This document shows positions 1 to 64,000 of a DNA stretch of 64,000 nt, one piece after another. The translations under genes and the position numbers were made by a program. This stretch comes from Leptolyngbyaceae cyanobacterium (GTDB lineage Bacteria; Cyanobacteriota; Cyanobacteriia; Phormidesmidales; Phormidesmidaceae), in NCBI GenBank assembly GCA_965263355.1, contig CBDHHL010000032.1:3808001-3872000 (forward strand), written 5' to 3'. The first letter of the stretch is position 1; every line of letters starts with the position of its first letter. The notes under the pieces are model-generated. The model was not told the DNA's origin and searched no databases. It worked only from the letters and a program-made list of their open reading frames with translations.

Positions 1-835
1 GTTAATTAAGCCATCAAAGCCAACGGCCCAGCGCATTGATCGACTGCTAACACAGCAACTAAGTTGGCAGGGGTGGAGTGTTGAGGCGTTGTTGCAAGAA
101 GCCGCACAAATTTTGGCTCATTTAAGTGGCTACATTGCATTGGTGACAATGCCTAGATTAGAGCACATGATGGTCAAGCATCTGCAGCTAGTGCAGATGT
201 CAGCAGATCAGGTGTTATTAGTTGTGGTTCTAGAGAGCTATGGCACTGAGTCCATTGTGGTCAGTTTGCCAAGGGGAACTACTGGGGTTGGAGCCATCCA
301 GGATGAAGGAGGACTTGACCGGGAACTACAAATTTTGTCCAACTTTTTAACAGCCCAGCTTTGTGGCCGACAGCTGTCTGAAATATCTAGTTTGGATTGG
401 GATGAGGTTGATACAGCTGAACATCATGTCCTAGCACTGTGTCAGGCCATTGACGATCTGGCCCGACGTAAGCGTCAACCCCAGACCCACATCTTAGTGA
501 CTGGTGTAACGGATGTGTTAAGCCAGCCAGAGTTTTCAGAGCAAAGCCAGCTGCGGAATTTGGTGGCGTTGCTGGCCGATGGTCGGGACCAGCTATGGCC
601 GCTAATGCGGGCAGATGATAATCCCCTCAAGATTTGGATTGGTGAGGAAAATCCATTGGAGCCCATGCAGGGCTGTGCCTTAATTTCGGCTACCTATAAT
701 CGTGATTCAATGCCGTTAGGTAGTGTGGGTGTGATGGGCCCAACACGGATGCTTTATGAGAATACAATTGCGGCAGTTGAAGCCACATCTAGCTATCTAT
801 CAGACATTATGTCGGGCTTAGAGGCTAACCAGTAA
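1..835 (+). CDS. hrcA: Heat-inducible transcription repressor HrcA (5' part outside the window)
   Basis: Frame is open from base 2. C-terminal motifs LSQPEF, IWIGEEN and GSVGVMGPTRMLY are typical of HrcA. Confidence 0.93.
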   Translation, partial: LIKPSKPTAQRIDRLLTQQLSWQGWSVEALLQEAAQILAHLSGYIALVTMPRLEHMMVKHLQLVQMSADQVLLVVVLESYGTESIVVSLPRGTTGVGAIQDEGGLDRELQILSNFLTAQLCGRQLSEISSLDWDEVDTAEHHVLALCQAIDDLARRKRQPQTHILVTGVTDVLSQPEFSEQSQLRNLVALLADGRDQLWPLMRADDNPLKIWIGEENPLEPMQGCALISATYNRDSMPLGSVGVMGPTRMLYENTIAAVEATSSYLSDIMSGLEANQ

Positions 836-1425
836 GCGGCAATAATGCCGCTGATAAATCCAAACAGGTGACTTTCCCAGGAAATGCCAGGCTGTGTGGG
901 TAAGACGCCTAAGAACATAGCGCCATAGGTGACTAAAATAAAGAGGGACAATGCGATCGCACCCATGGTCCGCTCATAATATCCCCGTGCCACTAGATAT
1001 CCTAAATAGCCAAATATCAGACCACTAGCGCCAATGTGAACGGTTGATTGCAGAGGAGACAAAATTCCGCCAAATAGCCATGTGCCCAGCCCCCCTAGGA
1101 ATGTGATAATCACCGTGGCTTTGACCCAGGTGCCAATAGAACGTAGCATTACCCACCAGCTCAGGGTGAGCATCGGTACCGTATTGGCCATTAAATGATT
1201 AAACCCACCATGGAGCAGTGGCGCAAACAGAATTCCCCATAAACCGCTCAGAGAACGAGGACGAATACCGTATCGATCGAGACGCCCCCCAAACACTAAA
1301 AAATCTATAATTTCAATAGACCATAGGGTAATCAAAATAATACCCAATAGCTGAAATCGAGCTGTAGTCGCAGATTTTAGCTCGGATAGTAAAGGACGAT
1401 CAGAGGACATGTTTTGAGATGGCAT
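793..1425 (-). CDS. Rhomboid family intramembrane serine protease
   Basis: Multi-pass hydrophobic protein with HGGFNHLMAN, GASG (catalytic Ser) and SWESHLFG (catalytic His). 3' end overlaps hrcA convergently by 43 bp. Confidence 0.92.
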   Translation of the reverse strand: MPSQNMSSDRPLLSELKSATTARFQLLGIILITLWSIEIIDFLVFGGRLDRYGIRPRSLSGLWGILFAPLLHGGFNHLMANTVPMLTLSWWVMLRSIGTWVKATVIITFLGGLGTWLFGGILSPLQSTVHIGASGLIFGYLGYLVARGYYERTMGAIALSLFILVTYGAMFLGVLPTQPGISWESHLFGFISGIIAAYWLASKPDIMSDR

Positions 1426-1592
1426 AAGCTCAATATATGGGCAGCCTTTAAGGCAGAACGGATATATCGACGACTATATCGACAACGCTGGTATATCAGC
1501 CGCTAGCTATAGGTTAAGCCAACTAATACGAAGTTGTCTGCGTTTCACCGTTAAGTTTGCATTTCTACCAGCCCCCTTGCGTCACCACTGTT

Positions 1593-1670
1593 TAACGCAC
1601 GTTTGCGATAACGCACGTTTGCGATAACGCACGTTTGCGATAACGCACGTTTGCGATAACGCACGTTTGC
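1593..1670. repeat. Perfect tandem repeat, 16-bp unit TAACGCACGTTTGCGA x ~4.9
   Basis: Units start at 1593, 1609, 1625, 1641 and 1657 (last one partial); no spacers. Confidence 0.97.
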
Positions 1671-1697
1671 CCCTCCTCAGTTCATTGATGTAACGAC

Positions 1698-2255
1698 GTG
1701 ATCATTCCAGAACTGCTTGCAGTGCTTTCGATTTCGGCAGCGACTGGCCTACGGTTGGCTCTGCCTCTACTGCTGATTGGCCTGTTGTCAGGTGAACAAC
1801 TGTGGTCAGCTGTGCCTATTTTGGCGAATATTCCCCAGGTCTTAGTGGTTTCTGTATTAGTAATTTGGTCGTTGTTAGAATTGACGATCTCTAAAGATCG
1901 GGTCAGTCGTCGTTTCTTACAAAGCGCAGAGTTATTTTTTAGTCCCTTTGTGGGGACGATTGCCGGGATCGCGATCGCACGCCTTGCCGATATCAATGAC
2001 AGTCTGATACTGGTACTGTTAGCGGTGACTGGCGGTGTGCTTGCGTTGGTTATCCAAATGGTGCAAGTGGGTTGGCTATACCGCTTTAATAGCCCACCCA
2101 TGTGGGTGATCTTTTTAGAAGATGCCCTATGTATTTGTCTGGCCTTCTTGGCCTTTGACGCACCGGAGCAAGGAGGAGTGATCGCCTTATTTTTACTATG
2201 GCTTGCCATCCGCAGTTCTGCCATTTGGCGACAGTGGCAGAAAAAGAAGCGATAA
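1698..2255 (+). CDS. DUF4126-like membrane protein
   Basis: GTG start; hydrophobic; S-AA-G-R-LPLL N-terminus, LE...SKD and FLED motifs resemble the DUF4126 family. Confidence 0.7.
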   Translation: MIIPELLAVLSISAATGLRLALPLLLIGLLSGEQLWSAVPILANIPQVLVVSVLVIWSLLELTISKDRVSRRFLQSAELFFSPFVGTIAGIAIARLADINDSLILVLLAVTGGVLALVIQMVQVGWLYRFNSPPMWVIFLEDALCICLAFLAFDAPEQGGVIALFLLWLAIRSSAIWRQWQKKKR

Positions 2256-2271
2256 AAATTGCTAGAGGGGT

Positions 2272-2300
2272 GTAAGGGTATTGCATGCAACATCCCTAAC
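2272..2300. repeat. REP-like palindrome, TTGCATGCAA core family (copy 1, degenerate)
   Basis: GTAAGGGTATTGCATGCAACATCCCTAAC between convergent stops; related copies at 4771, 32806 and 56731. Confidence 0.7.
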
Positions 2301-2306
2301 GTGTGA

Positions 2307-3470
2307 TTACATCAATCCGGCAATGTGCAAAGGCCCATGACCGCTAACCATTTCTAATAACAGTGCCAAAAAGCCCACCATTGCCAGACGGCCATTCCAT
2401 ACTTCAGCAAAAGGCGTTAGACCCCAAGCAGACTTGTCTTGAGGGTAAATACGCACTTGCTTTTGTAGCTGAGCCGCATCAGAAAATAACTTACGCGGAG
2501 ATTCCAGTGCTTTAACTACCATATTGCCCATATCCTCGATAAAGACAGGGTAGGTATTCAGGGCTGGAACACGGTGAAATCCCTTGATCCCAGACTCTTC
2601 AGCCAGCTCACGATATTCAATGTCGATTTCCTGCAGCGTTTCAATGTGTTCAGACACAAAGCTAATGGGGACAACCACAAGGTCAGAAATTCCCTTTTCC
2701 GCTAATTCCTCGATGGCATCTTCGGTGTAGGGCTGTAGCCACTCAACCGGACCCACTCGGCTCTGGTAGGCCAATGTAAAATCATTGGGGCGGTTGACCG
2801 CCTTCATAATCAGCTCAACGCAGTGCTCCATCTCACGCTGGTAGGGATCACCCGCTTCTTCCACATAGCTAACCGGTACACCATGAGCACTGAAGAAAAT
2901 ATGCCCTGTGTTGGGGTTAGGTAACTTATCAATCTCTTGCAAAATCAAGTCTGCCATGGCGCGGACATAGCCAGGACTGCTGTACCAAGATGGAATTAGG
3001 GTGTACTTAATTTTCTGAAGCGCAGGATCCTCTTGCCACAGCTTATCTAGCAAACGAAAGCTAGAGCCGCTGGTACTGATAGAAAACTGAGGATACAGAG
3101 GCAAAATGACCAAGTCTTCAATGCCATCTTGCTTAATCTGGGCAACTGCCTCTTCAGTAAAGGGATACCAGTAACGCATGCCGATGTAGATTTTGACATC
3201 GCGCCCCAATTTTTGTAGATATTTCTTGAGGGCTGCTCCCTGTTCCTCAGTAATGCGGCGCAGGGGTGACCCCCCCCCAATTTCCTTATAATTCTCCTGG
3301 GATTTGCTGGCACGATTAGTAGAGATTAGCCAAGCCAAGGGCTTTTGGAGCCATGGAAACGGGAGTCGAATAATCTCTGGGTCAGCAAACAAATTAAACA
3401 GAAAAGGACGTACATCCTCCAGCTGTTCAGGACCCCCAAGGTTTAGTAGTAGGACTCCAGTACGACCCAT
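2307..3470 (-). CDS. hemH: Ferrochelatase with C-terminal CAB (HLIP-like) helix
   Basis: [25 protein letters not shown] and [13 protein letters not shown] motifs; C-terminal [12 protein letters not shown] chlorophyll-binding motif typical of cyanobacteria and plants. Confidence 0.98.
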
Positions 3471-3584
3471 GACGGTACTCTTACCTTTAATAACGAAGTT
3501 TTAATGATCTTGACCTATCGTAACAACTAACTCATCCCATAGGCATATCAGATTTGTAGAAGTTGAGAATTTTTTTCATTTAGT

Positions 3585-4778
3585 ATGGCTAAAGCATCCG
3601 TAGAACATTCGTTAGCTCAGGCTTTAGTCCAAGTAAATCAGCGCTTAAAGCTGGCAAAATTAGGGTTGCAGATTGAACGACGGGGTGATCGACTCAATCT
3701 CCGTGGTACCTTCCCGCCCCGTCCTGGCAGTCCTAAATTGCGTCCTTATCAACAGCGATTACCGTTAAAATTACCCGCCACAAAAGCCGGTTTGAAGCAG
3801 TGTGAGCAAACGGCCAAAATTATTGCTGGTCAGCTATTACAAAATAGTTTTGATTGGCGAGACTATCTTGGCCCGGTGGCGGGTTTGCGCATGGCGGGAG
3901 CTGATTTATCTGCTCAAATTGATGCGTTTGAACGTCATTTCTTTGAAACTCGTTGTTCAGAAGCGTCAGCGGCTTCAGTTCAAACTACTTGGGAAAAGGC
4001 CTACGTTCCCTATTTGCGTAAGCTGCATGCTATAGCGGAACGCCATCGTGATCTGAGTTTACCCGAAGTGATCTACGCTACTGTCCAGGGCACTAAGGCC
4101 AACTCACGCAGTCGTCAGATTTGCTGTACCGCCCTAGCTGCTCTGGCAGAGTTTCTGAACCTGGAATTGCCGACTGATTTAAAGGCCTTTTGGGGTAATT
4201 ATGGCAATAGTCAGACGCAGCTACGCGATTTGCCGTCTGATCAGCAGATTGTGGACGTTTACGACTGTCTCAAAAATCCGAGCTGGAAGTATGTTTATGG
4301 CATGCTGGCTACCTATGGGCTGCGTAACCATGAGGTATTCTTTTGCGATGTTCCTTGGGATGGGCTTTGCCAAGGCGATCGCACCCCTAATCACGAAATT
4401 ACGGTTCGCGAAGCCACCAAGACCGGTTGCCACGAAGTATGGCCCTTTTATCCCGAATGGGTAGAGCGGTTTGACCTGTTCAATGGTCAACTGCCCCAAA
4501 TCAACACCGACCTGACTACAACGACACTCCAGCGCATCGGCCAGCAGGTCACCACCCAGTTTCGTCGCTATAAGATCCCCTTCTCGCCCTATGACCTGCG
4601 CCATGCCTGGGCCGTTCGCACTATATTAGTGGGGCTGTCTGATGCTGTGGCTGCCAGAATGATGGGGCATTCAGTACAGGTCCACAATCGTACGTACCAC
4701 CGTTGGATGACCCACCGAGATCAGCAGGTGGCGGTGCAGACGGCGTTGGCAAAAAATGAAATGAAGGCCCCCTTGTAA
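3585..4778 (+). CDS. Tyrosine recombinase / site-specific integrase (cyanobacterial XisA/XisC-like family)
   Basis: Catalytic motifs YGLRNHE, TKTG, YDLRHAWA and MGHS..VH...Y; N-terminal LNLRGTFPPRPG arm typical of cyanobacterial members. Confidence 0.9.
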   Translation: MAKASVEHSLAQALVQVNQRLKLAKLGLQIERRGDRLNLRGTFPPRPGSPKLRPYQQRLPLKLPATKAGLKQCEQTAKIIAGQLLQNSFDWRDYLGPVAGLRMAGADLSAQIDAFERHFFETRCSEASAASVQTTWEKAYVPYLRKLHAIAERHRDLSLPEVIYATVQGTKANSRSRQICCTALAALAEFLNLELPTDLKAFWGNYGNSQTQLRDLPSDQQIVDVYDCLKNPSWKYVYGMLATYGLRNHEVFFCDVPWDGLCQGDRTPNHEITVREATKTGCHEVWPFYPEWVERFDLFNGQLPQINTDLTTTTLQRIGQQVTTQFRRYKIPFSPYDLRHAWAVRTILVGLSDAVAARMMGHSVQVHNRTYHRWMTHRDQQVAVQTALAKNEMKAPL

Positions 4779-4806
4779 GGGCGTTGCATGCAATGCCCTT
4801 ACAAGG
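4771..4806. repeat. REP-like 36-bp palindrome (copy 2), probably also a terminator between convergent genes
   Basis: CCTTGTAAGGGCGTTGCATGCAATGCCCTTACAAGG, one mismatch; contains the integrase stop codon. Confidence 0.85.
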
Positions 4807-4812
4807 CAGAAA

Positions 4813-5586
<774 letters not shown>

Positions 5587-5732
5587 TCACTCTATTATTT
5601 TTGGGGGGTGGGAATCAATTATCTGATCCCCTGACAGATCCTTATGAAAATCCGAAGGATTAGCTTAAATTACAGTCATTTTGATGGCGCTCGCTTAGCA
5701 TAAAAGCTGAACCCATCCTGGATTTAAGACAA

Positions 5733-6050
5733 ATGGCTGTTAAACAACAATTTTCTAGCTTTGAGGACATGTTGGCTGGCGCTGATAAGCCGACATTGGT
5801 AGACTTCTACGCTACTTGGTGTGGACCTTGTCAAATAATGACAGGGGAATTAAAGAAAGTTAAGGATGAGCTGCAGGATCAGCTGCAAATTGTGAAAATT
5901 GATACAGATCGATACGATACGCTAGCTTCCAAGCATCAAATCCATGCCCTGCCCACCATGGTGCTATTTAAGGATGGTCAGGAGGTTGACCGGATTGAAG
6001 GAGCCATGACCGCTGCTCAACTCGTTGCTCGGTTACAGCCGAACCTGTAG
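5733..6050 (+). CDS. Thioredoxin
   Basis: DFYATWCGPC active site; 105 aa. Confidence 0.95.
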   Translation: MAVKQQFSSFEDMLAGADKPTLVDFYATWCGPCQIMTGELKKVKDELQDQLQIVKIDTDRYDTLASKHQIHALPTMVLFKDGQEVDRIEGAMTAAQLVARLQPNL

Positions 6051-6149
6051 TTGATAGTTGAGCGTTGCTGATTTGTCTCCCTGTCAGCAACGGTTATGAT
6101 TAAGAGTCCTCGGGCTTGCCTGGGTTTGTGACTGATTAATCAAAACGAT

Positions 6150-6632
6150 ATGGAAACGGCATGTGCCATTGCCTTGGGGAGTAACCTGGGGGATTCAGAG
6201 CAAACGATTGAAGCAGCATTGGCACAGCTTGAACGGGACGGTATGCGATTAGGGGTGCGATCGCAACTCTATAAAACAGCTGCAGTTGGTCCACCCCAAC
6301 CTGATTACATCAATGCCTGTGCGGTTTTCCATACGGTCTTGTCCCCCGAATCTGTGCTGGAGGTTTTGCTAACGACGGAGGCAAGCTTTGGCCGTATTCG
6401 CCGGGAACGATGGGGACCCCGGACGTTGGATTTAGACTTATTGCTATATGGCGACCAGGTAGTCGATACGTTGAGGCTAATCTTGCCGCATCCGAGGATG
6501 CATGAACGGGCGTTTGTCCTAGTGCCCCTGGCCGAGATTGTCCCTGATTGGCGGCATCCGGTGCGGCAGCGCACTGTACAGGAATTGCTTGAGCAGGTTA
6601 ACATCGCCGGGGTTTATCCATTGGTGGCGTAG
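6150..6632 (+). CDS. folK: 2-amino-4-hydroxy-6-hydroxymethyldihydropteridine diphosphokinase
   Basis: IALGSNLG, WGPRTLDLDLL and PHPRMHERAFVLVPL motifs. Confidence 0.97.
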   Translation: METACAIALGSNLGDSEQTIEAALAQLERDGMRLGVRSQLYKTAAVGPPQPDYINACAVFHTVLSPESVLEVLLTTEASFGRIRRERWGPRTLDLDLLLYGDQVVDTLRLILPHPRMHERAFVLVPLAEIVPDWRHPVRQRTVQELLEQVNIAGVYPLVA

Positions 6633-6683
6633 TTAATTGTGAGTACCGCCATGGAATTAGCCAGCAGCCTATAGTGTACGCTA

Positions 6684-7265
6684 ATGCCGTTACCTCACCG
6701 TATTAGCATTATGTCCCTTGGCTTAGAACCGCCCCAGCTACTAAAAAAATGTCTATACTACGCTGGACGGAAGTTTGACTTTGAAGTCAATCGTCTGCGT
6801 CTGCCTAACAAAGTTGAAGGCCAATGGGAATGCATTCGTCATCCCGGCGGTGCGATGGCGGTACCCATTACTCCCGATGGTAACCTGGTGTTAGTGCGAC
6901 AATATCGTTTTGCGGTTCAGGGAAGATTGTTAGAGTTTCCTGCAGGTACCATTGAAGTAGATGAAGACCCGTTTACAACAATTCAACGGGAGATAGAAGA
7001 AGAGACTGGTTATAGTGCTAAAGAATGGACCAATCTTGGCAAGTTTCCGTTAGCACCTGGCTATTCTGACGAGTATATTTTCGCTTTCTTAGCCAGCAAT
7101 TTAGAGAAGCTAGAAACTGCTCCAGAACAGGATGAAGATGAAGATATTGAAGTTGTTTTGATGACTCCAGAAGAGTTTGAAAAAGCTGTTCTGGATGGTG
7201 AAGGTGTGGATGCTAAATCGATTGCCGGATACTTTATGGCAAAGCCTTTTTTAAGTCAGATGTAA
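6684..7265 (+). CDS. Nudix hydrolase (ADP-ribose pyrophosphatase-like); start may be the ATG at 6711
   Basis: Nudix box GTIE...REIEEETGY; LVRQYR; HPGG. Confidence 0.9.
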   Translation: MPLPHRISIMSLGLEPPQLLKKCLYYAGRKFDFEVNRLRLPNKVEGQWECIRHPGGAMAVPITPDGNLVLVRQYRFAVQGRLLEFPAGTIEVDEDPFTTIQREIEEETGYSAKEWTNLGKFPLAPGYSDEYIFAFLASNLEKLETAPEQDEDEDIEVVLMTPEEFEKAVLDGEGVDAKSIAGYFMAKPFLSQM

Positions 7266-7306
7266 GTCTTATTGGTTAGGGTTAACCCTATGAAAGTGAA
7301 ACTGTA

Positions 7307-9061
7307 CTAAGCCAGTGCTGCAGCCACTTCTATTTCAGACGACGAATTGACCACTGCCAATAGGTCACCATTACTGAGAATATTGGTTTGACTTCCAGAT
7401 TGCTCGAAGTTTACTCCCGCAGCCTGGAGGTCAGCTGAACCGAGTTCAAATCGAGTGATCTCAGCCTGGAAACCATCGATCACAACCGAGCCTTCGCCAG
7501 CATTAAGAACGACAACAGCATCACCATCCAAGCCAAGCCAAACATAGTCATCGCCAGTGCCGGTATTAATCTCATCTCCACCGCCATAACCATAAAGCTC
7601 ATCGTTACCAAGGCCACCAACTAAGGTGTCAGATTCACTGCCGCCATAGAGTTTGTCATTGCCGGCATCCCCCACTAGCAAGTCGTTGCCACCGTTGCCA
7701 TACAGAATATCGTCACCATCACCGCCGACCATAACATCATTCTCATTTGCACCGAGGAGGATGTCATTACCAGCGCCACCGTTGAAGTCGTCAGAGCCAC
7801 CATTGCCGAAGAGGGTGTCATTTCCTTCTCCGCCAATCAGGGTATCATCGCCATCTCCACCCAATAAGTGGTCGTTGCCGATACAACCATCTAAGGTGTC
7901 ATTACCGCCATTCCCAAAGAGTCTGTTATCTCCGCTATTGCCAGAAAGAGACTCATCAGCACTGGTCCCAAATATAGTTATAGGCTCACTGCCACCATCA
8001 TTATTGTTATCGGTAACTGTAATCGTAGCGATTGCAGTATCGCTGAGTTCTCCATCACTGATGGTGTACGTAAAACTGTCTGAGCCATTGAAGTCAGCAT
8101 CAGGGGTGTAGGCAAAAGAGCCATCAGCATTGAGGGTTACCTCACCATTGGTAGGCGCAATGTCCAGGCTAGCGGTGAGGCTGTCACCATCGATATCATC
8201 GTCATTGGCTAGAACGTTGCATGCTACCCCTGTATTTTCATTAATACTGTAGCTATCATCGACTGCTGTGGGAGCATCATTTATGGAGACAATAGTCAAA
8301 TCAACAGTTGCCGTATCACTCAGGTCTCCATCACTGGCAGTGTATGTGAAGCTGTCTGAGCCATTAAAGTTGGCATTAGGGGTATAGGTAAAAGAACCAT
8401 CGGTGTTGAGTGTGATGTCACCGTTGATAGGCTCTATTCCCAGGTTAGCGATGACGGAAGCCGTATCGATATTGTTGTCATTAGTGAGAACATTCCCAGA
8501 AATCACATTGTCTTCAAGGCCACTGAAGGTATCATCTATGGCCTGAGGTGGCTCGTTGGCTATTTCTATTGGAGTGGAGCGGATATATTCAAAGAGCCCA
8601 CTAGCACCTTGTCCTGTGCCCCAAGCAGTGAATGTAAAATCTACAAAAATATTATCTTCAATGAGATGGGCTACATAGGCGGTTGGCGAAGGTAGAACCT
8701 CACCACAGGCTCCTTGGCAAACATTGCTAAAGAAACTGGAACCATCACCTGGATCAACTGCGTCATTGACCGAAAAGTCTAAATTTGCAATCCCATCACT
8801 AATGGAGCCAACGGCCCATCTTACCCCTGCTGGGCCCAGACCATTTTTGCCTCCAGAGGTTTCGACAGCGGCATTAAAAATGGGGCCAGCAGCACCCCGA
8901 TCCAAAATTACACTCTCAGTGAGAAAATCTTGAGCTGGATCATTTGCACCTGTGTTTATAAATTTAAGGCTTTCTCCTGTCCATAGCGTAGCAGTCTCGT
9001 CAGAAAAATTAGCCAGTGTGGGCAAAGAGACTATGTCCTGGTCATTAAAATGGGTATTCAT
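7307..9061 (-). CDS. Secreted Ca2+-binding RTX-repeat protein with two Ig/cadherin-like (tandem-95-type) domains
   Basis: Two repeats of N.PP.A.DD...NVL.ND...NG..TLN.DGSF.YTP...F.GSDSFTY, followed by many GGxGxD nonapeptides; no Sec signal. Confidence 0.88.
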   Translation of the reverse strand: MNTHFNDQDIVSLPTLANFSDETATLWTGESLKFINTGANDPAQDFLTESVILDRGAAGPIFNAAVETSGGKNGLGPAGVRWAVGSISDGIANLDFSVNDAVDPGDGSSFFSNVCQGACGEVLPSPTAYVAHLIEDNIFVDFTFTAWGTGQGASGLFEYIRSTPIEIANEPPQAIDDTFSGLEDNVISGNVLTNDNNIDTASVIANLGIEPINGDITLNTDGSFTYTPNANFNGSDSFTYTASDGDLSDTATVDLTIVSINDAPTAVDDSYSINENTGVACNVLANDDDIDGDSLTASLDIAPTNGEVTLNADGSFAYTPDADFNGSDSFTYTISDGELSDTAIATITVTDNNNDGGSEPITIFGTSADESLSGNSGDNRLFGNGGNDTLDGCIGNDHLLGGDGDDTLIGGEGNDTLFGNGGSDDFNGGAGNDILLGANENDVMVGGDGDDILYGNGGNDLLVGDAGNDKLYGGSESDTLVGGLGNDELYGYGGGDEINTGTGDDYVWLGLDGDAVVVLNAGEGSVVIDGFQAEITRFELGSADLQAAGVNFEQSGSQTNILSNGDLLAVVNSSSEIEVAAALA

Positions 9062-9216
9062 TGCTGATGTCAGGTTGAATCTATTAGGTGGTTAAGCTAA
9101 GTTTTCTGGCTGAGATAGGGAAGAAAGGGGCAGGGATAAATGGGAATGGTATACACTCGTATTCCTTTGCCCCAGAAGGAATTAAGTGGTTTCTTAGCTC
9201 ACTGTAGGGAGTTAGT

Positions 9217-10680
9217 TTATGAAACCTCTGAGAGATTATTAAGAAAACTCTTATGATTGTTTGATCTCTTGCTAGGAGGTTGCTTTAATGCATTGTAAGG
9301 AAAGATTACGGTGACGCAGGTGCCTTGGTTCACCATGCTATGAAGGGTGATTGTACCCTGGTGCATACGAATGATTTCTGCGGCGATCGCTAATCCTAAC
9401 CCGGCACCTCCCGATTTGCGATCGCGGGCTTTATCCACCCGATAAAAGCGTTCGAATAAATGGGGGAGATGCTCTGGTGAAATGCCAATGCCGGTATCTT
9501 TTACCTTGATATGAAGTTCTGTTGGCAACAGATGGGTTTCGAGGGAGACTTTGCCACCCTCGGCAGTGTATTTGATGGCGTTATCCACCAAGTTTAAGAA
9601 CACTCGAATGAGTTGATCGGGATCGCCCTGCAGTGATAAACCGGGCAAGATTTGACTATGCAGTATAAGCTCCTTGGTCACTGTTAAGCCTGTGGCCTGC
9701 TCAACGACAGCTTCTAACAGATAGCTGAGATTGAGTGGTTCGAGATTACTGTGCCATTGGCCCAAATCAGCCCGTGCCAAAAATAAGAGATCGTTGGTGA
9801 GGCGAACCAGGCGATCAACATTGCGTTCGAGGCCTCCTAATGTGTATTGGTAGTCGGTGAGGGTGCGATCTCGGCTCAGGGTTACATTGAGCTGCCCTTT
9901 CATGGCGGTCAGAGGTGTGCGTAACTCATGGGAAACATCCGCTGTAAACCTACGTTCTCGCTGAAAAGCCGCCTGAATACGATCCAACATTTGGTCAAAG
10001 GTTGTGGCCAACCGCCCTACTTCGTCTGTCGGGCCGCGATAACCGATGCGCTGCTCCAAGTCGCTGGCACCAATGGCCTGGGCGGTGCGGGTAACGCGGT
10101 CAATGGGGCGTAGCGCCTGGTTAAGTAAAAAGAAACCACCCCAGGCCGCAATTAATAAAACCACAGGTAGGCTCACCAGAATCTGTCGCATAAATTTTGC
10201 TTCGGCTGCCTGAAGATCGGTGAGTGGATGGGCAACTTGCAACCATCCGATGGATTGTTGGTGGTTATCCTGAACAGGTTGACTGTAGACACGCCAGTCA
10301 ATTGTTTTACTGGAAAGATGTTTAGAACCCACAGATTGAGGAATCCATGGAGGAATCGTTTGGTAGTCGCCGAGGCCAAACCAGGGGTTTCCCTCTGGAG
10401 TAATTAAGCGAACGGCAAAGTCTCCCTTTTGTAGATAGCGAGATAAATTCTTGGATTCGCTTGCTATAAAGATGGGTGGATCATGCTCACGGTTGAGGTG
10501 ATTGTCGGCATAGGAGGCAGTGAGCTTTAGGGTACCATCCAGTTGATGGAGCAAATTGAGCTTGAGCTGAATATAGAGAAAGCTGCTAAACAACAGCAGA
10601 ATTAAGCCGAGCAGCAGGCTATACCAAGTGGTTAAGCGAACCCGCAGTGGATACTGGCTTAATCGGAAGGGGTTACCCAT
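9217..10680 (-). CDS. Sensor histidine kinase (HAMP, HisKA, HATPase; CusS/QseC-like)
   Basis: Two TM segments; SHELRTPL, NLVDNAIKY, DTGIG, FERFYR and GAGLGL boxes. Confidence 0.95.
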   Translation of the reverse strand: MGNPFRLSQYPLRVRLTTWYSLLLGLILLLFSSFLYIQLKLNLLHQLDGTLKLTASYADNHLNREHDPPIFIASESKNLSRYLQKGDFAVRLITPEGNPWFGLGDYQTIPPWIPQSVGSKHLSSKTIDWRVYSQPVQDNHQQSIGWLQVAHPLTDLQAAEAKFMRQILVSLPVVLLIAAWGGFFLLNQALRPIDRVTRTAQAIGASDLEQRIGYRGPTDEVGRLATTFDQMLDRIQAAFQRERRFTADVSHELRTPLTAMKGQLNVTLSRDRTLTDYQYTLGGLERNVDRLVRLTNDLLFLARADLGQWHSNLEPLNLSYLLEAVVEQATGLTVTKELILHSQILPGLSLQGDPDQLIRVFLNLVDNAIKYTAEGGKVSLETHLLPTELHIKVKDTGIGISPEHLPHLFERFYRVDKARDRKSGGAGLGLAIAAEIIRMHQGTITLHSMVNQGTCVTVIFPYNALKQPPSKRSNNHKSFLNNLSEVS

Positions 10681-11393
10681 GGGTTGACCAATGAATCGAG
10701 GGGGGCATCAATGGTATTTGCTGGGATTGGCTGGAGCCGAAAGCCAACCCCGCGAATAGTTTGGATCAGAGATTTATGGGCTCGCGCGCTGAGTTTACGA
10801 CGTAGATAACCAATGTATACGTCCACCACATTGGAGTCATTGGCAAAGTCAAAGTTCCAGACGTGTTCGGCAATTTGGGTACGTGTGAGTACCTGACCGG
10901 GATGGCGCATTAGATATTCTAAAAGGGCGAATTCTCGTTGGCTCAAGTTGATGAGACTACCGTTCCAGCACACTTGATGTTGTACCAGATTCATGGTCAA
11001 ACCACCCACTTGTAATACGGTGTTAGTTTGTAGGGGAGGTCGTCGGAGCAAGGCTCGGAGTCGTGCCAGTAATTCTGAAAATGAAAAGGGTTTGACTAAA
11101 TAATCGTCGGCTCCGGCATCAAGGCCTTTTACACGGTCGTCGATGGAATCCAGGGCGGTGAGTAGGAGGATGGGGGCATGGCTGCCGCGATCGCGCAGTT
11201 GCCTAACCAAATTTAACCCGTCGATCTGGGGCAGCAGGATATCCAGAATCATCAGGTCATAGGTGGCAAGCAAGGCAAAGTGCAGTCCTTTTTGACCATC
11301 TTCTGCAAGGTCAACGGCATAGCCAGCCTCGGTAAGGCCCTGGCAGATAAACTGAGCAATCTCGGGTTCGTCTTCGACAACAAGTAGACGCAT
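10659..11393 (-). CDS. OmpR-family response regulator
   Basis: MRLLVVEDE start at 11393; LDILLP; GADDYLVKPF; winged helix VDVYIGYLRRKL..IQTIRGVG; overlaps the kinase start. Confidence 0.95.
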   Translation of the reverse strand: MRLLVVEDEPEIAQFICQGLTEAGYAVDLAEDGQKGLHFALLATYDLMILDILLPQIDGLNLVRQLRDRGSHAPILLLTALDSIDDRVKGLDAGADDYLVKPFSFSELLARLRALLRRPPLQTNTVLQVGGLTMNLVQHQVCWNGSLINLSQREFALLEYLMRHPGQVLTRTQIAEHVWNFDFANDSNVVDVYIGYLRRKLSARAHKSLIQTIRGVGFRLQPIPANTIDAPLDSLVNPWVTPSD

Positions 11394-11712
11394 GATGATT
11401 TCACCCTGGCAATGGTGAAGGGAATACAATTAATCGGCCTGACTGTAGAGTAGCGTCATCACCAGGGAGAGAAGATTGAATCATGGATTTTTTCAAGCTT
11501 TGATTTTTGGCGGTCCATAAGACTTTATCTAAGGCAACTTCTGGACTCTCTATAAATCAAGGAATGCCAGGTATGTAAAGCGATAGATGTATTTTGGGAT
11601 ACGTTTTTCGTGCAGAATTCAACTCGATATTTTTGAGCTGAATTTCAGAGGATTCCATCGCAATAGTGTATTTCAGGGGCAGGCTTTGAATAAAAGCAAA
11701 CCAGAATAGGCT

Positions 11713-11739
11713 TGCTATAATCTGACTAGTGCTGGTCAG
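11713..11739 (+). promoter_or_regulatory. Extended -10 promoter plus inverted-repeat operator of the TA operon
   Basis: TGcTATAAT (11713-11721) directly followed by CTGACTAG-tg-CTGGTCAG (7 of 8 bp inverted repeat). Confidence 0.6.
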
Positions 11740-11746
11740 GAAGCCA

Positions 11747-12061
11747 ATGCTTATGTCTGTAAACTCTATGAGCCCTCAAGATGCATCCATCGTCCAGCTT
11801 GATGGGCTGAAGACTTGGAAGTTAGAAGATGCGAAAAGTCGCTTTAGCGAAGTGGTGCGCTTGGCTAAGCAAACTGAGCCTCAACGGATTACCGTGCGCG
11901 GTGAGGATGCGGTGGTGATTATTTCATCCCAACTATTTGAAAAGCTGATGCCATTGTTAGCTCAACCTAGTTTGCATGCGCTACTGTCTCAATCACCTCT
12001 AAGTAAGTTAGATTTCGAGCCTGCCAGTGTGGAATCACCTGTGAGGGACGTTGAGTTTTGA
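11747..12061 (+). CDS. Phd/YefM family antitoxin
   Basis: WKLEDAKSRFSEVV...PQRITVRGEDAVV motif; 4-bp overlap with the downstream PIN toxin. Start is uncertain (11747, 11753 or 11768). Confidence 0.9.
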   Translation: MLMSVNSMSPQDASIVQLDGLKTWKLEDAKSRFSEVVRLAKQTEPQRITVRGEDAVVIISSQLFEKLMPLLAQPSLHALLSQSPLSKLDFEPASVESPVRDVEF

Positions 12062-12489
12062 AGGGTTGGTTGCTAGATACCAATATTGTTTCGGAGTTGA
12101 GAAAAACAAACTGCAATTCTGCCGTGAAAGCTTGGAGTGAGCAGCAGGTGCCTCAGTCGTTTTATCTGAGTACGGTAACGCTTGCTGAGATCCGCTTTGG
12201 TATTGCTCGTGTAAAGGAACCTGGTTTTGCTGATGAGTTGACGCACTGGTTGGACAATACTCTAAGACCATGGTTTAAGAGTCGTATTCTAGCTATTGAT
12301 GAGGATACGATTTTGCTCTGGCGGCAGATCGTAGAGCAGGGACGTAAACGTGGATATACGTATAGTCAGCCAGATTTGTTTATTAGTGCACTGGCAAGTC
12401 AGCATGAGCTTTGTGTGGCAACACGCAATGTCAAAGACTTTCTAGAAGCGGGTACAACAGTTTTTAATCCATTTGATTTTGTGCAATGA
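12058..12489 (+). CDS. vapC: VapC family PIN-domain toxin
   Basis: LLDTNIVSE, TLAEI, DLFI and TRNVKDF acidic PIN motifs; ends FNPF. Confidence 0.93.
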   Translation: MKGWLLDTNIVSELRKTNCNSAVKAWSEQQVPQSFYLSTVTLAEIRFGIARVKEPGFADELTHWLDNTLRPWFKSRILAIDEDTILLWRQIVEQGRKRGYTYSQPDLFISALASQHELCVATRNVKDFLEAGTTVFNPFDFVQ

Positions 12490-13106
12490 GAGATTTTAAT
12501 GGTTGCATCAATTTGAATTTTGGTTTCGTATTGCGTAATGCTTAAATTCATTTCTGAGCAGGTTTTTGAGTGGCTAATTTGACTGTCCTTCAATGCTATC
12601 AATGATTATATCGAGTAGAGTGAGTAATGCTGGAATGTCGATTTCAGCAGTTTTCCAGACTTCGTCCATATCTTATGTTGTTTGGGTATTCAGGTGATGC
12701 TCAAAGCGATTGGGAAAATGCTGAGAAAATTTATCGAAGTCCGTTAAGGCGATTTTTCTTTTACTGGCATCAGCCCCTAATCAACCTCGAAAAAAAGCAT
12801 GGGAGCCATTATTGTTATGGCTTAATAATCAAGCGTTGCTTCGGTTCGTAAGAACAGTCGGTAATGTCAGTATCATCGCTATTTTGATGTACGTAGGCTC
12901 AGAAAAGCAGCGTATGAATGTAAGTACTGTAAATAAGTAGGTTAGCTAGAAGTTCCTCAAATTAACCAATGACTTTTGAAACATTCTGTGGCCTTTACCG
13001 TCTAGTTCTACAGACGGGCTAGCTGCCTGTTTGCTCAGGGGCTGTACTGACTGTGTTCAGACACATCTACTACTTGTCTGATTAGCATCACAATTACACG
13101 TCACGT

Positions 13107-14021
13107 ATGCAAGTCGTTAAGCAAACGTCTTCAGAGCTGTCTCTGAGGAATCAGCCCTCGCGCTTTAATAAAGGATTGATCGGTCTCTGGGCCCTGTTAT
13201 TTTCCGGCATTCCCCTGGCGATGATGGGGGGATGGCTCTATGGCTTGGGTGTTACTCAGCTGCAGTGTCAGCGGGTAGAACCGAGTCAGGTGAGGTGCGA
13301 TCGCACCCAATCCCGTCTCCTGGGCCTGATGCCGGGTCCCTCTACCACAGTGGACCAGGTCACCGCTCGCACCCAATCCCGTCTCCTGGGCCTGATGCCG
13401 GGTCCCTCTACCACAGTGGACCAGGCTGAGATGAAGACCCAAACCAGCGTTGATGGCGATGGTAGTCGCCATGTGGACTACTGGGTTGTACTACAAACCC
13501 TGAACGGCGAAGTTACCTATGTAGAAGACCCCATCCGGATCAATGGTCGCAAAGGCTCTGCCAATGAAATGCAGGCAATTGCGGATCAGATCAATACGTT
13601 CTTATCTTCTGAGCACACTGCCGTGACCCTGCAGCGGGATATGCGTCTGCGTTTGGGGTATAGCATTTTCCCCCTCGGATTTATGGGGCTATTTGTACTG
13701 ATTGGCAGTACTGTTGTGTATTTTACCTTCCAGTCAGAAGAACTGGTCTTTGATAAGACAGCGCGACAGTTTCGGTGCGATCGCAAAACTCTCTTTGGTC
13801 AACGAACCTGGCAATACTCTCTGAATGAAATTCAGTATGTCATGGTCGATACCCAAACCGATAGCAATGGCGATGTCCTCTATGCACTCAAGCTTTTATC
13901 TGAACAGGGGAAGTTGGAGTTCATTCCTGGACCTAAGGATCAAGTAGAAAAGGCCTATCAAGTTATTCATGAATTTCTAAGGTCAAGTCCGATTTTGGTC
14001 CCTGTCAGTGTAGAAAATTAA
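13107..14021 (+). CDS. Hypothetical membrane protein (2 TM) with an internal 22-aa-period duplication
   Basis: Two hydrophobic segments, a C-x8-C motif and the repeated peptide RTQSRLLGLMPGPSTTVDQ. Confidence 0.75.
   Translation: MQVVKQTSSELSLRNQPSRFNKGLIGLWALLFSGIPLAMMGGWLYGLGVTQLQCQRVEPSQVRCDRTQSRLLGLMPGPSTTVDQVTARTQSRLLGLMPGPSTTVDQAEMKTQTSVDGDGSRHVDYWVVLQTLNGEVTYVEDPIRINGRKGSANEMQAIADQINTFLSSEHTAVTLQRDMRLRLGYSIFPLGFMGLFVLIGSTVVYFTFQSEELVFDKTARQFRCDRKTLFGQRTWQYSLNEIQYVMVDTQTDSNGDVLYALKLLSEQGKLEFIPGPKDQVEKAYQVIHEFLRSSPILVPVSVEN
13301..13425. repeat. 59-bp identical direct repeat, 66-bp period
   Basis: 13301-13359 is identical to 13367-13425. Confidence 0.95.
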
Positions 14022-14054
14022 ATTCTGATAGACGTCTAACAAAGTCATCAAACT

Positions 14055-14093
14055 AAAAGATCCCTCGCTTCAATATGAAGAAAGGGATCTTTT
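14055..14093. terminator. Bidirectional intrinsic terminator
   Basis: AAAAGATCCCT...AGGGATCTTTT between convergent genes. Confidence 0.75.
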
Positions 14094-14158
14094 AATTAAT
14101 AATATGTGGGTTGATTTAAGCCCCCATGTTTTTACCTAGGAGATAGGCAGACAATTGT

Positions 14159-14344
14159 CTAGACGTCTTGGTTGTACTTTACACCCCGGTAGGTAAGCTG
14201 TATGCGCTGATGGGGGTGGCTAGGAACCTTAAATGCTTTGCGCTTAAGGGGAGCACCGCGATAGGTGCCAATGCTTTCAGTGTCAGTGACTTGAACGTTT
14301 TCGAAGTGAGCTTCGTAGCTAGCACCGTGGAATGAAAGTTTCAT
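14159..14344 (-). CDS. DUF4278 domain small protein
   Basis: MKLSFHGASY...YRGA...LTYRGVKY repeated YRG motifs; GGAGG RBS. Confidence 0.88.
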   Translation of the reverse strand: MKLSFHGASYEAHFENVQVTDTESIGTYRGAPLKRKAFKVPSHPHQRIQLTYRGVKYNQDV

Positions 14345-14432
14345 CTCGGTTCCTCCAAATGTGTAGATGCCATGACAAAAGTTCCTAGCAAGTTAGATAA
14401 TTGCCAGAAGTTTTTGCCAATAAGCATAAAAC

Positions 14433-14448
14433 TGTGTAATTGAATACA
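14433..14448. promoter_or_regulatory. CRP/NtcA-like palindromic site
   Basis: TGTG-N8-TACA with flanking arms AAACTGT...ACAGTTT, ~90 bp upstream of the DUF4278 gene. Confidence 0.45.
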
Positions 14449-14528
14449 GTTTATATTTTATGGAAATGTATAAAGGGAAAGTTAGCAAAGCTTAAAGTTT
14501 AAGTTAATGTTTGCTTAACTATGCAATG

Positions 14529-14544
14529 AGTGATTTAAATCACA
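14529..14544. promoter_or_regulatory. CRP (SyCRP1)-type binding site
   Basis: AGTGA-TTTAAA-TCACA, a 9/10 match to TGTGA-N6-TCACA. Confidence 0.55.
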
Positions 14545-14559
14545 CTCAAGTTAATTCGC

Positions 14560-14890
14560 ACTACGACAGGTCCTGATGTCAATGACGTGACCACTGTGGC
14601 AGAGGGAATTGATGGTGTGTAACGCTCACAACCACAGCTGCTGATGGCAAAGCACCCATAAAATAACGGGTGAAGACGGTCAGCTTACCCGGACATCAAC
14701 TGGTTCCTGTGGTAATGAGCGCTCAGTGATCCGCAGTCGCTAGTGCAGTGTCAACACTAAAAAGTAGGATTCTGTCTTGATGCAGAGTACTAGCGTCAGC
14801 CATGCCCCCAAGGCTATAGGGTAAAGCGTCATGCTTTATCCCGTTTGACTCTTCACGCTTTACTAGCCTCATCCTAAATCTTAGGCTTGA
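14560..14890 (+). ncRNA. Candidate structured non-coding RNA (family not recognised)
   Basis: Several nested complementary stems (see findings); no long ORF; G-U pairs favour the + strand. Confidence 0.4.
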
Positions 14891-14897
14891 CGGACCA

Positions 14898-16973
14898 CTA
14901 ATTTGATGTTGCCAAGCCCAAGCTATCTAACATAAAGGCATACTCAAAGGCAGTTTCTTTGAGCCAGCCATAGCGTCCGGAGGCACCACCATGGCCTGCA
15001 TCCATATTGGTCTTGAGGAGCAATTGGTTTTGATCGGTTTTTAGCTCCCGCAGTTTTGCTGTCCACTTGGCAGGCTCCCAATAGGAGACTCTTGGATCGT
15101 TGAGTCCGCCAGTGATCAACAGATTGGGATAGTCCTGGGCGATAACGTTGTCATAGGGAGAGTACGACTTCATATAGTCGTAGTATTCTTTCTCATTTGG
15201 GTTGCCCCATTCGTCCCATTCCATAACGGATAGGGGCAAGCTGGGGTCCAAAATAGTGGTCAGAACATCAACGAAGGGAACGGCTGCGAGGGCAACCTTA
15301 AATAAATCAGGTCGCATGTTTAGCACAGTGCCGATCAGCAATCCACCGGCGCTGCCACCATAAATGGCCAGTTTGTTAGCGCTAGTCCATTGGTTCTCAA
15401 TCAGATACTCGGCGCAGGCAATAAAGTCGGTAAAAGTATTTTTCTTATAAAGAAATTTGCCGTCTTCGTACCAGGGGCGGCCCATTTCGCCACCACCACG
15501 AATATGGGCAATGGCATAGACAACACCCCGATCCAATAGCGATAGTTGAATCGAGGAGAAGTAGGCCGATGATGATGCCCCATAGGAACCATAGCCATAG
15601 AGAAAAAGAGGGGTGTTGCCATCGCGCTGCATGCCTTTTTTGTACACCAGGGAGATGGGGACTTCAGTGCCGTCTGTTGCTTTAGCCATAAGCCATTCGC
15701 TGTTGTATAGGCTACGGTCATAGCCGCCTAACACGGGAGTTTCTTTTTTGAGTTCCCGCCCATGGGTGTCCATGTCATAATCAAACACTGATGGGGGAGT
15801 GATTAATGAGGTATAGGTAAATCGTAGAATTTTGTTGTCAAATTCAGGCATAACGCCGGGCCACACTGAATAGGTTGGTTCGGGAAAATCTAAGGTGGTT
15901 TCTTCCCCTGTGGAGAGTTTCTGAATACGAATGGTGGGTAGTCCCCCCTGACGTTCATAAATGACCAGGTGATCGATAAAGGCACTGACGCCATTGAGTT
16001 GTACATCAGGGCGATGGGGAATGATGGTTTGCCAATTTTCTTTGCTAAAGTTGTTGGCCATTGCCACCATTAGTTTTGAATTGATGGCATCTTCGTTGGT
16101 AACGATGTAAAAACGATCAGGTTCTTTTTCATTGCCAGGATGGTGAGAGATCGAATACTCTACCCCATGTTGACGTGGACAAAATATCCGAAATTCTCCG
16201 TCTGGATTGTTGGCATCCAAAATGTGTATTTCAGAGGTGATTTTACTATTGCAGGAAATGATTAAATAGGCATCACTGCGGGTACCGCCCACGGAGAGAT
16301 AAAAGGCTTCATCAGGTTCTTCGTAGATCAGTTGATCGTGACTGGGATTTTCCCCTAGGCGATGTTTCCATACCTGGTAAGGCCGATGGGCGTCATCTAG
16401 CCGAGTGTAAAACACGGTTTGGTTGTCATTGGCCCATACCACTTCACTCATGTCTTCAATTTTTTCTGGAGATAGTTTGCCTGTCGTTAGATCTTTGAAT
16501 TCCAACGTGCAGCGCTCTGACCCGTCAATGTCCGTTGCATAGGCTAACAGCTGATGGTTGGGACTGATTTCATAGTCACCCAAGGCAAAAAACTCATGAC
16601 CTTCAGCCAGTTCGTTTTCGTTGAGTAAAATCTCTTCGGGGGCCTCCAAACTGCCTTGTTTACGACATAAAATTCGGTAAGCTTTGCCTGCTTCGGTGCG
16701 GCTGTAGTAAAAATAATCGTCGTCTTTGGTGGGCACGGATAGGTCGGTTTCCTGGATCCGCCCGAGCATTTCTTCGTATAGGGTTTGCCGAAACTCCTTA
16801 GTGTGATCTGTTTGAGCTTCGGCATAGGCGTTTTCGGCATTAAGATACGCTAGGGTGTCTGGGGAGTTGCGATCGCACAGCCAGTAATAGTTATCAATCC
16901 GAATATCTCCATGTTTTTCAAGTGTTTTTGGCTGTTTTTTAGCAATAGGTGCTCCAGACGTACTCAAAACCAT
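14898..16973 (-). CDS. ptrB: Oligopeptidase B (S9A prolyl oligopeptidase family)
   Basis: DNYYWL N-terminus, GGSAGG nucleophile, NDPRV and GHGG catalytic Asp/His motifs. Confidence 0.93.
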   Translation of the reverse strand: MVLSTSGAPIAKKQPKTLEKHGDIRIDNYYWLCDRNSPDTLAYLNAENAYAEAQTDHTKEFRQTLYEEMLGRIQETDLSVPTKDDDYFYYSRTEAGKAYRILCRKQGSLEAPEEILLNENELAEGHEFFALGDYEISPNHQLLAYATDIDGSERCTLEFKDLTTGKLSPEKIEDMSEVVWANDNQTVFYTRLDDAHRPYQVWKHRLGENPSHDQLIYEEPDEAFYLSVGGTRSDAYLIISCNSKITSEIHILDANNPDGEFRIFCPRQHGVEYSISHHPGNEKEPDRFYIVTNEDAINSKLMVAMANNFSKENWQTIIPHRPDVQLNGVSAFIDHLVIYERQGGLPTIRIQKLSTGEETTLDFPEPTYSVWPGVMPEFDNKILRFTYTSLITPPSVFDYDMDTHGRELKKETPVLGGYDRSLYNSEWLMAKATDGTEVPISLVYKKGMQRDGNTPLFLYGYGSYGASSSAYFSSIQLSLLDRGVVYAIAHIRGGGEMGRPWYEDGKFLYKKNTFTDFIACAEYLIENQWTSANKLAIYGGSAGGLLIGTVLNMRPDLFKVALAAVPFVDVLTTILDPSLPLSVMEWDEWGNPNEKEYYDYMKSYSPYDNVIAQDYPNLLITGGLNDPRVSYWEPAKWTAKLRELKTDQNQLLLKTNMDAGHGGASGRYGWLKETAFEYAFMLDSLGLATSN

Positions 16974-17175
16974 TAGCTCCTTCAGGATGTCTTTTTTCTA
17001 GAATACTGAGCCAATGACATTTTGGGGGAATCACCACTCACTACCCTAACGTCCTACCAGGCATGAGCCAAGGCGTAACGATGGGCTCAGGGGAAGCTCA
17101 CGACTCACTGCCACCGGGCATCTCAACTAAGACCGCTATATACTAATCGGACCTGCTCCTTTTTTGACCGAGTTT

Positions 17176-18606
17176 ATGGCTGATCTAATCCTGTTTTGGC
17201 ACCGTCGCGACCTACGTATTAGCGATAATCTAGGCCTCGCCGCTGCGCGGGAACGGAGCCCTAAGGTGGTGGGTATTTTTTGTCTGGACCCTGGGATTTT
17301 AAACGCTGACGATGTGGCTCCAGCTCGGGTGACCTACATGATTGGTTGTTTGGTTCAGCTGCAGAAACGCTATCAAGAGGCGGGCAGTGAACTGCTGATT
17401 CTACAAGGTGAACCCCAAATAGAAATTCCTCAGGTTGCCGCCACGTTGGGTGCGATCGCTATTTACTGGAATCGTGATGTGGAACCCTACTCGCGTGCTC
17501 GGGACAATGCAGTGGCCGCAGCTCTTAAGGAGAAGGGCATTGAAATGCACACGACTACTTGGGATCAGTTGCTGCACGCGCCAGGGGAGGTGATGACTGG
17601 AACCGGTAAGCCCTATACGGTCTATGGTCCCTTTTGGCGCAACTGGCAACGGTCGGTGAAGGCCGCGCCTGTGGAAACGTTGCAAGGTGCTGTGGGATTG
17701 AGTGATGCTGAGCGCGATAAGGTGGATGCGATCGCCCTGCCCTCGGCTCAGGATCTAGGCTTTATTTGGCATGCACCGTTACCCCTAGAGCCCGGTGAAC
17801 CGGCTGCCCGCGAACAACTAGCGACATTTGGCCAGCAAGCGATTGCTGCCTATGACGAGCAACGTAATTTTCCAGCGGTTATAGGCACCTCCATGCTGAG
17901 TGCGGCCCTGAAATTTGGGGCCATCGGTATACGGGAGGTCTGGCAAACGGCGACTATGGCCTATGATGCCAGTCGCAGCGATGAGGCCCGGACCAATGTG
18001 CAAACCTGGATGAAGGAACTGGCCTGGCGAGAGTTTTACCAGCATGTCATGTATTTCTTTCCAGAGCTGTCAGGTGGCCCCTACCGAGACGCGTGGAAAA
18101 ACTTTCCTTGGGACAATGATACGGTCCAGTTTGAGGCCTGGTGTGAGGGGCGCACAGGCTATCCCATGGTGGATGCGGCCATGCGTCAGCTCAATCAAAC
18201 TGGGTGGATGCACAACCGTTGTCGCATGATTGTAGCGAGCTTTCTGACCAAAGATTTAATCATCGACTGGCGTTGGGGGGAGAAGTATTTTATGCAAATG
18301 CTGGTCGATGGTGATCTCAGTGCTAACAATGGTGGTTGGCAATGGAGTGCTTCCAGCGGTATGGATCCTAAGCCGTTGAGAATTTTTAATCCCGCTAGCC
18401 AGGCTAAAAAGTTTGATGCTGATGCAGAGTATATTCGTCAGTGGCTCCCCGAAATTCGTCATGTCGATACGGGGGCGTTGGTCAGCGCTAAACTCTCACC
18501 GCTCGATTTAGAGGGGACTGGCTATAGTACGCCCATTGTTGACCACAAAAAACAACAGGCGCTCTTTAAAGAACGTTATAAAGAACAAAAAGCCAAACTA
18601 AAATAA
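17176..18606 (+). CDS. phrA: Deoxyribodipyrimidine photolyase (class I CPD photolyase)
   Basis: WHRRDLRISDN, WREFY, GRTGYPMVDAAMRQL..TGWMHNR.RM and NNGGWQW motifs. Confidence 0.94.
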   Translation: MADLILFWHRRDLRISDNLGLAAARERSPKVVGIFCLDPGILNADDVAPARVTYMIGCLVQLQKRYQEAGSELLILQGEPQIEIPQVAATLGAIAIYWNRDVEPYSRARDNAVAAALKEKGIEMHTTTWDQLLHAPGEVMTGTGKPYTVYGPFWRNWQRSVKAAPVETLQGAVGLSDAERDKVDAIALPSAQDLGFIWHAPLPLEPGEPAAREQLATFGQQAIAAYDEQRNFPAVIGTSMLSAALKFGAIGIREVWQTATMAYDASRSDEARTNVQTWMKELAWREFYQHVMYFFPELSGGPYRDAWKNFPWDNDTVQFEAWCEGRTGYPMVDAAMRQLNQTGWMHNRCRMIVASFLTKDLIIDWRWGEKYFMQMLVDGDLSANNGGWQWSASSGMDPKPLRIFNPASQAKKFDADAEYIRQWLPEIRHVDTGALVSAKLSPLDLEGTGYSTPIVDHKKQQALFKERYKEQKAKLK

Positions 18607-18766
18607 GTAGATGAGCACAATTAATTTCAAAATCCTGGAAGCCCCCTAAATCCCCCAATTCTGAGGGACTTTGAGTTCCGAAGCCCCCAGAATTAGGGGT
18701 TGAGGGCCTTTTCAAAAGTGTCATCCTTGAAAAGTTCTTGTGTAAGTTATTTTGCCTACCTACTTA
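18604..18766. mobile_element. MITE-like element: imperfect 23-bp terminal inverted repeats enclosing a GC-rich dispersed repeat
   Basis: Left end TAAGTAGATGAGCACAATTAATT vs reverse complement of right end TAAGTAGGTAGGCAAAATAACTT (17/23 match); internal CCCCCTAAATCCCCCAATTCTG...CCCCCAGAATTAGGGGTTGAGGG at 18641-18708. Confidence 0.55.
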
Positions 18767-19084
18767 GCGGTGTGTAAGTGCTTAATTACACATAGCATCT
18801 CGAATGTTATAAAGATTGCGTCAAGCCTGAAATTCTCGGCAGGAAGGTGAGTCTTAAGTTGTGAAGAGTCATAAGTGTTTTTCCCCGTTGATAGATGTTA
18901 ATGCTGGTCTGTCATGGGGGAAAATTCTGTTTTTCTCACAGGTTATCCGGATTTTTAGCAGATTATCTTGATTAAATCTTTATAACAGGGTTTTTCTACG
19001 CCAAAAATTGGGCAAATTTGAAGGTAAGTCGTTATAACGACTGCATGATGGCAATGGCAATGCACTTATAAGGAATGAAGCGAT

Positions 19085-19363
19085 ATGACAAATTCAGGTG
19101 GAGTTGAAGGGGCTGACAAGAAAGTTGTAGCCGGTATTTTAGGTATCTTGTTGGGTGCCCTTGGCATCCATAAGTTTTATCTGGGATATACCAATGAAGG
19201 CATCATTATGTTGCTGGTTTGCCTCATTGGCGGTACGGTAACTTGTGGCGTTGGCTCGGCTGTGGTTGGTGTGATTGGTCTAGTTGAAGGGATTCTATAT
19301 TTGACTAAGTCAGATGAAGAATTTGTCAGTACCTATGTTACTAACAAAAAGCCCTGGTTCTAA
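19085..19363 (+). CDS. TM2-domain membrane protein
   Basis: KKVVAGILGILLGALGIHKFYLG TM2 signature; ends KKPWF. Confidence 0.92.
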   Translation: MTNSGGVEGADKKVVAGILGILLGALGIHKFYLGYTNEGIIMLLVCLIGGTVTCGVGSAVVGVIGLVEGILYLTKSDEEFVSTYVTNKKPWF

Positions 19364-19816
19364 GTGAGGGGCATGTTATTGCCAAAATCATTAATCTATT
19401 TGCGCCTGGGGCTATTGGGAGCGCTGTGTACACCGCTCTTGATAGTGGTGCTGACGTTATTTGGATATGATATATCGCTGTGGGGATGTCCGCTGAAAGC
19501 ATTGGTGGGCATCCCTTGCCCTACTTGGGGGATGACACGAGCGGTGTTTGCGATCGCGCACAATCAATGGTCAGCCGCTGTAGAGTACCACCTACTAGCT
19601 CCCCTGGTTGTCATTTTATGGGCAGTGGCCCTTGTCCAGGTCAGTATTGAACTTTGGACTAAGCGTCTATGGAGTTGCTGGTGGCAGCGTCGCAGTCTAT
19701 GGTATGTAGGGCTTATAATAACGTTTGGATACCACGCTTTCCGATTATACGGACTCTGGGTTTCAGGTGTACTGGCTACAGATATGCAGCAGTCTTTTCT
19801 AAGGACTCTGCTCTAA
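19364..19816 (+). CDS. DUF2752-like membrane protein
   Basis: CPLKALVGIPCPTWGMTRA motif; abuts the TM2 gene. Confidence 0.85.
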   Translation: MRGMLLPKSLIYLRLGLLGALCTPLLIVVLTLFGYDISLWGCPLKALVGIPCPTWGMTRAVFAIAHNQWSAAVEYHLLAPLVVILWAVALVQVSIELWTKRLWSCWWQRRSLWYVGLIITFGYHAFRLYGLWVSGVLATDMQQSFLRTLL

Positions 19817-19848
19817 ATCAAAGCAGCTTCTGCGACTAAATAATTGTT

Positions 19849-20034
19849 ATGCGTAATCGTAAATTACCTCTCAAAGCAGGATTGGTCATAGCAGGATTGA
19901 CCTACTGTCAACTCTTTGCGCTCATGGACATCAATCCTTTTCTTAAAAACTATTTGATTTTGGTACCAATACAGCTGGGGGTACTTATGTATTTTGGTTA
20001 TAGGCACTGGAGTGGCAACTATAAGCAGCCGTAA
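19849..20034 (+). CDS. Small hypothetical membrane protein
   Basis: 61 aa with two hydrophobic stretches; co-oriented with its neighbours. Confidence 0.5.
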   Translation: MRNRKLPLKAGLVIAGLTYCQLFALMDINPFLKNYLILVPIQLGVLMYFGYRHWSGNYKQP

Positions 20035-20095
20035 TTAGCTTCCTGAGAAGCGTCTACAGACCTAAAATCGGATAACAACCTTAGCCTAAACTTAC

Positions 20096-21415
20096 ATGCA
20101 ATCCTTACCTGTAAACTCTTCTGCAGAGGAACCCCGCCTCAAACTGTCAGAAAATTTAACCGAGTTTCCCCTAGAAATTTTAGAGCTGGCCGATTCATTG
20201 GAAATTTTAGATCTCTCCAATAATCAGTTGAGCAGCTTACCCCAAGAATTTGCCCAACTCAAGCAGCTCAGAATCGCATTCTTTAACAATAATCAGTTTG
20301 AAGAATTTCCCGAGGTGCTAGCGGCGTGCCCCAATCTATCAATGATCAGCTTTAAGGAAAATCGGCTGAAAACCATTAGCGAATCAGCCCTCTTTCCAAC
20401 TATTCGATGGCTAATTTTGACCAATAATCAGCTGACCACGTTGCCGAAGAGTATTGGTAATCTAAATCGGTTACAAAAATGTATGCTAGCTGGCAACCAG
20501 CTTGAGTCTTTGCCAGATGAGCTAGCCAATTGTCAAAACTTGGAGCTACTTCGACTAGCTGCCAACCAATTGCAAAGTCTTCCTGCTTGGTTGTTTACTC
20601 TCCCCCGATTGACCTGGTTAGCCTACGCTGGTAATCCTTGTGCTCAAGCGACAGACTCCCAAAAAAATACGTCACTCACAGCCATTGATCCAGCCGAACT
20701 GCAGTTGGGAGAAATCTTGGGCCAAGGTGCTTCAGGAGTAATTTATAAAGGTCTGTGGAAAGCAAATATAGTGCAAGATGTTGCAGTCAAACTATTTAAA
20801 GGAGACATTACTAGCGATGGGTTACCGCTAGATGAGATGCAGGCTTGTATAGCGGCAGGTACTCATCCCAACCTGGTGAACGTGTTGGGTAAGCTGAGTC
20901 AGCCCATTGAGGGGAAATCTGGGCTAGTTTTCTCCTTTATTACGTCTGATTACAGTAATCTAGGTGGGCCTCCTAGCCTAACAACTTGCACCCGTGATAC
21001 CTACCCGAAAGATACCTCTTTTACGCTGCCCGTTATTTTAGAAATAGCTCGGAGTATTGCTGCTGTTGCAGGTCATTTACACACCCGAGGCATTATGCAT
21101 GGTGATCTCTATGCCCATAATATCTTGGTTGATCATAAAGGAGAGAGTATTTTAGGAGACTTTGGGGCGGCGTCCTTTTACAATCCAACTGATGTAGTTG
21201 CCGGACAAAACTTTGAAAGACTTGAATCGAGAGCTTATGGTTGTTTATTAGAAGAACTACTGGAGCGCCATGTATCTGAGAATGAAAATGCTGAAGTAAA
21301 AATATTTCAGCATTTGCGTGAATTACAACAGCGTTGTATGTCATCAGTCCCCAATGAAAGACCTTTGTTCAGTACAATTAATCAATTGCTGACAGAGGTA
21401 TCAACGTTTGTTTGA
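20096..21415 (+). CDS. Leucine-rich-repeat protein kinase
   Basis: About 7 LxxLxLxxNxLxxLP repeats, then GQGASG, VAVK, HGDLYAHN and DFG. Confidence 0.92.
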   Translation: MQSLPVNSSAEEPRLKLSENLTEFPLEILELADSLEILDLSNNQLSSLPQEFAQLKQLRIAFFNNNQFEEFPEVLAACPNLSMISFKENRLKTISESALFPTIRWLILTNNQLTTLPKSIGNLNRLQKCMLAGNQLESLPDELANCQNLELLRLAANQLQSLPAWLFTLPRLTWLAYAGNPCAQATDSQKNTSLTAIDPAELQLGEILGQGASGVIYKGLWKANIVQDVAVKLFKGDITSDGLPLDEMQACIAAGTHPNLVNVLGKLSQPIEGKSGLVFSFITSDYSNLGGPPSLTTCTRDTYPKDTSFTLPVILEIARSIAAVAGHLHTRGIMHGDLYAHNILVDHKGESILGDFGAASFYNPTDVVAGQNFERLESRAYGCLLEELLERHVSENENAEVKIFQHLRELQQRCMSSVPNERPLFSTINQLLTEVSTFV

Positions 21416-22247
21416 AATTACTCCCTTTCGGGTACATCATCCTACGACTATGCCATGTCCGATTGTGGTGAGTATTCCCCACAGTGGTTTAGTGGTTCCA
21501 GAAGAGATGAAACGAGTCTTGAATCCTAAATATCGGGGCTTTCTTCCCCATCAGGATTGGCATTTGGATAAGCTATATGCTGAATTACCTGCGCTGGGCA
21601 TTACCGTATTAGCGGCTGTTTACAGTCGCTATGTTGTTGATCTTAATCGTGTTGCTAAAGCTCCCTTTATTGGGAGTTTTTGGCAGGCAGCGGTTCCAAA
21701 ACAAACGGCTTATGGTCAGCCATTGTATCGAGTGTTGCCCTCTAGACAGCAAGTTCAGGATCGGATCAATCAAGTTTATCAACCCTATCATCAGCAATTG
21801 GAACATCTTCTACAGGAGATAGTTGACAAGTTTGGCCATGCTTATCTGTTGGATTTACATAGTTTCGCTGGTCCTATATCTGATCAAGTGTGCTTAGGTA
21901 ATGCAAATGGTCAAACCTGTTCCGAAGATTTAATGTCAGCCATAGAGTCGGCTTTCTCATCTCAAAGTTATCAAGTTGTTCGCAATCATGTTTTTAATGG
22001 TGGCTATATCACTCGACGCTATGGCAATATCTCTAGTGTCGAGTCACTACAAATTGAGTTTCGTTATCACAACTATTTAAATTTAGAACAATTAGAACAG
22101 GAACGGATTCCAGATTGGGAGGTTCCTGAGTTTTATAGAGCAAAACAGCGAATTCAGGATGTATTTAGTTATCTTGTTAAGTTTTTGAGAGAAGATTCCT
22201 ATCCCTCAATGTCTTTACAAGTTTGTCATGGCGATACTCAAAGATAA
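21408..22247 (+). CDS. N-formylglutamate amidohydrolase family protein
   Basis: SIPHSG, DWHL, SRYVVDLNR, LLDLHS, GGYITR and LQIE motifs. Confidence 0.9.
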   Translation: MFEITPFRVHHPTTMPCPIVVSIPHSGLVVPEEMKRVLNPKYRGFLPHQDWHLDKLYAELPALGITVLAAVYSRYVVDLNRVAKAPFIGSFWQAAVPKQTAYGQPLYRVLPSRQQVQDRINQVYQPYHQQLEHLLQEIVDKFGHAYLLDLHSFAGPISDQVCLGNANGQTCSEDLMSAIESAFSSQSYQVVRNHVFNGGYITRRYGNISSVESLQIEFRYHNYLNLEQLEQERIPDWEVPEFYRAKQRIQDVFSYLVKFLREDSYPSMSLQVCHGDTQR

Positions 22248-22489
22248 TCGTGAAAGAAACTTGTACAGTTCTATTTTGAATTTTGACAATCAACCAGGGG
22301 AGTCCCAATCACAAATTCCCTCCCTGGCCCCGGTTGTGACAAACAAGATAATGTTGTTTTCTGCGGGCTACTGCCTATAGCCAATGCTCTGATGTATTTT
22401 GACATTTTTCTGTAGGCTGGCAACCGGTTGACCAGACTTAATAGAAAAGGTTAGGTGATTTTGCAGTTGACTCATGACAATAAAAGTAC

Positions 22490-22520
22490 TGCCCCGCTGA
22501 ATTCGCAATTCAGCGGGGCA
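22490..22520 (-). terminator. Intrinsic terminator downstream of the nucleotidase
   Basis: TGCCCCGCTGAATT-cgc-AATTCAGCGGGGCA, a 14-bp perfect stem. Confidence 0.8.
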
Positions 22521-22567
22521 ATCAGTATATTTTCTGTTAATTACCTAACGTCAATTGAAGAACGCTC

Positions 22568-25384
22568 TTACACGATTGCAAACTCTACAACCATATCGTC
22601 GTAGTCTGCATCACCGAGGCCAGCTAAATCTTCAAACCCTAAGAGATTAGACCCTAGCTGTCTGACATGGTCATTACCATTACTGTTTTGTCCAGCATGG
22701 CTAAAGTACACATCACTGGCGGTTGGATCAGTGCCATCTGCAATTAGAAAGATTCCTAGGAAGCTACCGCCCTCGATCGAGGCAGTAAAGTTAGTCGTTT
22801 GACCATTTGTTCCGGAAAGGGAGACCTCTAGTTGGTTGGCCAAAGCAGCCGCTTCATACCCTGGATCACCTGGGAATAGAGTGGTACCAGTTACCGGATC
22901 TTGGATGCCGCCATCGGCGGTATCGGTCGTGTAAAACCCAATCGTGTTGTTAAATGCAGCTTCTCGATAGACTGAGAACTCTACCGTTAATGTTCCTGTT
23001 TGGGTGGTGAGATCAATGGCTGCAGCATCATCGACTAACAGATTTGTGATTGTAGTTTCATCTGCGGCTAAAACAGATGCCTGTCCAGTACTTCCAAAGT
23101 CCAGCACCAGGTTTCCATTGCTGTCTAAGCTCGGCGTTGCTATGGTCACGACACCGTCTATGACCAATTCAACCTGAATAAAGACTCCCACATCGACCTG
23201 AGTACTGTTAAGTGTAAAGTTTGGTGCATAGTCATCCCCCAGTTCACCACTTTCGAGTAAGAGGACGCTACCAATCTGAGTGCGATTTCCTCCAGTATTA
23301 TCGGTGGTAAAAACTAAGAGTTCACCAACTTCTTCTACCTCAATATTATCCAAACTAATGGTGATAGTGTCAGCATTAGTCAGACCAGTAATTTCAATGA
23401 TCTGTTCTGTGACAAATGGTGTGAAAACGCCTTCTGGTGCTCCGGCATCGGCGAAAACATCATCATCACGAAAGGCTAAATTCTGGATGCGCTCATCTAA
23501 CTCTCGATCGGTATCTGTCTCGTTAAAGGGAGCATTGGTAGTGCCATCAAAGTTATCTAGCAAATATTCGGCTAGGGCATCTTGTTCAGTGCCATCCGGT
23601 GCAAATGCGGCATCCCCGGTACGGGGGGCATTCTCATCTTGTTCAAGGTCTTGAAAGTTACTACCAAACTCTTGGAATGGATAGTCATCACCTCCGCCAG
23701 CTAAGAAGCCAAGGGTGACAATACGAACAATTTCTTCGGGGTTCCCAATCAGGTCACCATTTTCCACTAAGACATCGAGAATATTACCATCTTCATCTTT
23801 AATAGCGGCTGATTGGATACGTTCGTTGGGGGGAAGTGTTAGATCAAAACTAAACTCGACACCACTGACCTGGGGAAATCGCCCTTGGGTATTGGAATCA
23901 TCCAGACTGCTTGCGGCAATACCATGTTCTAGAACAGCTACCAAGCCTTCGCGAGTAATGTCTAGAACCGTTAGTCCGTTATTAAACCGTAGGGTGTTGG
24001 CAATGTCGGTTTGAGAGATGCCCCCTTCTGGCTTTACCCCAGGAATTTCTTCATTGGGGAGTAGTTCCGGATCGCCAGTGCCACCAGCGGGGACAATGAC
24101 TCGACCAATGTCGTCACGAATACCACCACCGTTCTTAATTGATACCAAAATCGTATCGTCATCAGTGATTTCACGGGCAATGGCCAGATTTGCATCCGCT
24201 GTGAGATTCCCGAGGTTGGTTTCTTCGGTACGCACACTGCCACGTAAGCCGTTTAGGTAAACGTCGCTAACACCAAAGACATTGCTTTCTTGTGCCTCAA
24301 TAATGGCACGCAGTTCGTCTACAATCGTTTGAATTTCTGGGTCAACCAGGCTAGTCGCATTTAGATCAATGACACCTTGTTCATCCGTAGCATAGGCACC
24401 ACTCACCGTAGGATCGTAGCTGTTAGGATCAATCACCCCGTTTTCGTCAAAATCAATTACCAGGCGACCAACGTACTTATAGTTGCCATCGGTGTTAACT
24501 ACGGCTACAGGGTTACCATCAGCACCGGTGATAAATATTGGATAGTCACCCTGATTGCTATCACCATCGCGAGGACGGTCATTGCTATCAAATAAACGAG
24601 TGTTGGAACCACCCGCAACGATAATGTCTACATTGCTTAGACGTTCGGCTAGTGCTTGCTCAATGGAGATTTGCTGCATATGCGCAAGCAATACCACCTT
24701 GTTGACTGTGGGGTTAGCTGTCAGCAGTGCATCTACATCTGCCTGAATTTCAGCAGCCAGTGCATCTAGTTGAGCGGGGGTGGGGTCACTATCAAAAGGA
24801 ATAGGCGAAATAGTGACATCATCAGGACTGGAAATCCGATCAATTGTTGGTGTGGTGGCACCAACAACGCCAATCAGCTCTCCGTTTACATCGATCACGG
24901 TACTGGCGGCTAAACTGTTGGCTTGGGGGGCTTGGGCATCAGCAACGATGAAGTCGTCCAGATTGTCTTCAGTACTAAAATCCAGGTTGGCGCTAAGATA
25001 TGGAAACTGTGCGCCAATAAATGACTCATCTTCCGGTGTGGTAGGGTCATCGACAGCTCCTCCGATCAGATCAGCCAGTAGCTCGGTCCCACGGTCAAAT
25101 TCATGATTACCCAAGGCAATCGCTTGGAACCCAAGCTCGTTTTGAATCAAAATGTCAGCTCGCCCTGCACCGCCCAGGGTTTCTTCTGACGCATCGAAAA
25201 ATAAACCAGGGATAATGGCATCTCCAGAAGAGAGTACCAATGTGTTGTCTATCAGACCATCGTTACCAAGATCTTCGGCTCTGAGAGCATTGAGTACGGC
25301 GGAAAATCGCGGTGCATCATCTAAAGCGGGTATGCCTGCCTCTTGATCGGCGGCATGGAGGAGTTCCAGGGTAAATTCAGGCAT
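22568..25384 (-). CDS. 5'-nucleotidase / metallophosphoesterase with C-terminal DUF4114-like domain
   Basis: LLHAADQE, SSGD, GNHEFD, ETNLGNLTAD, NGGGIR and FPQVSG; C-terminal GFEDL..LGDADYDD; very acidic. Confidence 0.9.
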   Translation of the reverse strand: MPEFTLELLHAADQEAGIPALDDAPRFSAVLNALRAEDLGNDGLIDNTLVLSSGDAIIPGLFFDASEETLGGAGRADILIQNELGFQAIALGNHEFDRGTELLADLIGGAVDDPTTPEDESFIGAQFPYLSANLDFSTEDNLDDFIVADAQAPQANSLAASTVIDVNGELIGVVGATTPTIDRISSPDDVTISPIPFDSDPTPAQLDALAAEIQADVDALLTANPTVNKVVLLAHMQQISIEQALAERLSNVDIIVAGGSNTRLFDSNDRPRDGDSNQGDYPIFITGADGNPVAVVNTDGNYKYVGRLVIDFDENGVIDPNSYDPTVSGAYATDEQGVIDLNATSLVDPEIQTIVDELRAIIEAQESNVFGVSDVYLNGLRGSVRTEETNLGNLTADANLAIAREITDDDTILVSIKNGGGIRDDIGRVIVPAGGTGDPELLPNEEIPGVKPEGGISQTDIANTLRFNNGLTVLDITREGLVAVLEHGIAASSLDDSNTQGRFPQVSGVEFSFDLTLPPNERIQSAAIKDEDGNILDVLVENGDLIGNPEEIVRIVTLGFLAGGGDDYPFQEFGSNFQDLEQDENAPRTGDAAFAPDGTEQDALAEYLLDNFDGTTNAPFNETDTDRELDERIQNLAFRDDDVFADAGAPEGVFTPFVTEQIIEITGLTNADTITISLDNIEVEEVGELLVFTTDNTGGNRTQIGSVLLLESGELGDDYAPNFTLNSTQVDVGVFIQVELVIDGVVTIATPSLDSNGNLVLDFGSTGQASVLAADETTITNLLVDDAAAIDLTTQTGTLTVEFSVYREAAFNNTIGFYTTDTADGGIQDPVTGTTLFPGDPGYEAAALANQLEVSLSGTNGQTTNFTASIEGGSFLGIFLIADGTDPTASDVYFSHAGQNSNGNDHVRQLGSNLLGFEDLAGLGDADYDDMVVEFAIV

Positions 25385-25730
25385 GTTGTTGAAAACCTTA
25401 AGGGGGGAAGCTATCTAGACTAGATAAGCATTTGTGTCTGACAAGATCAGCATGGAGGCTGGGTAATCAGACGCTGCCAGCACCGTGGTTTCAAGTGCGG
25501 TAGGAAGCTGCTCATCCGTCCTGAACTTTTTGCACCCATGAAGATAACATTGGCGAATGTGATTGCCTTGTCAGCTGTAAGACAAAGCAAGTTATCAATG
25601 TTAACTACAAGACAAAGCAAACATTAATGATGATAAAGAAGAGAAAAAGTAGAGTGTGATTACGGAAGTTGTTGGCGTGTGAGTGAGCTAATAATTACGC
25701 TAAAAAATAAAACAATGGGTAACAGATTAC

Positions 25731-26396
25731 TCAGCGCTTCATTGCCAACATCAGACCATCAGCAATGGGCACCAAACTTATTGATACACGTTTATCTGCG
25801 TGGATTTTCTTATTCAGTGTATGAATCTGTTTGGTACGATTATCCTGTTCTTCTATTGGATTAGCCACGCGCCCGGACCACAGTACGTTGTCCACGGCAA
25901 TTAGTCCGCCAGGACGTACTAACTGTAATGTGCGCTCATAATAACTGTCGTAGTTGCTTTTGTCCGCATCAATAAAGGCAAAGTCAAAACTGTTACCATG
26001 GCCTTCGGTCATGAGCTGATCGAGGGTGTCTAAGGCCGGAGCAATGCGTAGGTCAACTTTGTGAGCTACTCCAGCTTTCTGCCAATATTTACGAGCCATA
26101 GCAGTGTACTCATCACTAATGTCGCAGGCAATTAGCCTACCCTCGTCGGCCATGGACATGGCAACAATGAGAGAACTGTAACCAGTAAATACGCCGATCT
26201 CCAGCGCTTTTTTGACCCCCAATAGTTGTACCAACAAACCCAGAAACTGTCCTTGTTCCGGCGCAATTTGCATGACGGCTCTAGGATGCTGGGCATTCTC
26301 TTCTCGTAGTTGTTGTAAAATTTCACTGTCGCGGACGCCAACAGTCAGGAGGTAGCTGTAGAGATTTTCGGTGAGATTGAGAACTTGGGTAGACAT
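25731..26396 (-). CDS. SAM-dependent O-methyltransferase (CCoAOMT-like)
   Basis: LEIGVFTGYS, FIDADK and DNVLWSG. Confidence 0.93.
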   Translation of the reverse strand: MSTQVLNLTENLYSYLLTVGVRDSEILQQLREENAQHPRAVMQIAPEQGQFLGLLVQLLGVKKALEIGVFTGYSSLIVAMSMADEGRLIACDISDEYTAMARKYWQKAGVAHKVDLRIAPALDTLDQLMTEGHGNSFDFAFIDADKSNYDSYYERTLQLVRPGGLIAVDNVLWSGRVANPIEEQDNRTKQIHTLNKKIHADKRVSISLVPIADGLMLAMKR

Positions 26397-26711
26397 TAGA
26401 AAGCGTTTTGAAGGCTAAGTTTGAGGTTGACGGTCATGGATAAGATGAACGTTATCAATCCCGAAGATTTTAAGATAAACAACTCAAAATTGAAAACTTA
26501 AACCTCAAAACTCTATGTATGTCTTTTGTAATCCTTATGTTATATCAAGTCGTCGAAAATGCCCACGATATGATTTTCTGTAAGATCCTTAATTTATAAG
26601 GCATACAACTTATTTTATCTGGCCGTATATTGTGGTCATTCCATCTGACTTGATATTAGTCAGGTTTAGCTGTTTGCTAACCTAGATTACAGCGCGTGTG
26701 AGGAACACCTA

Positions 26712-26897
26712 ATGGATGCGACCCAGGTGGTTCAAGTAGCGGCCCGTGTGGGCTGGATTATTGAAATTAGCCAGCAGGATAATGGTTATCGTTGCTGGTT
26801 GATTAACCGTGAGCTAAATGTATTAAGCGATGGATATATATACGCCACTAGTAGTGCGGCATTAGCTGCAGGCAGGTTGTTTGTTGAGCGAGCGTGA
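26712..26897 (+). CDS. Small hypothetical protein
   Basis: GAGGA RBS and ATG; GW.IEI...GY.CW...DG..Y....AL.AG pattern looks protein-like. Confidence 0.6.
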   Translation: MDATQVVQVAARVGWIIEISQQDNGYRCWLINRELNVLSDGYIYATSSAALAAGRLFVERA

Positions 26898-26910
26898 ATC
26901 AGGACAGTGT

Positions 26911-27450
26911 CTAAGACTGACACAATACCCGACGCATAGTTTTCATGTTGCCAGGTAGGTCAATGCACATGGCTTGCTCTAGCAAAAATTTAGGGGCTGG
27001 AATCATCGGTGTGGCTTTGACAGAATAGGTTAACAAGGTGCCTTCACCAAAATCTTCCAGGACGAGGTCGGCGGCAAAGTCGGCAAATGTGCCCCGTTCT
27101 AGACGAAACTGAATACTTTGATGCAAGTGCTCAACGACGTGGAGATAAATTTCTACCTGGGCTGTGAAAAGGATAAACGCTTTGCGAGCAGCTTGGTATA
27201 GCTTGCGGGTAATGCGTTGAGATTGCTGTCTGACATGGTGCTTGACAGAGGCTTCTAACTCGCGGCTATGGGTAATGTCGGGAAAGTAATGGACCCAACG
27301 ACTATAGTCGGTTAACTGTTCCCAGAGTTGAGATCGCACCAACGGCACGTACATTTGAGCAGTAACGGCAGCCCCTTTACCATTATGTTTTTCAGGCGCA
27401 ATTAGAACATCGCCACGCAGTAAAGCTACTTGTTGTGTCGTCGAAACCAT
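26911..27450 (-). CDS. SRPBCC / polyketide cyclase family protein
   Basis: LWEQLTDYSRWVHYFPDI and GTLLTY motifs. Confidence 0.82.
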   Translation of the reverse strand: MVSTTQQVALLRGDVLIAPEKHNGKGAAVTAQMYVPLVRSQLWEQLTDYSRWVHYFPDITHSRELEASVKHHVRQQSQRITRKLYQAARKAFILFTAQVEIYLHVVEHLHQSIQFRLERGTFADFAADLVLEDFGEGTLLTYSVKATPMIPAPKFLLEQAMCIDLPGNMKTMRRVLCQS

Positions 27451-27676
27451 AGGATAAATTAAGGAAAACTCTATAGGTGTTAATAAAAATTGCGAGTTAA
27501 CTGATAAAGCCTCAAAATGAATTACTAAATATATCTTCCAGATATTTGCTAGTTTGTACTGATTCGTTGCCCATTATTAACCAGGGGGCATAAGACTAGT
27601 GTCAAGCAGGTACATATTTGCGTAAAACCTTAGTAAAACTTGGTGTTCCCTAAGGATTTATACATAATCTGAATCG

Positions 27677-27862
27677 ATGACTAATCGTTTTCGTTTTCGT
27701 CCAATTACTCAACTTTTGCTGGCCACCATTGCGATGACGGCCATTGTTTGGATTCTTCGGGGTACTGGCCTCCTCTCATTTTTGCCAGGAATTATTATTT
27801 GGTTGCTGATTTTGGCGTGTTTTGCGATCGCACTCTTTAGTAGCTTGCAATCCACCCGATAG
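27677..27862 (+). CDS. Small two-helix membrane protein
   Basis: VWILRG.GLL.FLPG pattern; 61 aa. Confidence 0.65.
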   Translation: MTNRFRFRPITQLLLATIAMTAIVWILRGTGLLSFLPGIIIWLLILACFAIALFSSLQSTR

Positions 27863-27952
27863 AATAGTGCACAATGCCCTCCGCTTGTAAATATTTTCTA
27901 AATCAAACGTTAAATAAAATTTTAAATTTATCTGCTAGGTTGCCGAGAAGTT

Positions 27953-28462
27953 GTGAGGCAATCATTGATGGAACTATTGAAAATATTGGGGGTTCCCCTA
28001 CTGCTACTGCTGTTGGGGGATTTTGTCGCTACATTTATATACCATGTGCCTGAACATGTGTTTGGTCGTTATCACAGCATTGTTCACCACAGTCCCAATC
28101 GTAGCTTCGTTAGTTATGCCCTACGTAAGCATTGTCCTCAGGCTTTGCTGCCAGGTTTTCTCGGCGCATTTCCTTACCTGATGTGGGTGCCCCTACTGTG
28201 GCTGATTTCTCCTCTAGGTACCTTATTTGGGCTACTACTGGCTGAATTGCACGTCATCTGGCGGCATCAATTTTCTCCAGACTATCGCACGCCCAAATTT
28301 GTAAAAATGTTCTGTCGCTGGTTGTGTATTACTACTCCCGAGCGGCATCGACTCCACCATAGGAATGCAAATTTGGCCTATGGAGACATATTTACCTTTT
28401 ACGGTAAGCCAGCCCAACATTGGCTGGCATTTTTGCGCCAGGTCAAACGCCAGTGGGCCTGA
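27953..28462 (+). CDS. Sterol desaturase / fatty acid hydroxylase family protein
   Basis: His boxes YHVPEH, HSIVHH, HVIWRH and HRLHH. Confidence 0.82.
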   Translation: MRQSLMELLKILGVPLLLLLLGDFVATFIYHVPEHVFGRYHSIVHHSPNRSFVSYALRKHCPQALLPGFLGAFPYLMWVPLLWLISPLGTLFGLLLAELHVIWRHQFSPDYRTPKFVKMFCRWLCITTPERHRLHHRNANLAYGDIFTFYGKPAQHWLAFLRQVKRQWA

Positions 28463-28466
28463 TAAA

Positions 28467-28538
28467 GACGTTGGACGTCGGAATTCGGACGTCGGAATTT
28501 AGTCACTTCTAATTTCCAATTTTCGACTTCCGACATCC
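28467..28538. repeat. Inverted heptamer tandem repeats (STRR-like)
   Basis: GGACGTC/GGAATTC-type 7-mers followed by complementary TCCAATT/TCCGACA-type 7-mers. Confidence 0.7.
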
Positions 28539-28544
28539 TGTTAA

Positions 28545-30215
<1,671 letters not shown>

Positions 30216-30221
30216 ATCTAG

Positions 30222-30273
30222 GCCCCGAGCGGAGCCCCTTTCCCTCCTGGGAGGGGCTCCGGGGCAGGCTTTT
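30222..30273 (+). terminator. GC-rich hairpin/terminator after pgm
   Basis: GCCCC..GGAGCCCCT...AGGGGCTCC-GGGGC stem followed by a short T run. Confidence 0.65.
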
Positions 30274-30275
30274 GA

Positions 30276-30548
30276 CTAAATCTCTGGCACCTTCACACTA
30301 CTTTTAACCTGTTGCTTGTCGGCACTCTTGGCATACTTCTCAGCAACAGCGGTCACTTCGGCTACTCGCTCTGCATTACTGACTTCTTCAGCCTTGACCT
30401 TGGCGGCGGCAGCTGCTTTAGCTTTCAAACCATGGCTGGCCCGCGTCAAAAACGATACCGTAAACCCTACACTCAAATAGGTAGCGCTCATAATCGCCCA
30501 TCCTTCGATGATGTAGGTCATCATGTGACTTAAGGTTTCAACGGTCAT
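30276..30548 (-). CDS. Hypothetical protein (1 TM plus Ala/Lys-rich tail)
   Basis: AGGAG RBS; hydrophobic N-terminus. Confidence 0.55.
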   Translation of the reverse strand: MTVETLSHMMTYIIEGWAIMSATYLSVGFTVSFLTRASHGLKAKAAAAAKVKAEEVSNAERVAEVTAVAEKYAKSADKQQVKSSVKVPEI

Positions 30549-30852
30549 GATGTGCTCCTATTAACGTGAACAACTTTGATTAAAAGAAACTTATGTACTT
30601 GATACCACTGGGTCAGACGGTTAGTGGTCAACTGGGCTAACACAAATAATTGTTTTAATCCTTATTTAAGCAGGTTCTCTTTGGGATCGGTACTTATCGC
30701 TAAAAATACTTTAAACCGGCTTTTATAAAGAACGGTGCAAGTCAATCCATCACTGCTCAGTCATAACGAGGTGTTGTTGTAAATTGGCGAATAGTCCGTA
30801 TTCCAAGGAATCTGGCCTATTCATATAGATATGATTTTATTTATTTAAGACT

Positions 30853-31323
30853 ATGGATTTTGCCGTTTTGGTTAAGCCTTTAATTGGGGCGTTGCTAGGG
30901 GTATTTGCGATTGCTACTCCAGCGTTGGCTTTTCCCATTGAGGAAAGTGAGATTAATAATTATGTAGGCATTGGTATCCGTGCTGGCTTGAATGACGATG
31001 CAGCCGCAGTGGTGGATTCTAAACTTGAGATTGTGCCCTTTAACCAGGTGAGTGTGTCTGTGCGGCCCGCGATTCTCATTGGTGATGATGTTGAGGGTCG
31101 TCTCCCCGTGTCCTTGGATTATGCCTTAGCTGAACAGGTTCTATTTTTTGGTGGTGGTGGTTTTGCCTATACCTTTGACAGCAGTGATTTTGAGCCTATG
31201 GTTACCGGTGGTCTTGATATGGCTATCAGTGAGCGTTTGATTTTGAATGTAGAAGGCAATTTGATCTTCAAATCTGACGATGCTGATGCGGAAGTGGCGG
31301 CATCGATTAACTGGCTATTTTAG
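30853..31323 (+). CDS. Small outer-membrane beta-barrel-like protein
   Basis: Signal peptide ending ALA, alternating hydrophobic strands, C-terminal Phe. Confidence 0.65.
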   Translation: MDFAVLVKPLIGALLGVFAIATPALAFPIEESEINNYVGIGIRAGLNDDAAAVVDSKLEIVPFNQVSVSVRPAILIGDDVEGRLPVSLDYALAEQVLFFGGGGFAYTFDSSDFEPMVTGGLDMAISERLILNVEGNLIFKSDDADAEVAASINWLF

Positions 31324-31448
31324 GGACTCGTGTTGCATTGAGTCTGGGGCTGAATAGTCTTGGTCTGGGGTGATTTTGATAAAACCGATACTATTCAGGC
31401 GATGACGCTGTTCGGTATGGTGAAATACCGAGCGTCACTGTTTGTGTT

Positions 31449-32795
31449 ATGTCTACCCGCTTGTCCTTTAAAACTAAATTTGCCTATGGTGTTGGTGAAC
31501 TAGGTACAGCTGTCCCTATCGGCCTAGCAATTTTTTATTTATTGTTTTTTCTCACCGAAGTGGTGGGGCTGTCCCCGACACGGGCAGGGGCTGTGCTGTT
31601 GATTGGCCGGGTGTGGGATGCCATCAATGATCCTATTATTGGCTGGCTTAGCGATCGCACCCAATCTCGCTGGGGGCGTCGCTATCCTTGGTTAGTCTCG
31701 GGGGCATTACCCCTAGGTTTTTTCACCTTTATGCTTTGGTTGGTACCACCCCTAGAGTCGGAGACCAGCTTATTTATTTACTACGTGCTGATGGCGGTGG
31801 GGGGCTATGCAGCATTTTCGGTGATCATTTTGCCGATGGTGGCGATCGCAACCGAACTTACCCCCGACTATGATGAACGCACCAGCATTATGTCCGTGCG
31901 TTCCGCTGCTAACATCATCGGTTCAGTGGTCGGGTTAGTGATGGCTCAGATTATCTTCGCGTTGGTTGAAAATACCCGACGACAGTATGTAATCCTGGGG
32001 GGGGCCAGTGCCATAGTGATTGTGATCGCTATTTTTATCTGTGTCATCGGTACCTATGGTCAATATCGTCCGGTGATGCGTCAGCAACCAGAGTTATCCC
32101 CGCACCCGATGGGACGACAGTTGCGTAAGGTGTTTCAAAACCATGCCTTTCGTTGGGTTATGGGACTGTACCTCTGCTCTTGGGTTGGTGTCCAGGTAAC
32201 GGCGGCCATGCTGCCCTTCTTTGTGACCGATTGGATGCAGCTAAACGAACAGCATTTTACCCAAATGGCGATTACCGTTCAGGGTAGTTCAGTGGTGCTT
32301 TTGCCTTTCTGGCTATGGGTGACCAAACGCACTAGTAAACAAAGTGTTTATTTTGCCGGTGCACCGTTGGCCTTGATTGGACTATGTGGCTTAGGTCTGG
32401 TGCAGACTGGCCAGATTGGTCTGATGTATGGGGCTGGTTTAGTTACGGGGGCAGGCCTGTCGACGTTTTACCTGGTGCCCTTTGCGATGCTGCCTGATGT
32501 GATTGATGATGAGGAACTACGTACGGGAGAGCGTCAGGAAGGCATCTTTATTAGCTTGATGGTGTTTTTGCAGAAAGTGGGTGTTGCGATCGCGATCTTT
32601 CTGGCAGGCTGGATGTTGGACTGGGCAGCCCAAATTGGACCCGATACCCGGTTATTAATTATTCGTCTCTTAGCCAGTGCCTTACCGAGCCTATTAATCT
32701 GTGGTGGTGTTTATTGCGTCTATCGCTATCCCCTAAACCGCAGTGCCCACCATCGTATTCGTCTGCAATTAGAACAGAACCGCAAACAAACCTGA
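31449..32795 (+). CDS. MFS transporter, GPH (MelB-like) family
   Basis: WDAINDPIIGWLSDRT.SRWGRR, ELT.DYDERT and PDVIDDEEL.TG.R.EG. Confidence 0.93.
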   Translation: MSTRLSFKTKFAYGVGELGTAVPIGLAIFYLLFFLTEVVGLSPTRAGAVLLIGRVWDAINDPIIGWLSDRTQSRWGRRYPWLVSGALPLGFFTFMLWLVPPLESETSLFIYYVLMAVGGYAAFSVIILPMVAIATELTPDYDERTSIMSVRSAANIIGSVVGLVMAQIIFALVENTRRQYVILGGASAIVIVIAIFICVIGTYGQYRPVMRQQPELSPHPMGRQLRKVFQNHAFRWVMGLYLCSWVGVQVTAAMLPFFVTDWMQLNEQHFTQMAITVQGSSVVLLPFWLWVTKRTSKQSVYFAGAPLALIGLCGLGLVQTGQIGLMYGAGLVTGAGLSTFYLVPFAMLPDVIDDEELRTGERQEGIFISLMVFLQKVGVAIAIFLAGWMLDWAAQIGPDTRLLIIRLLASALPSLLICGGVYCVYRYPLNRSAHHRIRLQLEQNRKQT

Positions 32796-32805
32796 CGTAA
32801 CCCTC

Positions 32806-32831
32806 AGGGGCATTGCATGCAATACCCCTAC
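32806..32831. repeat. REP-like palindrome, TTGCATGCAA family (copy 3)
   Basis: AGGGGCATTGCATGCAATACCCCTAC just after the transporter stop. Confidence 0.8.
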
Positions 32832-32864
32832 GTTTTTTTGACCATTGTCCACCTGACAAAATTT

Positions 32865-33056
32865 ATGCAAACGACTGCCGAATACTACTGCGCCTATTGT
32901 GGTGAACCTAACACCACCTTTATCGACATCAGCAGTGGTCTCACCCAACAATATGTTGAAGATTGTCAAGTATGTTGTCGACCAAACATTCTTTATATAA
33001 CCATTGACGAAGAGACCCTGGACGTAGATATTCAAACCGATTGCGAAGATCGCTAA
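32865..33056 (+). CDS. CPXCG-motif cysteine-rich small protein
   Basis: CAYCGE...YVEDCQVCCRP; ATG at 32865. Confidence 0.88.
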   Translation: MQTTAEYYCAYCGEPNTTFIDISSGLTQQYVEDCQVCCRPNILYITIDEETLDVDIQTDCEDR

Positions 33057-33156
33057 ACCCTCTGAGTATCCTGTAGATCGTTTGTCTGTTCCCGATAAAT
33101 GGGCAGGATAAGTCCGAATTCACATTAATTGTTGTGTAGCTATTGGTAATGTCACA

Positions 33157-34887
33157 GTGACAGCTATGGAGAACCGATTGAAAACTTTTGTTCGTGTTAT
33201 TTCCAGTTCCTTAGTTAGTGCACTATTGCTAGTCAGCTGCAATGGTGGTACTTCTAGCTCTGGGGGCAGCGGAGGGCGTGGGTTTGAAGTAAAACTGCTG
33301 GTGGGCAGTGCCCTACACCATTTCTGTGATGAGGCGGCGGTTCAGTTTAACCAAACTAATCCGAAACTATCGACTGGTGAAGATTTTCACATGACTTGTG
33401 AAGCGGCGGGCAGCGGCGATGTTGTGGAGCGTACCGTCACCCTTGCCCAGCAGTTGCAGCAGGGAACCATTGCCGCTGACGCACCAGAGTTTCCCACGCT
33501 TGTGTCGGTGGATGGTGAGATCTATCAAAATCAGTTGATCTATCGCATAGACCAGCTCTATCCTGGCCAGGACTATATCCCAGCGATTACCGATGCGCCG
33601 CTGTTGGCCCATAGTCCCATGGTGTTTATGGTGCCAACGGATTTGGCCCCTGGTCTGCGCAACGTAGACGATTTATTTGCCAAGCTAGTGACAGCCACCA
33701 CCCATAAAGATTTGGACGCCAGTAGCCCAGCCCAGCCGGTTTACTACGTACATACGGCACCTACCCGCTCCAACTCTGGGTTACAAACCCTGGTGGCTCA
33801 GTTTGCCTCTGTCTCTGGCAAACGGCCAGAAGAGCTAACAGCTGCGGATGTACAGCAGCACCAGGCGGCAGTGCAAAAAATCCAGAGTAAAATCACACGC
33901 TACGGCAAGTCCACATCGACACTGGCTAAGGCCATGGTAGAAAACGGGCCGTTTTGGGCTTCCATTGGTTCGGTGTATGAGTCATCAGTAATTGCGGCTA
34001 ATACGGACCTGCCTGCGGGGGCAACGCGCTATGAAGCGGTGTATCCCAAGTCAACCTTTACATCTAATATGCGGGCTATTGTGCCTAATGCTCCTTGGGT
34101 GAGCGACCAAGAAAAGGAAGCGGCTGACCAAATTATTGAGTATTTGCAATCTCCATCCGCTCAGCAGATTGCCACTGATTTAGGATTACGCCCAGGTTCG
34201 CCAGGAGTAGCGTTAGGGCCAAAATTCTCGGCCAATTTTGGCGTAGACCCCCAGGCTAGTTATGATTCTTACCGTCCTCCAGCACCGGACGTTACTGAAA
34301 CGATGATCACCGCCTGGAGCCAGGTGGCCAAGAAGTCGTCTAAGGTAGTGGTGGTGGTAGATAGCTCAGGCTCCATGGAGGGCAATAAACTACCTGCGGT
34401 GCAGAACACCCTCAAGACCTATGTGGAGAGCTTGGGTCCTAAGGACGAAGTAGCACTCATCGACTTTGACAGTGAAATTCGTCAGCCTATCCTGGTGGAC
34501 GGTACCCCTGACGGTCAGTCCCGTGGTTTACAGTTTGTGGCTAGCCTCCGAGCCGATGGCGGTACCCGTTTGTATGATTCAGCGCTGGCAGCGCGTAACT
34601 GGCTGGCTCAAAATCTGCGACCGAATGCCATCAATGCCGTATTGATTTTGACCGATGGCGAAGATTCTGAATCGGGCATTGGACTTGAGCAATTAGGTCA
34701 AGAACTATCTAAGAGCGGCTTTTCGTCCGATCAACGGATTGCTTTCTTTACGGTGGGCTATGGCAAGGAAGGGGAGTTTAATCCTCAAGCGCTGGAACAG
34801 ATTGCTGAGCTAAATGGAGGATACTATCGTAAGGGTGATCCGGCTACCATTGCTCAGTTGATGGCCGATCTGCAGGTAGAGTTTTAG
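33157..34887 (+). CDS. Lipoprotein: solute-binding domain fused to a C-terminal vWA domain
   Basis: Lipobox LVSC; PTRSNSG and VYES binding-protein motifs; MIDAS DSSGS...GGT...LTDG. Confidence 0.88.
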   Translation: MTAMENRLKTFVRVISSSLVSALLLVSCNGGTSSSGGSGGRGFEVKLLVGSALHHFCDEAAVQFNQTNPKLSTGEDFHMTCEAAGSGDVVERTVTLAQQLQQGTIAADAPEFPTLVSVDGEIYQNQLIYRIDQLYPGQDYIPAITDAPLLAHSPMVFMVPTDLAPGLRNVDDLFAKLVTATTHKDLDASSPAQPVYYVHTAPTRSNSGLQTLVAQFASVSGKRPEELTAADVQQHQAAVQKIQSKITRYGKSTSTLAKAMVENGPFWASIGSVYESSVIAANTDLPAGATRYEAVYPKSTFTSNMRAIVPNAPWVSDQEKEAADQIIEYLQSPSAQQIATDLGLRPGSPGVALGPKFSANFGVDPQASYDSYRPPAPDVTETMITAWSQVAKKSSKVVVVVDSSGSMEGNKLPAVQNTLKTYVESLGPKDEVALIDFDSEIRQPILVDGTPDGQSRGLQFVASLRADGGTRLYDSALAARNWLAQNLRPNAINAVLILTDGEDSESGIGLEQLGQELSKSGFSSDQRIAFFTVGYGKEGEFNPQALEQIAELNGGYYRKGDPATIAQLMADLQVEF

Positions 34888-34895
34888 GAGCGCTG

Positions 34896-35615
34896 ATGAA
34901 GCTAGCCAATCCATTGCAGTATCCACTCGCGGTGCTGGCAGGGGGCATTTTCCTGGTAGGCGGGGTGCGTTTGGCGCGGTTGCCTGCGGCGATCGCAATA
35001 CCCGGTGCGATCGTCATTACAACGGCTGGTGCCGCCGTGCTTAAGTCTCGCGAGCCGGACAAGGTTGAGTTGACTAATAAGGCAATCAACCGCGAATTTC
35101 AACAGGTACGACAGCAGGCAGTGGCTTTGGGTGCCAGGGCAGATGAGCTGAATGCAGAGGCAACTAAGCTGCTAACGGCTAGTGATCAGATTGAGCTATT
35201 GGGGGTGGTGCAGTATGCGTGCGATCGCACCCAGGAACTCCCCAAAAAAATTGACCAGCTTGCCCTGCGGCTAGAAGGCAACGATGCCCTGCTCTCCGTT
35301 AGCGATCTGGAACGACAGCTCAAACAAGCCGAAATCAAAGTTCGCAACAGTAAAGGTGTCGCCCAAGAACACTGGGGCAAGCTGGCCAACAGCCTCAAGC
35401 GTAATATCGCCCTTGCCCAGCAAGGTGAAGACGCCCGCCAGGCCCAACTGGCTAATCTATCCACACTCATTGCTGAATCCGGTGGTGTTCTGCAACAGCT
35501 CCAAAACAAACTTCGTACCGCTGACCTCACTAACTCAGTCGCTGCCAATGAACTGCGAGAACTTAGCGATGAATTCAAAGCCGTCCAAGAAAATGTCGAT
35601 GTCCTAATCGCCTAA
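34896..35615 (+). CDS. Membrane-anchored coiled-coil protein
   Basis: Two N-terminal hydrophobic helices, then a long Q/E/L/A-rich helical region; AGGAG RBS. Confidence 0.75.
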   Translation: MKLANPLQYPLAVLAGGIFLVGGVRLARLPAAIAIPGAIVITTAGAAVLKSREPDKVELTNKAINREFQQVRQQAVALGARADELNAEATKLLTASDQIELLGVVQYACDRTQELPKKIDQLALRLEGNDALLSVSDLERQLKQAEIKVRNSKGVAQEHWGKLANSLKRNIALAQQGEDARQAQLANLSTLIAESGGVLQQLQNKLRTADLTNSVAANELRELSDEFKAVQENVDVLIA

Positions 35616-35642
35616 TTTCTATCCATATTTCCCCTCCATTCC

Positions 35643-35684
35643 AATTTTGGTAGAGACGTTCCATGGAACGTCTCTACCAAAATT
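35643..35684. repeat. Perfect 42-bp palindrome with a GTAG-headed REP-like core
   Basis: AATTTTGGTAGAGACGTTCCA|TGGAACGTCTCTACCAAAATT. Confidence 0.92.
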
Positions 35685-35705
35685 ATCCCTTATCCATTCC
35701 CCACT

Positions 35706-36800
35706 ATGTCCAAACCCCTTATCTCCGTCGCCATTATCGCTGCCTCCGCTGGCCTCGCCTACGCTCCTCTTCCCGGCGTTAACCAAACCATTACCATCGT
35801 CAGCGGTAGCGAGCTACAGGAACCCCTCAAACTCCTCGAAACTCGCTTTGAGCAACAAAATCCCTCAATCCAAATAAATCTTGAGTTCCAGGGCTCTCAA
35901 GATATTGTCAATAAATATATCGACGATAACAACGACTTTGAACCGACAGTTCTGATTCCTGCTAATGGACAATTGCTGGATGAACTCAGCCAACGTTGGC
36001 AGGCTCAGTATGGTGATGAACCATTTTATGAGACACCGCAGCCTATTGCCAAAACAATGCTAGTGGCTGTTTCTTGGCCAGAGCGTGCCCAGGCTTTATT
36101 TCCCGGTGGTCAGTTTCAATGGCAGCGATTAGAAGATGCCATGGCCGATGGCAGCTGGAGTAAAATTGGTGGCAATGCTGCCTGGGGCAGCTTTGACTTT
36201 GTTACCACCGATCCTACACGCTCCAACAGCGGTCAGCTTACCATGAGTCTGTGGTCTCAGGCTGAAGCGAATAGTAACAATCTCAACACCAGCGATTTTG
36301 GTAAAAATAATGTTCAAACTTTGTTTGGGTTGGTAAAACGCTCGGTTTATCAGCCTCCCCGCTCCACGGACATTTTGTTGCAAGAGTTTATTGCCCGTGG
36401 TCCCAATGATGCTGACATTGCCACAGTTTATGAGAGTATTGCCCTCCATCGTTGGGAACAGTCCAGCACTACTCAAGGCAAACCTTACCAAATTCTTTAC
36501 CTGGACCCTACCATTGAAACCGTTTCTACCGCAGCCATTGTGCGCCGTGATGTGAGTGGTGGTGAGGCCAAAGCCGCCCGTTCGTTTATCGATTTTCTGA
36601 TCGCTCCAGAACAACAGGCCGTTTTTGTACAGCATGGTTTTCGCCCCATGAATGCCAACGTTGACCTAAATTCTGTTCCCAATAGTCCCTGGGGTCAAAA
36701 CATTCCTGGAGCGATGACGGATCCTAATGGACGTGTAAGTGCTCCCCCAGATCGTACGGTTGTAGAAGAAGTGATTCGTCAGTGGCAACGGGCCAACTGA
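35706..36800 (+). CDS. Extracellular solute-binding domain protein (paralog of the 33157 N-terminal domain)
   Basis: Signal/anchor; GSEL, GSQD, PTRSNSG, VYES and GFRP motifs shared with the vWA lipoprotein. Confidence 0.85.
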   Translation: MSKPLISVAIIAASAGLAYAPLPGVNQTITIVSGSELQEPLKLLETRFEQQNPSIQINLEFQGSQDIVNKYIDDNNDFEPTVLIPANGQLLDELSQRWQAQYGDEPFYETPQPIAKTMLVAVSWPERAQALFPGGQFQWQRLEDAMADGSWSKIGGNAAWGSFDFVTTDPTRSNSGQLTMSLWSQAEANSNNLNTSDFGKNNVQTLFGLVKRSVYQPPRSTDILLQEFIARGPNDADIATVYESIALHRWEQSSTTQGKPYQILYLDPTIETVSTAAIVRRDVSGGEAKAARSFIDFLIAPEQQAVFVQHGFRPMNANVDLNSVPNSPWGQNIPGAMTDPNGRVSAPPDRTVVEEVIRQWQRAN

Positions 36801-36823
36801 TACTGTTCTCAATCATCAGATAT

Positions 36824-38596
36824 CTAATCAACTTGAGCCCGAAACCTGACAAAACCGTAGGCCCCTGTCGGATCATTAGAGGCGGAGGGCACATCTCCCA
36901 CATTGACTACAATAAATCCGTTATCTTGGGTTTGGCTTCCCTGGGTTAAATCGTAACGGCAGTAGCTTAACGAATCACTATTATTAGCAATGTACGCTCC
37001 TAGATCAAGATCTTCTGCGTTAGTCAGACTTTGCTCACCGCTGTTACGTCCCAACATAATACCGGTATCTGTAGCAAATGCATTCTCTACAAAGGTGAGA
37101 TAGTCAGGAATGCGATCACACAGTCGAAAATCTTGTGCCACTGTGCCCCCATTGGAAAGAAAATAAATGGTGTATTCAATTTCATCTCCCGGTTCTACAC
37201 TAATGCCATTGACAACTCCACTCAGATAGTTAGCTGGCCACTCTGGTGCATTATCATCGTCATCGGGATCGCCCACATCCACATAAGTACTATCAAATAA
37301 TTGTTCATCAGCCTGCCCCCGATTGATTGCTGTAATTCTTTTAACTAAAGCCATTTGGGGCTTTTCTGACGGCTCAAATGGAAAATTAATATTTAAAATA
37401 TCTGTTGTCAAAAGTGTTACCTGACGCGGATTTGTTTGGGATACCTCTACATCCCCTCCACCATAGATAAGCCCCTCTAGTTCTGGATCAGTTTCATCAA
37501 TATCCACCCAGTAAGTTTCATTCTCTGCCAGGTTGGCAAATAAATACTGTCCACTATTTTGAGTCGCTTGCGTCTCAATTAGTAAATCGTCACCGTTGGT
37601 TTCTAGAATATTGTCGCCATCATCTTTGTAGAGCGTAACTGTTACCTCATCTAATCCGCTCTCACTATTATTCAATAAGTCATCTCGACTCCCATCTTCA
37701 AAGGCAGTACCACTAATTTGGCAACCAGCTGCCATGCCTGAGGTCAGAAAGATAGACTGAGTGGCTCCGCCATCCAGGGGGACACCTACTGCATAGGTGA
37801 TTTGGGTGGTGTCAATAAACATATTTTGATAATCAACCACAATCCGATTGCTAGTTTCATCCTCTGATGGGTTGGGACCTAGTTGTTGGGTATTGGATGA
37901 GTTCGAGTTATCGGTGGAAGATGGGTCATCAGCGAAAGAATGTTTATTACCCAAGAGACTCTCTACCAGAATAGAGCCAGTATAGGTATTGGTAGAGCTA
38001 ATGGATGTTCCGTTTAAAGAACTCTCAACTTCAAGGATGTCACGAAAGCGTACATTACTGTTAACATACTGACTATCGATATCTCCAACCAATATACGAC
38101 TACTACCAATTGGACGATTATAATCAATCTCCAAAACCCAGGAATCACCAGGTTCTCCTTTTCGTTCTGTCAGCTTTGGGGTTCTAAGCCCTGTTTCTGG
38201 GTCGGTAAACTCAATGAAAAAGATATCTGGATCATTGCCGGAGGCCACGAACTGACCACTATTGTTGTTAATGGCCACCGTACGTAAGGTGGCTGTAGTA
38301 CCATCTGGAGCTGTTGCAGTCCACACCGTATCCACTGAATATTTAGCTGCAGGATTGCTACCTCCAGTCATGCCAAAGGGAGCACGATCGGGTACAAAGT
38401 CTCCAAATAAGGTATTGTGGCAGCTTAAGGAAATAGGGGCTTGAGGGGAAGTATCAGGTAATGCCTCCAGGGGAAAAGTCGCTTGGGCCGGTGATGCTAT
38501 GATTAATGTAGCCACAATACTCGTTGCCAGCGCTAAAGAATGGGCAGCGGCCATTTTCCCGTTTCTTATCTTTTTTAATGACTGCAGTCTGTCCAT
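36824..38596 (-). CDS. Secreted DUF11-type protein with SdrD-B-like domain (putative tip adhesin)
   Basis: Signal peptide (AQA); unique N-domain; ISGTAFED...VTVTLY...GQYLF (SdrD-B-like); C-terminal LVKRIT...PGDEIEYTIYF...CDRIP...GFVRFRAQVD. Confidence 0.75.
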   Translation of the reverse strand: MDRLQSLKKIRNGKMAAAHSLALATSIVATLIIASPAQATFPLEALPDTSPQAPISLSCHNTLFGDFVPDRAPFGMTGGSNPAAKYSVDTVWTATAPDGTTATLRTVAINNNSGQFVASGNDPDIFFIEFTDPETGLRTPKLTERKGEPGDSWVLEIDYNRPIGSSRILVGDIDSQYVNSNVRFRDILEVESSLNGTSISSTNTYTGSILVESLLGNKHSFADDPSSTDNSNSSNTQQLGPNPSEDETSNRIVVDYQNMFIDTTQITYAVGVPLDGGATQSIFLTSGMAAGCQISGTAFEDGSRDDLLNNSESGLDEVTVTLYKDDGDNILETNGDDLLIETQATQNSGQYLFANLAENETYWVDIDETDPELEGLIYGGGDVEVSQTNPRQVTLLTTDILNINFPFEPSEKPQMALVKRITAINRGQADEQLFDSTYVDVGDPDDDDNAPEWPANYLSGVVNGISVEPGDEIEYTIYFLSNGGTVAQDFRLCDRIPDYLTFVENAFATDTGIMLGRNSGEQSLTNAEDLDLGAYIANNSDSLSYCRYDLTQGSQTQDNGFIVVNVGDVPSASNDPTGAYGFVRFRAQVD

Positions 38597-38675
38597 GATT
38601 CTACCGTTTTTCTGGAGAAAGCAATTTTGAGAGCAACAGGGACTAGCCTGCTACACCATGAAGGTCAGGAAAGAA

Positions 38676-40781
38676 TTAGGGTTCAACTTGTAAATCTGTT
38701 TCTTGATTCACAAAAGAAATCTCAATGCCGCGTATATCGCTAAACACGAATTCCACCCGTCGATTGCGTGCATAGTTAATTCGGTCGGTTTCATCCACCA
38801 GTAGCTCAGTCTCACCAAAAGATCGAATGGTCATCCGCTCGGGGGCAATTCCCTTTTGTATGAGATACCGTCGTGCATTGTTGGCCCGACGCTCAGCTAG
38901 GTCCTGGTTGTAGGCCACACTTGCTCTGGAGTCAGTATGCCCGTGTAAATCAACAACTATCGATGGATATTGCCTCATTATTGACGCAATTTGGTTTAAA
39001 ATCACCGCACTGTCAGGATTAATAAAATCTTCGTCGAGGCCATAGTGGACATTGCGAGGGACCTGGAGATGGAGGATTTCTGGTTCGGGAGAGGGGGAGA
39101 GGGGGGGAGTGGGGGGAGTGGTACATTCAACAGATACCATGGGGGTGGGCCTCATGCGGTTGGGGCGAGTAGTGCTGGTTTCACCGAGAGCAACGACAGT
39201 CGTATTAAGGGCAGGTTCAGAGGTGCCGTAATCTGGATCGGTGGAAATACCACTGATAACATCACCTGGTTGTAGATCTGTCGACGTATAACTAAAGGTA
39301 CCGTTCTCTTGCACATTTACCGTAGTAAGGGGTTTGGTGAGGGGACCATAGTCTCCTGTATTTCCTTGGGTGAGATAAAGCTGTATTGTGGAACCCACAT
39401 CAGCCTTACCCTGGACCACCACCTGACCATCAATTGCAAAGAACTCAGGACTATCAAACTGGGGTGGATTGATAGCGCTGTTGCCGGTATCTCGTCGCCG
39501 CTGGTGGGAATCACGCAGTGGATTAGGACCATCCCCTCGCTGAAAGTCTTGTACACCTCGATTCCGACGGGTATTGAGGTCAATGCTCAACCCTTCTAAA
39601 TTCTCAAAGTGATTGTTCTCAATTATATTGCGCTGGCTGTGGGTATGAGCTCCCTGACTAAAGGCAGTCACCACTACACCAGGGCCTTTTTGATTGGCAA
39701 TGTGATTGTCCATTATCCGGTGGTCATTACCCATCAAGTAAATGGCTGCCCGTCGCAGACGCTGACCATTAAAACGCATGTCGTTGTTGCTAATCTCTAC
39801 AGCTCCCTGGGGTTTAAACAGGAAGATCCCACTACCGTCATTACCACACATCAAATTTCCACTAATCAGACTATTATCAATGTGGCCTTCCAAACGAATG
39901 GCATCGGGCATCCCCGCTAAGCCATTGTTAACAATGAGGTTCTCAACAATTTCTAAATTCTCAGCTCGGACTCCGGTAATTACTCCACTGCCATCGTGAT
40001 ATGAAATACGATTGTGATGTAGTTTTACCCCTTGACTATTGAAGACAGATATCCCAAAGGCAGAGGGCTGTTTTGGGATACTGTTATCTGCTGGAATACC
40101 GATCCAGTTTTGTTCGATAACAATTCCCTGGGGTGGGTGATTCTCGTCATAAAAAGAGAGATGACTAGCAGGGAGAAACTGCTGGCTAGTATCCAGTTGA
40201 GGTGATTCGTGGGCGATAAAAATATCTGCTGGTGGCGTTGACTCAGTTGCTTTGTGCTCTGAGGTAAACCCGTACAAACTGAAGCCACGAATTGTAATGT
40301 CATCTGCGACGATAGTTAAGCCCCGAAATACTTCAGCATCATTGGCAGGTGTGATTTCTACTACTGGAATCGCCACTAAAATTTCTGCTGTGGCTGATTT
40401 GGTGGCGTCATAACCGGGTTGTGTTGTTCCATCGATGGTGAGTCCAGGCTGGGCTAGGACCGGTAATAGTGACTGCAACTCAATGGTGGTGTTGCCAGTA
40501 GGCAGGTCAAAGGTAATGACTGAATTATCTGAGTTAGGGGTAACTTGTTGCTGTTCTGCATCGCTCAGGTCAGCGGTGGTCAAAGTGCCGTTGGTGATTG
40601 AGATCGCTTCTCGCAAGGTAAGTTGATCATCTACGGTGATCGGTCCATCCTGGGCACTGTTCACCGTAATGTGCACCTTAGGCAAATGAGTATTTTCCAG
40701 GGTTTGGGCGGTAGCCGCCGTAGCCACTGTTGCCAAGAGTAGAGATGTTGCTAAGGTTCGAATAGGTTGACAATGGATCAT
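38676..40781 (-). CDS. OmpA-family protein with right-handed beta-helix region
   Basis: Likely start MIHCQ at 40781 with signal peptide; VNS..D...LTLREAI; N/G-rich beta-helix repeats; OmpA C-domain GHTD...NQDLAERRA...NRRVEF. Confidence 0.87.
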   Translation of the reverse strand: MIHCQPIRTLATSLLLATVATAATAQTLENTHLPKVHITVNSAQDGPITVDDQLTLREAISITNGTLTTADLSDAEQQQVTPNSDNSVITFDLPTGNTTIELQSLLPVLAQPGLTIDGTTQPGYDATKSATAEILVAIPVVEITPANDAEVFRGLTIVADDITIRGFSLYGFTSEHKATESTPPADIFIAHESPQLDTSQQFLPASHLSFYDENHPPQGIVIEQNWIGIPADNSIPKQPSAFGISVFNSQGVKLHHNRISYHDGSGVITGVRAENLEIVENLIVNNGLAGMPDAIRLEGHIDNSLISGNLMCGNDGSGIFLFKPQGAVEISNNDMRFNGQRLRRAAIYLMGNDHRIMDNHIANQKGPGVVVTAFSQGAHTHSQRNIIENNHFENLEGLSIDLNTRRNRGVQDFQRGDGPNPLRDSHQRRRDTGNSAINPPQFDSPEFFAIDGQVVVQGKADVGSTIQLYLTQGNTGDYGPLTKPLTTVNVQENGTFSYTSTDLQPGDVISGISTDPDYGTSEPALNTTVVALGETSTTRPNRMRPTPMVSVECTTPPTPPLSPSPEPEILHLQVPRNVHYGLDEDFINPDSAVILNQIASIMRQYPSIVVDLHGHTDSRASVAYNQDLAERRANNARRYLIQKGIAPERMTIRSFGETELLVDETDRINYARNRRVEFVFSDIRGIEISFVNQETDLQVEP

Positions 40782-40839
40782 GGCTCTAGCCTCTGCAGCA
40801 TCAAGTGAACGGAGAAATAGTTGCGTGAAAAAAATAATT

Positions 40840-43800
40840 TCATAGTGCTTGACCTTTAATAGACTCATTGGTTGCATCTATGTCTTCGTTATTCTCGATT
40901 ACATTTTCATCTAGTTCTAAATCTTCAGATAACTCTTCGGGAGATGTGCTTGGTATGGAGACTTGGCCTGGAAAGAGGATGTTGGTGGTATCTTCAAAGA
41001 AAATGGCTGGTTCCTCAGGTTCTAACGTAGATTCTTGTTGTTGTTCTGGCGCAATATCTTGTAGTCCAAAGCCATCAAATAAGCTATTAATCTTTGCTGA
41101 TACACCTAGGTAAAAACCACTGGCCGAGCGGTTTACACCAAAATCATCATCGTAGGCACCGCCACCGCTGTAGCCTCCATAAATTCTCATGTTAGGTGTA
41201 GGATAGTAACCAGCTTCTATGGCATAACCTATTTCGTTATAATCGCCTAATCCTCCAGCCCAACGGGCTTCAGCACTCATGTCCCAGCTGTAGCCAAACC
41301 TGTAGGTTGCTCTTAACTGGGCTAAGTGCAAGCTGTTGTTGGAAACAAAGTCACCGCCTTCATCAGTGGGCAAATTAATTTTAGTTTGACTATGACGAAA
41401 GGCATACTTGCCGTAAAATTCCCATTGCCAGTTGGGAGCATAGATAGCCTCGGCTGAGAACAAATGCTCAGCTGTGTCGATGCTGCGGCCAAATAGTGCA
41501 TTAGTGGGTAAAGTCCCCGGATTAATACGATGTTCATATCGCATAAGCGCATTGAATCGGTCATCGTTTGGATCACGATAGGCCAGACCTAGCTTTAGAT
41601 TGCTAGTGGTACCAATATTACTAATGCCCTGATTTGCGGCCCTATTGAGCTGATAGTTGAATAATGCACTGACAGCAGGTGTGAGTCGTCCCACCGCTGA
41701 TGCATTAAACGTCGTATTGGAGTTTTCGGAAGAGTCACGGTGCTCAAATCGGGCACTGGCTTGCAAATCTGGGTTATCCGTATAGGATAGTCCGACGGTA
41801 TAGGTATTGCCGTTAGTCAGTCCAAGAGATGACCCACCCGTGCCTACGGCAAAAGGCTGACTAAATTGAGAGCCTGCAGCGGTACCCCCAAGGATGCTGT
41901 TAAAGGTGCGTTCATACCCCAAGTCGAGTCGCAGACCAGGGCTCAGATTAAATCCATGTTCAATACCGATAGATCCTCCCAGGTGTTGCCCATCGATACT
42001 ACTGAATCGTCCACGGAGTGTCGTATCTTCGCCCAATGAATGTTCTCCAGAAATATCAAAAATGGTGTAAGAGTCGCGATCGCTCAATCCTTCATCCCCA
42101 TAAAATACTTGGCCTAATGCCAGGTTTATACCCGGCATAAATTCCCAATCAAGGCCAAAGAATGTTCGACTGGGGTAAAGAGGGTCGCTATCGGATGAAA
42201 GATTGAGTTCATTTTGAGCTCGCAGAGTGAGCTTATTGGTTAGGCGGGTGGTTAAGCGAGTCCGTAATTGATCAGAACTGGTGGTTAGTTGGTCAGGATT
42301 GGTACGGTCGGTGCGATCGCGATGAATCCAATCAAACTCCAGATTAGAATCGCCTAGACGCTGGGCTAGCCCTAGTGAGTAAGTTGTCAGGGAATTGTCT
42401 ACTTGTCTTCCAGGTACTGGATTCTGGCCAGGTTCTAACAAATCTTCAAGATTGGTAATGGGGCGTGGCGCTACTCCGTTATTATCCTCATGGTCAAACT
42501 GAGCACGAAGTGTGGTGTTACGGCTGACCTTGATATTGGCCTGGACTCCATAGCGGGTCTGTCCCGGAACAAAACTGGTGGTGGCGGCATTGGTAAATCC
42601 GGCGTCAGTAGAGCGCCAATAGGCCCGACCATTTAACCAATCACCCACTGCACCGTCTAGCTCCACACGATAGGCCGATCCACTAATGGGGCCAGACAAG
42701 TCAAAGTCACTTTCTGAATGGGCTACCTCAGCTATCAGACGACTGCTTTCTCCTAAAGAGATCTGGGCATCGGCACCAAATAGAGTAAAGTTTCGACTTC
42801 CCTGATTTTCTCGGAGGTAAGACGTGCCTAGCCAGGACGCTTGATTAAGATCACGGTTAAAGTTGTACTGCAACCGCCCAGCTAAAATATTGGTATTAGT
42901 GTTTTCCCCTTCATACTGGTAGGTAACCACAATCCGGCGTACTAAGACTGTCCCAAAGTCACCCACTGCCGTTTGGGCTACCGGATCTTCAAACAGCAGG
43001 GTGCCACGATCGTAGTCGATGTCATAGTCTGTGTTGCGATGTAAACGCTCCCGTTCGATGACAGTCCCTGGTCGATCTAGTTCTTCGGTTTCGATATAGA
43101 CTTGTTCACTCCCGGAGATCACTAATCGTCGTGAGAGAAAGTAGAGACCGCTGGTGCCATCTGGGGCAATGGTGTCGCGTTGAAAGCCTTCAACGTTATC
43201 ACCATAAAAACCTGTGATTGCTAGATCTCCCAGGTTATAATTCAGCTTAAAGCCATGGAGCTGGCGCGACGTGGACGTAAATAACTGAGATGAATTAGCG
43301 AATTCTTCGGTGTTATAATCTCCCCACATAATATAGTCGGCAGTTGCACCTTCTACAGGTGAGGTTCTTTCTAACCGCAGGTATAAATTGTCGGTAGAGG
43401 GGGTGGTAACATCCATAGTTGAGTCGTCACCATATACCGGATAGAGATTGGTACAACTCCCTGAACTTTGACGAAATAGTGCTGTTTCGCCACGGCAATC
43501 TTCGTTGAGGGCGCGATCACTATTAAATGCTCCAGTTAACAACCACTCACCAACATTACCCATGGTAAAGAGAGAGGCATCTAGATCAAGGCCATAGGCA
43601 TTGTCGCCATCTGGTGGTAAAAAATCTCGTAAACTGTCATGGAAATTCGTCCCCCGTGCGCCAAATCGTAAATCAACAATGCCCGTGGCAATACTGGGGC
43701 GTTGGGGAGTAATGAATTGTACCTGGTTAAAGGCTTCTAATCCATTGCTGGCAGCTTGTAATTGTACTATGTGGGCGTCAAGTGATGACTGCAACTCCGC

Positions 43801-44904
43801 TGTAAAACGTCCATTTTTGGCTTCTACCTGGAAACCTGGTTGGTCAGCTACATGATCTACCCCAACAAATTCACCATCGCTAGAGTTAAGGGTGACAATA
43901 GCATCCCAGTTAGATATATTACCATTGCTGTCTAGTAATTGTCCCTGTAGTGTAGTCGTTGAGCGTCCATCTGCCGGAATTTTTGATTCACGAGTATGGA
44001 GCGTCATCTCGGTAGGGGCTCCTCGCACTTCAACTGTAGTTGATTGCAATATACTACTGTCACTGCTACGTAGCACCGTTATAGTGTTAGTCCCCTCTGT
44101 CAAGGGGACACCATACCAGGTCTGGGTGACTAAATTAGTGGCAGGATCAGTTTCGGTGCGACCAATTGAGTCGTCATTGACGGTGTTATCATTCACTTGT
44201 AGTTGAATGTTGGCACCAGTTGGAAAGCGAACAATGACTGTGATAGCAGGTACATCGACCACACTGTCTGATGTCGGATTTACGATTTCAACTTGGTTTT
44301 CTGATATAATTTGAGAGAAACTATGGGTAGACTCAGCAGTAAGTGCTTCTGTCTTAGAAATTTCTTCCTCTAATGGAACATCTGTGAGATTTGCTAGAGT
44401 TTCGGTAGAAGTAAAGTCGTGGGTAGACGATACTTCTGTCGTACTCAATAGAGTAGATTCATTAAGTGTGATCGTCTCAGCTGAGGTTGGCCTGGCTGAA
44501 CTTGACAACTTTGGTGCTAGTAGAGTTTGGGAGGCTGTTTCTTGACTAAGTTTATGTTCCGACCCTACCTTAGGTGGAGAGGCATAGGCCAAGCTACTGA
44601 ATGCAATAGTTGATAGTGCTACTGAGCTACCTAGAAGAGTTTTTAATTGTCGGGGAGATAGTTTATAAGGTAGAGGATTTACCCTCTCTAATTTTGATCT
44701 TAGTAGTGAAATAAATCTTGTTTCTGGATTGATTGTTTTGTTGTTGTTAAGCAAAAAGCTTAACAGCTCAGTCCTTGACTTTAAAGAGGACGTGGATACT
44801 GTTTTTTTATCTCTCGCTCCCCTCTGAGTGTTGATTTGCTGTTTTAGATTGATAACAGCTAGAAGCTTTAAGTAGGAGCTTTTAGGATTTTGGTTGGATG
44901 ACAT
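40840..44904 (-). CDS. Very large outer-membrane beta-barrel protein with periplasmic Ig-like domains
   Basis: Signal-like segment at about aa 88-108; invasin-like IPADGRS Ig domain; YPVYGDDS and DYDIDYDRGTL motifs; long amphipathic-strand C-terminal half; start overlaps the stop of the upstream gene. Confidence 0.75.
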   Translation of the reverse strand: MSSNQNPKSSYLKLLAVINLKQQINTQRGARDKKTVSTSSLKSRTELLSFLLNNNKTINPETRFISLLRSKLERVNPLPYKLSPRQLKTLLGSSVALSTIAFSSLAYASPPKVGSEHKLSQETASQTLLAPKLSSSARPTSAETITLNESTLLSTTEVSSTHDFTSTETLANLTDVPLEEEISKTEALTAESTHSFSQIISENQVEIVNPTSDSVVDVPAITVIVRFPTGANIQLQVNDNTVNDDSIGRTETDPATNLVTQTWYGVPLTEGTNTITVLRSSDSSILQSTTVEVRGAPTEMTLHTRESKIPADGRSTTTLQGQLLDSNGNISNWDAIVTLNSSDGEFVGVDHVADQPGFQVEAKNGRFTAELQSSLDAHIVQLQAASNGLEAFNQVQFITPQRPSIATGIVDLRFGARGTNFHDSLRDFLPPDGDNAYGLDLDASLFTMGNVGEWLLTGAFNSDRALNEDCRGETALFRQSSGSCTNLYPVYGDDSTMDVTTPSTDNLYLRLERTSPVEGATADYIMWGDYNTEEFANSSQLFTSTSRQLHGFKLNYNLGDLAITGFYGDNVEGFQRDTIAPDGTSGLYFLSRRLVISGSEQVYIETEELDRPGTVIERERLHRNTDYDIDYDRGTLLFEDPVAQTAVGDFGTVLVRRIVVTYQYEGENTNTNILAGRLQYNFNRDLNQASWLGTSYLRENQGSRNFTLFGADAQISLGESSRLIAEVAHSESDFDLSGPISGSAYRVELDGAVGDWLNGRAYWRSTDAGFTNAATTSFVPGQTRYGVQANIKVSRNTTLRAQFDHEDNNGVAPRPITNLEDLLEPGQNPVPGRQVDNSLTTYSLGLAQRLGDSNLEFDWIHRDRTDRTNPDQLTTSSDQLRTRLTTRLTNKLTLRAQNELNLSSDSDPLYPSRTFFGLDWEFMPGINLALGQVFYGDEGLSDRDSYTIFDISGEHSLGEDTTLRGRFSSIDGQHLGGSIGIEHGFNLSPGLRLDLGYERTFNSILGGTAAGSQFSQPFAVGTGGSSLGLTNGNTYTVGLSYTDNPDLQASARFEHRDSSENSNTTFNASAVGRLTPAVSALFNYQLNRAANQGISNIGTTSNLKLGLAYRDPNDDRFNALMRYEHRINPGTLPTNALFGRSIDTAEHLFSAEAIYAPNWQWEFYGKYAFRHSQTKINLPTDEGGDFVSNNSLHLAQLRATYRFGYSWDMSAEARWAGGLGDYNEIGYAIEAGYYPTPNMRIYGGYSGGGAYDDDFGVNRSASGFYLGVSAKINSLFDGFGLQDIAPEQQQESTLEPEEPAIFFEDTTNILFPGQVSIPSTSPEELSEDLELDENVIENNEDIDATNESIKGQAL

Positions 44905-46451
44905 TATTGGACTTTCTCCTGGAACGTGGGCGTGACGCCAAAGTTCATGCGCACCATGCCACCGGGAGCAATATTTACCATCCGAGACTGGCTGTTGCGT
45001 TCTTTAAAGTAAAGGTTGGGAGCCAGGGTATAACCAGGTAAGCTGGTTAAATCCAGAACTCCGCTACGGGTACCTGGTAACATGCACTGGACTGAGTACA
45101 AACCATCAGCATCGGTAACAATGCGATTGCCATCGTCTAAGAAGATCACAGCATTGGGGACACCGGCTTCACCTGGCTGTTGTTCCCCATCAAAGTTTTT
45201 GTCAACAAAGACACGGCCAATTAATGTGGCACAGTCTGTGAGAATACCTGGGTCAATGACGAGTCGGTGAATACTCGGGCCATCTTGTACAAAGAGTTGA
45301 TTGTCGCTGCGCTCAGCTGTAACCAATGCGGAGTTCTCGCCATCGCCTCGCAGGGCATCCGGCGTGACTTGTACGGCGTAAAGTACACTCATCGACGTAT
45401 CCACGGGTAGGGGAACTGTCGTTGTAAAGGTGACTTCAGAGCCAGATGCTTGGGCATCCATGGCAACAGTTTGCTCGTTTAGGACTCCGGTAACGGATTC
45501 GGGAATGAGTTGAAAACCTTGGGGGAGAAAGTCCTGAACCGTAACGGAATCTAGTTCAATATCGGTTAGATTGCGTAATTCTAAGCGATAGACAACGGTG
45601 TCACCCGGCTGAGCTGCAGCACGGTCAGCTGTTTTTGTAATACTAATTTGGTTTGGATCGCACATCACCATACCGAAGGCCAGAGAAAACAGGTTGAGTC
45701 CCTGGGTTTCGGCATTAAAAATTTCGACAACAGTTTCGCTGATTTGTTCACCACCACTGGTACTGATTGGAATGCCATCTAACGCAGTTGCGGTATAGCG
45801 AATGATGGAGCTGTTAACGCCGTCGGCACTGGTTACAAGCTCCAATTTGATGCGACGTTGGGGGTATACAGAATCTGCTGGCGGATTGACCACTAGAATA
45901 TATTGAGCGTCTGTGCTGGTTTGAGTGAATCCTGCATTAACGGCGCTTTGCAAGGGGGTTTCTGGATCAAATAAGAAGTTATATTGTCCAGCATCGGCAT
46001 TGGTTAAGAAAAATGGATTGCTGTTCTCTGTGTTGGGAGCTTTACCACCAGGAATGCTATTATTTTCAATGTCAGGTAGTTCTGTCCCTGTGAGGGGAAC
46101 GATGGGACCTAAGTCTAAGCCACTGGCATCAGGCTCATATAAAGCAACAGAAAAACCGTCATAATTTGGTAATAAATCTCCGTTACAACCTAAAATTTGA
46201 CCTAGTGGATCGATCAGGGAACTGGTTTCAACTATGATCTCTGCGGATACACCACCCAGCGTAATGTTGAGATCGCCATCTCGATATTGGTAGGTAGCCT
46301 GATTGTAAATTTCACCAGCTCTTGCGATCTCAACAAATGATGCCTGACTAACGCTGCATGCTAGCAAAAACGCTACCATGCTATGGGGCCATCTGTGCTT
46401 GGCACCTAGTTTTAGTTTGGGTGACTGAAATAATTTCATTATGAACCTCAA
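44904..46451 (-). CDS. DUF11 plus SdrD-B-like secreted protein (putative base/anchor subunit)
   Basis: Signal peptide; IYNQATY N-terminal strand; complete DUF11 ITKTADR..PGD...QDFLP...ENSA; GRVFVDKNFDG.Q..GE.GV. Confidence 0.8.
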   Translation of the reverse strand: MRFIMKLFQSPKLKLGAKHRWPHSMVAFLLACSVSQASFVEIARAGEIYNQATYQYRDGDLNITLGGVSAEIIVETSSLIDPLGQILGCNGDLLPNYDGFSVALYEPDASGLDLGPIVPLTGTELPDIENNSIPGGKAPNTENSNPFFLTNADAGQYNFLFDPETPLQSAVNAGFTQTSTDAQYILVVNPPADSVYPQRRIKLELVTSADGVNSSIIRYTATALDGIPISTSGGEQISETVVEIFNAETQGLNLFSLAFGMVMCDPNQISITKTADRAAAQPGDTVVYRLELRNLTDIELDSVTVQDFLPQGFQLIPESVTGVLNEQTVAMDAQASGSEVTFTTTVPLPVDTSMSVLYAVQVTPDALRGDGENSALVTAERSDNQLFVQDGPSIHRLVIDPGILTDCATLIGRVFVDKNFDGEQQPGEAGVPNAVIFLDDGNRIVTDADGLYSVQCMLPGTRSGVLDLTSLPGYTLAPNLYFKERNSQSRMVNIAPGGMVRMNFGVTPTFQEKVQ

Positions 46452-46738
46452 CCCTAAACAATTAAAAAATTAGCGTTAGTAACAGTTTTGCCTGTTGCGA
46501 TAGTGCAAGCGCTGACTTGTCAGTTTTTGCATTAGAAGAGGCAATTAGTCAGGTCGCTGTTATCAGTGAAATGCCACTGACTACTCACCATTGTTTGACC
46601 AAATTTTTGCGTGAGCGCTCAGTCGAATGCTCAGGTCAAGCTTGCTATCCACAAGAATGAGTGTGATGCAAGCCTAGAGAAGACTTTTCTAAAGCAGCCA
46701 GAGTATTGATACGTAAAGCCTTAATTATGGAAATGTTG

Positions 46739-46774
46739 AAAGAAAAGCATGGGAGGAGAAGATGCCCCTCCCAT
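46739..46774 (-). terminator. Internal terminator/stabilising hairpin within the DUF11 cluster
   Basis: ATGGGAGG...CCTCCCAT stem followed on the minus strand by a T-rich run, right after the 193-aa gene. Confidence 0.6.
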
Positions 46775-46783
46775 AGTCAAGAG

Positions 46784-47365
46784 TTACTTGACTTTAACGT
46801 TGTATGACGCTCTAACAGATTGTGCGGAAGCTAGATCGTCGCCGAAGTTCCACTGGATGTGCGTATACATTTCAGCAGGTGCAGGTTGCAGCTCAACCGT
46901 ACCATCGGGCAGGGTAACTTCAATCAGAGGCTCAGTCACAAAACTTTGGCCACCATCAATGCTGTAAACAATTTCAGCGCTGCTATCAGTATTAGCTGAA
47001 TTAAGAATATAGCTTGTTTGGTTAGGTACAGGCTGAGTGACAGATAGCCCTTTGGCCTCAATATCACCAGAGTTAGCACCATCAACCATGTAACGTAGAA
47101 CATCACCAGGTTGAACGGTAACTTTACCTTCAAGGGCTTCCCAAGAGATTTTCTCCTGGCCATTGGTGTCTAACTTAACAAGTTGTTTTTCTGCGCTTAG
47201 CGTTAGTTTGACCTCAGGGCGCAGTACAGCTTGAACAATGGCTTCCTTAACTTCCTGTAGCTGAGCCATTACAGGTTGATTGCTAGCAAAAGGGATAGCT
47301 CCTACTAAAGCCAATGCCCCTAGACCCAACAAAAGACGTTGCTTGGCAAAAAGACGTCGCATCAT
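46784..47365 (-). CDS. Single DUF11-like domain secreted protein
   Basis: Signal peptide; VQPGDVLRY...NSG...QPVP...YSIDGG...YTHIQW...ASYNVKVK. Confidence 0.8.
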   Translation of the reverse strand: MMRRLFAKQRLLLGLGALALVGAIPFASNQPVMAQLQEVKEAIVQAVLRPEVKLTLSAEKQLVKLDTNGQEKISWEALEGKVTVQPGDVLRYMVDGANSGDIEAKGLSVTQPVPNQTSYILNSANTDSSAEIVYSIDGGQSFVTEPLIEVTLPDGTVELQPAPAEMYTHIQWNFGDDLASAQSVRASYNVKVK

Positions 47366-47472
47366 AATTATTCTCGTTTAATTCTAAAGATTGTGTACGG
47401 TTCAAGGTCTAACCTTGGAGCAAGGGGCCAACTTCATCAGAGAATTTCCTTACTCCAGGAAATATATTAGGG

Positions 47473-50130
47473 TTAGTTAATTCGACGCTCAAACTCAACG
47501 TAGCCAGACTCTAAGGGCTCGACATCACCATCCACTTTAAAGACGTACTTAGTCGTGTCTGTGTTGTAAGATGTGCCCGAGAGTTCAGTTGTTGGTGTCG
47601 CTACATCTGGGTTAAACGCAGGTAAATCGCTAGCGTTGCAGACTTCGCTACCATTAAAGAACAAGACAGTACCGGTTGACCCATCGTCTAGGTTAGTCAA
47701 GTCAACTGAATTTTGTACATGGCGAGTGTCAAGATCGCCATTGGCATCGTTATCGTAGGCCCAGTTGTTAGCATCGGTAGCCGCCGCTGGACAACCCAGC
47801 TCTGTACCATCCTCAAGGATGGTTAGGTCAGATGCAGTCAACAAGACGTTGCCCTGCATAGGCGCAATCTCAGCTTCAGAGATGTTGCGATAGGTAACGC
47901 GATAACGAATGTGGTTACCCGGAGCAGGATTACCCGAGACTTCTGGACCATCACCACGAACAACCTGAGCAGTTTTCACAAGTTCTAAGAACCCCGTGTA
48001 AACCCGGTCAATGGTGATGTTTTCGGTTGTTGATGTATCTAAGACATTGGTAATGTCGGTGGTGTCAATGCCGTCATTATCGCTGCCAACGTCCTCAGCC
48101 TGAACCGCACTGACACCTGCAAAGGTGGCTACGATAGGTATAGGGAAGCTATCTAACTCCGTAATAACAGCCGGGTCGTTGGGTAAGTCAACCTCAACAC
48201 CGTAGTCAAATTCATCATCGCCGCCAGGTACCCCATCATTAGCGCGGATTGGCACAATAATGTCAGGATCAGTTAAAGTAGTCTTGCCCCAATTAGCACC
48301 ATTGTAGATGTATTCAACTCGAGTACCATCAGGTGCAATGATGGTAGCTGTTGTATTGTCAGGTAGTGCAGCCGGGTCATCCGGTGTAATTGGCTCTAGG
48401 CGAACCCAACCATCTTCAGTGCCAGAGTTGTCAACAGTATTGGTGAACTCAACGACAGGTGGATTACCATCAGAATAGGGAGCGGACTTATTGGTGAAGT
48501 CATCGTTAGTACCCGTAGGACCAACTGCATCAGGTGCTCCATCAGGACCATTCAACAGGTCAGCAACAGGTTCGGGTACTAGAGTGACAACAATGGCTTC
48601 ACCATCACCGTCAGTATTGTCACCTGTGTTGTCATCACCAGGGACAGTGGGGGTATTGCCGCCAGGGTCAATCCCTTGCTCAAGTAAGTCCGTGGGATCC
48701 TCGATATAACCGTCACCGGGCGTGAATCCCTCAGGTAGAGGTGTTGCAGGATCATCAATCACATCAGGATTGAAGTTGCTATAGGTGTCGGTATCGGGGT
48801 CGTAGTTACTGGGCGTGTCGTCACCAGATTCATCCATGACCGGAAAGCTGAGAGACTCGTCCTCTGGAGTTAGGGGATCGTCAACAACACCTGAACCGAA
48901 AACCTGAGCAATGTTAGCGACGGTGATGGGGGCAGCTGTCGGATCAACTCCATCGGTAACCACAGTTATTTGGAAACCGGTTACAGAAGTGCTACGTGGG
49001 ATTGCCGTGTTAGCAGGACCGATAAAACCAACTCGGGTGGCACCTGCTGGGTTAGTAGACCAAGTTGCTTCAAGGGCACTCGTTGTTAATGGATCAGAAG
49101 TATAGACGACACTCCAACCTGCTGCAGGGGTGGGAGGAGTAGGACTTAGAGAAGTGCCGTCCGGAATGGCGTCAGATACTAGTACATGTCTGTCGCTCAA
49201 TCCATTGAGCGTTATAGGCTGTAGATCAGCCGCTTGGGCGTCACTGCCAGCTGGGACTCCATTGTTATCTAGAACGTCAAATTCAAGGTCATAGGTGATG
49301 GTGTCATCTAGGGGATCCGCATTACCTTGGTCACTATAGTCGTTGATGGACTTCTTCAGTTCAACCAAAGGCTGCTCAAGGGGCTCTTCACCAATCGTGA
49401 TTTCACCCGTTGCACTGGCTTCACGCTCACCGTTAGTCGGTGCCTCAGGACCTGCTTCTTCTGCAGTCTGACTACCATTAGCAACGTCAGTAGCATCGTT
49501 GTCATCTGTGAAGACACTACCTCCAGAGGAGTCGTAGGGCTGGTTTTGACCATCGCCAGGCGTATCACCATATTGAACGCTGACGATATCATCGTTTTGC
49601 GCACTGGTGGAGACCTGAACAATCACCTGAACATTAAATGAGTCCCCAGGCGCAATGTTTTCTACGTCTGTTCGATTCGCAATGTCAGTTTCGTAGGTGC
49701 CATCGCCGTCTAAGTCAGCTCTGATGCTAACAACACTATCTACAGGACCAGTGAAATCAGCTACAGCAGGTAAACTAATGTCAGTTTCATCGTTACCGAC
49801 GTTCGTGACTTCAAAAATGTATTCTAGTTGCTCACCAGGGCCTGGAGGATCTGCGTCTGGTGTGACTTCTTGAGCAGCGGTGTTAACAACGGTAATACCA
49901 GCAATCTCAGCTACTTCGACCACAACTGTATTTGAGGTCGAAGTCTGAGGTGTACCATCGGGGTCACGATAGGTAGCAGTCGCAGTGTTGGTGATTTGTG
50001 TGCCAGCAGCAGTGCCATTTGCCAGTACAACACCCACTAGGTTAAACACACCGCCAATGGCAAGTGCGGATGCAATGACTGGCTTACAAAGCTTCCAGCT
50101 TAGTCTCTTAGAACTTATATTCTTTGTCAT
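47473..50130 (-). CDS. Large acidic DUF11-repeat secreted protein (putative major filament subunit)
   Basis: Signal peptide; GTAAGTQITNTATATY N-terminal strand; several F.VTN.GN / DUF11 modules; C-terminal LELVK...PGNHIRY...EFERRIN. Confidence 0.8.
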   Translation of the reverse strand: MTKNISSKRLSWKLCKPVIASALAIGGVFNLVGVVLANGTAAGTQITNTATATYRDPDGTPQTSTSNTVVVEVAEIAGITVVNTAAQEVTPDADPPGPGEQLEYIFEVTNVGNDETDISLPAVADFTGPVDSVVSIRADLDGDGTYETDIANRTDVENIAPGDSFNVQVIVQVSTSAQNDDIVSVQYGDTPGDGQNQPYDSSGGSVFTDDNDATDVANGSQTAEEAGPEAPTNGEREASATGEITIGEEPLEQPLVELKKSINDYSDQGNADPLDDTITYDLEFDVLDNNGVPAGSDAQAADLQPITLNGLSDRHVLVSDAIPDGTSLSPTPPTPAAGWSVVYTSDPLTTSALEATWSTNPAGATRVGFIGPANTAIPRSTSVTGFQITVVTDGVDPTAAPITVANIAQVFGSGVVDDPLTPEDESLSFPVMDESGDDTPSNYDPDTDTYSNFNPDVIDDPATPLPEGFTPGDGYIEDPTDLLEQGIDPGGNTPTVPGDDNTGDNTDGDGEAIVVTLVPEPVADLLNGPDGAPDAVGPTGTNDDFTNKSAPYSDGNPPVVEFTNTVDNSGTEDGWVRLEPITPDDPAALPDNTTATIIAPDGTRVEYIYNGANWGKTTLTDPDIIVPIRANDGVPGGDDEFDYGVEVDLPNDPAVITELDSFPIPIVATFAGVSAVQAEDVGSDNDGIDTTDITNVLDTSTTENITIDRVYTGFLELVKTAQVVRGDGPEVSGNPAPGNHIRYRVTYRNISEAEIAPMQGNVLLTASDLTILEDGTELGCPAAATDANNWAYDNDANGDLDTRHVQNSVDLTNLDDGSTGTVLFFNGSEVCNASDLPAFNPDVATPTTELSGTSYNTDTTKYVFKVDGDVEPLESGYVEFERRIN

Positions 50131-50730
50131 TATTTTTGAGAACTAATAAATAAAGTTAGGTTAAGCACCATTTTGTTAATAACAAAAGGCTAGGGGGCAG
50201 CAAGATTCAGATGAGGTCGTGATCATTAAAACGAGTGAACAGCTTAACAATCACAAACTAAGGTTGCTAAAATTCCAATCAATCAAGAGTATGCATTAGT
50301 TCAATATCACTAACTCTTTTAAGCTACTTGTGATATTTGATACTAAGCAAAGAAGATTCTTTCAGGACTAAATTGGATTTTTGAGCAAGGTGAAAAGAGA
50401 CTTGAAAACAGATCTTTTTGAAAGATAAACAATATCAATCTCTTTTTAAGTAGCTTTTGATGTTAATTGTTTCACATACTATTGGATGCCCAATGTGTAT
50501 GATTTTTTCGCTAAGTCATAGCACGTGTCTTTGAGTTTGTCTGATCAAGTATTTTTTCGGTCACAATATGTGCGAAATATGTGCTTTTTACCTATGTCGC
50601 AAATATGTATTGCACTTAAATAAGTAATTGATTGAGTATTTTTTACGTAGGCACTAGCGTGTAATCTATTTTTTGAAGCAAGTAATATCAATCAGTGGCT
50701 TTGAGGTATGGGCAGATAAGCTGAAATTAT

Positions 50731-50772
50731 AAAAAGCGCATGGGATCAATTTCTAACTCCCATGCGCTTTTT
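50731..50772. terminator. Intrinsic terminator after the GAF kinase
   Basis: AAAAAGCGCATGGGA...TCCCATGCGCTTTTT. Confidence 0.82.
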
Positions 50773-50834
50773 AATGTTGAGATCTTCTGATCTTGCTCAG
50801 AAATTTAGTTCACACAAAAAGATATTGATTATGA

Positions 50835-52292
50835 TTAGGTTACGTCAAATGGAGGTAAGCTGACGATATAGCGATAGCCACTGTTCTGAGAACCTTGAAT
50901 AGCAATTTCACCACTATGGATATCTGTAAAATGTTGACTGAGCAATAAGCCGAGTTCTTGCCATATGTCGTTGGCTACGATGCCATTCGATGATTCATTA
51001 CTTTGTATTAAAGGTGTGATTTCTTCGATAATTTCAAATCCATAGGAGGATTCTTGTTCTGATGACAATGATAGAAGTTTATTCTGTTTTGCCCAGTTAA
51101 TCAATTTCTGAGGTAAGTTTTCGCCGAGCCATGGATTTGAGACCCATGTAGCTAAGTTGAGGCGATCTTCTTTGCGTGAAATATGAAGTCTTATAGTACT
51201 ACCACTTGTAGATGCTTTGGTAATACTAAGAATAAGGTGGTAAAGGAGTTGTTTGATAATGCGTTTGTCGAGGACCCAGATGCGTGACCCTGGTTCTACC
51301 GTTAGATTAAAGTTTAAATCTTCTTTGTTAGATCTTTCTTCTATGGGCTGCAAGCTCTGTTGAGCGAGCATTTCAATGTCTACGGGTGCAAGCGACAGTT
51401 CAGAGGATTGGTTGTCAAGTGCCCCCAATTCCATAATCTCATTGGTCAGGGACAGCAGGTTCTGACTACTTTGTAAAACAATTGTTGCGTATTCCTGTTG
51501 TTTCTTGGTTAATGGTCCATAAATCTCACGGCTTAGCATGCTGGCCATGCCAGTGATTGCGGTTAATGGATTGCGCAAATTTTGGGTGAGTTGAGAGATT
51601 AAACTTGTACGTAAGGTGTCGATTCGATCTTGGCGTTTCTTTTCTGGTGTACCCAGGTGATTGTTCTCTGAGGTGCCCTGTTGAATAGTGCCATCTTTTA
51701 ACCAACACTGTTTTTCATATTCACTCATTGCCCATCTGGCATTGAGTTCTAGCAGAGCCAGGTCTTGAGATGTATACTGCCGTGGCATGATGTCCATAAT
51801 TTCTAGGGTACCAATGCAGCATCTGTCAGAAGTCAGCAGTGGGACACCCAAATAAGCTTGAACACCATATTTTTGCACTAAGACACTTTGGCTAAATGCG
51901 GGATGCTGGGTTATGTCTGATAGCATTAGCGATTGACCGCTATCAATCACTTGAATGCCAAATGATTCGGCTTTAGGCAGTTCACGAGTGGCGGCGAGCT
52001 GATTCATTAGCCCCAAGCTAGATAATCCCATGGTGGCCTTAAAAATCTGGCTCTGGCTGTTAAATACGCTGACTAGACAAATAGGTGCTGCCAATAGCCG
52101 AGAAACGCTTTGAGTCGCTTCTTCAAAAATGGGAATGGGTTTAGAACCATTGAGTCTAAGTTGTTCAAGCGCACTCAATCGCATCTGCTCTCGTGCCATG
52201 GGCGACGTTCCATCCAGTGAACATGCAGGACGAGGACCCATGGATGTATTGGGTTGCTTATTTGTTCCAGCTGGGGTAGCGCCGTAGTGCAT
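50835..52292 (-). CDS. GAF-domain histidine-kinase-like protein lacking the phosphoacceptor His
   Basis: GAF domain (AYLGVPL...IGTL); HisKA-like LTQNLRNPLT; degenerate HATPase boxes. Confidence 0.85.
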   Translation of the reverse strand: MHYGATPAGTNKQPNTSMGPRPACSLDGTSPMAREQMRLSALEQLRLNGSKPIPIFEEATQSVSRLLAAPICLVSVFNSQSQIFKATMGLSSLGLMNQLAATRELPKAESFGIQVIDSGQSLMLSDITQHPAFSQSVLVQKYGVQAYLGVPLLTSDRCCIGTLEIMDIMPRQYTSQDLALLELNARWAMSEYEKQCWLKDGTIQQGTSENNHLGTPEKKRQDRIDTLRTSLISQLTQNLRNPLTAITGMASMLSREIYGPLTKKQQEYATIVLQSSQNLLSLTNEIMELGALDNQSSELSLAPVDIEMLAQQSLQPIEERSNKEDLNFNLTVEPGSRIWVLDKRIIKQLLYHLILSITKASTSGSTIRLHISRKEDRLNLATWVSNPWLGENLPQKLINWAKQNKLLSLSSEQESSYGFEIIEEITPLIQSNESSNGIVANDIWQELGLLLSQHFTDIHSGEIAIQGSQNSGYRYIVSLPPFDVT

Positions 52293-52624
52293 TGCGATAC
52301 TACTAAGAAGAAGAAATGATCTTATGATTTCATCGTTCCCTGAAGATTGTGTTACTGAACGTCAAACCTCAATAAAACAAGTAATTTGAATATACTTCCC
52401 TGTTTTTTCGATAACTCTTTAAATAGTCAAAAAATAGGTCAAAACTGTGGGCTTACAATACAAAAATCTGATTGACAGCTGCTGCTATTCCAGTGGATAG
52501 GGGCATTACCCATCATGCAAGGCAACGGGTAGTGTAGGGCTGTGAAACGATGGAGCAATATTGATGCATTGGGTTAGAGTGGTATAGCTTGTTCGGAGCT
52601 TAACTATTTGTTGGGACGTTTACT

Positions 52625-54631
52625 ATGCAGCCTGCCTTAGCCGTCGGTAGTCTTTTGCAAAATCGATATCGTATTGTTCGGTTGCTCGGTCAAGGTGGGT
52701 TTGGCCGTACTTATCTAACTAAAGACCAAGGGCGCTTTGAGGAAGAGTGCGTGATTAAGGAATTTATGCCGCCCGCAGGTTGCGATCGCTTTTCTAGTAA
52801 GGCAGCTCAGTTATTTCAGCGAGAAGCCGAAATTCTATACCAGATTAGTCATCCTCAAATTCCTCAATTCCGGGCTACTTTCGAGCAAGATCAGCGCTTA
52901 TTTTTGGTTCAGGAGCATATTGAAGGTCTGACCTATCGAGACATTTTGCAACAGCGACCAGGGCAAGCATTCTCAGAAACGGAGATACGCGCTTTTTTGG
53001 GGCAATTACTACCCGTTTTGGCTCATATTCATGCGAAGGGTATTATTCATCGCGACATTAGTCCTGACAATATTATCTTGCGACGTAGTGACCAAAAGCC
53101 TGTACTGATAGATTTTGGTGTTGTTAAAGAGGTCGTTACTCGGCTACAAACGGGGACGACTGGGGTACAAGCCACAACAGTGGGTAAAGCGGGGTATGCC
53201 CCTAGTGAGCAGCTACAGTCTGGGCGGGCTTATCCCTGTAGTGACCTGTATGCCCTGGCAGTTACGGTTTTGGTTTTGATGACGGGCAAAGAACCCCAAG
53301 CGCTTTTTGATGACACTACCCTGGGTTGGAATTGGCGACCGTTTGTTCAGGTGAGCGATCGGTTAGCTATGGTGCTGGATAAGGCGTTGAGCTATCGGCC
53401 TGGCGATCGCTATCAATCAGTTAGTGAGATGGTACGCGCGTTACAGGATGGTGTGGCTGCACCCAAACCTGCGCCATCAAATCCTCCGGTTCGAGGACCA
53501 CAAACACAAATGTCTGAAATGCGTACAGTGGCGGTGAGTAGACCGGTGGCGACTGCGGGAGCTACTAGTCAGGTGAGCCAGACGGCCTCATCTGTGTCTA
53601 GAACCCGAGTAGTTACTTCCTCAAAACCTAAGGGGACATTGGATAACCCATTGGTACTGGCAGCATTATTTTTGGGTGCAACCCTGTTAGCGGGGTTCGG
53701 GGGATGGGCGGTTGTGAACTATTTATTCAAACCATCTCCCCCTGAGCTACCTGGTAACCAAGTACAACCGCTGCCGTTTCCAGAAGATTTGGTGGATCCA
53801 CCCAACCAGACTGCGCCTCAATCGCCTAAACCCTTGGACCCACCTGAGGATGTTCTCGCTGACTATACAACAACCCTGGCGCTAAAAGAGGGGGATCCGC
53901 AAACTGTAGAAGGCGATATTAAACAGGGGGAGACGGTTAATTATCAAGTGGATGGTAAGGCTGGACAAACGCTCCAGGCCACGATAGAGGGCAAAGGCGT
54001 TGTATTTTCAGTATTGAATGCTGATGGTAAGGTGTTGCGCGGTGGTCGTCAGGTGTTGGATTGGGAGGGCGATTTACCTGAGGATGGGCTTTATACGGTG
54101 CAGATTCAGACGACCCGTGGTACTGATCAGGGTACTTATGAATTGGGTGTGGCTCTGGTGGGGCCGGTTACTGATGATACCGTTATTGATGATGGCAGCG
54201 ATGTTGATGAGGGGGCTGATGGCGGGGATAGTACGGATGAGGGTGCTAGCGACCCACCGTCTACTGAAGAGGGAACTGGCAGTGATGAACCAGAGCTTCA
54301 GGAGCAAGTCTCTACGCAGCGAGTACAGTTCCCTGAAGGGAAAACCGGTATATTATTAGCGAACTCGGTGGGACCAGGTCGAGTACAGCGTTATGTGGTG
54401 AATGCTCAACAGGGACAGATTATTACGGTAAAAATTACCCAGGCTAGCGGTCCTGTAACGTTTGATGTGTCTTTCCCTGGTGGCGAGCCGATTGCCAATG
54501 CTAAAGGAGTGCTCTACTGGAATAGCTATCTACCGCTGGGTGGAGATTACGCGGTAGATGTGCGGGCTGCCAGTGCGGCAGAATTTACGCTGGATGTTCA
54601 GGTTGTTGGTCAAGGAGCTGAGAGTCCGTAG
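52625..54631 (+). CDS. Membrane Ser/Thr protein kinase (Hanks type) with extracellular PPC-like domains
   Basis: GQGGFG, VIKE, HRDISPDN, DFG and YAPSE; TM segment; two repeated Y.V...GQ......W...LP..G.Y.V modules. Confidence 0.93.
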   Translation: MQPALAVGSLLQNRYRIVRLLGQGGFGRTYLTKDQGRFEEECVIKEFMPPAGCDRFSSKAAQLFQREAEILYQISHPQIPQFRATFEQDQRLFLVQEHIEGLTYRDILQQRPGQAFSETEIRAFLGQLLPVLAHIHAKGIIHRDISPDNIILRRSDQKPVLIDFGVVKEVVTRLQTGTTGVQATTVGKAGYAPSEQLQSGRAYPCSDLYALAVTVLVLMTGKEPQALFDDTTLGWNWRPFVQVSDRLAMVLDKALSYRPGDRYQSVSEMVRALQDGVAAPKPAPSNPPVRGPQTQMSEMRTVAVSRPVATAGATSQVSQTASSVSRTRVVTSSKPKGTLDNPLVLAALFLGATLLAGFGGWAVVNYLFKPSPPELPGNQVQPLPFPEDLVDPPNQTAPQSPKPLDPPEDVLADYTTTLALKEGDPQTVEGDIKQGETVNYQVDGKAGQTLQATIEGKGVVFSVLNADGKVLRGGRQVLDWEGDLPEDGLYTVQIQTTRGTDQGTYELGVALVGPVTDDTVIDDGSDVDEGADGGDSTDEGASDPPSTEEGTGSDEPELQEQVSTQRVQFPEGKTGILLANSVGPGRVQRYVVNAQQGQIITVKITQASGPVTFDVSFPGGEPIANAKGVLYWNSYLPLGGDYAVDVRAASAAEFTLDVQVVGQGAESP

Positions 54632-54639
54632 GGAGAACG

Positions 54640-55386
54640 ATGGGTAATGGAATGGGCAATGGATTATTAATTGCGGCAACAGACACCGAGTGCGGGAAGA
54701 CGGTTGTGACCTGTGCGTTGATGGCCTATTGGCGAAAGTATTGTGCGTCCTGGCAGTTGGGGGTGCTTAAGCCAGTACAGGCAGGTGTAGGTGATCGCGA
54801 GTTGTTTCAACGTTTGTTTGATTTGGATCAGTCCCTGGATGTGATCAATCCGGTGTTTTATCAGGCTCCGTTGGCACCACCGATTGCGGCAGCTTTAGAA
54901 AATACGAGGGTGGATCTGGCTCCTGCCTGGCGACGGTATAAAGAATTGGGGCAGCAGTGTGACTGGGTATTGGTGGAAGGGTTAGGGGGACTAGGGTCGC
55001 CTGTGACTGATGAAATAACGGTGGCGGATCTGGCGGCAGATTGGCGGTTGCCAGTGGTGCTGGTGGTGCCGGTGAAGCTGGGAGCGATCGCAGCCGCTGT
55101 CGCTAATGTAGCTTTAGCTCGTCAGCACCGACTAAAGCTACGAGGCATTGTTCTCAACTGCATTACGCCTGAAGCTAAAGAAAAACTAGACCAACTCACT
55201 CCACCGGATATGATCAGTAATCTCACCCGTATTCCAGTGCTGGGAGTATTGCCTTACTTTAGGGATCCAACAAATTTAGATCAGCTCAGTGCAGCAGCTC
55301 GAGAGTTGAGCCTAGAAACCATTATGCCTACCCAATTTTGGGTGGGTGGGGTGAGTAATGGTGAAAAGGTAAGTAGTGAGCAATAA
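54640..55386 (+). CDS. bioD: Dethiobiotin synthase
   Basis: ATDTECGKT, KPVQAG, VEGLGG and LGAI. Confidence 0.93.
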   Translation: MGNGMGNGLLIAATDTECGKTVVTCALMAYWRKYCASWQLGVLKPVQAGVGDRELFQRLFDLDQSLDVINPVFYQAPLAPPIAAALENTRVDLAPAWRRYKELGQQCDWVLVEGLGGLGSPVTDEITVADLAADWRLPVVLVVPVKLGAIAAAVANVALARQHRLKLRGIVLNCITPEAKEKLDQLTPPDMISNLTRIPVLGVLPYFRDPTNLDQLSAAARELSLETIMPTQFWVGGVSNGEKVSSEQ

Positions 55387-55502
55387 AGTTAAGCGCTGCC
55401 CACCAATCAAGTCAATGTTCAATTGGCGGTCGGGAGAATGTAGGTTTTACCGGAATCAGGTTTATATACTGTAGATGGTAATTTGCATCTGCTGAGGGTC
55501 CC

Positions 55503-56726
55503 ATGGTTTCAACGCTGTCTGCCAATATGCGAATTTCCACAAAGCCACCACAGGTGCGAGTCAACATTCAAAAACTGCAGGGGCAACTGGTGGAGTGGCG
55601 GCGTCATTTACATCAACGGCCAGAACTGGGGTTTGAAGAGACCATAACGGCTGATTTTATTGCCCAGCAGCTGACTCAGTGGGGGATTGATCACCAGACA
55701 GGTATTGCTAAAACTGGGGTTGTTGCGACTATTCAAGGCCATTGCCCTGGCCCAGTGCTGGCTATTCGGGCTGATATGGATGCCTTACCCATCCAAGAAC
55801 TGAACCAGGTCCCTTATCGCTCACTGCACGATGGTAAGATGCATGCCTGTGGCCACGATGGTCATGTGACTATTGCCCTGGGTACAGCCTATTATTTAGC
55901 CCAGAATCGTGATCTCTTTGCTGGGACGGTCAAAATAATTTTTCAACCTGCTGAGGAAGGGCCGGGTGGTGCAAAGCCCATGATTGAGGCTGGAGTGCTG
56001 AGCCAGCCTGAGGTGGATGCCATTATTGGTTTGCATATTTGGAATAATTTGCCCCTGGGTACAGTTGGAGTTCGCAGTGGGCCTCTGATGGCGGCTACCG
56101 AATATTTTCATTGCACTATTCAGGGGCGTGGGGGGCATGGTGCTTTACCCCATCAGACGGTTGACTCTGTTGTTGTTGGGGCGCAGATCGTGACTGCCCT
56201 GCAAACCATTGTGGCGCGTAATATTAGCCCTATTGACTCTGCTGTTGTCACTATCGGAGAGTTTCAAGCTGGAACAGCGGTCAATGTGATTGCTGATAGT
56301 GCCCGTCTCAGTGGTACTGTGCGCTATTTTAGCCCAGGGTATCGAGATTTGTTACCAAAGCGCATAGAAGCCATTATTGCAGGTGTGTGTCAGGCCCATG
56401 GAGCAACGTATCAGTTTGACTACCATCGTTTATATCCACCTGTTATTAACGATGTCACCATGGCTGAGTTGGTTAGATCTGTTGCCAGTGACGTGATTGA
56501 AACTCCAGCTGGTGTGGTGCCTGAGTGTCAAACCATGGGGGGGGAAGATATGTCATTCTTTTTGCAAGAGAAACCGGGTTGTTATTTCTTTTTAGGGTCG
56601 GCGAATCCTGATTTGAATCTGGCATATCCCCATCATCATCCTCGATTTGACTTTGATGAAACAGTTTTGGGCAGTGGTGTAGAGATATTTGTGCGATGTG
56701 TTGAGCGATTTTGCCAAGAACAATAG
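55503..56726 (+). CDS. M20D amidohydrolase (N-acyl-L-amino acid amidohydrolase)
   Basis: RRHLHQRPEL, RADMDAL, MHACGHD, FQPAEE, GEDM and HHPRF. Confidence 0.94.
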   Translation: MVSTLSANMRISTKPPQVRVNIQKLQGQLVEWRRHLHQRPELGFEETITADFIAQQLTQWGIDHQTGIAKTGVVATIQGHCPGPVLAIRADMDALPIQELNQVPYRSLHDGKMHACGHDGHVTIALGTAYYLAQNRDLFAGTVKIIFQPAEEGPGGAKPMIEAGVLSQPEVDAIIGLHIWNNLPLGTVGVRSGPLMAATEYFHCTIQGRGGHGALPHQTVDSVVVGAQIVTALQTIVARNISPIDSAVVTIGEFQAGTAVNVIADSARLSGTVRYFSPGYRDLLPKRIEAIIAGVCQAHGATYQFDYHRLYPPVINDVTMAELVRSVASDVIETPAGVVPECQTMGGEDMSFFLQEKPGCYFFLGSANPDLNLAYPHHHPRFDFDETVLGSGVEIFVRCVERFCQEQ

Positions 56727-56730
56727 ATAA

Positions 56731-56758
56731 GTGAGGGCATTGCATGCAATGCCACTAC
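56731..56758. repeat. REP-like palindrome, TTGCATGCAA family (copy 4)
   Basis: GTGAGGGCATTGCATGCAATGCCACTAC. Confidence 0.75.
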
Positions 56759-56775
56759 GGGAGAAAATATAATCT

Positions 56776-57654
56776 ATGGCAACAATCAATATGGTCCAAC
56801 CAGGGCAAATAACAAAAGAGAGTCGTCATTGGCACGGTACCCTTGATTTACGGTTTGCCAATGTCAATGGTAAGACCTCTCCCTCGAAGAGTTACAGCAC
56901 TTCTCCTTTACGTGTTCAGCGTCCGTTTTACCCAGCTGCTGCCCCTGAAAATTGTCAGAGTGTGATTGTTCACACAGCGGGGGGAATGGTGGGTGGCGAT
57001 CAGTTGGATATAACAATTTCGGCAGAACCTGATACCCAAGTGTTAGTAACGACTGCGGCGGCCCACAAGGTTTATCGGAGTCAGGGTGATTGGGCAAAGC
57101 AGGTGATTCATCTTAAAGTTGGCGCTGGGGCCTATGTAGATTGGCTGCCTCAGGAGCTAATTTTATTTGATGGAGGGCAATTTCAGCAGTCTCTGAGGGT
57201 GGATTTGGAGCCTGGTGCAGTGTGGATTGGGTGGGACGTGACGCGGTTTGGTCGGAGTGCTCGGGGTGAGACGTTGCGGGATGGGGAGTGGCGATCGCAA
57301 ACTGAAATCTGGCATCAGGGAACACCTTTGTGGATTGATCGACAGCGATTAATCGGTGGTTCTGAAGTCCTGAATAGCCATAACGGTTTAGCTGGTTACC
57401 CAGTGGTGGGTACATTTTTGCTACTGGGCAAACCGATTTCTCCAGACCATCTTAGTCGTATCAGAACTTTGCTTGATTCAAAAGTCCCAAAGGGTTGTGA
57501 AATCGGGGTTTCCCAATTAGAGCAGGGCCTAGTTGCTCGTTATCGTGGTCCCTCCAGCCAAACTGCTCGTCAATGCTTCATCAGTATTTGGCAGTATTTG
57601 CGCACAGAGGTACTAGGCCAGACGGGCTATATACCCAGAGTTTGGGGAGTTTAA
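56776..57654 (+). CDS. ureD: Urease accessory protein UreD
   Basis: PLRVQRPFYP, HTAGGMVGGD, WLPQE, FGRSARGE and PRVW. Confidence 0.96.
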   Translation: MATINMVQPGQITKESRHWHGTLDLRFANVNGKTSPSKSYSTSPLRVQRPFYPAAAPENCQSVIVHTAGGMVGGDQLDITISAEPDTQVLVTTAAAHKVYRSQGDWAKQVIHLKVGAGAYVDWLPQELILFDGGQFQQSLRVDLEPGAVWIGWDVTRFGRSARGETLRDGEWRSQTEIWHQGTPLWIDRQRLIGGSEVLNSHNGLAGYPVVGTFLLLGKPISPDHLSRIRTLLDSKVPKGCEIGVSQLEQGLVARYRGPSSQTARQCFISIWQYLRTEVLGQTGYIPRVWGV

Positions 57655-57804
57655 CCTACTCTTCCATGGCCAGATGAGTCTTGTTTGCTCATTTTGCCTG
57701 ACCATTATTTTGTCTGACCTTTATTTAGATAACGTTTAGCCTGCAGTTGACTACGACTGATCCTGGTTTAATATCTCTGTTGTGGTCAGTCCCTTGTGCG
57801 TCCT

Positions 57805-58107
57805 ATGCAACTCACTCCCCAGGAAAAAGATAAGCTGCTGATTTTTACGGCTGCGCTAGTGGCCGAACGTCGTAAGGACCGAGGGTTAAAGCTTAACCAT
57901 CCAGAAGCTGTGGCCTATATTTCTGCTGCAATTTTGGAAGGTGCACGGGATGGCCGTACGGTGGCGGAGTTAATGGCCTATGGTACGACGTTACTAAGTC
58001 GCGATGATGTCATGGAGGGTATCTCCGAAATGATTCATGAGGTGCAAGTGGAAGCCACCTTCCCAGATGGGACTAAGCTGGTTACCGTGCATAATCCAAT
58101 TCAATAG
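57805..58107 (+). CDS. ureA: Urease gamma subunit
   Basis: [11 protein letters not shown]...[17 protein letters not shown]. Confidence 0.98.
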
Positions 58108-58130
58108 AATGTAGGGTCGTTAGATATTTT

Positions 58131-59201
58131 ATGGTTGAGTCCGATAGTTCTGTAAATGGTGGTGGCGGTCTTCAGGATATAGACCTGGATCAGGAAAGTC
58201 GTACCCATGTGCTAGAAGCGATTGTTGAGGCATTAGACCGCTATGCGTTTCCAGCGGTGGCGGCTCAAGCTCAGGCAGATATTCGACAGCGGCTGGGTCA
58301 GGGGGGGTATAGCGATATTGTGAGTGGGCATCAGTTTGCAGAAACCCTGACCAATCAATTGCAAACTCTAATGTGCGATCGCAGTGTGCAGGTATATTTT
58401 AGTGCTGCACCGTTACCGGAGTTGAGTGCTGATACACCACCGACAGCTGCAGAACTGGCTTATCAAAAACAGCAGAGTCAACGACGTAACTTTGATATCA
58501 ACCAGGTAGAACGCTTGTCAGGAAATTTAGGGTTTTTGCAACTTTATGGGTTTGAGCCACCGGAGTTTTCAGGGGAAACCCTAGCGGCGGCGATGACCTT
58601 TGTTACTCATACTGAAGGGTTAATTATTGACCTGCGCTATAACCGGGGTGGTTCACCAGGGATGGTAGCTCTATTGTGTAGCTATTTGCTGCCACCCTAT
58701 CCGGCGATACACCTGAGTGATGTTAACTGGCCTGCGGAACAGCGGACTCAGCAAAGTTGGACATCGGCCTATGTTGGTGGTCCCCGTTACCTGGATCGGC
58801 CTGTGTATATATTAACCGGGCCAGAAACGGCCACAGCAGCAGAAGAATTTGCTTATACATTAAAGCAGCTAAAGCGAGCCACACTTATCGGGGAGACGAC
58901 TGCAGGGAAAGCCAACCCAGGTGCTGGCCAGCGACTACATGACCATTTTTGGATCTTTCTACCGACGGGACAGGTACTGAGTGCGATTACGGGCGAAAAT
59001 TGGGAAAATAGTGGGATATTGCCAGACTTTAAGGTACCTGTGGAATTGGCTGTCAAGGTGGCTCACTACATGGGGTTAACCGATTTAAGTAAAAAGTCTG
59101 AATTGCTAGGTCAGGAGTTGGAAGCCGCGTTAGAAACGGTTAAAAAACAGCTGGATCAAATGCAGCAAGATCTAATCAGTCAACTTGGAGGACTGCGTTA
59201 A
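58131..59201 (+). CDS. S41 (IRBP-like) peptidase-family protein
   Basis: [31 protein letters not shown] and WE..GI.PD; the usual nucleophile Ser appears as Thr. Confidence 0.85.
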
Positions 59202-59524
59202 TGTCTAATAACTCAGCGATTATCCCTGGGGAGCTATTGTCCGCAGAAGGCGAGATTGAACTGAATGCCGGTCGACCTACGGTTACGCTAACGGTAGCAA
59301 ACAGTGGTGATCGACCGATTCAAGTCGGGTCTCATTTTCACTTTTACGAAGTCAATGATGCTCTGCAATTTGATCGAGACCAGACTAAGGGGATGCGTCT
59401 GGATATACCGGCTGGGACAGCGGTAAGATTTGAGCCGGGGGATGAGCGCTCTGTCACGTTAGTTGCGTTGGCGGGCGAACGCCAAGTCTATGGGTTTAAC
59501 CAACGGGTAGAGGGTAAAATCTAA
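59201..59524 (+). CDS. ureB: Urease beta subunit
   Basis: IPGE...[15 protein letters not shown]...[15 protein letters not shown]. Confidence 0.98.
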
Positions 59525-59799
59525 GACGCTGTACAAAAAATGCCTTTCTAAAGCAGTAGCAGGACGCCTAAAAAATCAGCACTTTGGTTGGTGACAACGC
59601 AACAAAAGATTGAGTATGTCTGATATAGGAATAGATTGCTTGAATCAGGAAAGTGTCTCCTGGATAGAGCTTGCGCCTTGTCCATGTCCAGAACTGCAAT
59701 TTTTCCGAGACGTGGTTGAGTTACCGATGTTTTCTACTTCTGGCGACCACTAGCCCGTTTTAACTGGACGACTAACGTGTACATGTGTTCTGAGAATAA

Positions 59800-60597
59800 T
59801 TGACTTTGACTATGTTACGACTACACCATTTTGCTGCGATCGCTTGCCTACAAGGAGTTTTGTTGTTGGGTGATGTACCAGCCTGGGGACAATCCTCTGA
59901 TAGCGCTGTAGGGCTGCCGGAGGCGATTAGTCCCAATATGGAAGGGATTGTGGATCTTGCCGATACGGATTTATCGCTAGGTGTAGGCTATCTATCGCCA
60001 CGACGTCGAGCCGGAGTAGAGGCAAGCTGGCTGTCTAGTGTGGAGCTACCTTTGTATAGTCAACCGGGGGGCGAGCATTGGGGCTGGATTTGGCAGGGTT
60101 GGCTGATTCCCAATGGTCAGCAGGCGTTTGCCATTGGTCGAGATGCTAGGTTTACGATGGTGAGTGTCGATCCGCTATTACTGGCGTTTCCTATATTAGA
60201 AGCGCGTGAGGATGGCTGGTTGCAAATGCAGTACACCGATGGCGGCAGTGCCTGGATTCATCAGGAACAGCTAGATGATCGTGGCATAGAGCTAGAATTT
60301 TATGCCTGGGAAGAGCGTTTGGCTGAGGCGAATGTTGTGGACTTACGAAATAGTAATAATACTCAAGTATTGCGATCTCAACCTGAGCGAGGCCGCAATG
60401 TTCTTAGCTTAGTAAGCCCCAGTAGCCTGATCGAACCCCTAGAAGTTAAAGACGACTGGATTCGTGTTCGGGTGACCCGTCCAGCCAATGGCTGTGAACC
60501 CCTGGCGGGGGCCAGTGAGCAGGAAGGCTGGCTACAGTGGAAAGACAGCGATGGCGACGTTTTGATGTTACCTAGTCGGGATGAATGTGCAGGATAG
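59800..60597 (+). CDS. Hypothetical exported protein (SH3b-like modules)
   Basis: Signal-like N-terminus; E.REDGWL...AW and EVKDDWIRV...GWL patterns. Confidence 0.6.
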   Translation: MTLTMLRLHHFAAIACLQGVLLLGDVPAWGQSSDSAVGLPEAISPNMEGIVDLADTDLSLGVGYLSPRRRAGVEASWLSSVELPLYSQPGGEHWGWIWQGWLIPNGQQAFAIGRDARFTMVSVDPLLLAFPILEAREDGWLQMQYTDGGSAWIHQEQLDDRGIELEFYAWEERLAEANVVDLRNSNNTQVLRSQPERGRNVLSLVSPSSLIEPLEVKDDWIRVRVTRPANGCEPLAGASEQEGWLQWKDSDGDVLMLPSRDECAG

Positions 60598-60707
60598 ATC
60601 TTTCGGGCTAGATCTTTAAAATGTTCGTTATATACTCGTTAGGGTTTCTAAGCTAGCGTAAGCTATCCAGTGGCTTTGCTTTTAACCTCTACGCCCAGGA
60701 GACCCCA

Positions 60708-62417
60708 ATGAGCTACCGCATGGATCGCCGCGCCTATGCTGAAACCTATGGCCCCACTGTGGGAGATCGGGTGCGACTGGCAGATACTGCCTTAGTCATA
60801 GAAGTAGAGCAGGACTTTACCACCTATGGGGATGAGGTCAAATTTGGCGGTGGTAAGGTAATTCGTGACGGCATGGGACAATCCCCCATTTCACGGGCGG
60901 ATGGTGCGGTGGATATGGTGATTACCAACGCCCTGATTCTAGATTGGTGGGGGGTCGTCAAAGCAGATCTTGGCATTAAGGACGGTCGCATTGCCAAGAT
61001 CGGTAAGGCCGGTAACCCATATATTCAGGACAACGTAGACATCATCATTGGCCCTGCCACTGAAGCTGTGGCAGGCGAAGGGATGATTGTCACAGCTGGG
61101 GGAATTGACTCCCACATTCACTTTATTTGTCCACAGCAGATAGAGACAGCCATTGCTAGTGGTGTAACCACCATGATTGGTGGTGGCACTGGGCCAGCAA
61201 CAGGCACAAACGCCACCACCTGTACCCCCGGAGCCTGGAATATCTATCGCATGTTGCAGGCAGCGGATGCATTCCCTATGAATCTGGGTTTTCTCGGTAA
61301 AGGCAACAGTGCTCAGCCTCAGGGCCTAGTAGAGCAGGTACAGGCGGGGGCCATGGGGCTGAAACTGCATGAGGACTGGGGGACTACACCTGGGGCAATT
61401 GATACCTGTTTGGGAGTAGCCGATGACTTTGATGTACAGGTAGCCATCCACACCGACACCCTAAACGAAGCGGGGTTTGTTGAAAACACCATTGCCGCCT
61501 TTAAGAATCGTGTGATTCACACTTATCACACTGAAGGTGCAGGTGGTGGCCATGCACCAGATATTATCAAGGTCTGCGGTGAAGCTAACGTATTGCCTTC
61601 ATCCACCAATCCCACCCGTCCCTACACTCGCAATACCCTGGATGAGCATTTAGACATGCTGATGGTTTGTCATCATCTGAGTCCCAGCATTCCTGAGGAT
61701 GTGGCTTTTGCCGAGTCCCGTATTCGTCGTGAAACCATTGCTGCTGAGGATATCCTCCATGACCTTGGGGCCTTTAGTATGATTGCCTCCGACTCTCAAG
61801 CTATGGGTCGGGTCGGGGAAGTGGTCATCCGCACCTGGCAGACGGCCCACAAAATGAAGGTGCAGCGTGGTGCCCTGACTGAGGATTCTGACCGTAACGA
61901 TAACCATCGTGCAAAACGCTATGTGGCTAAATACACAATTAACCCTGCCATTACCCACGGCATTGCCCATGAGGTGGGATCTTTGGAAGAGGGTAAGCTG
62001 GCAGATATCTGTCTGTGGAAACCCGCATTTTTTGGCGTGAAGCCTGAGATTGTAATCAAGGGGGGAGCGATTGCCTGGGCGCAGATGGGTGACCCCAATG
62101 CCAGTATTCCAACACCGCAGCCCATTCATATGCGACCTATGTTTGGTAGTTATGGTGGAGCTATTGGTAGTACATCGCTTACCTTTGTTTCTAAGGCGGC
62201 AGTTGAGGCCGATATTGCCCACCAGATCGGTCTGCAGACAACTACTGTTGCTGTAAGCGGTTGTCGTAATCTGAGTAAGGCCGATATGAAGCTCAATGAC
62301 TACCAACCCACCATGGAGGTGGATTCTGAAACCTATGAAGTGCGAGCCGATGGACAATTACTCACCTGTGAACCTGCAGAAGAGTTACCCATGGCCCAGA
62401 GATATTTCTTGTTCTAG
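60708..62417 (+). CDS. ureC: Urease alpha subunit
   Basis: [29 protein letters not shown] and SDSQAMGR; ends AQRYFLF. Confidence 0.99.
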
Positions 62418-62579
62418 AACACAAAGGTACTTAAAGCAAAGGTCTTGGTTGCGCCATGGCCGAGATCATTACACTAAAGTGCAGACATCTAAATAACTCA
62501 GATGCAATGACTCAAATACACAAATTATTCCTTCATTAGTCAGTGCTTCTGAGTATCTGCTACGAAAATCCTTTAGGTT

Positions 62580-63056
62580 ATGACCGTCTTTCAACACACT
62601 AGTCTTATTGCTGCATCCCCCGAAGAGGTATGGCGTTTTCATGAACGTCCCGACGTTCTTAATTTGCTTACTCCGCCCTGGCAACCTGTCGAAGCTGTTC
62701 GTCGTGACGGGGGGCTAGGCCCTGGGGCCGTTAGTGAGTTTCGCCTATGGTTAGGCCCTATTCCCATCACCTGGCTTGCTCGCCATACTGATGAGTACGA
62801 ACCTAATCGTCTGTTTACCGATATCCAGGAAAGCGGCCCATTAGATGCTTGGACCCATCGTCATCGATTTGAGCCAGAGGGGGAACAGACCCGGTTGATT
62901 GACGATATTACATTTACGTTACCGATAGAGTGGGCCAGTGAACCGATAATTGGTTGGTTTGTCCTGCAGCGTCTGAGGGATATGTTTGAGTATCGACATC
63001 AGGTGACGCGGGAAGCTTGTGAGCAATTATTCTCAAAATCCCTTCCCTCTCCTTAA
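62580..63056 (+). CDS. SRPBCC family protein
   Basis: VWRFHE...LTPPW...FTD.Q..GP...W.HRHRF...MFEYRH. Confidence 0.85.
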   Translation: MTVFQHTSLIAASPEEVWRFHERPDVLNLLTPPWQPVEAVRRDGGLGPGAVSEFRLWLGPIPITWLARHTDEYEPNRLFTDIQESGPLDAWTHRHRFEPEGEQTRLIDDITFTLPIEWASEPIIGWFVLQRLRDMFEYRHQVTREACEQLFSKSLPSP

Positions 63057-63079
63057 GGAGAGGGATTTAGGGTGAGGGG
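63044..63079. repeat. 22-bp palindrome / small dispersed repeat
   Basis: TCCCTCTCCTT|AAGGAGAGGGA followed by TTTAGGGTGAGGG; supplies the SRPBCC stop codon. Confidence 0.75.
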
Positions 63080-63081
63080 AC

Positions 63082-63543
63082 CTATGCGATATCTGTTGGT
63101 AGGTTATCTTTTTGGTTTAACTGTTGCAACTGTGTCCGCATTACCTGCTCCAGCATGGTTCTTGGCACCTCAACGCCCTGGCCTTTGCCCTTTTCCTGCA
63201 TGAAAATAATACTGTCCACCTGCTTGAGTGATAGAAGCTGAAACAGTAAGTGGGTACTTGGATGAGGTAAAGCCATCATCTGAGGATTATCGGCTGCGCT
63301 AGCTGCTGCTGATTCTAACGATGGGTATGCATAAATAACCGTCTTAGTTGCGTTTGGATCTTGCCGACCGCGAAGGGTGGTCATCACCCATCCCTGGCCT
63401 AGCGACTGGATGACATAGTACAGCTGCTTTGGCAGTTGGCCCGCAATTTCCTTTAGTAAGGGCGCAACTAATAAGATAGCTTCGCCCGTTATCTGATCCG
63501 GAGCTTCATCAATCAAAGTTTGAATTTGTTTTTCGATATCCAT
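63082..63543 (-). CDS. Hypothetical protein
   Basis: 153-aa ORF with QIQ.LID.AP, GWVMTTL and VIYAY; divergent from the hetZ-like gene. Confidence 0.72.
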   Translation of the reverse strand: MDIEKQIQTLIDEAPDQITGEAILLVAPLLKEIAGQLPKQLYYVIQSLGQGWVMTTLRGRQDPNATKTVIYAYPSLESAAASAADNPQMMALPHPSTHLLFQLLSLKQVDSIIFMQEKGKGQGVEVPRTMLEQVMRTQLQQLNQKDNLPTDIA

Positions 63544-63645
63544 CCGATTTTTTTGATAGTTTCGTGAAAATTACTGACTTTTGTTAGAACGTGCGGAAAA
63601 CTGTCTATGCTCAGGTGAGGTAATGCCTGAGACGTGCTAGCTGTA

Positions 63646-64000
63646 ATGACCACGCTGCTAATGCTTGAGGAAACGTCTACAACACTTGTAGAAGCACTGA
63701 ATAAAGAAGTTTTGCTGCTGCTTAAGCAAGCGACCAAAACCTCTGAAAGAAGCTGCCAGGCCGTTGCTAATCGCATCTGTAGCGAATCGCTACGTATTTG
63801 TACAGAAAGCCAACGCATTCAAGACTCTGGAGATGTAAAAAGTTGGGCATTTAACCTCGCTCATCATCGGGTTGACCAGTGCATTCGCTATTACAAACTT
63901 AGCTCTGAACGGGGGCGAATCGAGCTGCATAGTACCCTCAGTGCCATTATTTATCGATATATTTCAGTTCCCTACGCTCAGACTAGTTATCAGGCACGTC
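63646..64000 (+). CDS. HetZ / HetZ-related protein (3' part outside the window; absent from the supplied ORF track)
   Basis: Own translation: MTTLLMLEE...RICTESQRIQDSG...CIRYYKLSSERGRIELHSTLSAIIYRYI...SYQAR, matching the HetZ-family N-terminus as I recall it. Confidence 0.82.
   Translation, partial: MTTLLMLEETSTTLVEALNKEVLLLLKQATKTSERSCQAVANRICSESLRICTESQRIQDSGDVKSWAFNLAHHRVDQCIRYYKLSSERGRIELHSTLSAIIYRYISVPYAQTSYQAR

Follow-up and report, generated by a model that had tools for sequence, protein, structure and literature searches.

Organization of the locus

The window, i.e., the 64,000-nucleotide stretch of DNA that was analysed, derives from a marine cyanobacterium and carries on its minus strand six adjoining open reading frames of 885, 193, 515, 1354, 733 and 590 amino acids. 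The coordinates and lengths given for these frames in an earlier note on this DNA are correct, as is their common strand, and the sequence motifs quoted there are present in the translations. The stop codon of the base gene indeed overlaps the ATG of the barrel gene, by one base, at 44904. The signal peptides end, as read by eye, in A-x-A, and no lipobox cysteine is present. The following features were assigned:

47473..50130, minus: 885-aa shaft subunit; the signal peptide is followed by the donor hairpin, by three beta-sandwich domains that are complete (residues 78-245, 253-518 and 522-714) and by an acceptor that is not (715-885)
49903..50019, minus: shaft donor hairpin, residues 38-76; Asn48 codon at 49987-49989
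48577..49374, minus: internal complete CnaA/CLIPPER-like domain of the shaft, K260/D320/N406
47473..47988, minus: shaft acceptor domain, lacking the last two strands; K719 (47974-47976), Y743, E773 (47812-47814)
46784..47365, minus: small 193-aa secreted acceptor-type domain, Ala58 in place of Lys and Gln111 in place of the acid; candidate chaperone or cap
46748..46775, minus: terminator-like hairpin downstream of the small gene and ahead of the base gene
44904..46451, minus: 515-aa base subunit with a donor hairpin (Asn50), an unnamed domain, a DUF11 domain that is complete (K273/D307/N373) and, at the C-terminus, an SdrD_B-like domain
44922..45239, minus: base C-terminal domain, putative barrel-docking unit; across phyla it lies immediately ahead of the barrel or is part of the same chain
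40840..44904, minus: 1354-aa outer-membrane barrel protein with ~38 long strands, two Ig domains at its N-terminus and a single beta-domain insertion
38676..40877, minus: accessory protein with beta-helix, Ig and OmpA C-terminal domains, 733 aa; likely start nearer residue 34, judging by homologue lengths
36824..38596, minus: 590-aa tip subunit; the N-terminal region varies and is followed by an SdrD_B-like domain and the acceptor (412-590; K419, D494), with no donor hairpin

The terminator-like hairpin might conceivably raise expression of the shaft and small genes relative to the rest. Similar hairpins were found 3' of the small gene at 18/85 loci, of the shaft gene at 24/85 and of the barrel gene at 7/80; as a general feature the terminator was rejected, being present in a minority of loci. 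A promoter scan returned fewer hits than expected by chance (16 vs 23.2).

A domain divided between the two ends of the shaft subunit

An orphan final-strand motif containing Asn48, previously noted at the shaft N-terminus, is present, but not as a single strand: a two-strand hairpin was preferred to that form of donor, given AlphaFold strands at 45-55 and 61-72 and a model interface at 38-76. The first hairpin strand has the same break as the N406 strand of the internal domain, while the acceptor strands match that domain through its 381-391 strand, the N406 equivalent and the last strand being absent. The hairpin thus corresponds to the two strands that the C-terminal CLIPPER/DUF11-type domain lacks. 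The internal domain is complete, as had been claimed, with its Lys/Asp/Asn triad (K260/D320/N406) and a Pfam DUF7925 match at 256-443, and it aligns with the CLIPPER structure 9IFR (Z 8.2, rmsd 2.9, 122 aligned) and with BcpA (Z 9.1, rmsd 3.0, 128 aligned). The CLIPPER/DUF7925-type layout, a CnaA-like sandwich with Lys in the first strand, an acid, and Asn in the penultimate strand, is found in the internal shaft and base domains, and the split form conforms to it by topology, complex model and conservation.

Searches with the shaft protein gave 0 matches in the PDB by sequence (E up to 1) and, by Foldseek, generic Ig chains only (TM 0.15 or less), while residues 38-76 and 715-885 were scarcely covered when the shaft model was searched with VIA, which makes that search uninformative on the acceptor fold. 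Profile-profile alignments of hairpins and acceptors with complete domains were mostly not significant, weak or off-register; the significant ones were between the shaft and base hairpins (probability 95.5) and between the base DUF11 domain and the small protein (92.1).

Conservation was counted in 142 near-full-length shaft homologues, which are related and include many from Nostoc, so that the counts are not independent. N48 is kept in 141/142 and K719 in 142/142, Y743 is invariant, and position 773 is Glu in 132 and Asp in 10. Lys exceeds 85% in two columns only, K719 and K260, and 112/142 homologues end exactly three residues past R882. The split triad Lys719/Glu773/Asn48 is intact in 141/142, the ordinary internal triad in 128/142, and 13 homologues that lack the internal triad retain the split one. 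The motif pattern lies far beyond chance, since it is conserved in shaft, base and tip homologues alike. According to the available part of PMC12617251, CnaA bonds link the first and penultimate strands, often with an aromatic cap, and the acid is typically Asp. K719, N48 and the invariant Y743 are consistent with such a bond in strand geometry and cap, whereas the Glu of most cyanobacterial shafts, as against the typical Asp, counts against a covalent lock.

Modelling of the shaft C-domain with the shaft N-terminus, a check proposed in the earlier note for the 885-aa pair, gave a score of 0.90, compared to 0.00 for the best of three controls; a score of 0.90 is reached by 116/157 solved complexes and 2/215 mismatched pairs. 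At least 95% of contacts are shared between runs, with partner pLDDT of at least 85, and the partner contacts comprise residues 38-76 and four others. In the model, strand 51-55 pairs with 766-772, N48 contacts Y743 and N788, and K719 contacts 66-67; the K719-N48 pair is absent among the best 25 closest pairs. Such a pass denotes fit rather than binding in the cell, because split-domain halves tend to pass by resembling solved Ig folds, and the single-chain shaft model also gives the hairpin a pLDDT of ~95, so that closure within one chain may occur as well. The N-terminal segment is predicted to complete the C-terminal Ig-like fold of a neighbouring shaft by donor-strand complementation, as a two-strand hairpin.

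Base, tip and small protein

The 515-aa protein is a donor without an acceptor, as the earlier note had it; the N-terminal strand is not its sole element of this kind, however, as a complete internal DUF11 domain and an SdrD_B-like domain are also present. Both N50 and the internal K273/D307/N373 triad are kept in 74/74 homologues. The 590-aa protein is indeed acceptor-only, and beyond its claimed unique N-domain an SdrD_B-like domain (weak Pfam match, 297-368) precedes the acceptor. K419 and D494 are kept in 28/28 tip homologues, all of which end at the same column; tips are acceptor-only with variable N-termini, and in one genome (G005) the tip is encoded far from the operon.

The 193-aa protein, for which no interpretation had been offered, represents a third kind of incomplete domain, an acceptor type that keeps the fold with neither the Lys nor the acid. 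Its gene occurs in 36/301 genomes, all 36 with shaft and barrel, while the other eight barrel genomes have neither small gene nor shaft. We lean slightly towards a chaperone that holds shaft hairpins reversibly in the periplasm. ESM Atlas matches of the small protein and of the barrel fall in unnamed or DUF11 clusters.

Barrel, accessory protein and distribution

The modelled barrel has ~38 long strands. No close solved relative was found among its structural matches, the best fits being partial barrels and Ig domains of beta-galactosidase or invasin, and a PDB sequence search with a 54-sequence profile gave no match. Base-barrel fusions occur at loci L078, L138, L154 and L160-L191, and an OmpA-like domain is fused to the barrel at L084, L144, L145, L151 and L155. 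The proposed tethering protein does contain an OmpA domain, yet it is mostly beta-helix and follows the barrel in only 20/68 loci (16/68 have no same-strand gene after the barrel), and it was rejected as a core part. The same barrel family serves one-piece adhesins and shaftless loci, in which base, barrel and tip can stand alone.

Comparison with other genomes, a check also proposed in the earlier note, revealed the order shaft-small-base-barrel in 68/68 assessable cyanobacterial loci. The same donor/acceptor pattern recurs in Thermus, in Deinococcus, at two loci of genome G021 and in relatives of an Acinetobacter protein. The barrel is present in 44/301 sampled genomes. No shaft or small gene was found in its absence, except for shaft-like domains within two giant proteins. 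No description of such a system was found in the literature.

Proposed assembly and alternative explanations

The central proposal of the earlier note, i.e., acceptor tip, donor-acceptor shaft, donor base and a dedicated barrel, is supported by topology, the complex model with its controls, conservation, synteny and repetition across phyla. On balance, it is fairly likely that a split CLIPPER (DUF11-type, CnaA-like) domain underlies a head-to-tail surface fibre made by this operon. The last domain of each subunit would lack its final two strands, and the gap would be filled by a hairpin from the mature N-terminus of the subunit that follows on the cell-proximal side; such complementation between chains is very probable, the shaft-shaft junction being modelled and the tip-shaft and shaft-base junctions proposed by extension. 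An isopeptide site would thereby be rebuilt across two chains, where the acceptor contributes Lys and the acid, the donor contributes Asn and a Tyr lies nearby, and the bond would form by itself, autocatalytically.

This predicted covalent lock is probable. The alternative, that the fibre is held by hairpin complementation alone and that the Lys/Glu/Asn triad is retained for the sake of folding, is improbable: Glu replaces the usual Asp at 773, the K719-N48 contact is missing from the listed pairs, some DUF11 domains form no bond and BsaA N35A oligomers withstand SDS without heating, but a buried Lys is invariant only at K719, the split triad outlasts the internal one, the small protein retains the fold without Lys or acid, and Thermus, Deinococcus and Acinetobacter-like shafts carry the usual Asp.

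The covalently locked fibre would run from a variable tip adhesin through optional linker subunits and many shafts to one base, where growth would end as the base has no acceptor. A long shaft polymer is likewise probable. A shaft that closes on itself, or of which one or a few copies serve as spacers in a short stalk of tip, shaft and base, would agree with the high-confidence hairpin of the single-chain model, with shaftless loci retaining base, barrel and tip, and with one-piece adhesins sharing the barrel family; it is slightly less credible even than a fibre lacking bonds, as donor-only and acceptor-only partners are sensible only in trans, each added shaft renews the free end, and a dedicated small partner is present only with the shaft.

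Gene order and fusions suggest that the C-terminal domain of the base docks on the barrel. Subunits would leave by Sec, and the growing chain may cross the very wide barrel in a folded state; export through this barrel is likely, if a shade less so than the lock. Shedding of the fibre as matrix or sheath material, in the manner of TasA or BsaA, with the barrel just anchoring the base or exporting without assembling, and exit perhaps via type IV pilus machinery, is equally hard to credit: BsaA oligomers form secreted fibres of the matrix and their export is linked to type IV pili, tips may be encoded far from the operon and the function of the barrel is putative, but shaft and small genes keep to barrel genomes, the two giant proteins apart, and base-barrel fusions suggest a cell-attached root. 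In the barrel-assembled fibre, the small protein, as an acceptor unable to crosslink, would keep shafts from early polymerisation or self-closure, and the OmpA domain, where present, would tie the barrel to peptidoglycan. The role is likely to be adhesion or mat formation.

Relationship to known systems

Chaperone-usher pili (FimH-FimA-FimI with FimC and FimD; Pap) have subunits whose incomplete C-terminal Ig-like domain is completed by the N-terminus of the next subunit, an acceptor-only tip, a donor-only terminator, a barrel (the usher, 24-stranded) and a small periplasmic helper. The present system, which had been called unlike them, differs in components but not in logic: incomplete domain, tip, terminator, barrel, helper and polarity all correspond, whereas here the donor has two strands, the 90-kDa shaft is multi-domain, the modelled barrel has ~38 strands rather than 24, a covalent lock is predicted and the helper resembles the acceptor, not the strand donor. 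No usher or PapD match (Pfam, NCBIfam) was found in the six proteins, the only small gene encoding one DUF11-like domain and not a two-domain PapD chaperone, and the barrel fits FimD loosely (Z 13.3, rmsd 10.7, 351 aligned). SprA of the type IX translocon is a 36-strand single-chain barrel that passes folded proteins. It is alike in being a very large single-chain barrel, but the cluster holds no T9SS genes, and the fit is loose (Z 12.7, rmsd 12.3, 414 aligned of 2124), SprA being one of many poorly fitting barrels and giving no sequence match. Type V pili of Bacteroidota arise from lipoprotein precursors with a protease-triggered C-terminal donor strand, while here the donor is N-terminal and the lipobox cysteine is missing. 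Type IV pilus features (pilins with class III signal peptides, assembly ATPase, secretin) are absent from the six proteins. Barrel size and Pfam content also differ from autotransporters (12-strand barrel) and two-partner systems (POTRA and 16-strand TpsB), which the base-barrel fusions resemble in layout only.

Donor-strand assembly of chaperone-usher pili is described in the available part of PMC11821415. In BsaA of Clostridium perfringens (TasA family), donor-strand exchange is locked by an autocatalytic Lys-Asn bond, with N35 from the donor and K74 and E56 from the acceptor (PMC11580942), a likeness in donor Asn and acceptor Lys plus Glu; BsaA, however, forms a Gram-positive matrix fibre with SipW and a single donor strand, whereas a dedicated barrel, tip and base are present here. 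No TasA-family match was found among the six proteins and no peptidase (SipW) among these and six neighbours. The fibrillar adhesins with CLIPPER (DUF11), CLIPPER_2 (DUF7507) and DUF7925 domains share domain kinship and triad with the shaft, its DUF7925 domain matching 9IFR, and are single chains with intramolecular bonds only, as far as the available part of PMC12617251 describes them; its main text contains none of the terms split, donor, barrel or outer membrane. Sulfolobus threads (Saci_0406) are head-to-tail donor-strand filaments with a cap gene, and Asn57 has been proposed to join the N-terminal amine of subunit n+2 in an intermolecular isopeptide bond (PMC9715654); they are archaeal, with a bond that is not Lys-Asn and no outer-membrane barrel, as against a predicted Lys-Asn bond and a barrel here. 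The enterococcal WxL (Elr) pilus, in the available part of its description (bioRxiv 10.64898/2026.10.17.759780), is an independent donor-strand pilus guided by a chaperone, with an attachment module that is invariant and a tip payload that varies, but is confined to Bacillota, sortase-anchored and built from different domains with a membrane chaperone. The Litorilinea DUF11 hook, haloarchaeal tafi and the Microcystis tubular pilus were set aside as different systems, judging by the available parts of their descriptions.

Biological implications

Known covalently linked pili comprise the Gram-positive sortase type and the self-catalysed BsaA and archaeal threads; none from outer-membrane bacteria is described in the literature found. 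The chances are about even that the locus represents a widespread, hitherto undescribed class of pilus, and a route of secretion, in diderm bacteria (cyanobacteria, Deinococcota, Proteobacteria); in it, a split CLIPPER domain would act as a natural tag-and-catcher polymer (catcher plus two-strand tag) requiring neither sortase nor ATPase, with a crosslink-dead catcher as reversed chaperone, export via a ~38-strand barrel that also serves one-piece giant adhesins, and swappable tips and linkers giving many binding ends. If true, this would add a new pilus class and an export channel, maybe among the widest single-chain barrels, as well as a route by which a one-chain repeat adhesin becomes a polymer through splitting of one repeat, and it would offer natural covalent tag-catcher pairs, thermostable ones included. 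Mat-forming cyanobacteria would thereby gain a testable surface structure.

Operon content and surroundings

All six ORFs that the earlier note had assigned to this cluster were recovered in the window, every one on the minus strand, and the overlap between the stop of the 515-aa base gene and the start of the 1354-aa barrel gene was found to amount to 1 base. The nearest relatives among the matches listed belong to the marine cyanobacteria Leptothoe and Adonisia (89% and 75%). Pfam and NCBIfam scans matched DUF7925 in the 885-aa shaft, DUF11/TIGR01451 in the base, the 193-aa small protein and the 590-aa tip, OmpA and beta-helix domains in the 733-aa protein, and Ig domains only in the barrel protein. 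Other features observed in and around the operon are as follows (window positions):

30853-31323: 156-aa secreted protein with a C-terminal Phe and no match in a Pfam scan; it looks like a small outer-membrane barrel
33157-36800, plus strand: three-gene cluster (solute-binding plus VWA, coiled-coil-like, solute-binding) whose end lies 24 bases from the stop of the tip gene
38676-40877: OmpA protein with a beta-helix domain, which occurs without OmpA at locus L140 and is doubled at L137
50835-52292, same strand as the operon and upstream of it: GAF-HisKA sensor gene, a possible regulator, located where GC content is low (0.39 at 50001-52000)

The shaft and its predicted complementing hairpin

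The AlphaFold2 model of the shaft (87 sequences, mean pLDDT 84.6) begins with two N-terminal strands, 45-55 and 61-72, followed by four domains with these approximate limits:

~78-245: first domain
253-518: second domain
522-714: third domain
715-884: last domain

The second domain resembles the solved CLIPPER domain 9IFR (Z 8.2, rmsd 2.9, 122 aligned) as well as isopeptide pilin domains. Comparison of strand lists indicates that the last domain tracks the second as far as the 381-391 strand and then ends, counterparts of the N406 strand and of the final strand being absent; in the model, the N-terminal hairpin corresponds to these two strands. The missing piece thus sits at the N-terminus, where the earlier note had placed it, as two strands rather than one.

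When shaft residues 710-885 were modelled in complex with residues 38-250, the score was 0.90 and that of the best control 0.00; the score mark is attained by 116 of 157 solved complexes and by two of 215 mismatched pairs. Contact agreement between runs was at least 95% and partner pLDDT at least 85, with partner contacts comprising residues 38-76 and four others. Strand 766-772 pairs with 51-55, N48 touches Y743 and N788, and 66-67 adjoin K719. The proposed completion of the C-terminal domain by the N-terminus is therefore borne out as regards fit, while the expected K719-N48 pair is absent among the 25 contact pairs listed. Halves of a split domain may pass such a test by resembling solved folds; what is shown by the model is fit and not a bond.

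Conservation of the putative isopeptide triads

Triads were assessed in 142 near-full-length shafts that we picked (41 of 120 listed, and 101 more of 150 listed from a second search), a set biased toward sequences with both ends since partial matches, short forms and giant fusions had been excluded. In 141 of these shafts the split triad (K719, E or D773, N48) is complete, and in 128 the internal triad (K260, D320, N406); thirteen sequences have lost the internal triad and kept the split one, and one has lost both. Y743 is invariant, and residue 773 is Glu in 132/142, the catalytic acid being Asp in the Thermus, Deinococcus and Acinetobacter-like shafts. According to PMC12617251, CnaA bonds join the first and penultimate strands, often beneath an aromatic ring, their catalyst is typically Asp, and a DUF7925 member carries an equivalent internal triad. 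Seven short shafts of 567-613 aa (P0148, P0175, P0180, P0194, P0216, P0244, P0261) keep hairpin and acceptor, apparently without the internal DUF7925 domain, and are convenient constructs for experiments.

Base, tip and small protein

The donor role proposed for the base agrees with the retention of N50 in 74/74 sequences and with the alignment of its hairpin to that of the shaft (probability 95.5). Likewise, the C-terminal acceptor of the tip is upheld by K419 and D494, kept in all 28 closed ORFs, which share an end column. Tip N-terminal parts differ among the 24 proteins scanned (DUF6923, GEVED, VWA, LTD, P-domain, DUF11 repeats or no match). When aligned to the shaft acceptor, the small protein has Ala58 in place of the Lys and Gln111 in place of the acid, and it lacks a donor hairpin. 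In 14 diverse members read by eye, no Lys was seen at the Lys position.

Distribution among cyanobacteria

Of 77 cyanobacterial loci, 68 extend at least 6.5 kb downstream, and all 68 have the order shaft, small, base, barrel. The barrel is followed by a tip gene in 28, by beta-helix-OmpA in 20, by no gene on that strand in 16 and by another or a cut gene in four. Among 301 sampled genomes, the barrel occurs in 44, the shaft profile in 38 and the small gene in 36, all 36 of which also have shaft and barrel; in the remaining eight barrel genomes, of unstated completeness, neither shaft nor small gene was found. Two shaft-profile matches, from genomes lacking a barrel match, lie inside frames above 2400 aa. 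Shaft-like domains within proteins of 1400-2700 aa were noted in P0128 and P0135 and at G028:C1 and G218:C1, the latter two genomes having no barrel match.

Nine of 20 regions around divergent barrels have a shaftless form, in which a short base made up of hairpin, DUF11 and C-terminal domain is accompanied by barrel and tip. These loci (L137, L140, L141, L142, L147, L148, L149, L152, L156) have one tip and optionally beta-helix-OmpA, and several genomes hold both locus types. Three close relatives (L102, L105, L106; genomes G003, G002, G001) carry 3-5 tandem tip/linker genes after the OmpA gene, several with hairpin and acceptor; such double-ended proteins might be incorporated as minor subunits. 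One Nostoc genome lacks a tip next to its operon and has a tip gene ~180 kb away (L087, G005:C1:4303405-4306965).

Other phyla and the barrel

The synteny anticipated in other Gram-negative genomes was found: Thermus and Deinococcus plasmid loci have the same five genes with an identical donor/acceptor pattern, which metagenome relatives of an Acinetobacter protein share (12 of 36 loci were inspected). Ten of these 12 have an intact shaft between the small gene and a base-barrel fusion, the exceptions being L172, which is cut, and L193, which shows only the fusion. In an Acinetobacter haemolyticus plasmid (L078:9215-12049), the shaft gene appears fragmented because several short annotated ORFs fill its position. 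In Sinorhizobium, Roseivivax and Eleftheria, a single giant repeat adhesin precedes the barrel and terminates in the base C-terminal domain, and this pair is the unsplit counterpart of the operon. The two-gene form, a giant one-piece repeat adhesin with the same barrel family, was noted in Proteobacteria (L079:875-14745, L081, L082, L083) and is suggestive of a general secretion route.

The barrel fold, like hairpin insertion between shafts, was predicted by modelling. The model (residues 195-1300, 54 sequences, pLDDT 78.9) has two Ig domains, an inserted beta domain and ~38 long strands, counted by eye to within a few; none of the solved barrels compared was a close fit. Several lineages have the barrel fused to the base, and in five loci it is joined to an OmpA-like domain. 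Judging by its size, Anabaena All3289 is probably an orthologue. PMC9705863 describes that protein, of 1289 aa, as carrying an outer-membrane anchor that is no typical OmpA.

Known systems and proposed assembly

By membership tests the operon lies outside the chaperone-usher pili, as had been claimed, although its polarity is alike. It shares predicted chemistry with BsaA, the Clostridium perfringens TasA-family matrix fibre, yet falls outside TasA/BsaA by the same kind of test. Further comparison papers concern Sulfolobus threads (PMC9715654), haloarchaeal tafi (PMC11821415), a Microcystis tubular pilus (PMC12397347), the Litorilinea DUF11 hook (bioRxiv 2025.08.19.671072) and the enterococcal WxL pilus (Elr preprint). 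Full-text searches, mostly outside the subscription journals and confined to main texts, turned up no account of this operon as a pilus.

Sequence comparison establishes the complementary split domains, triad conservation, synteny and co-occurrence. Subunits would be exported via the barrel, assembled tip first and base last, and covalently bonded into a probably long polymer, with a presumed role in adhesion. The small protein may be a chaperone, because the self-limiting base-tip pair lacks its gene, whereas the potentially self-chaining shaft is always accompanied by it. The split-domain operon is real, conserved and apparently undescribed, and its best explanation, which we regard as reasonably probable, is a self-locking head-to-tail fibre built from split CLIPPER domains.
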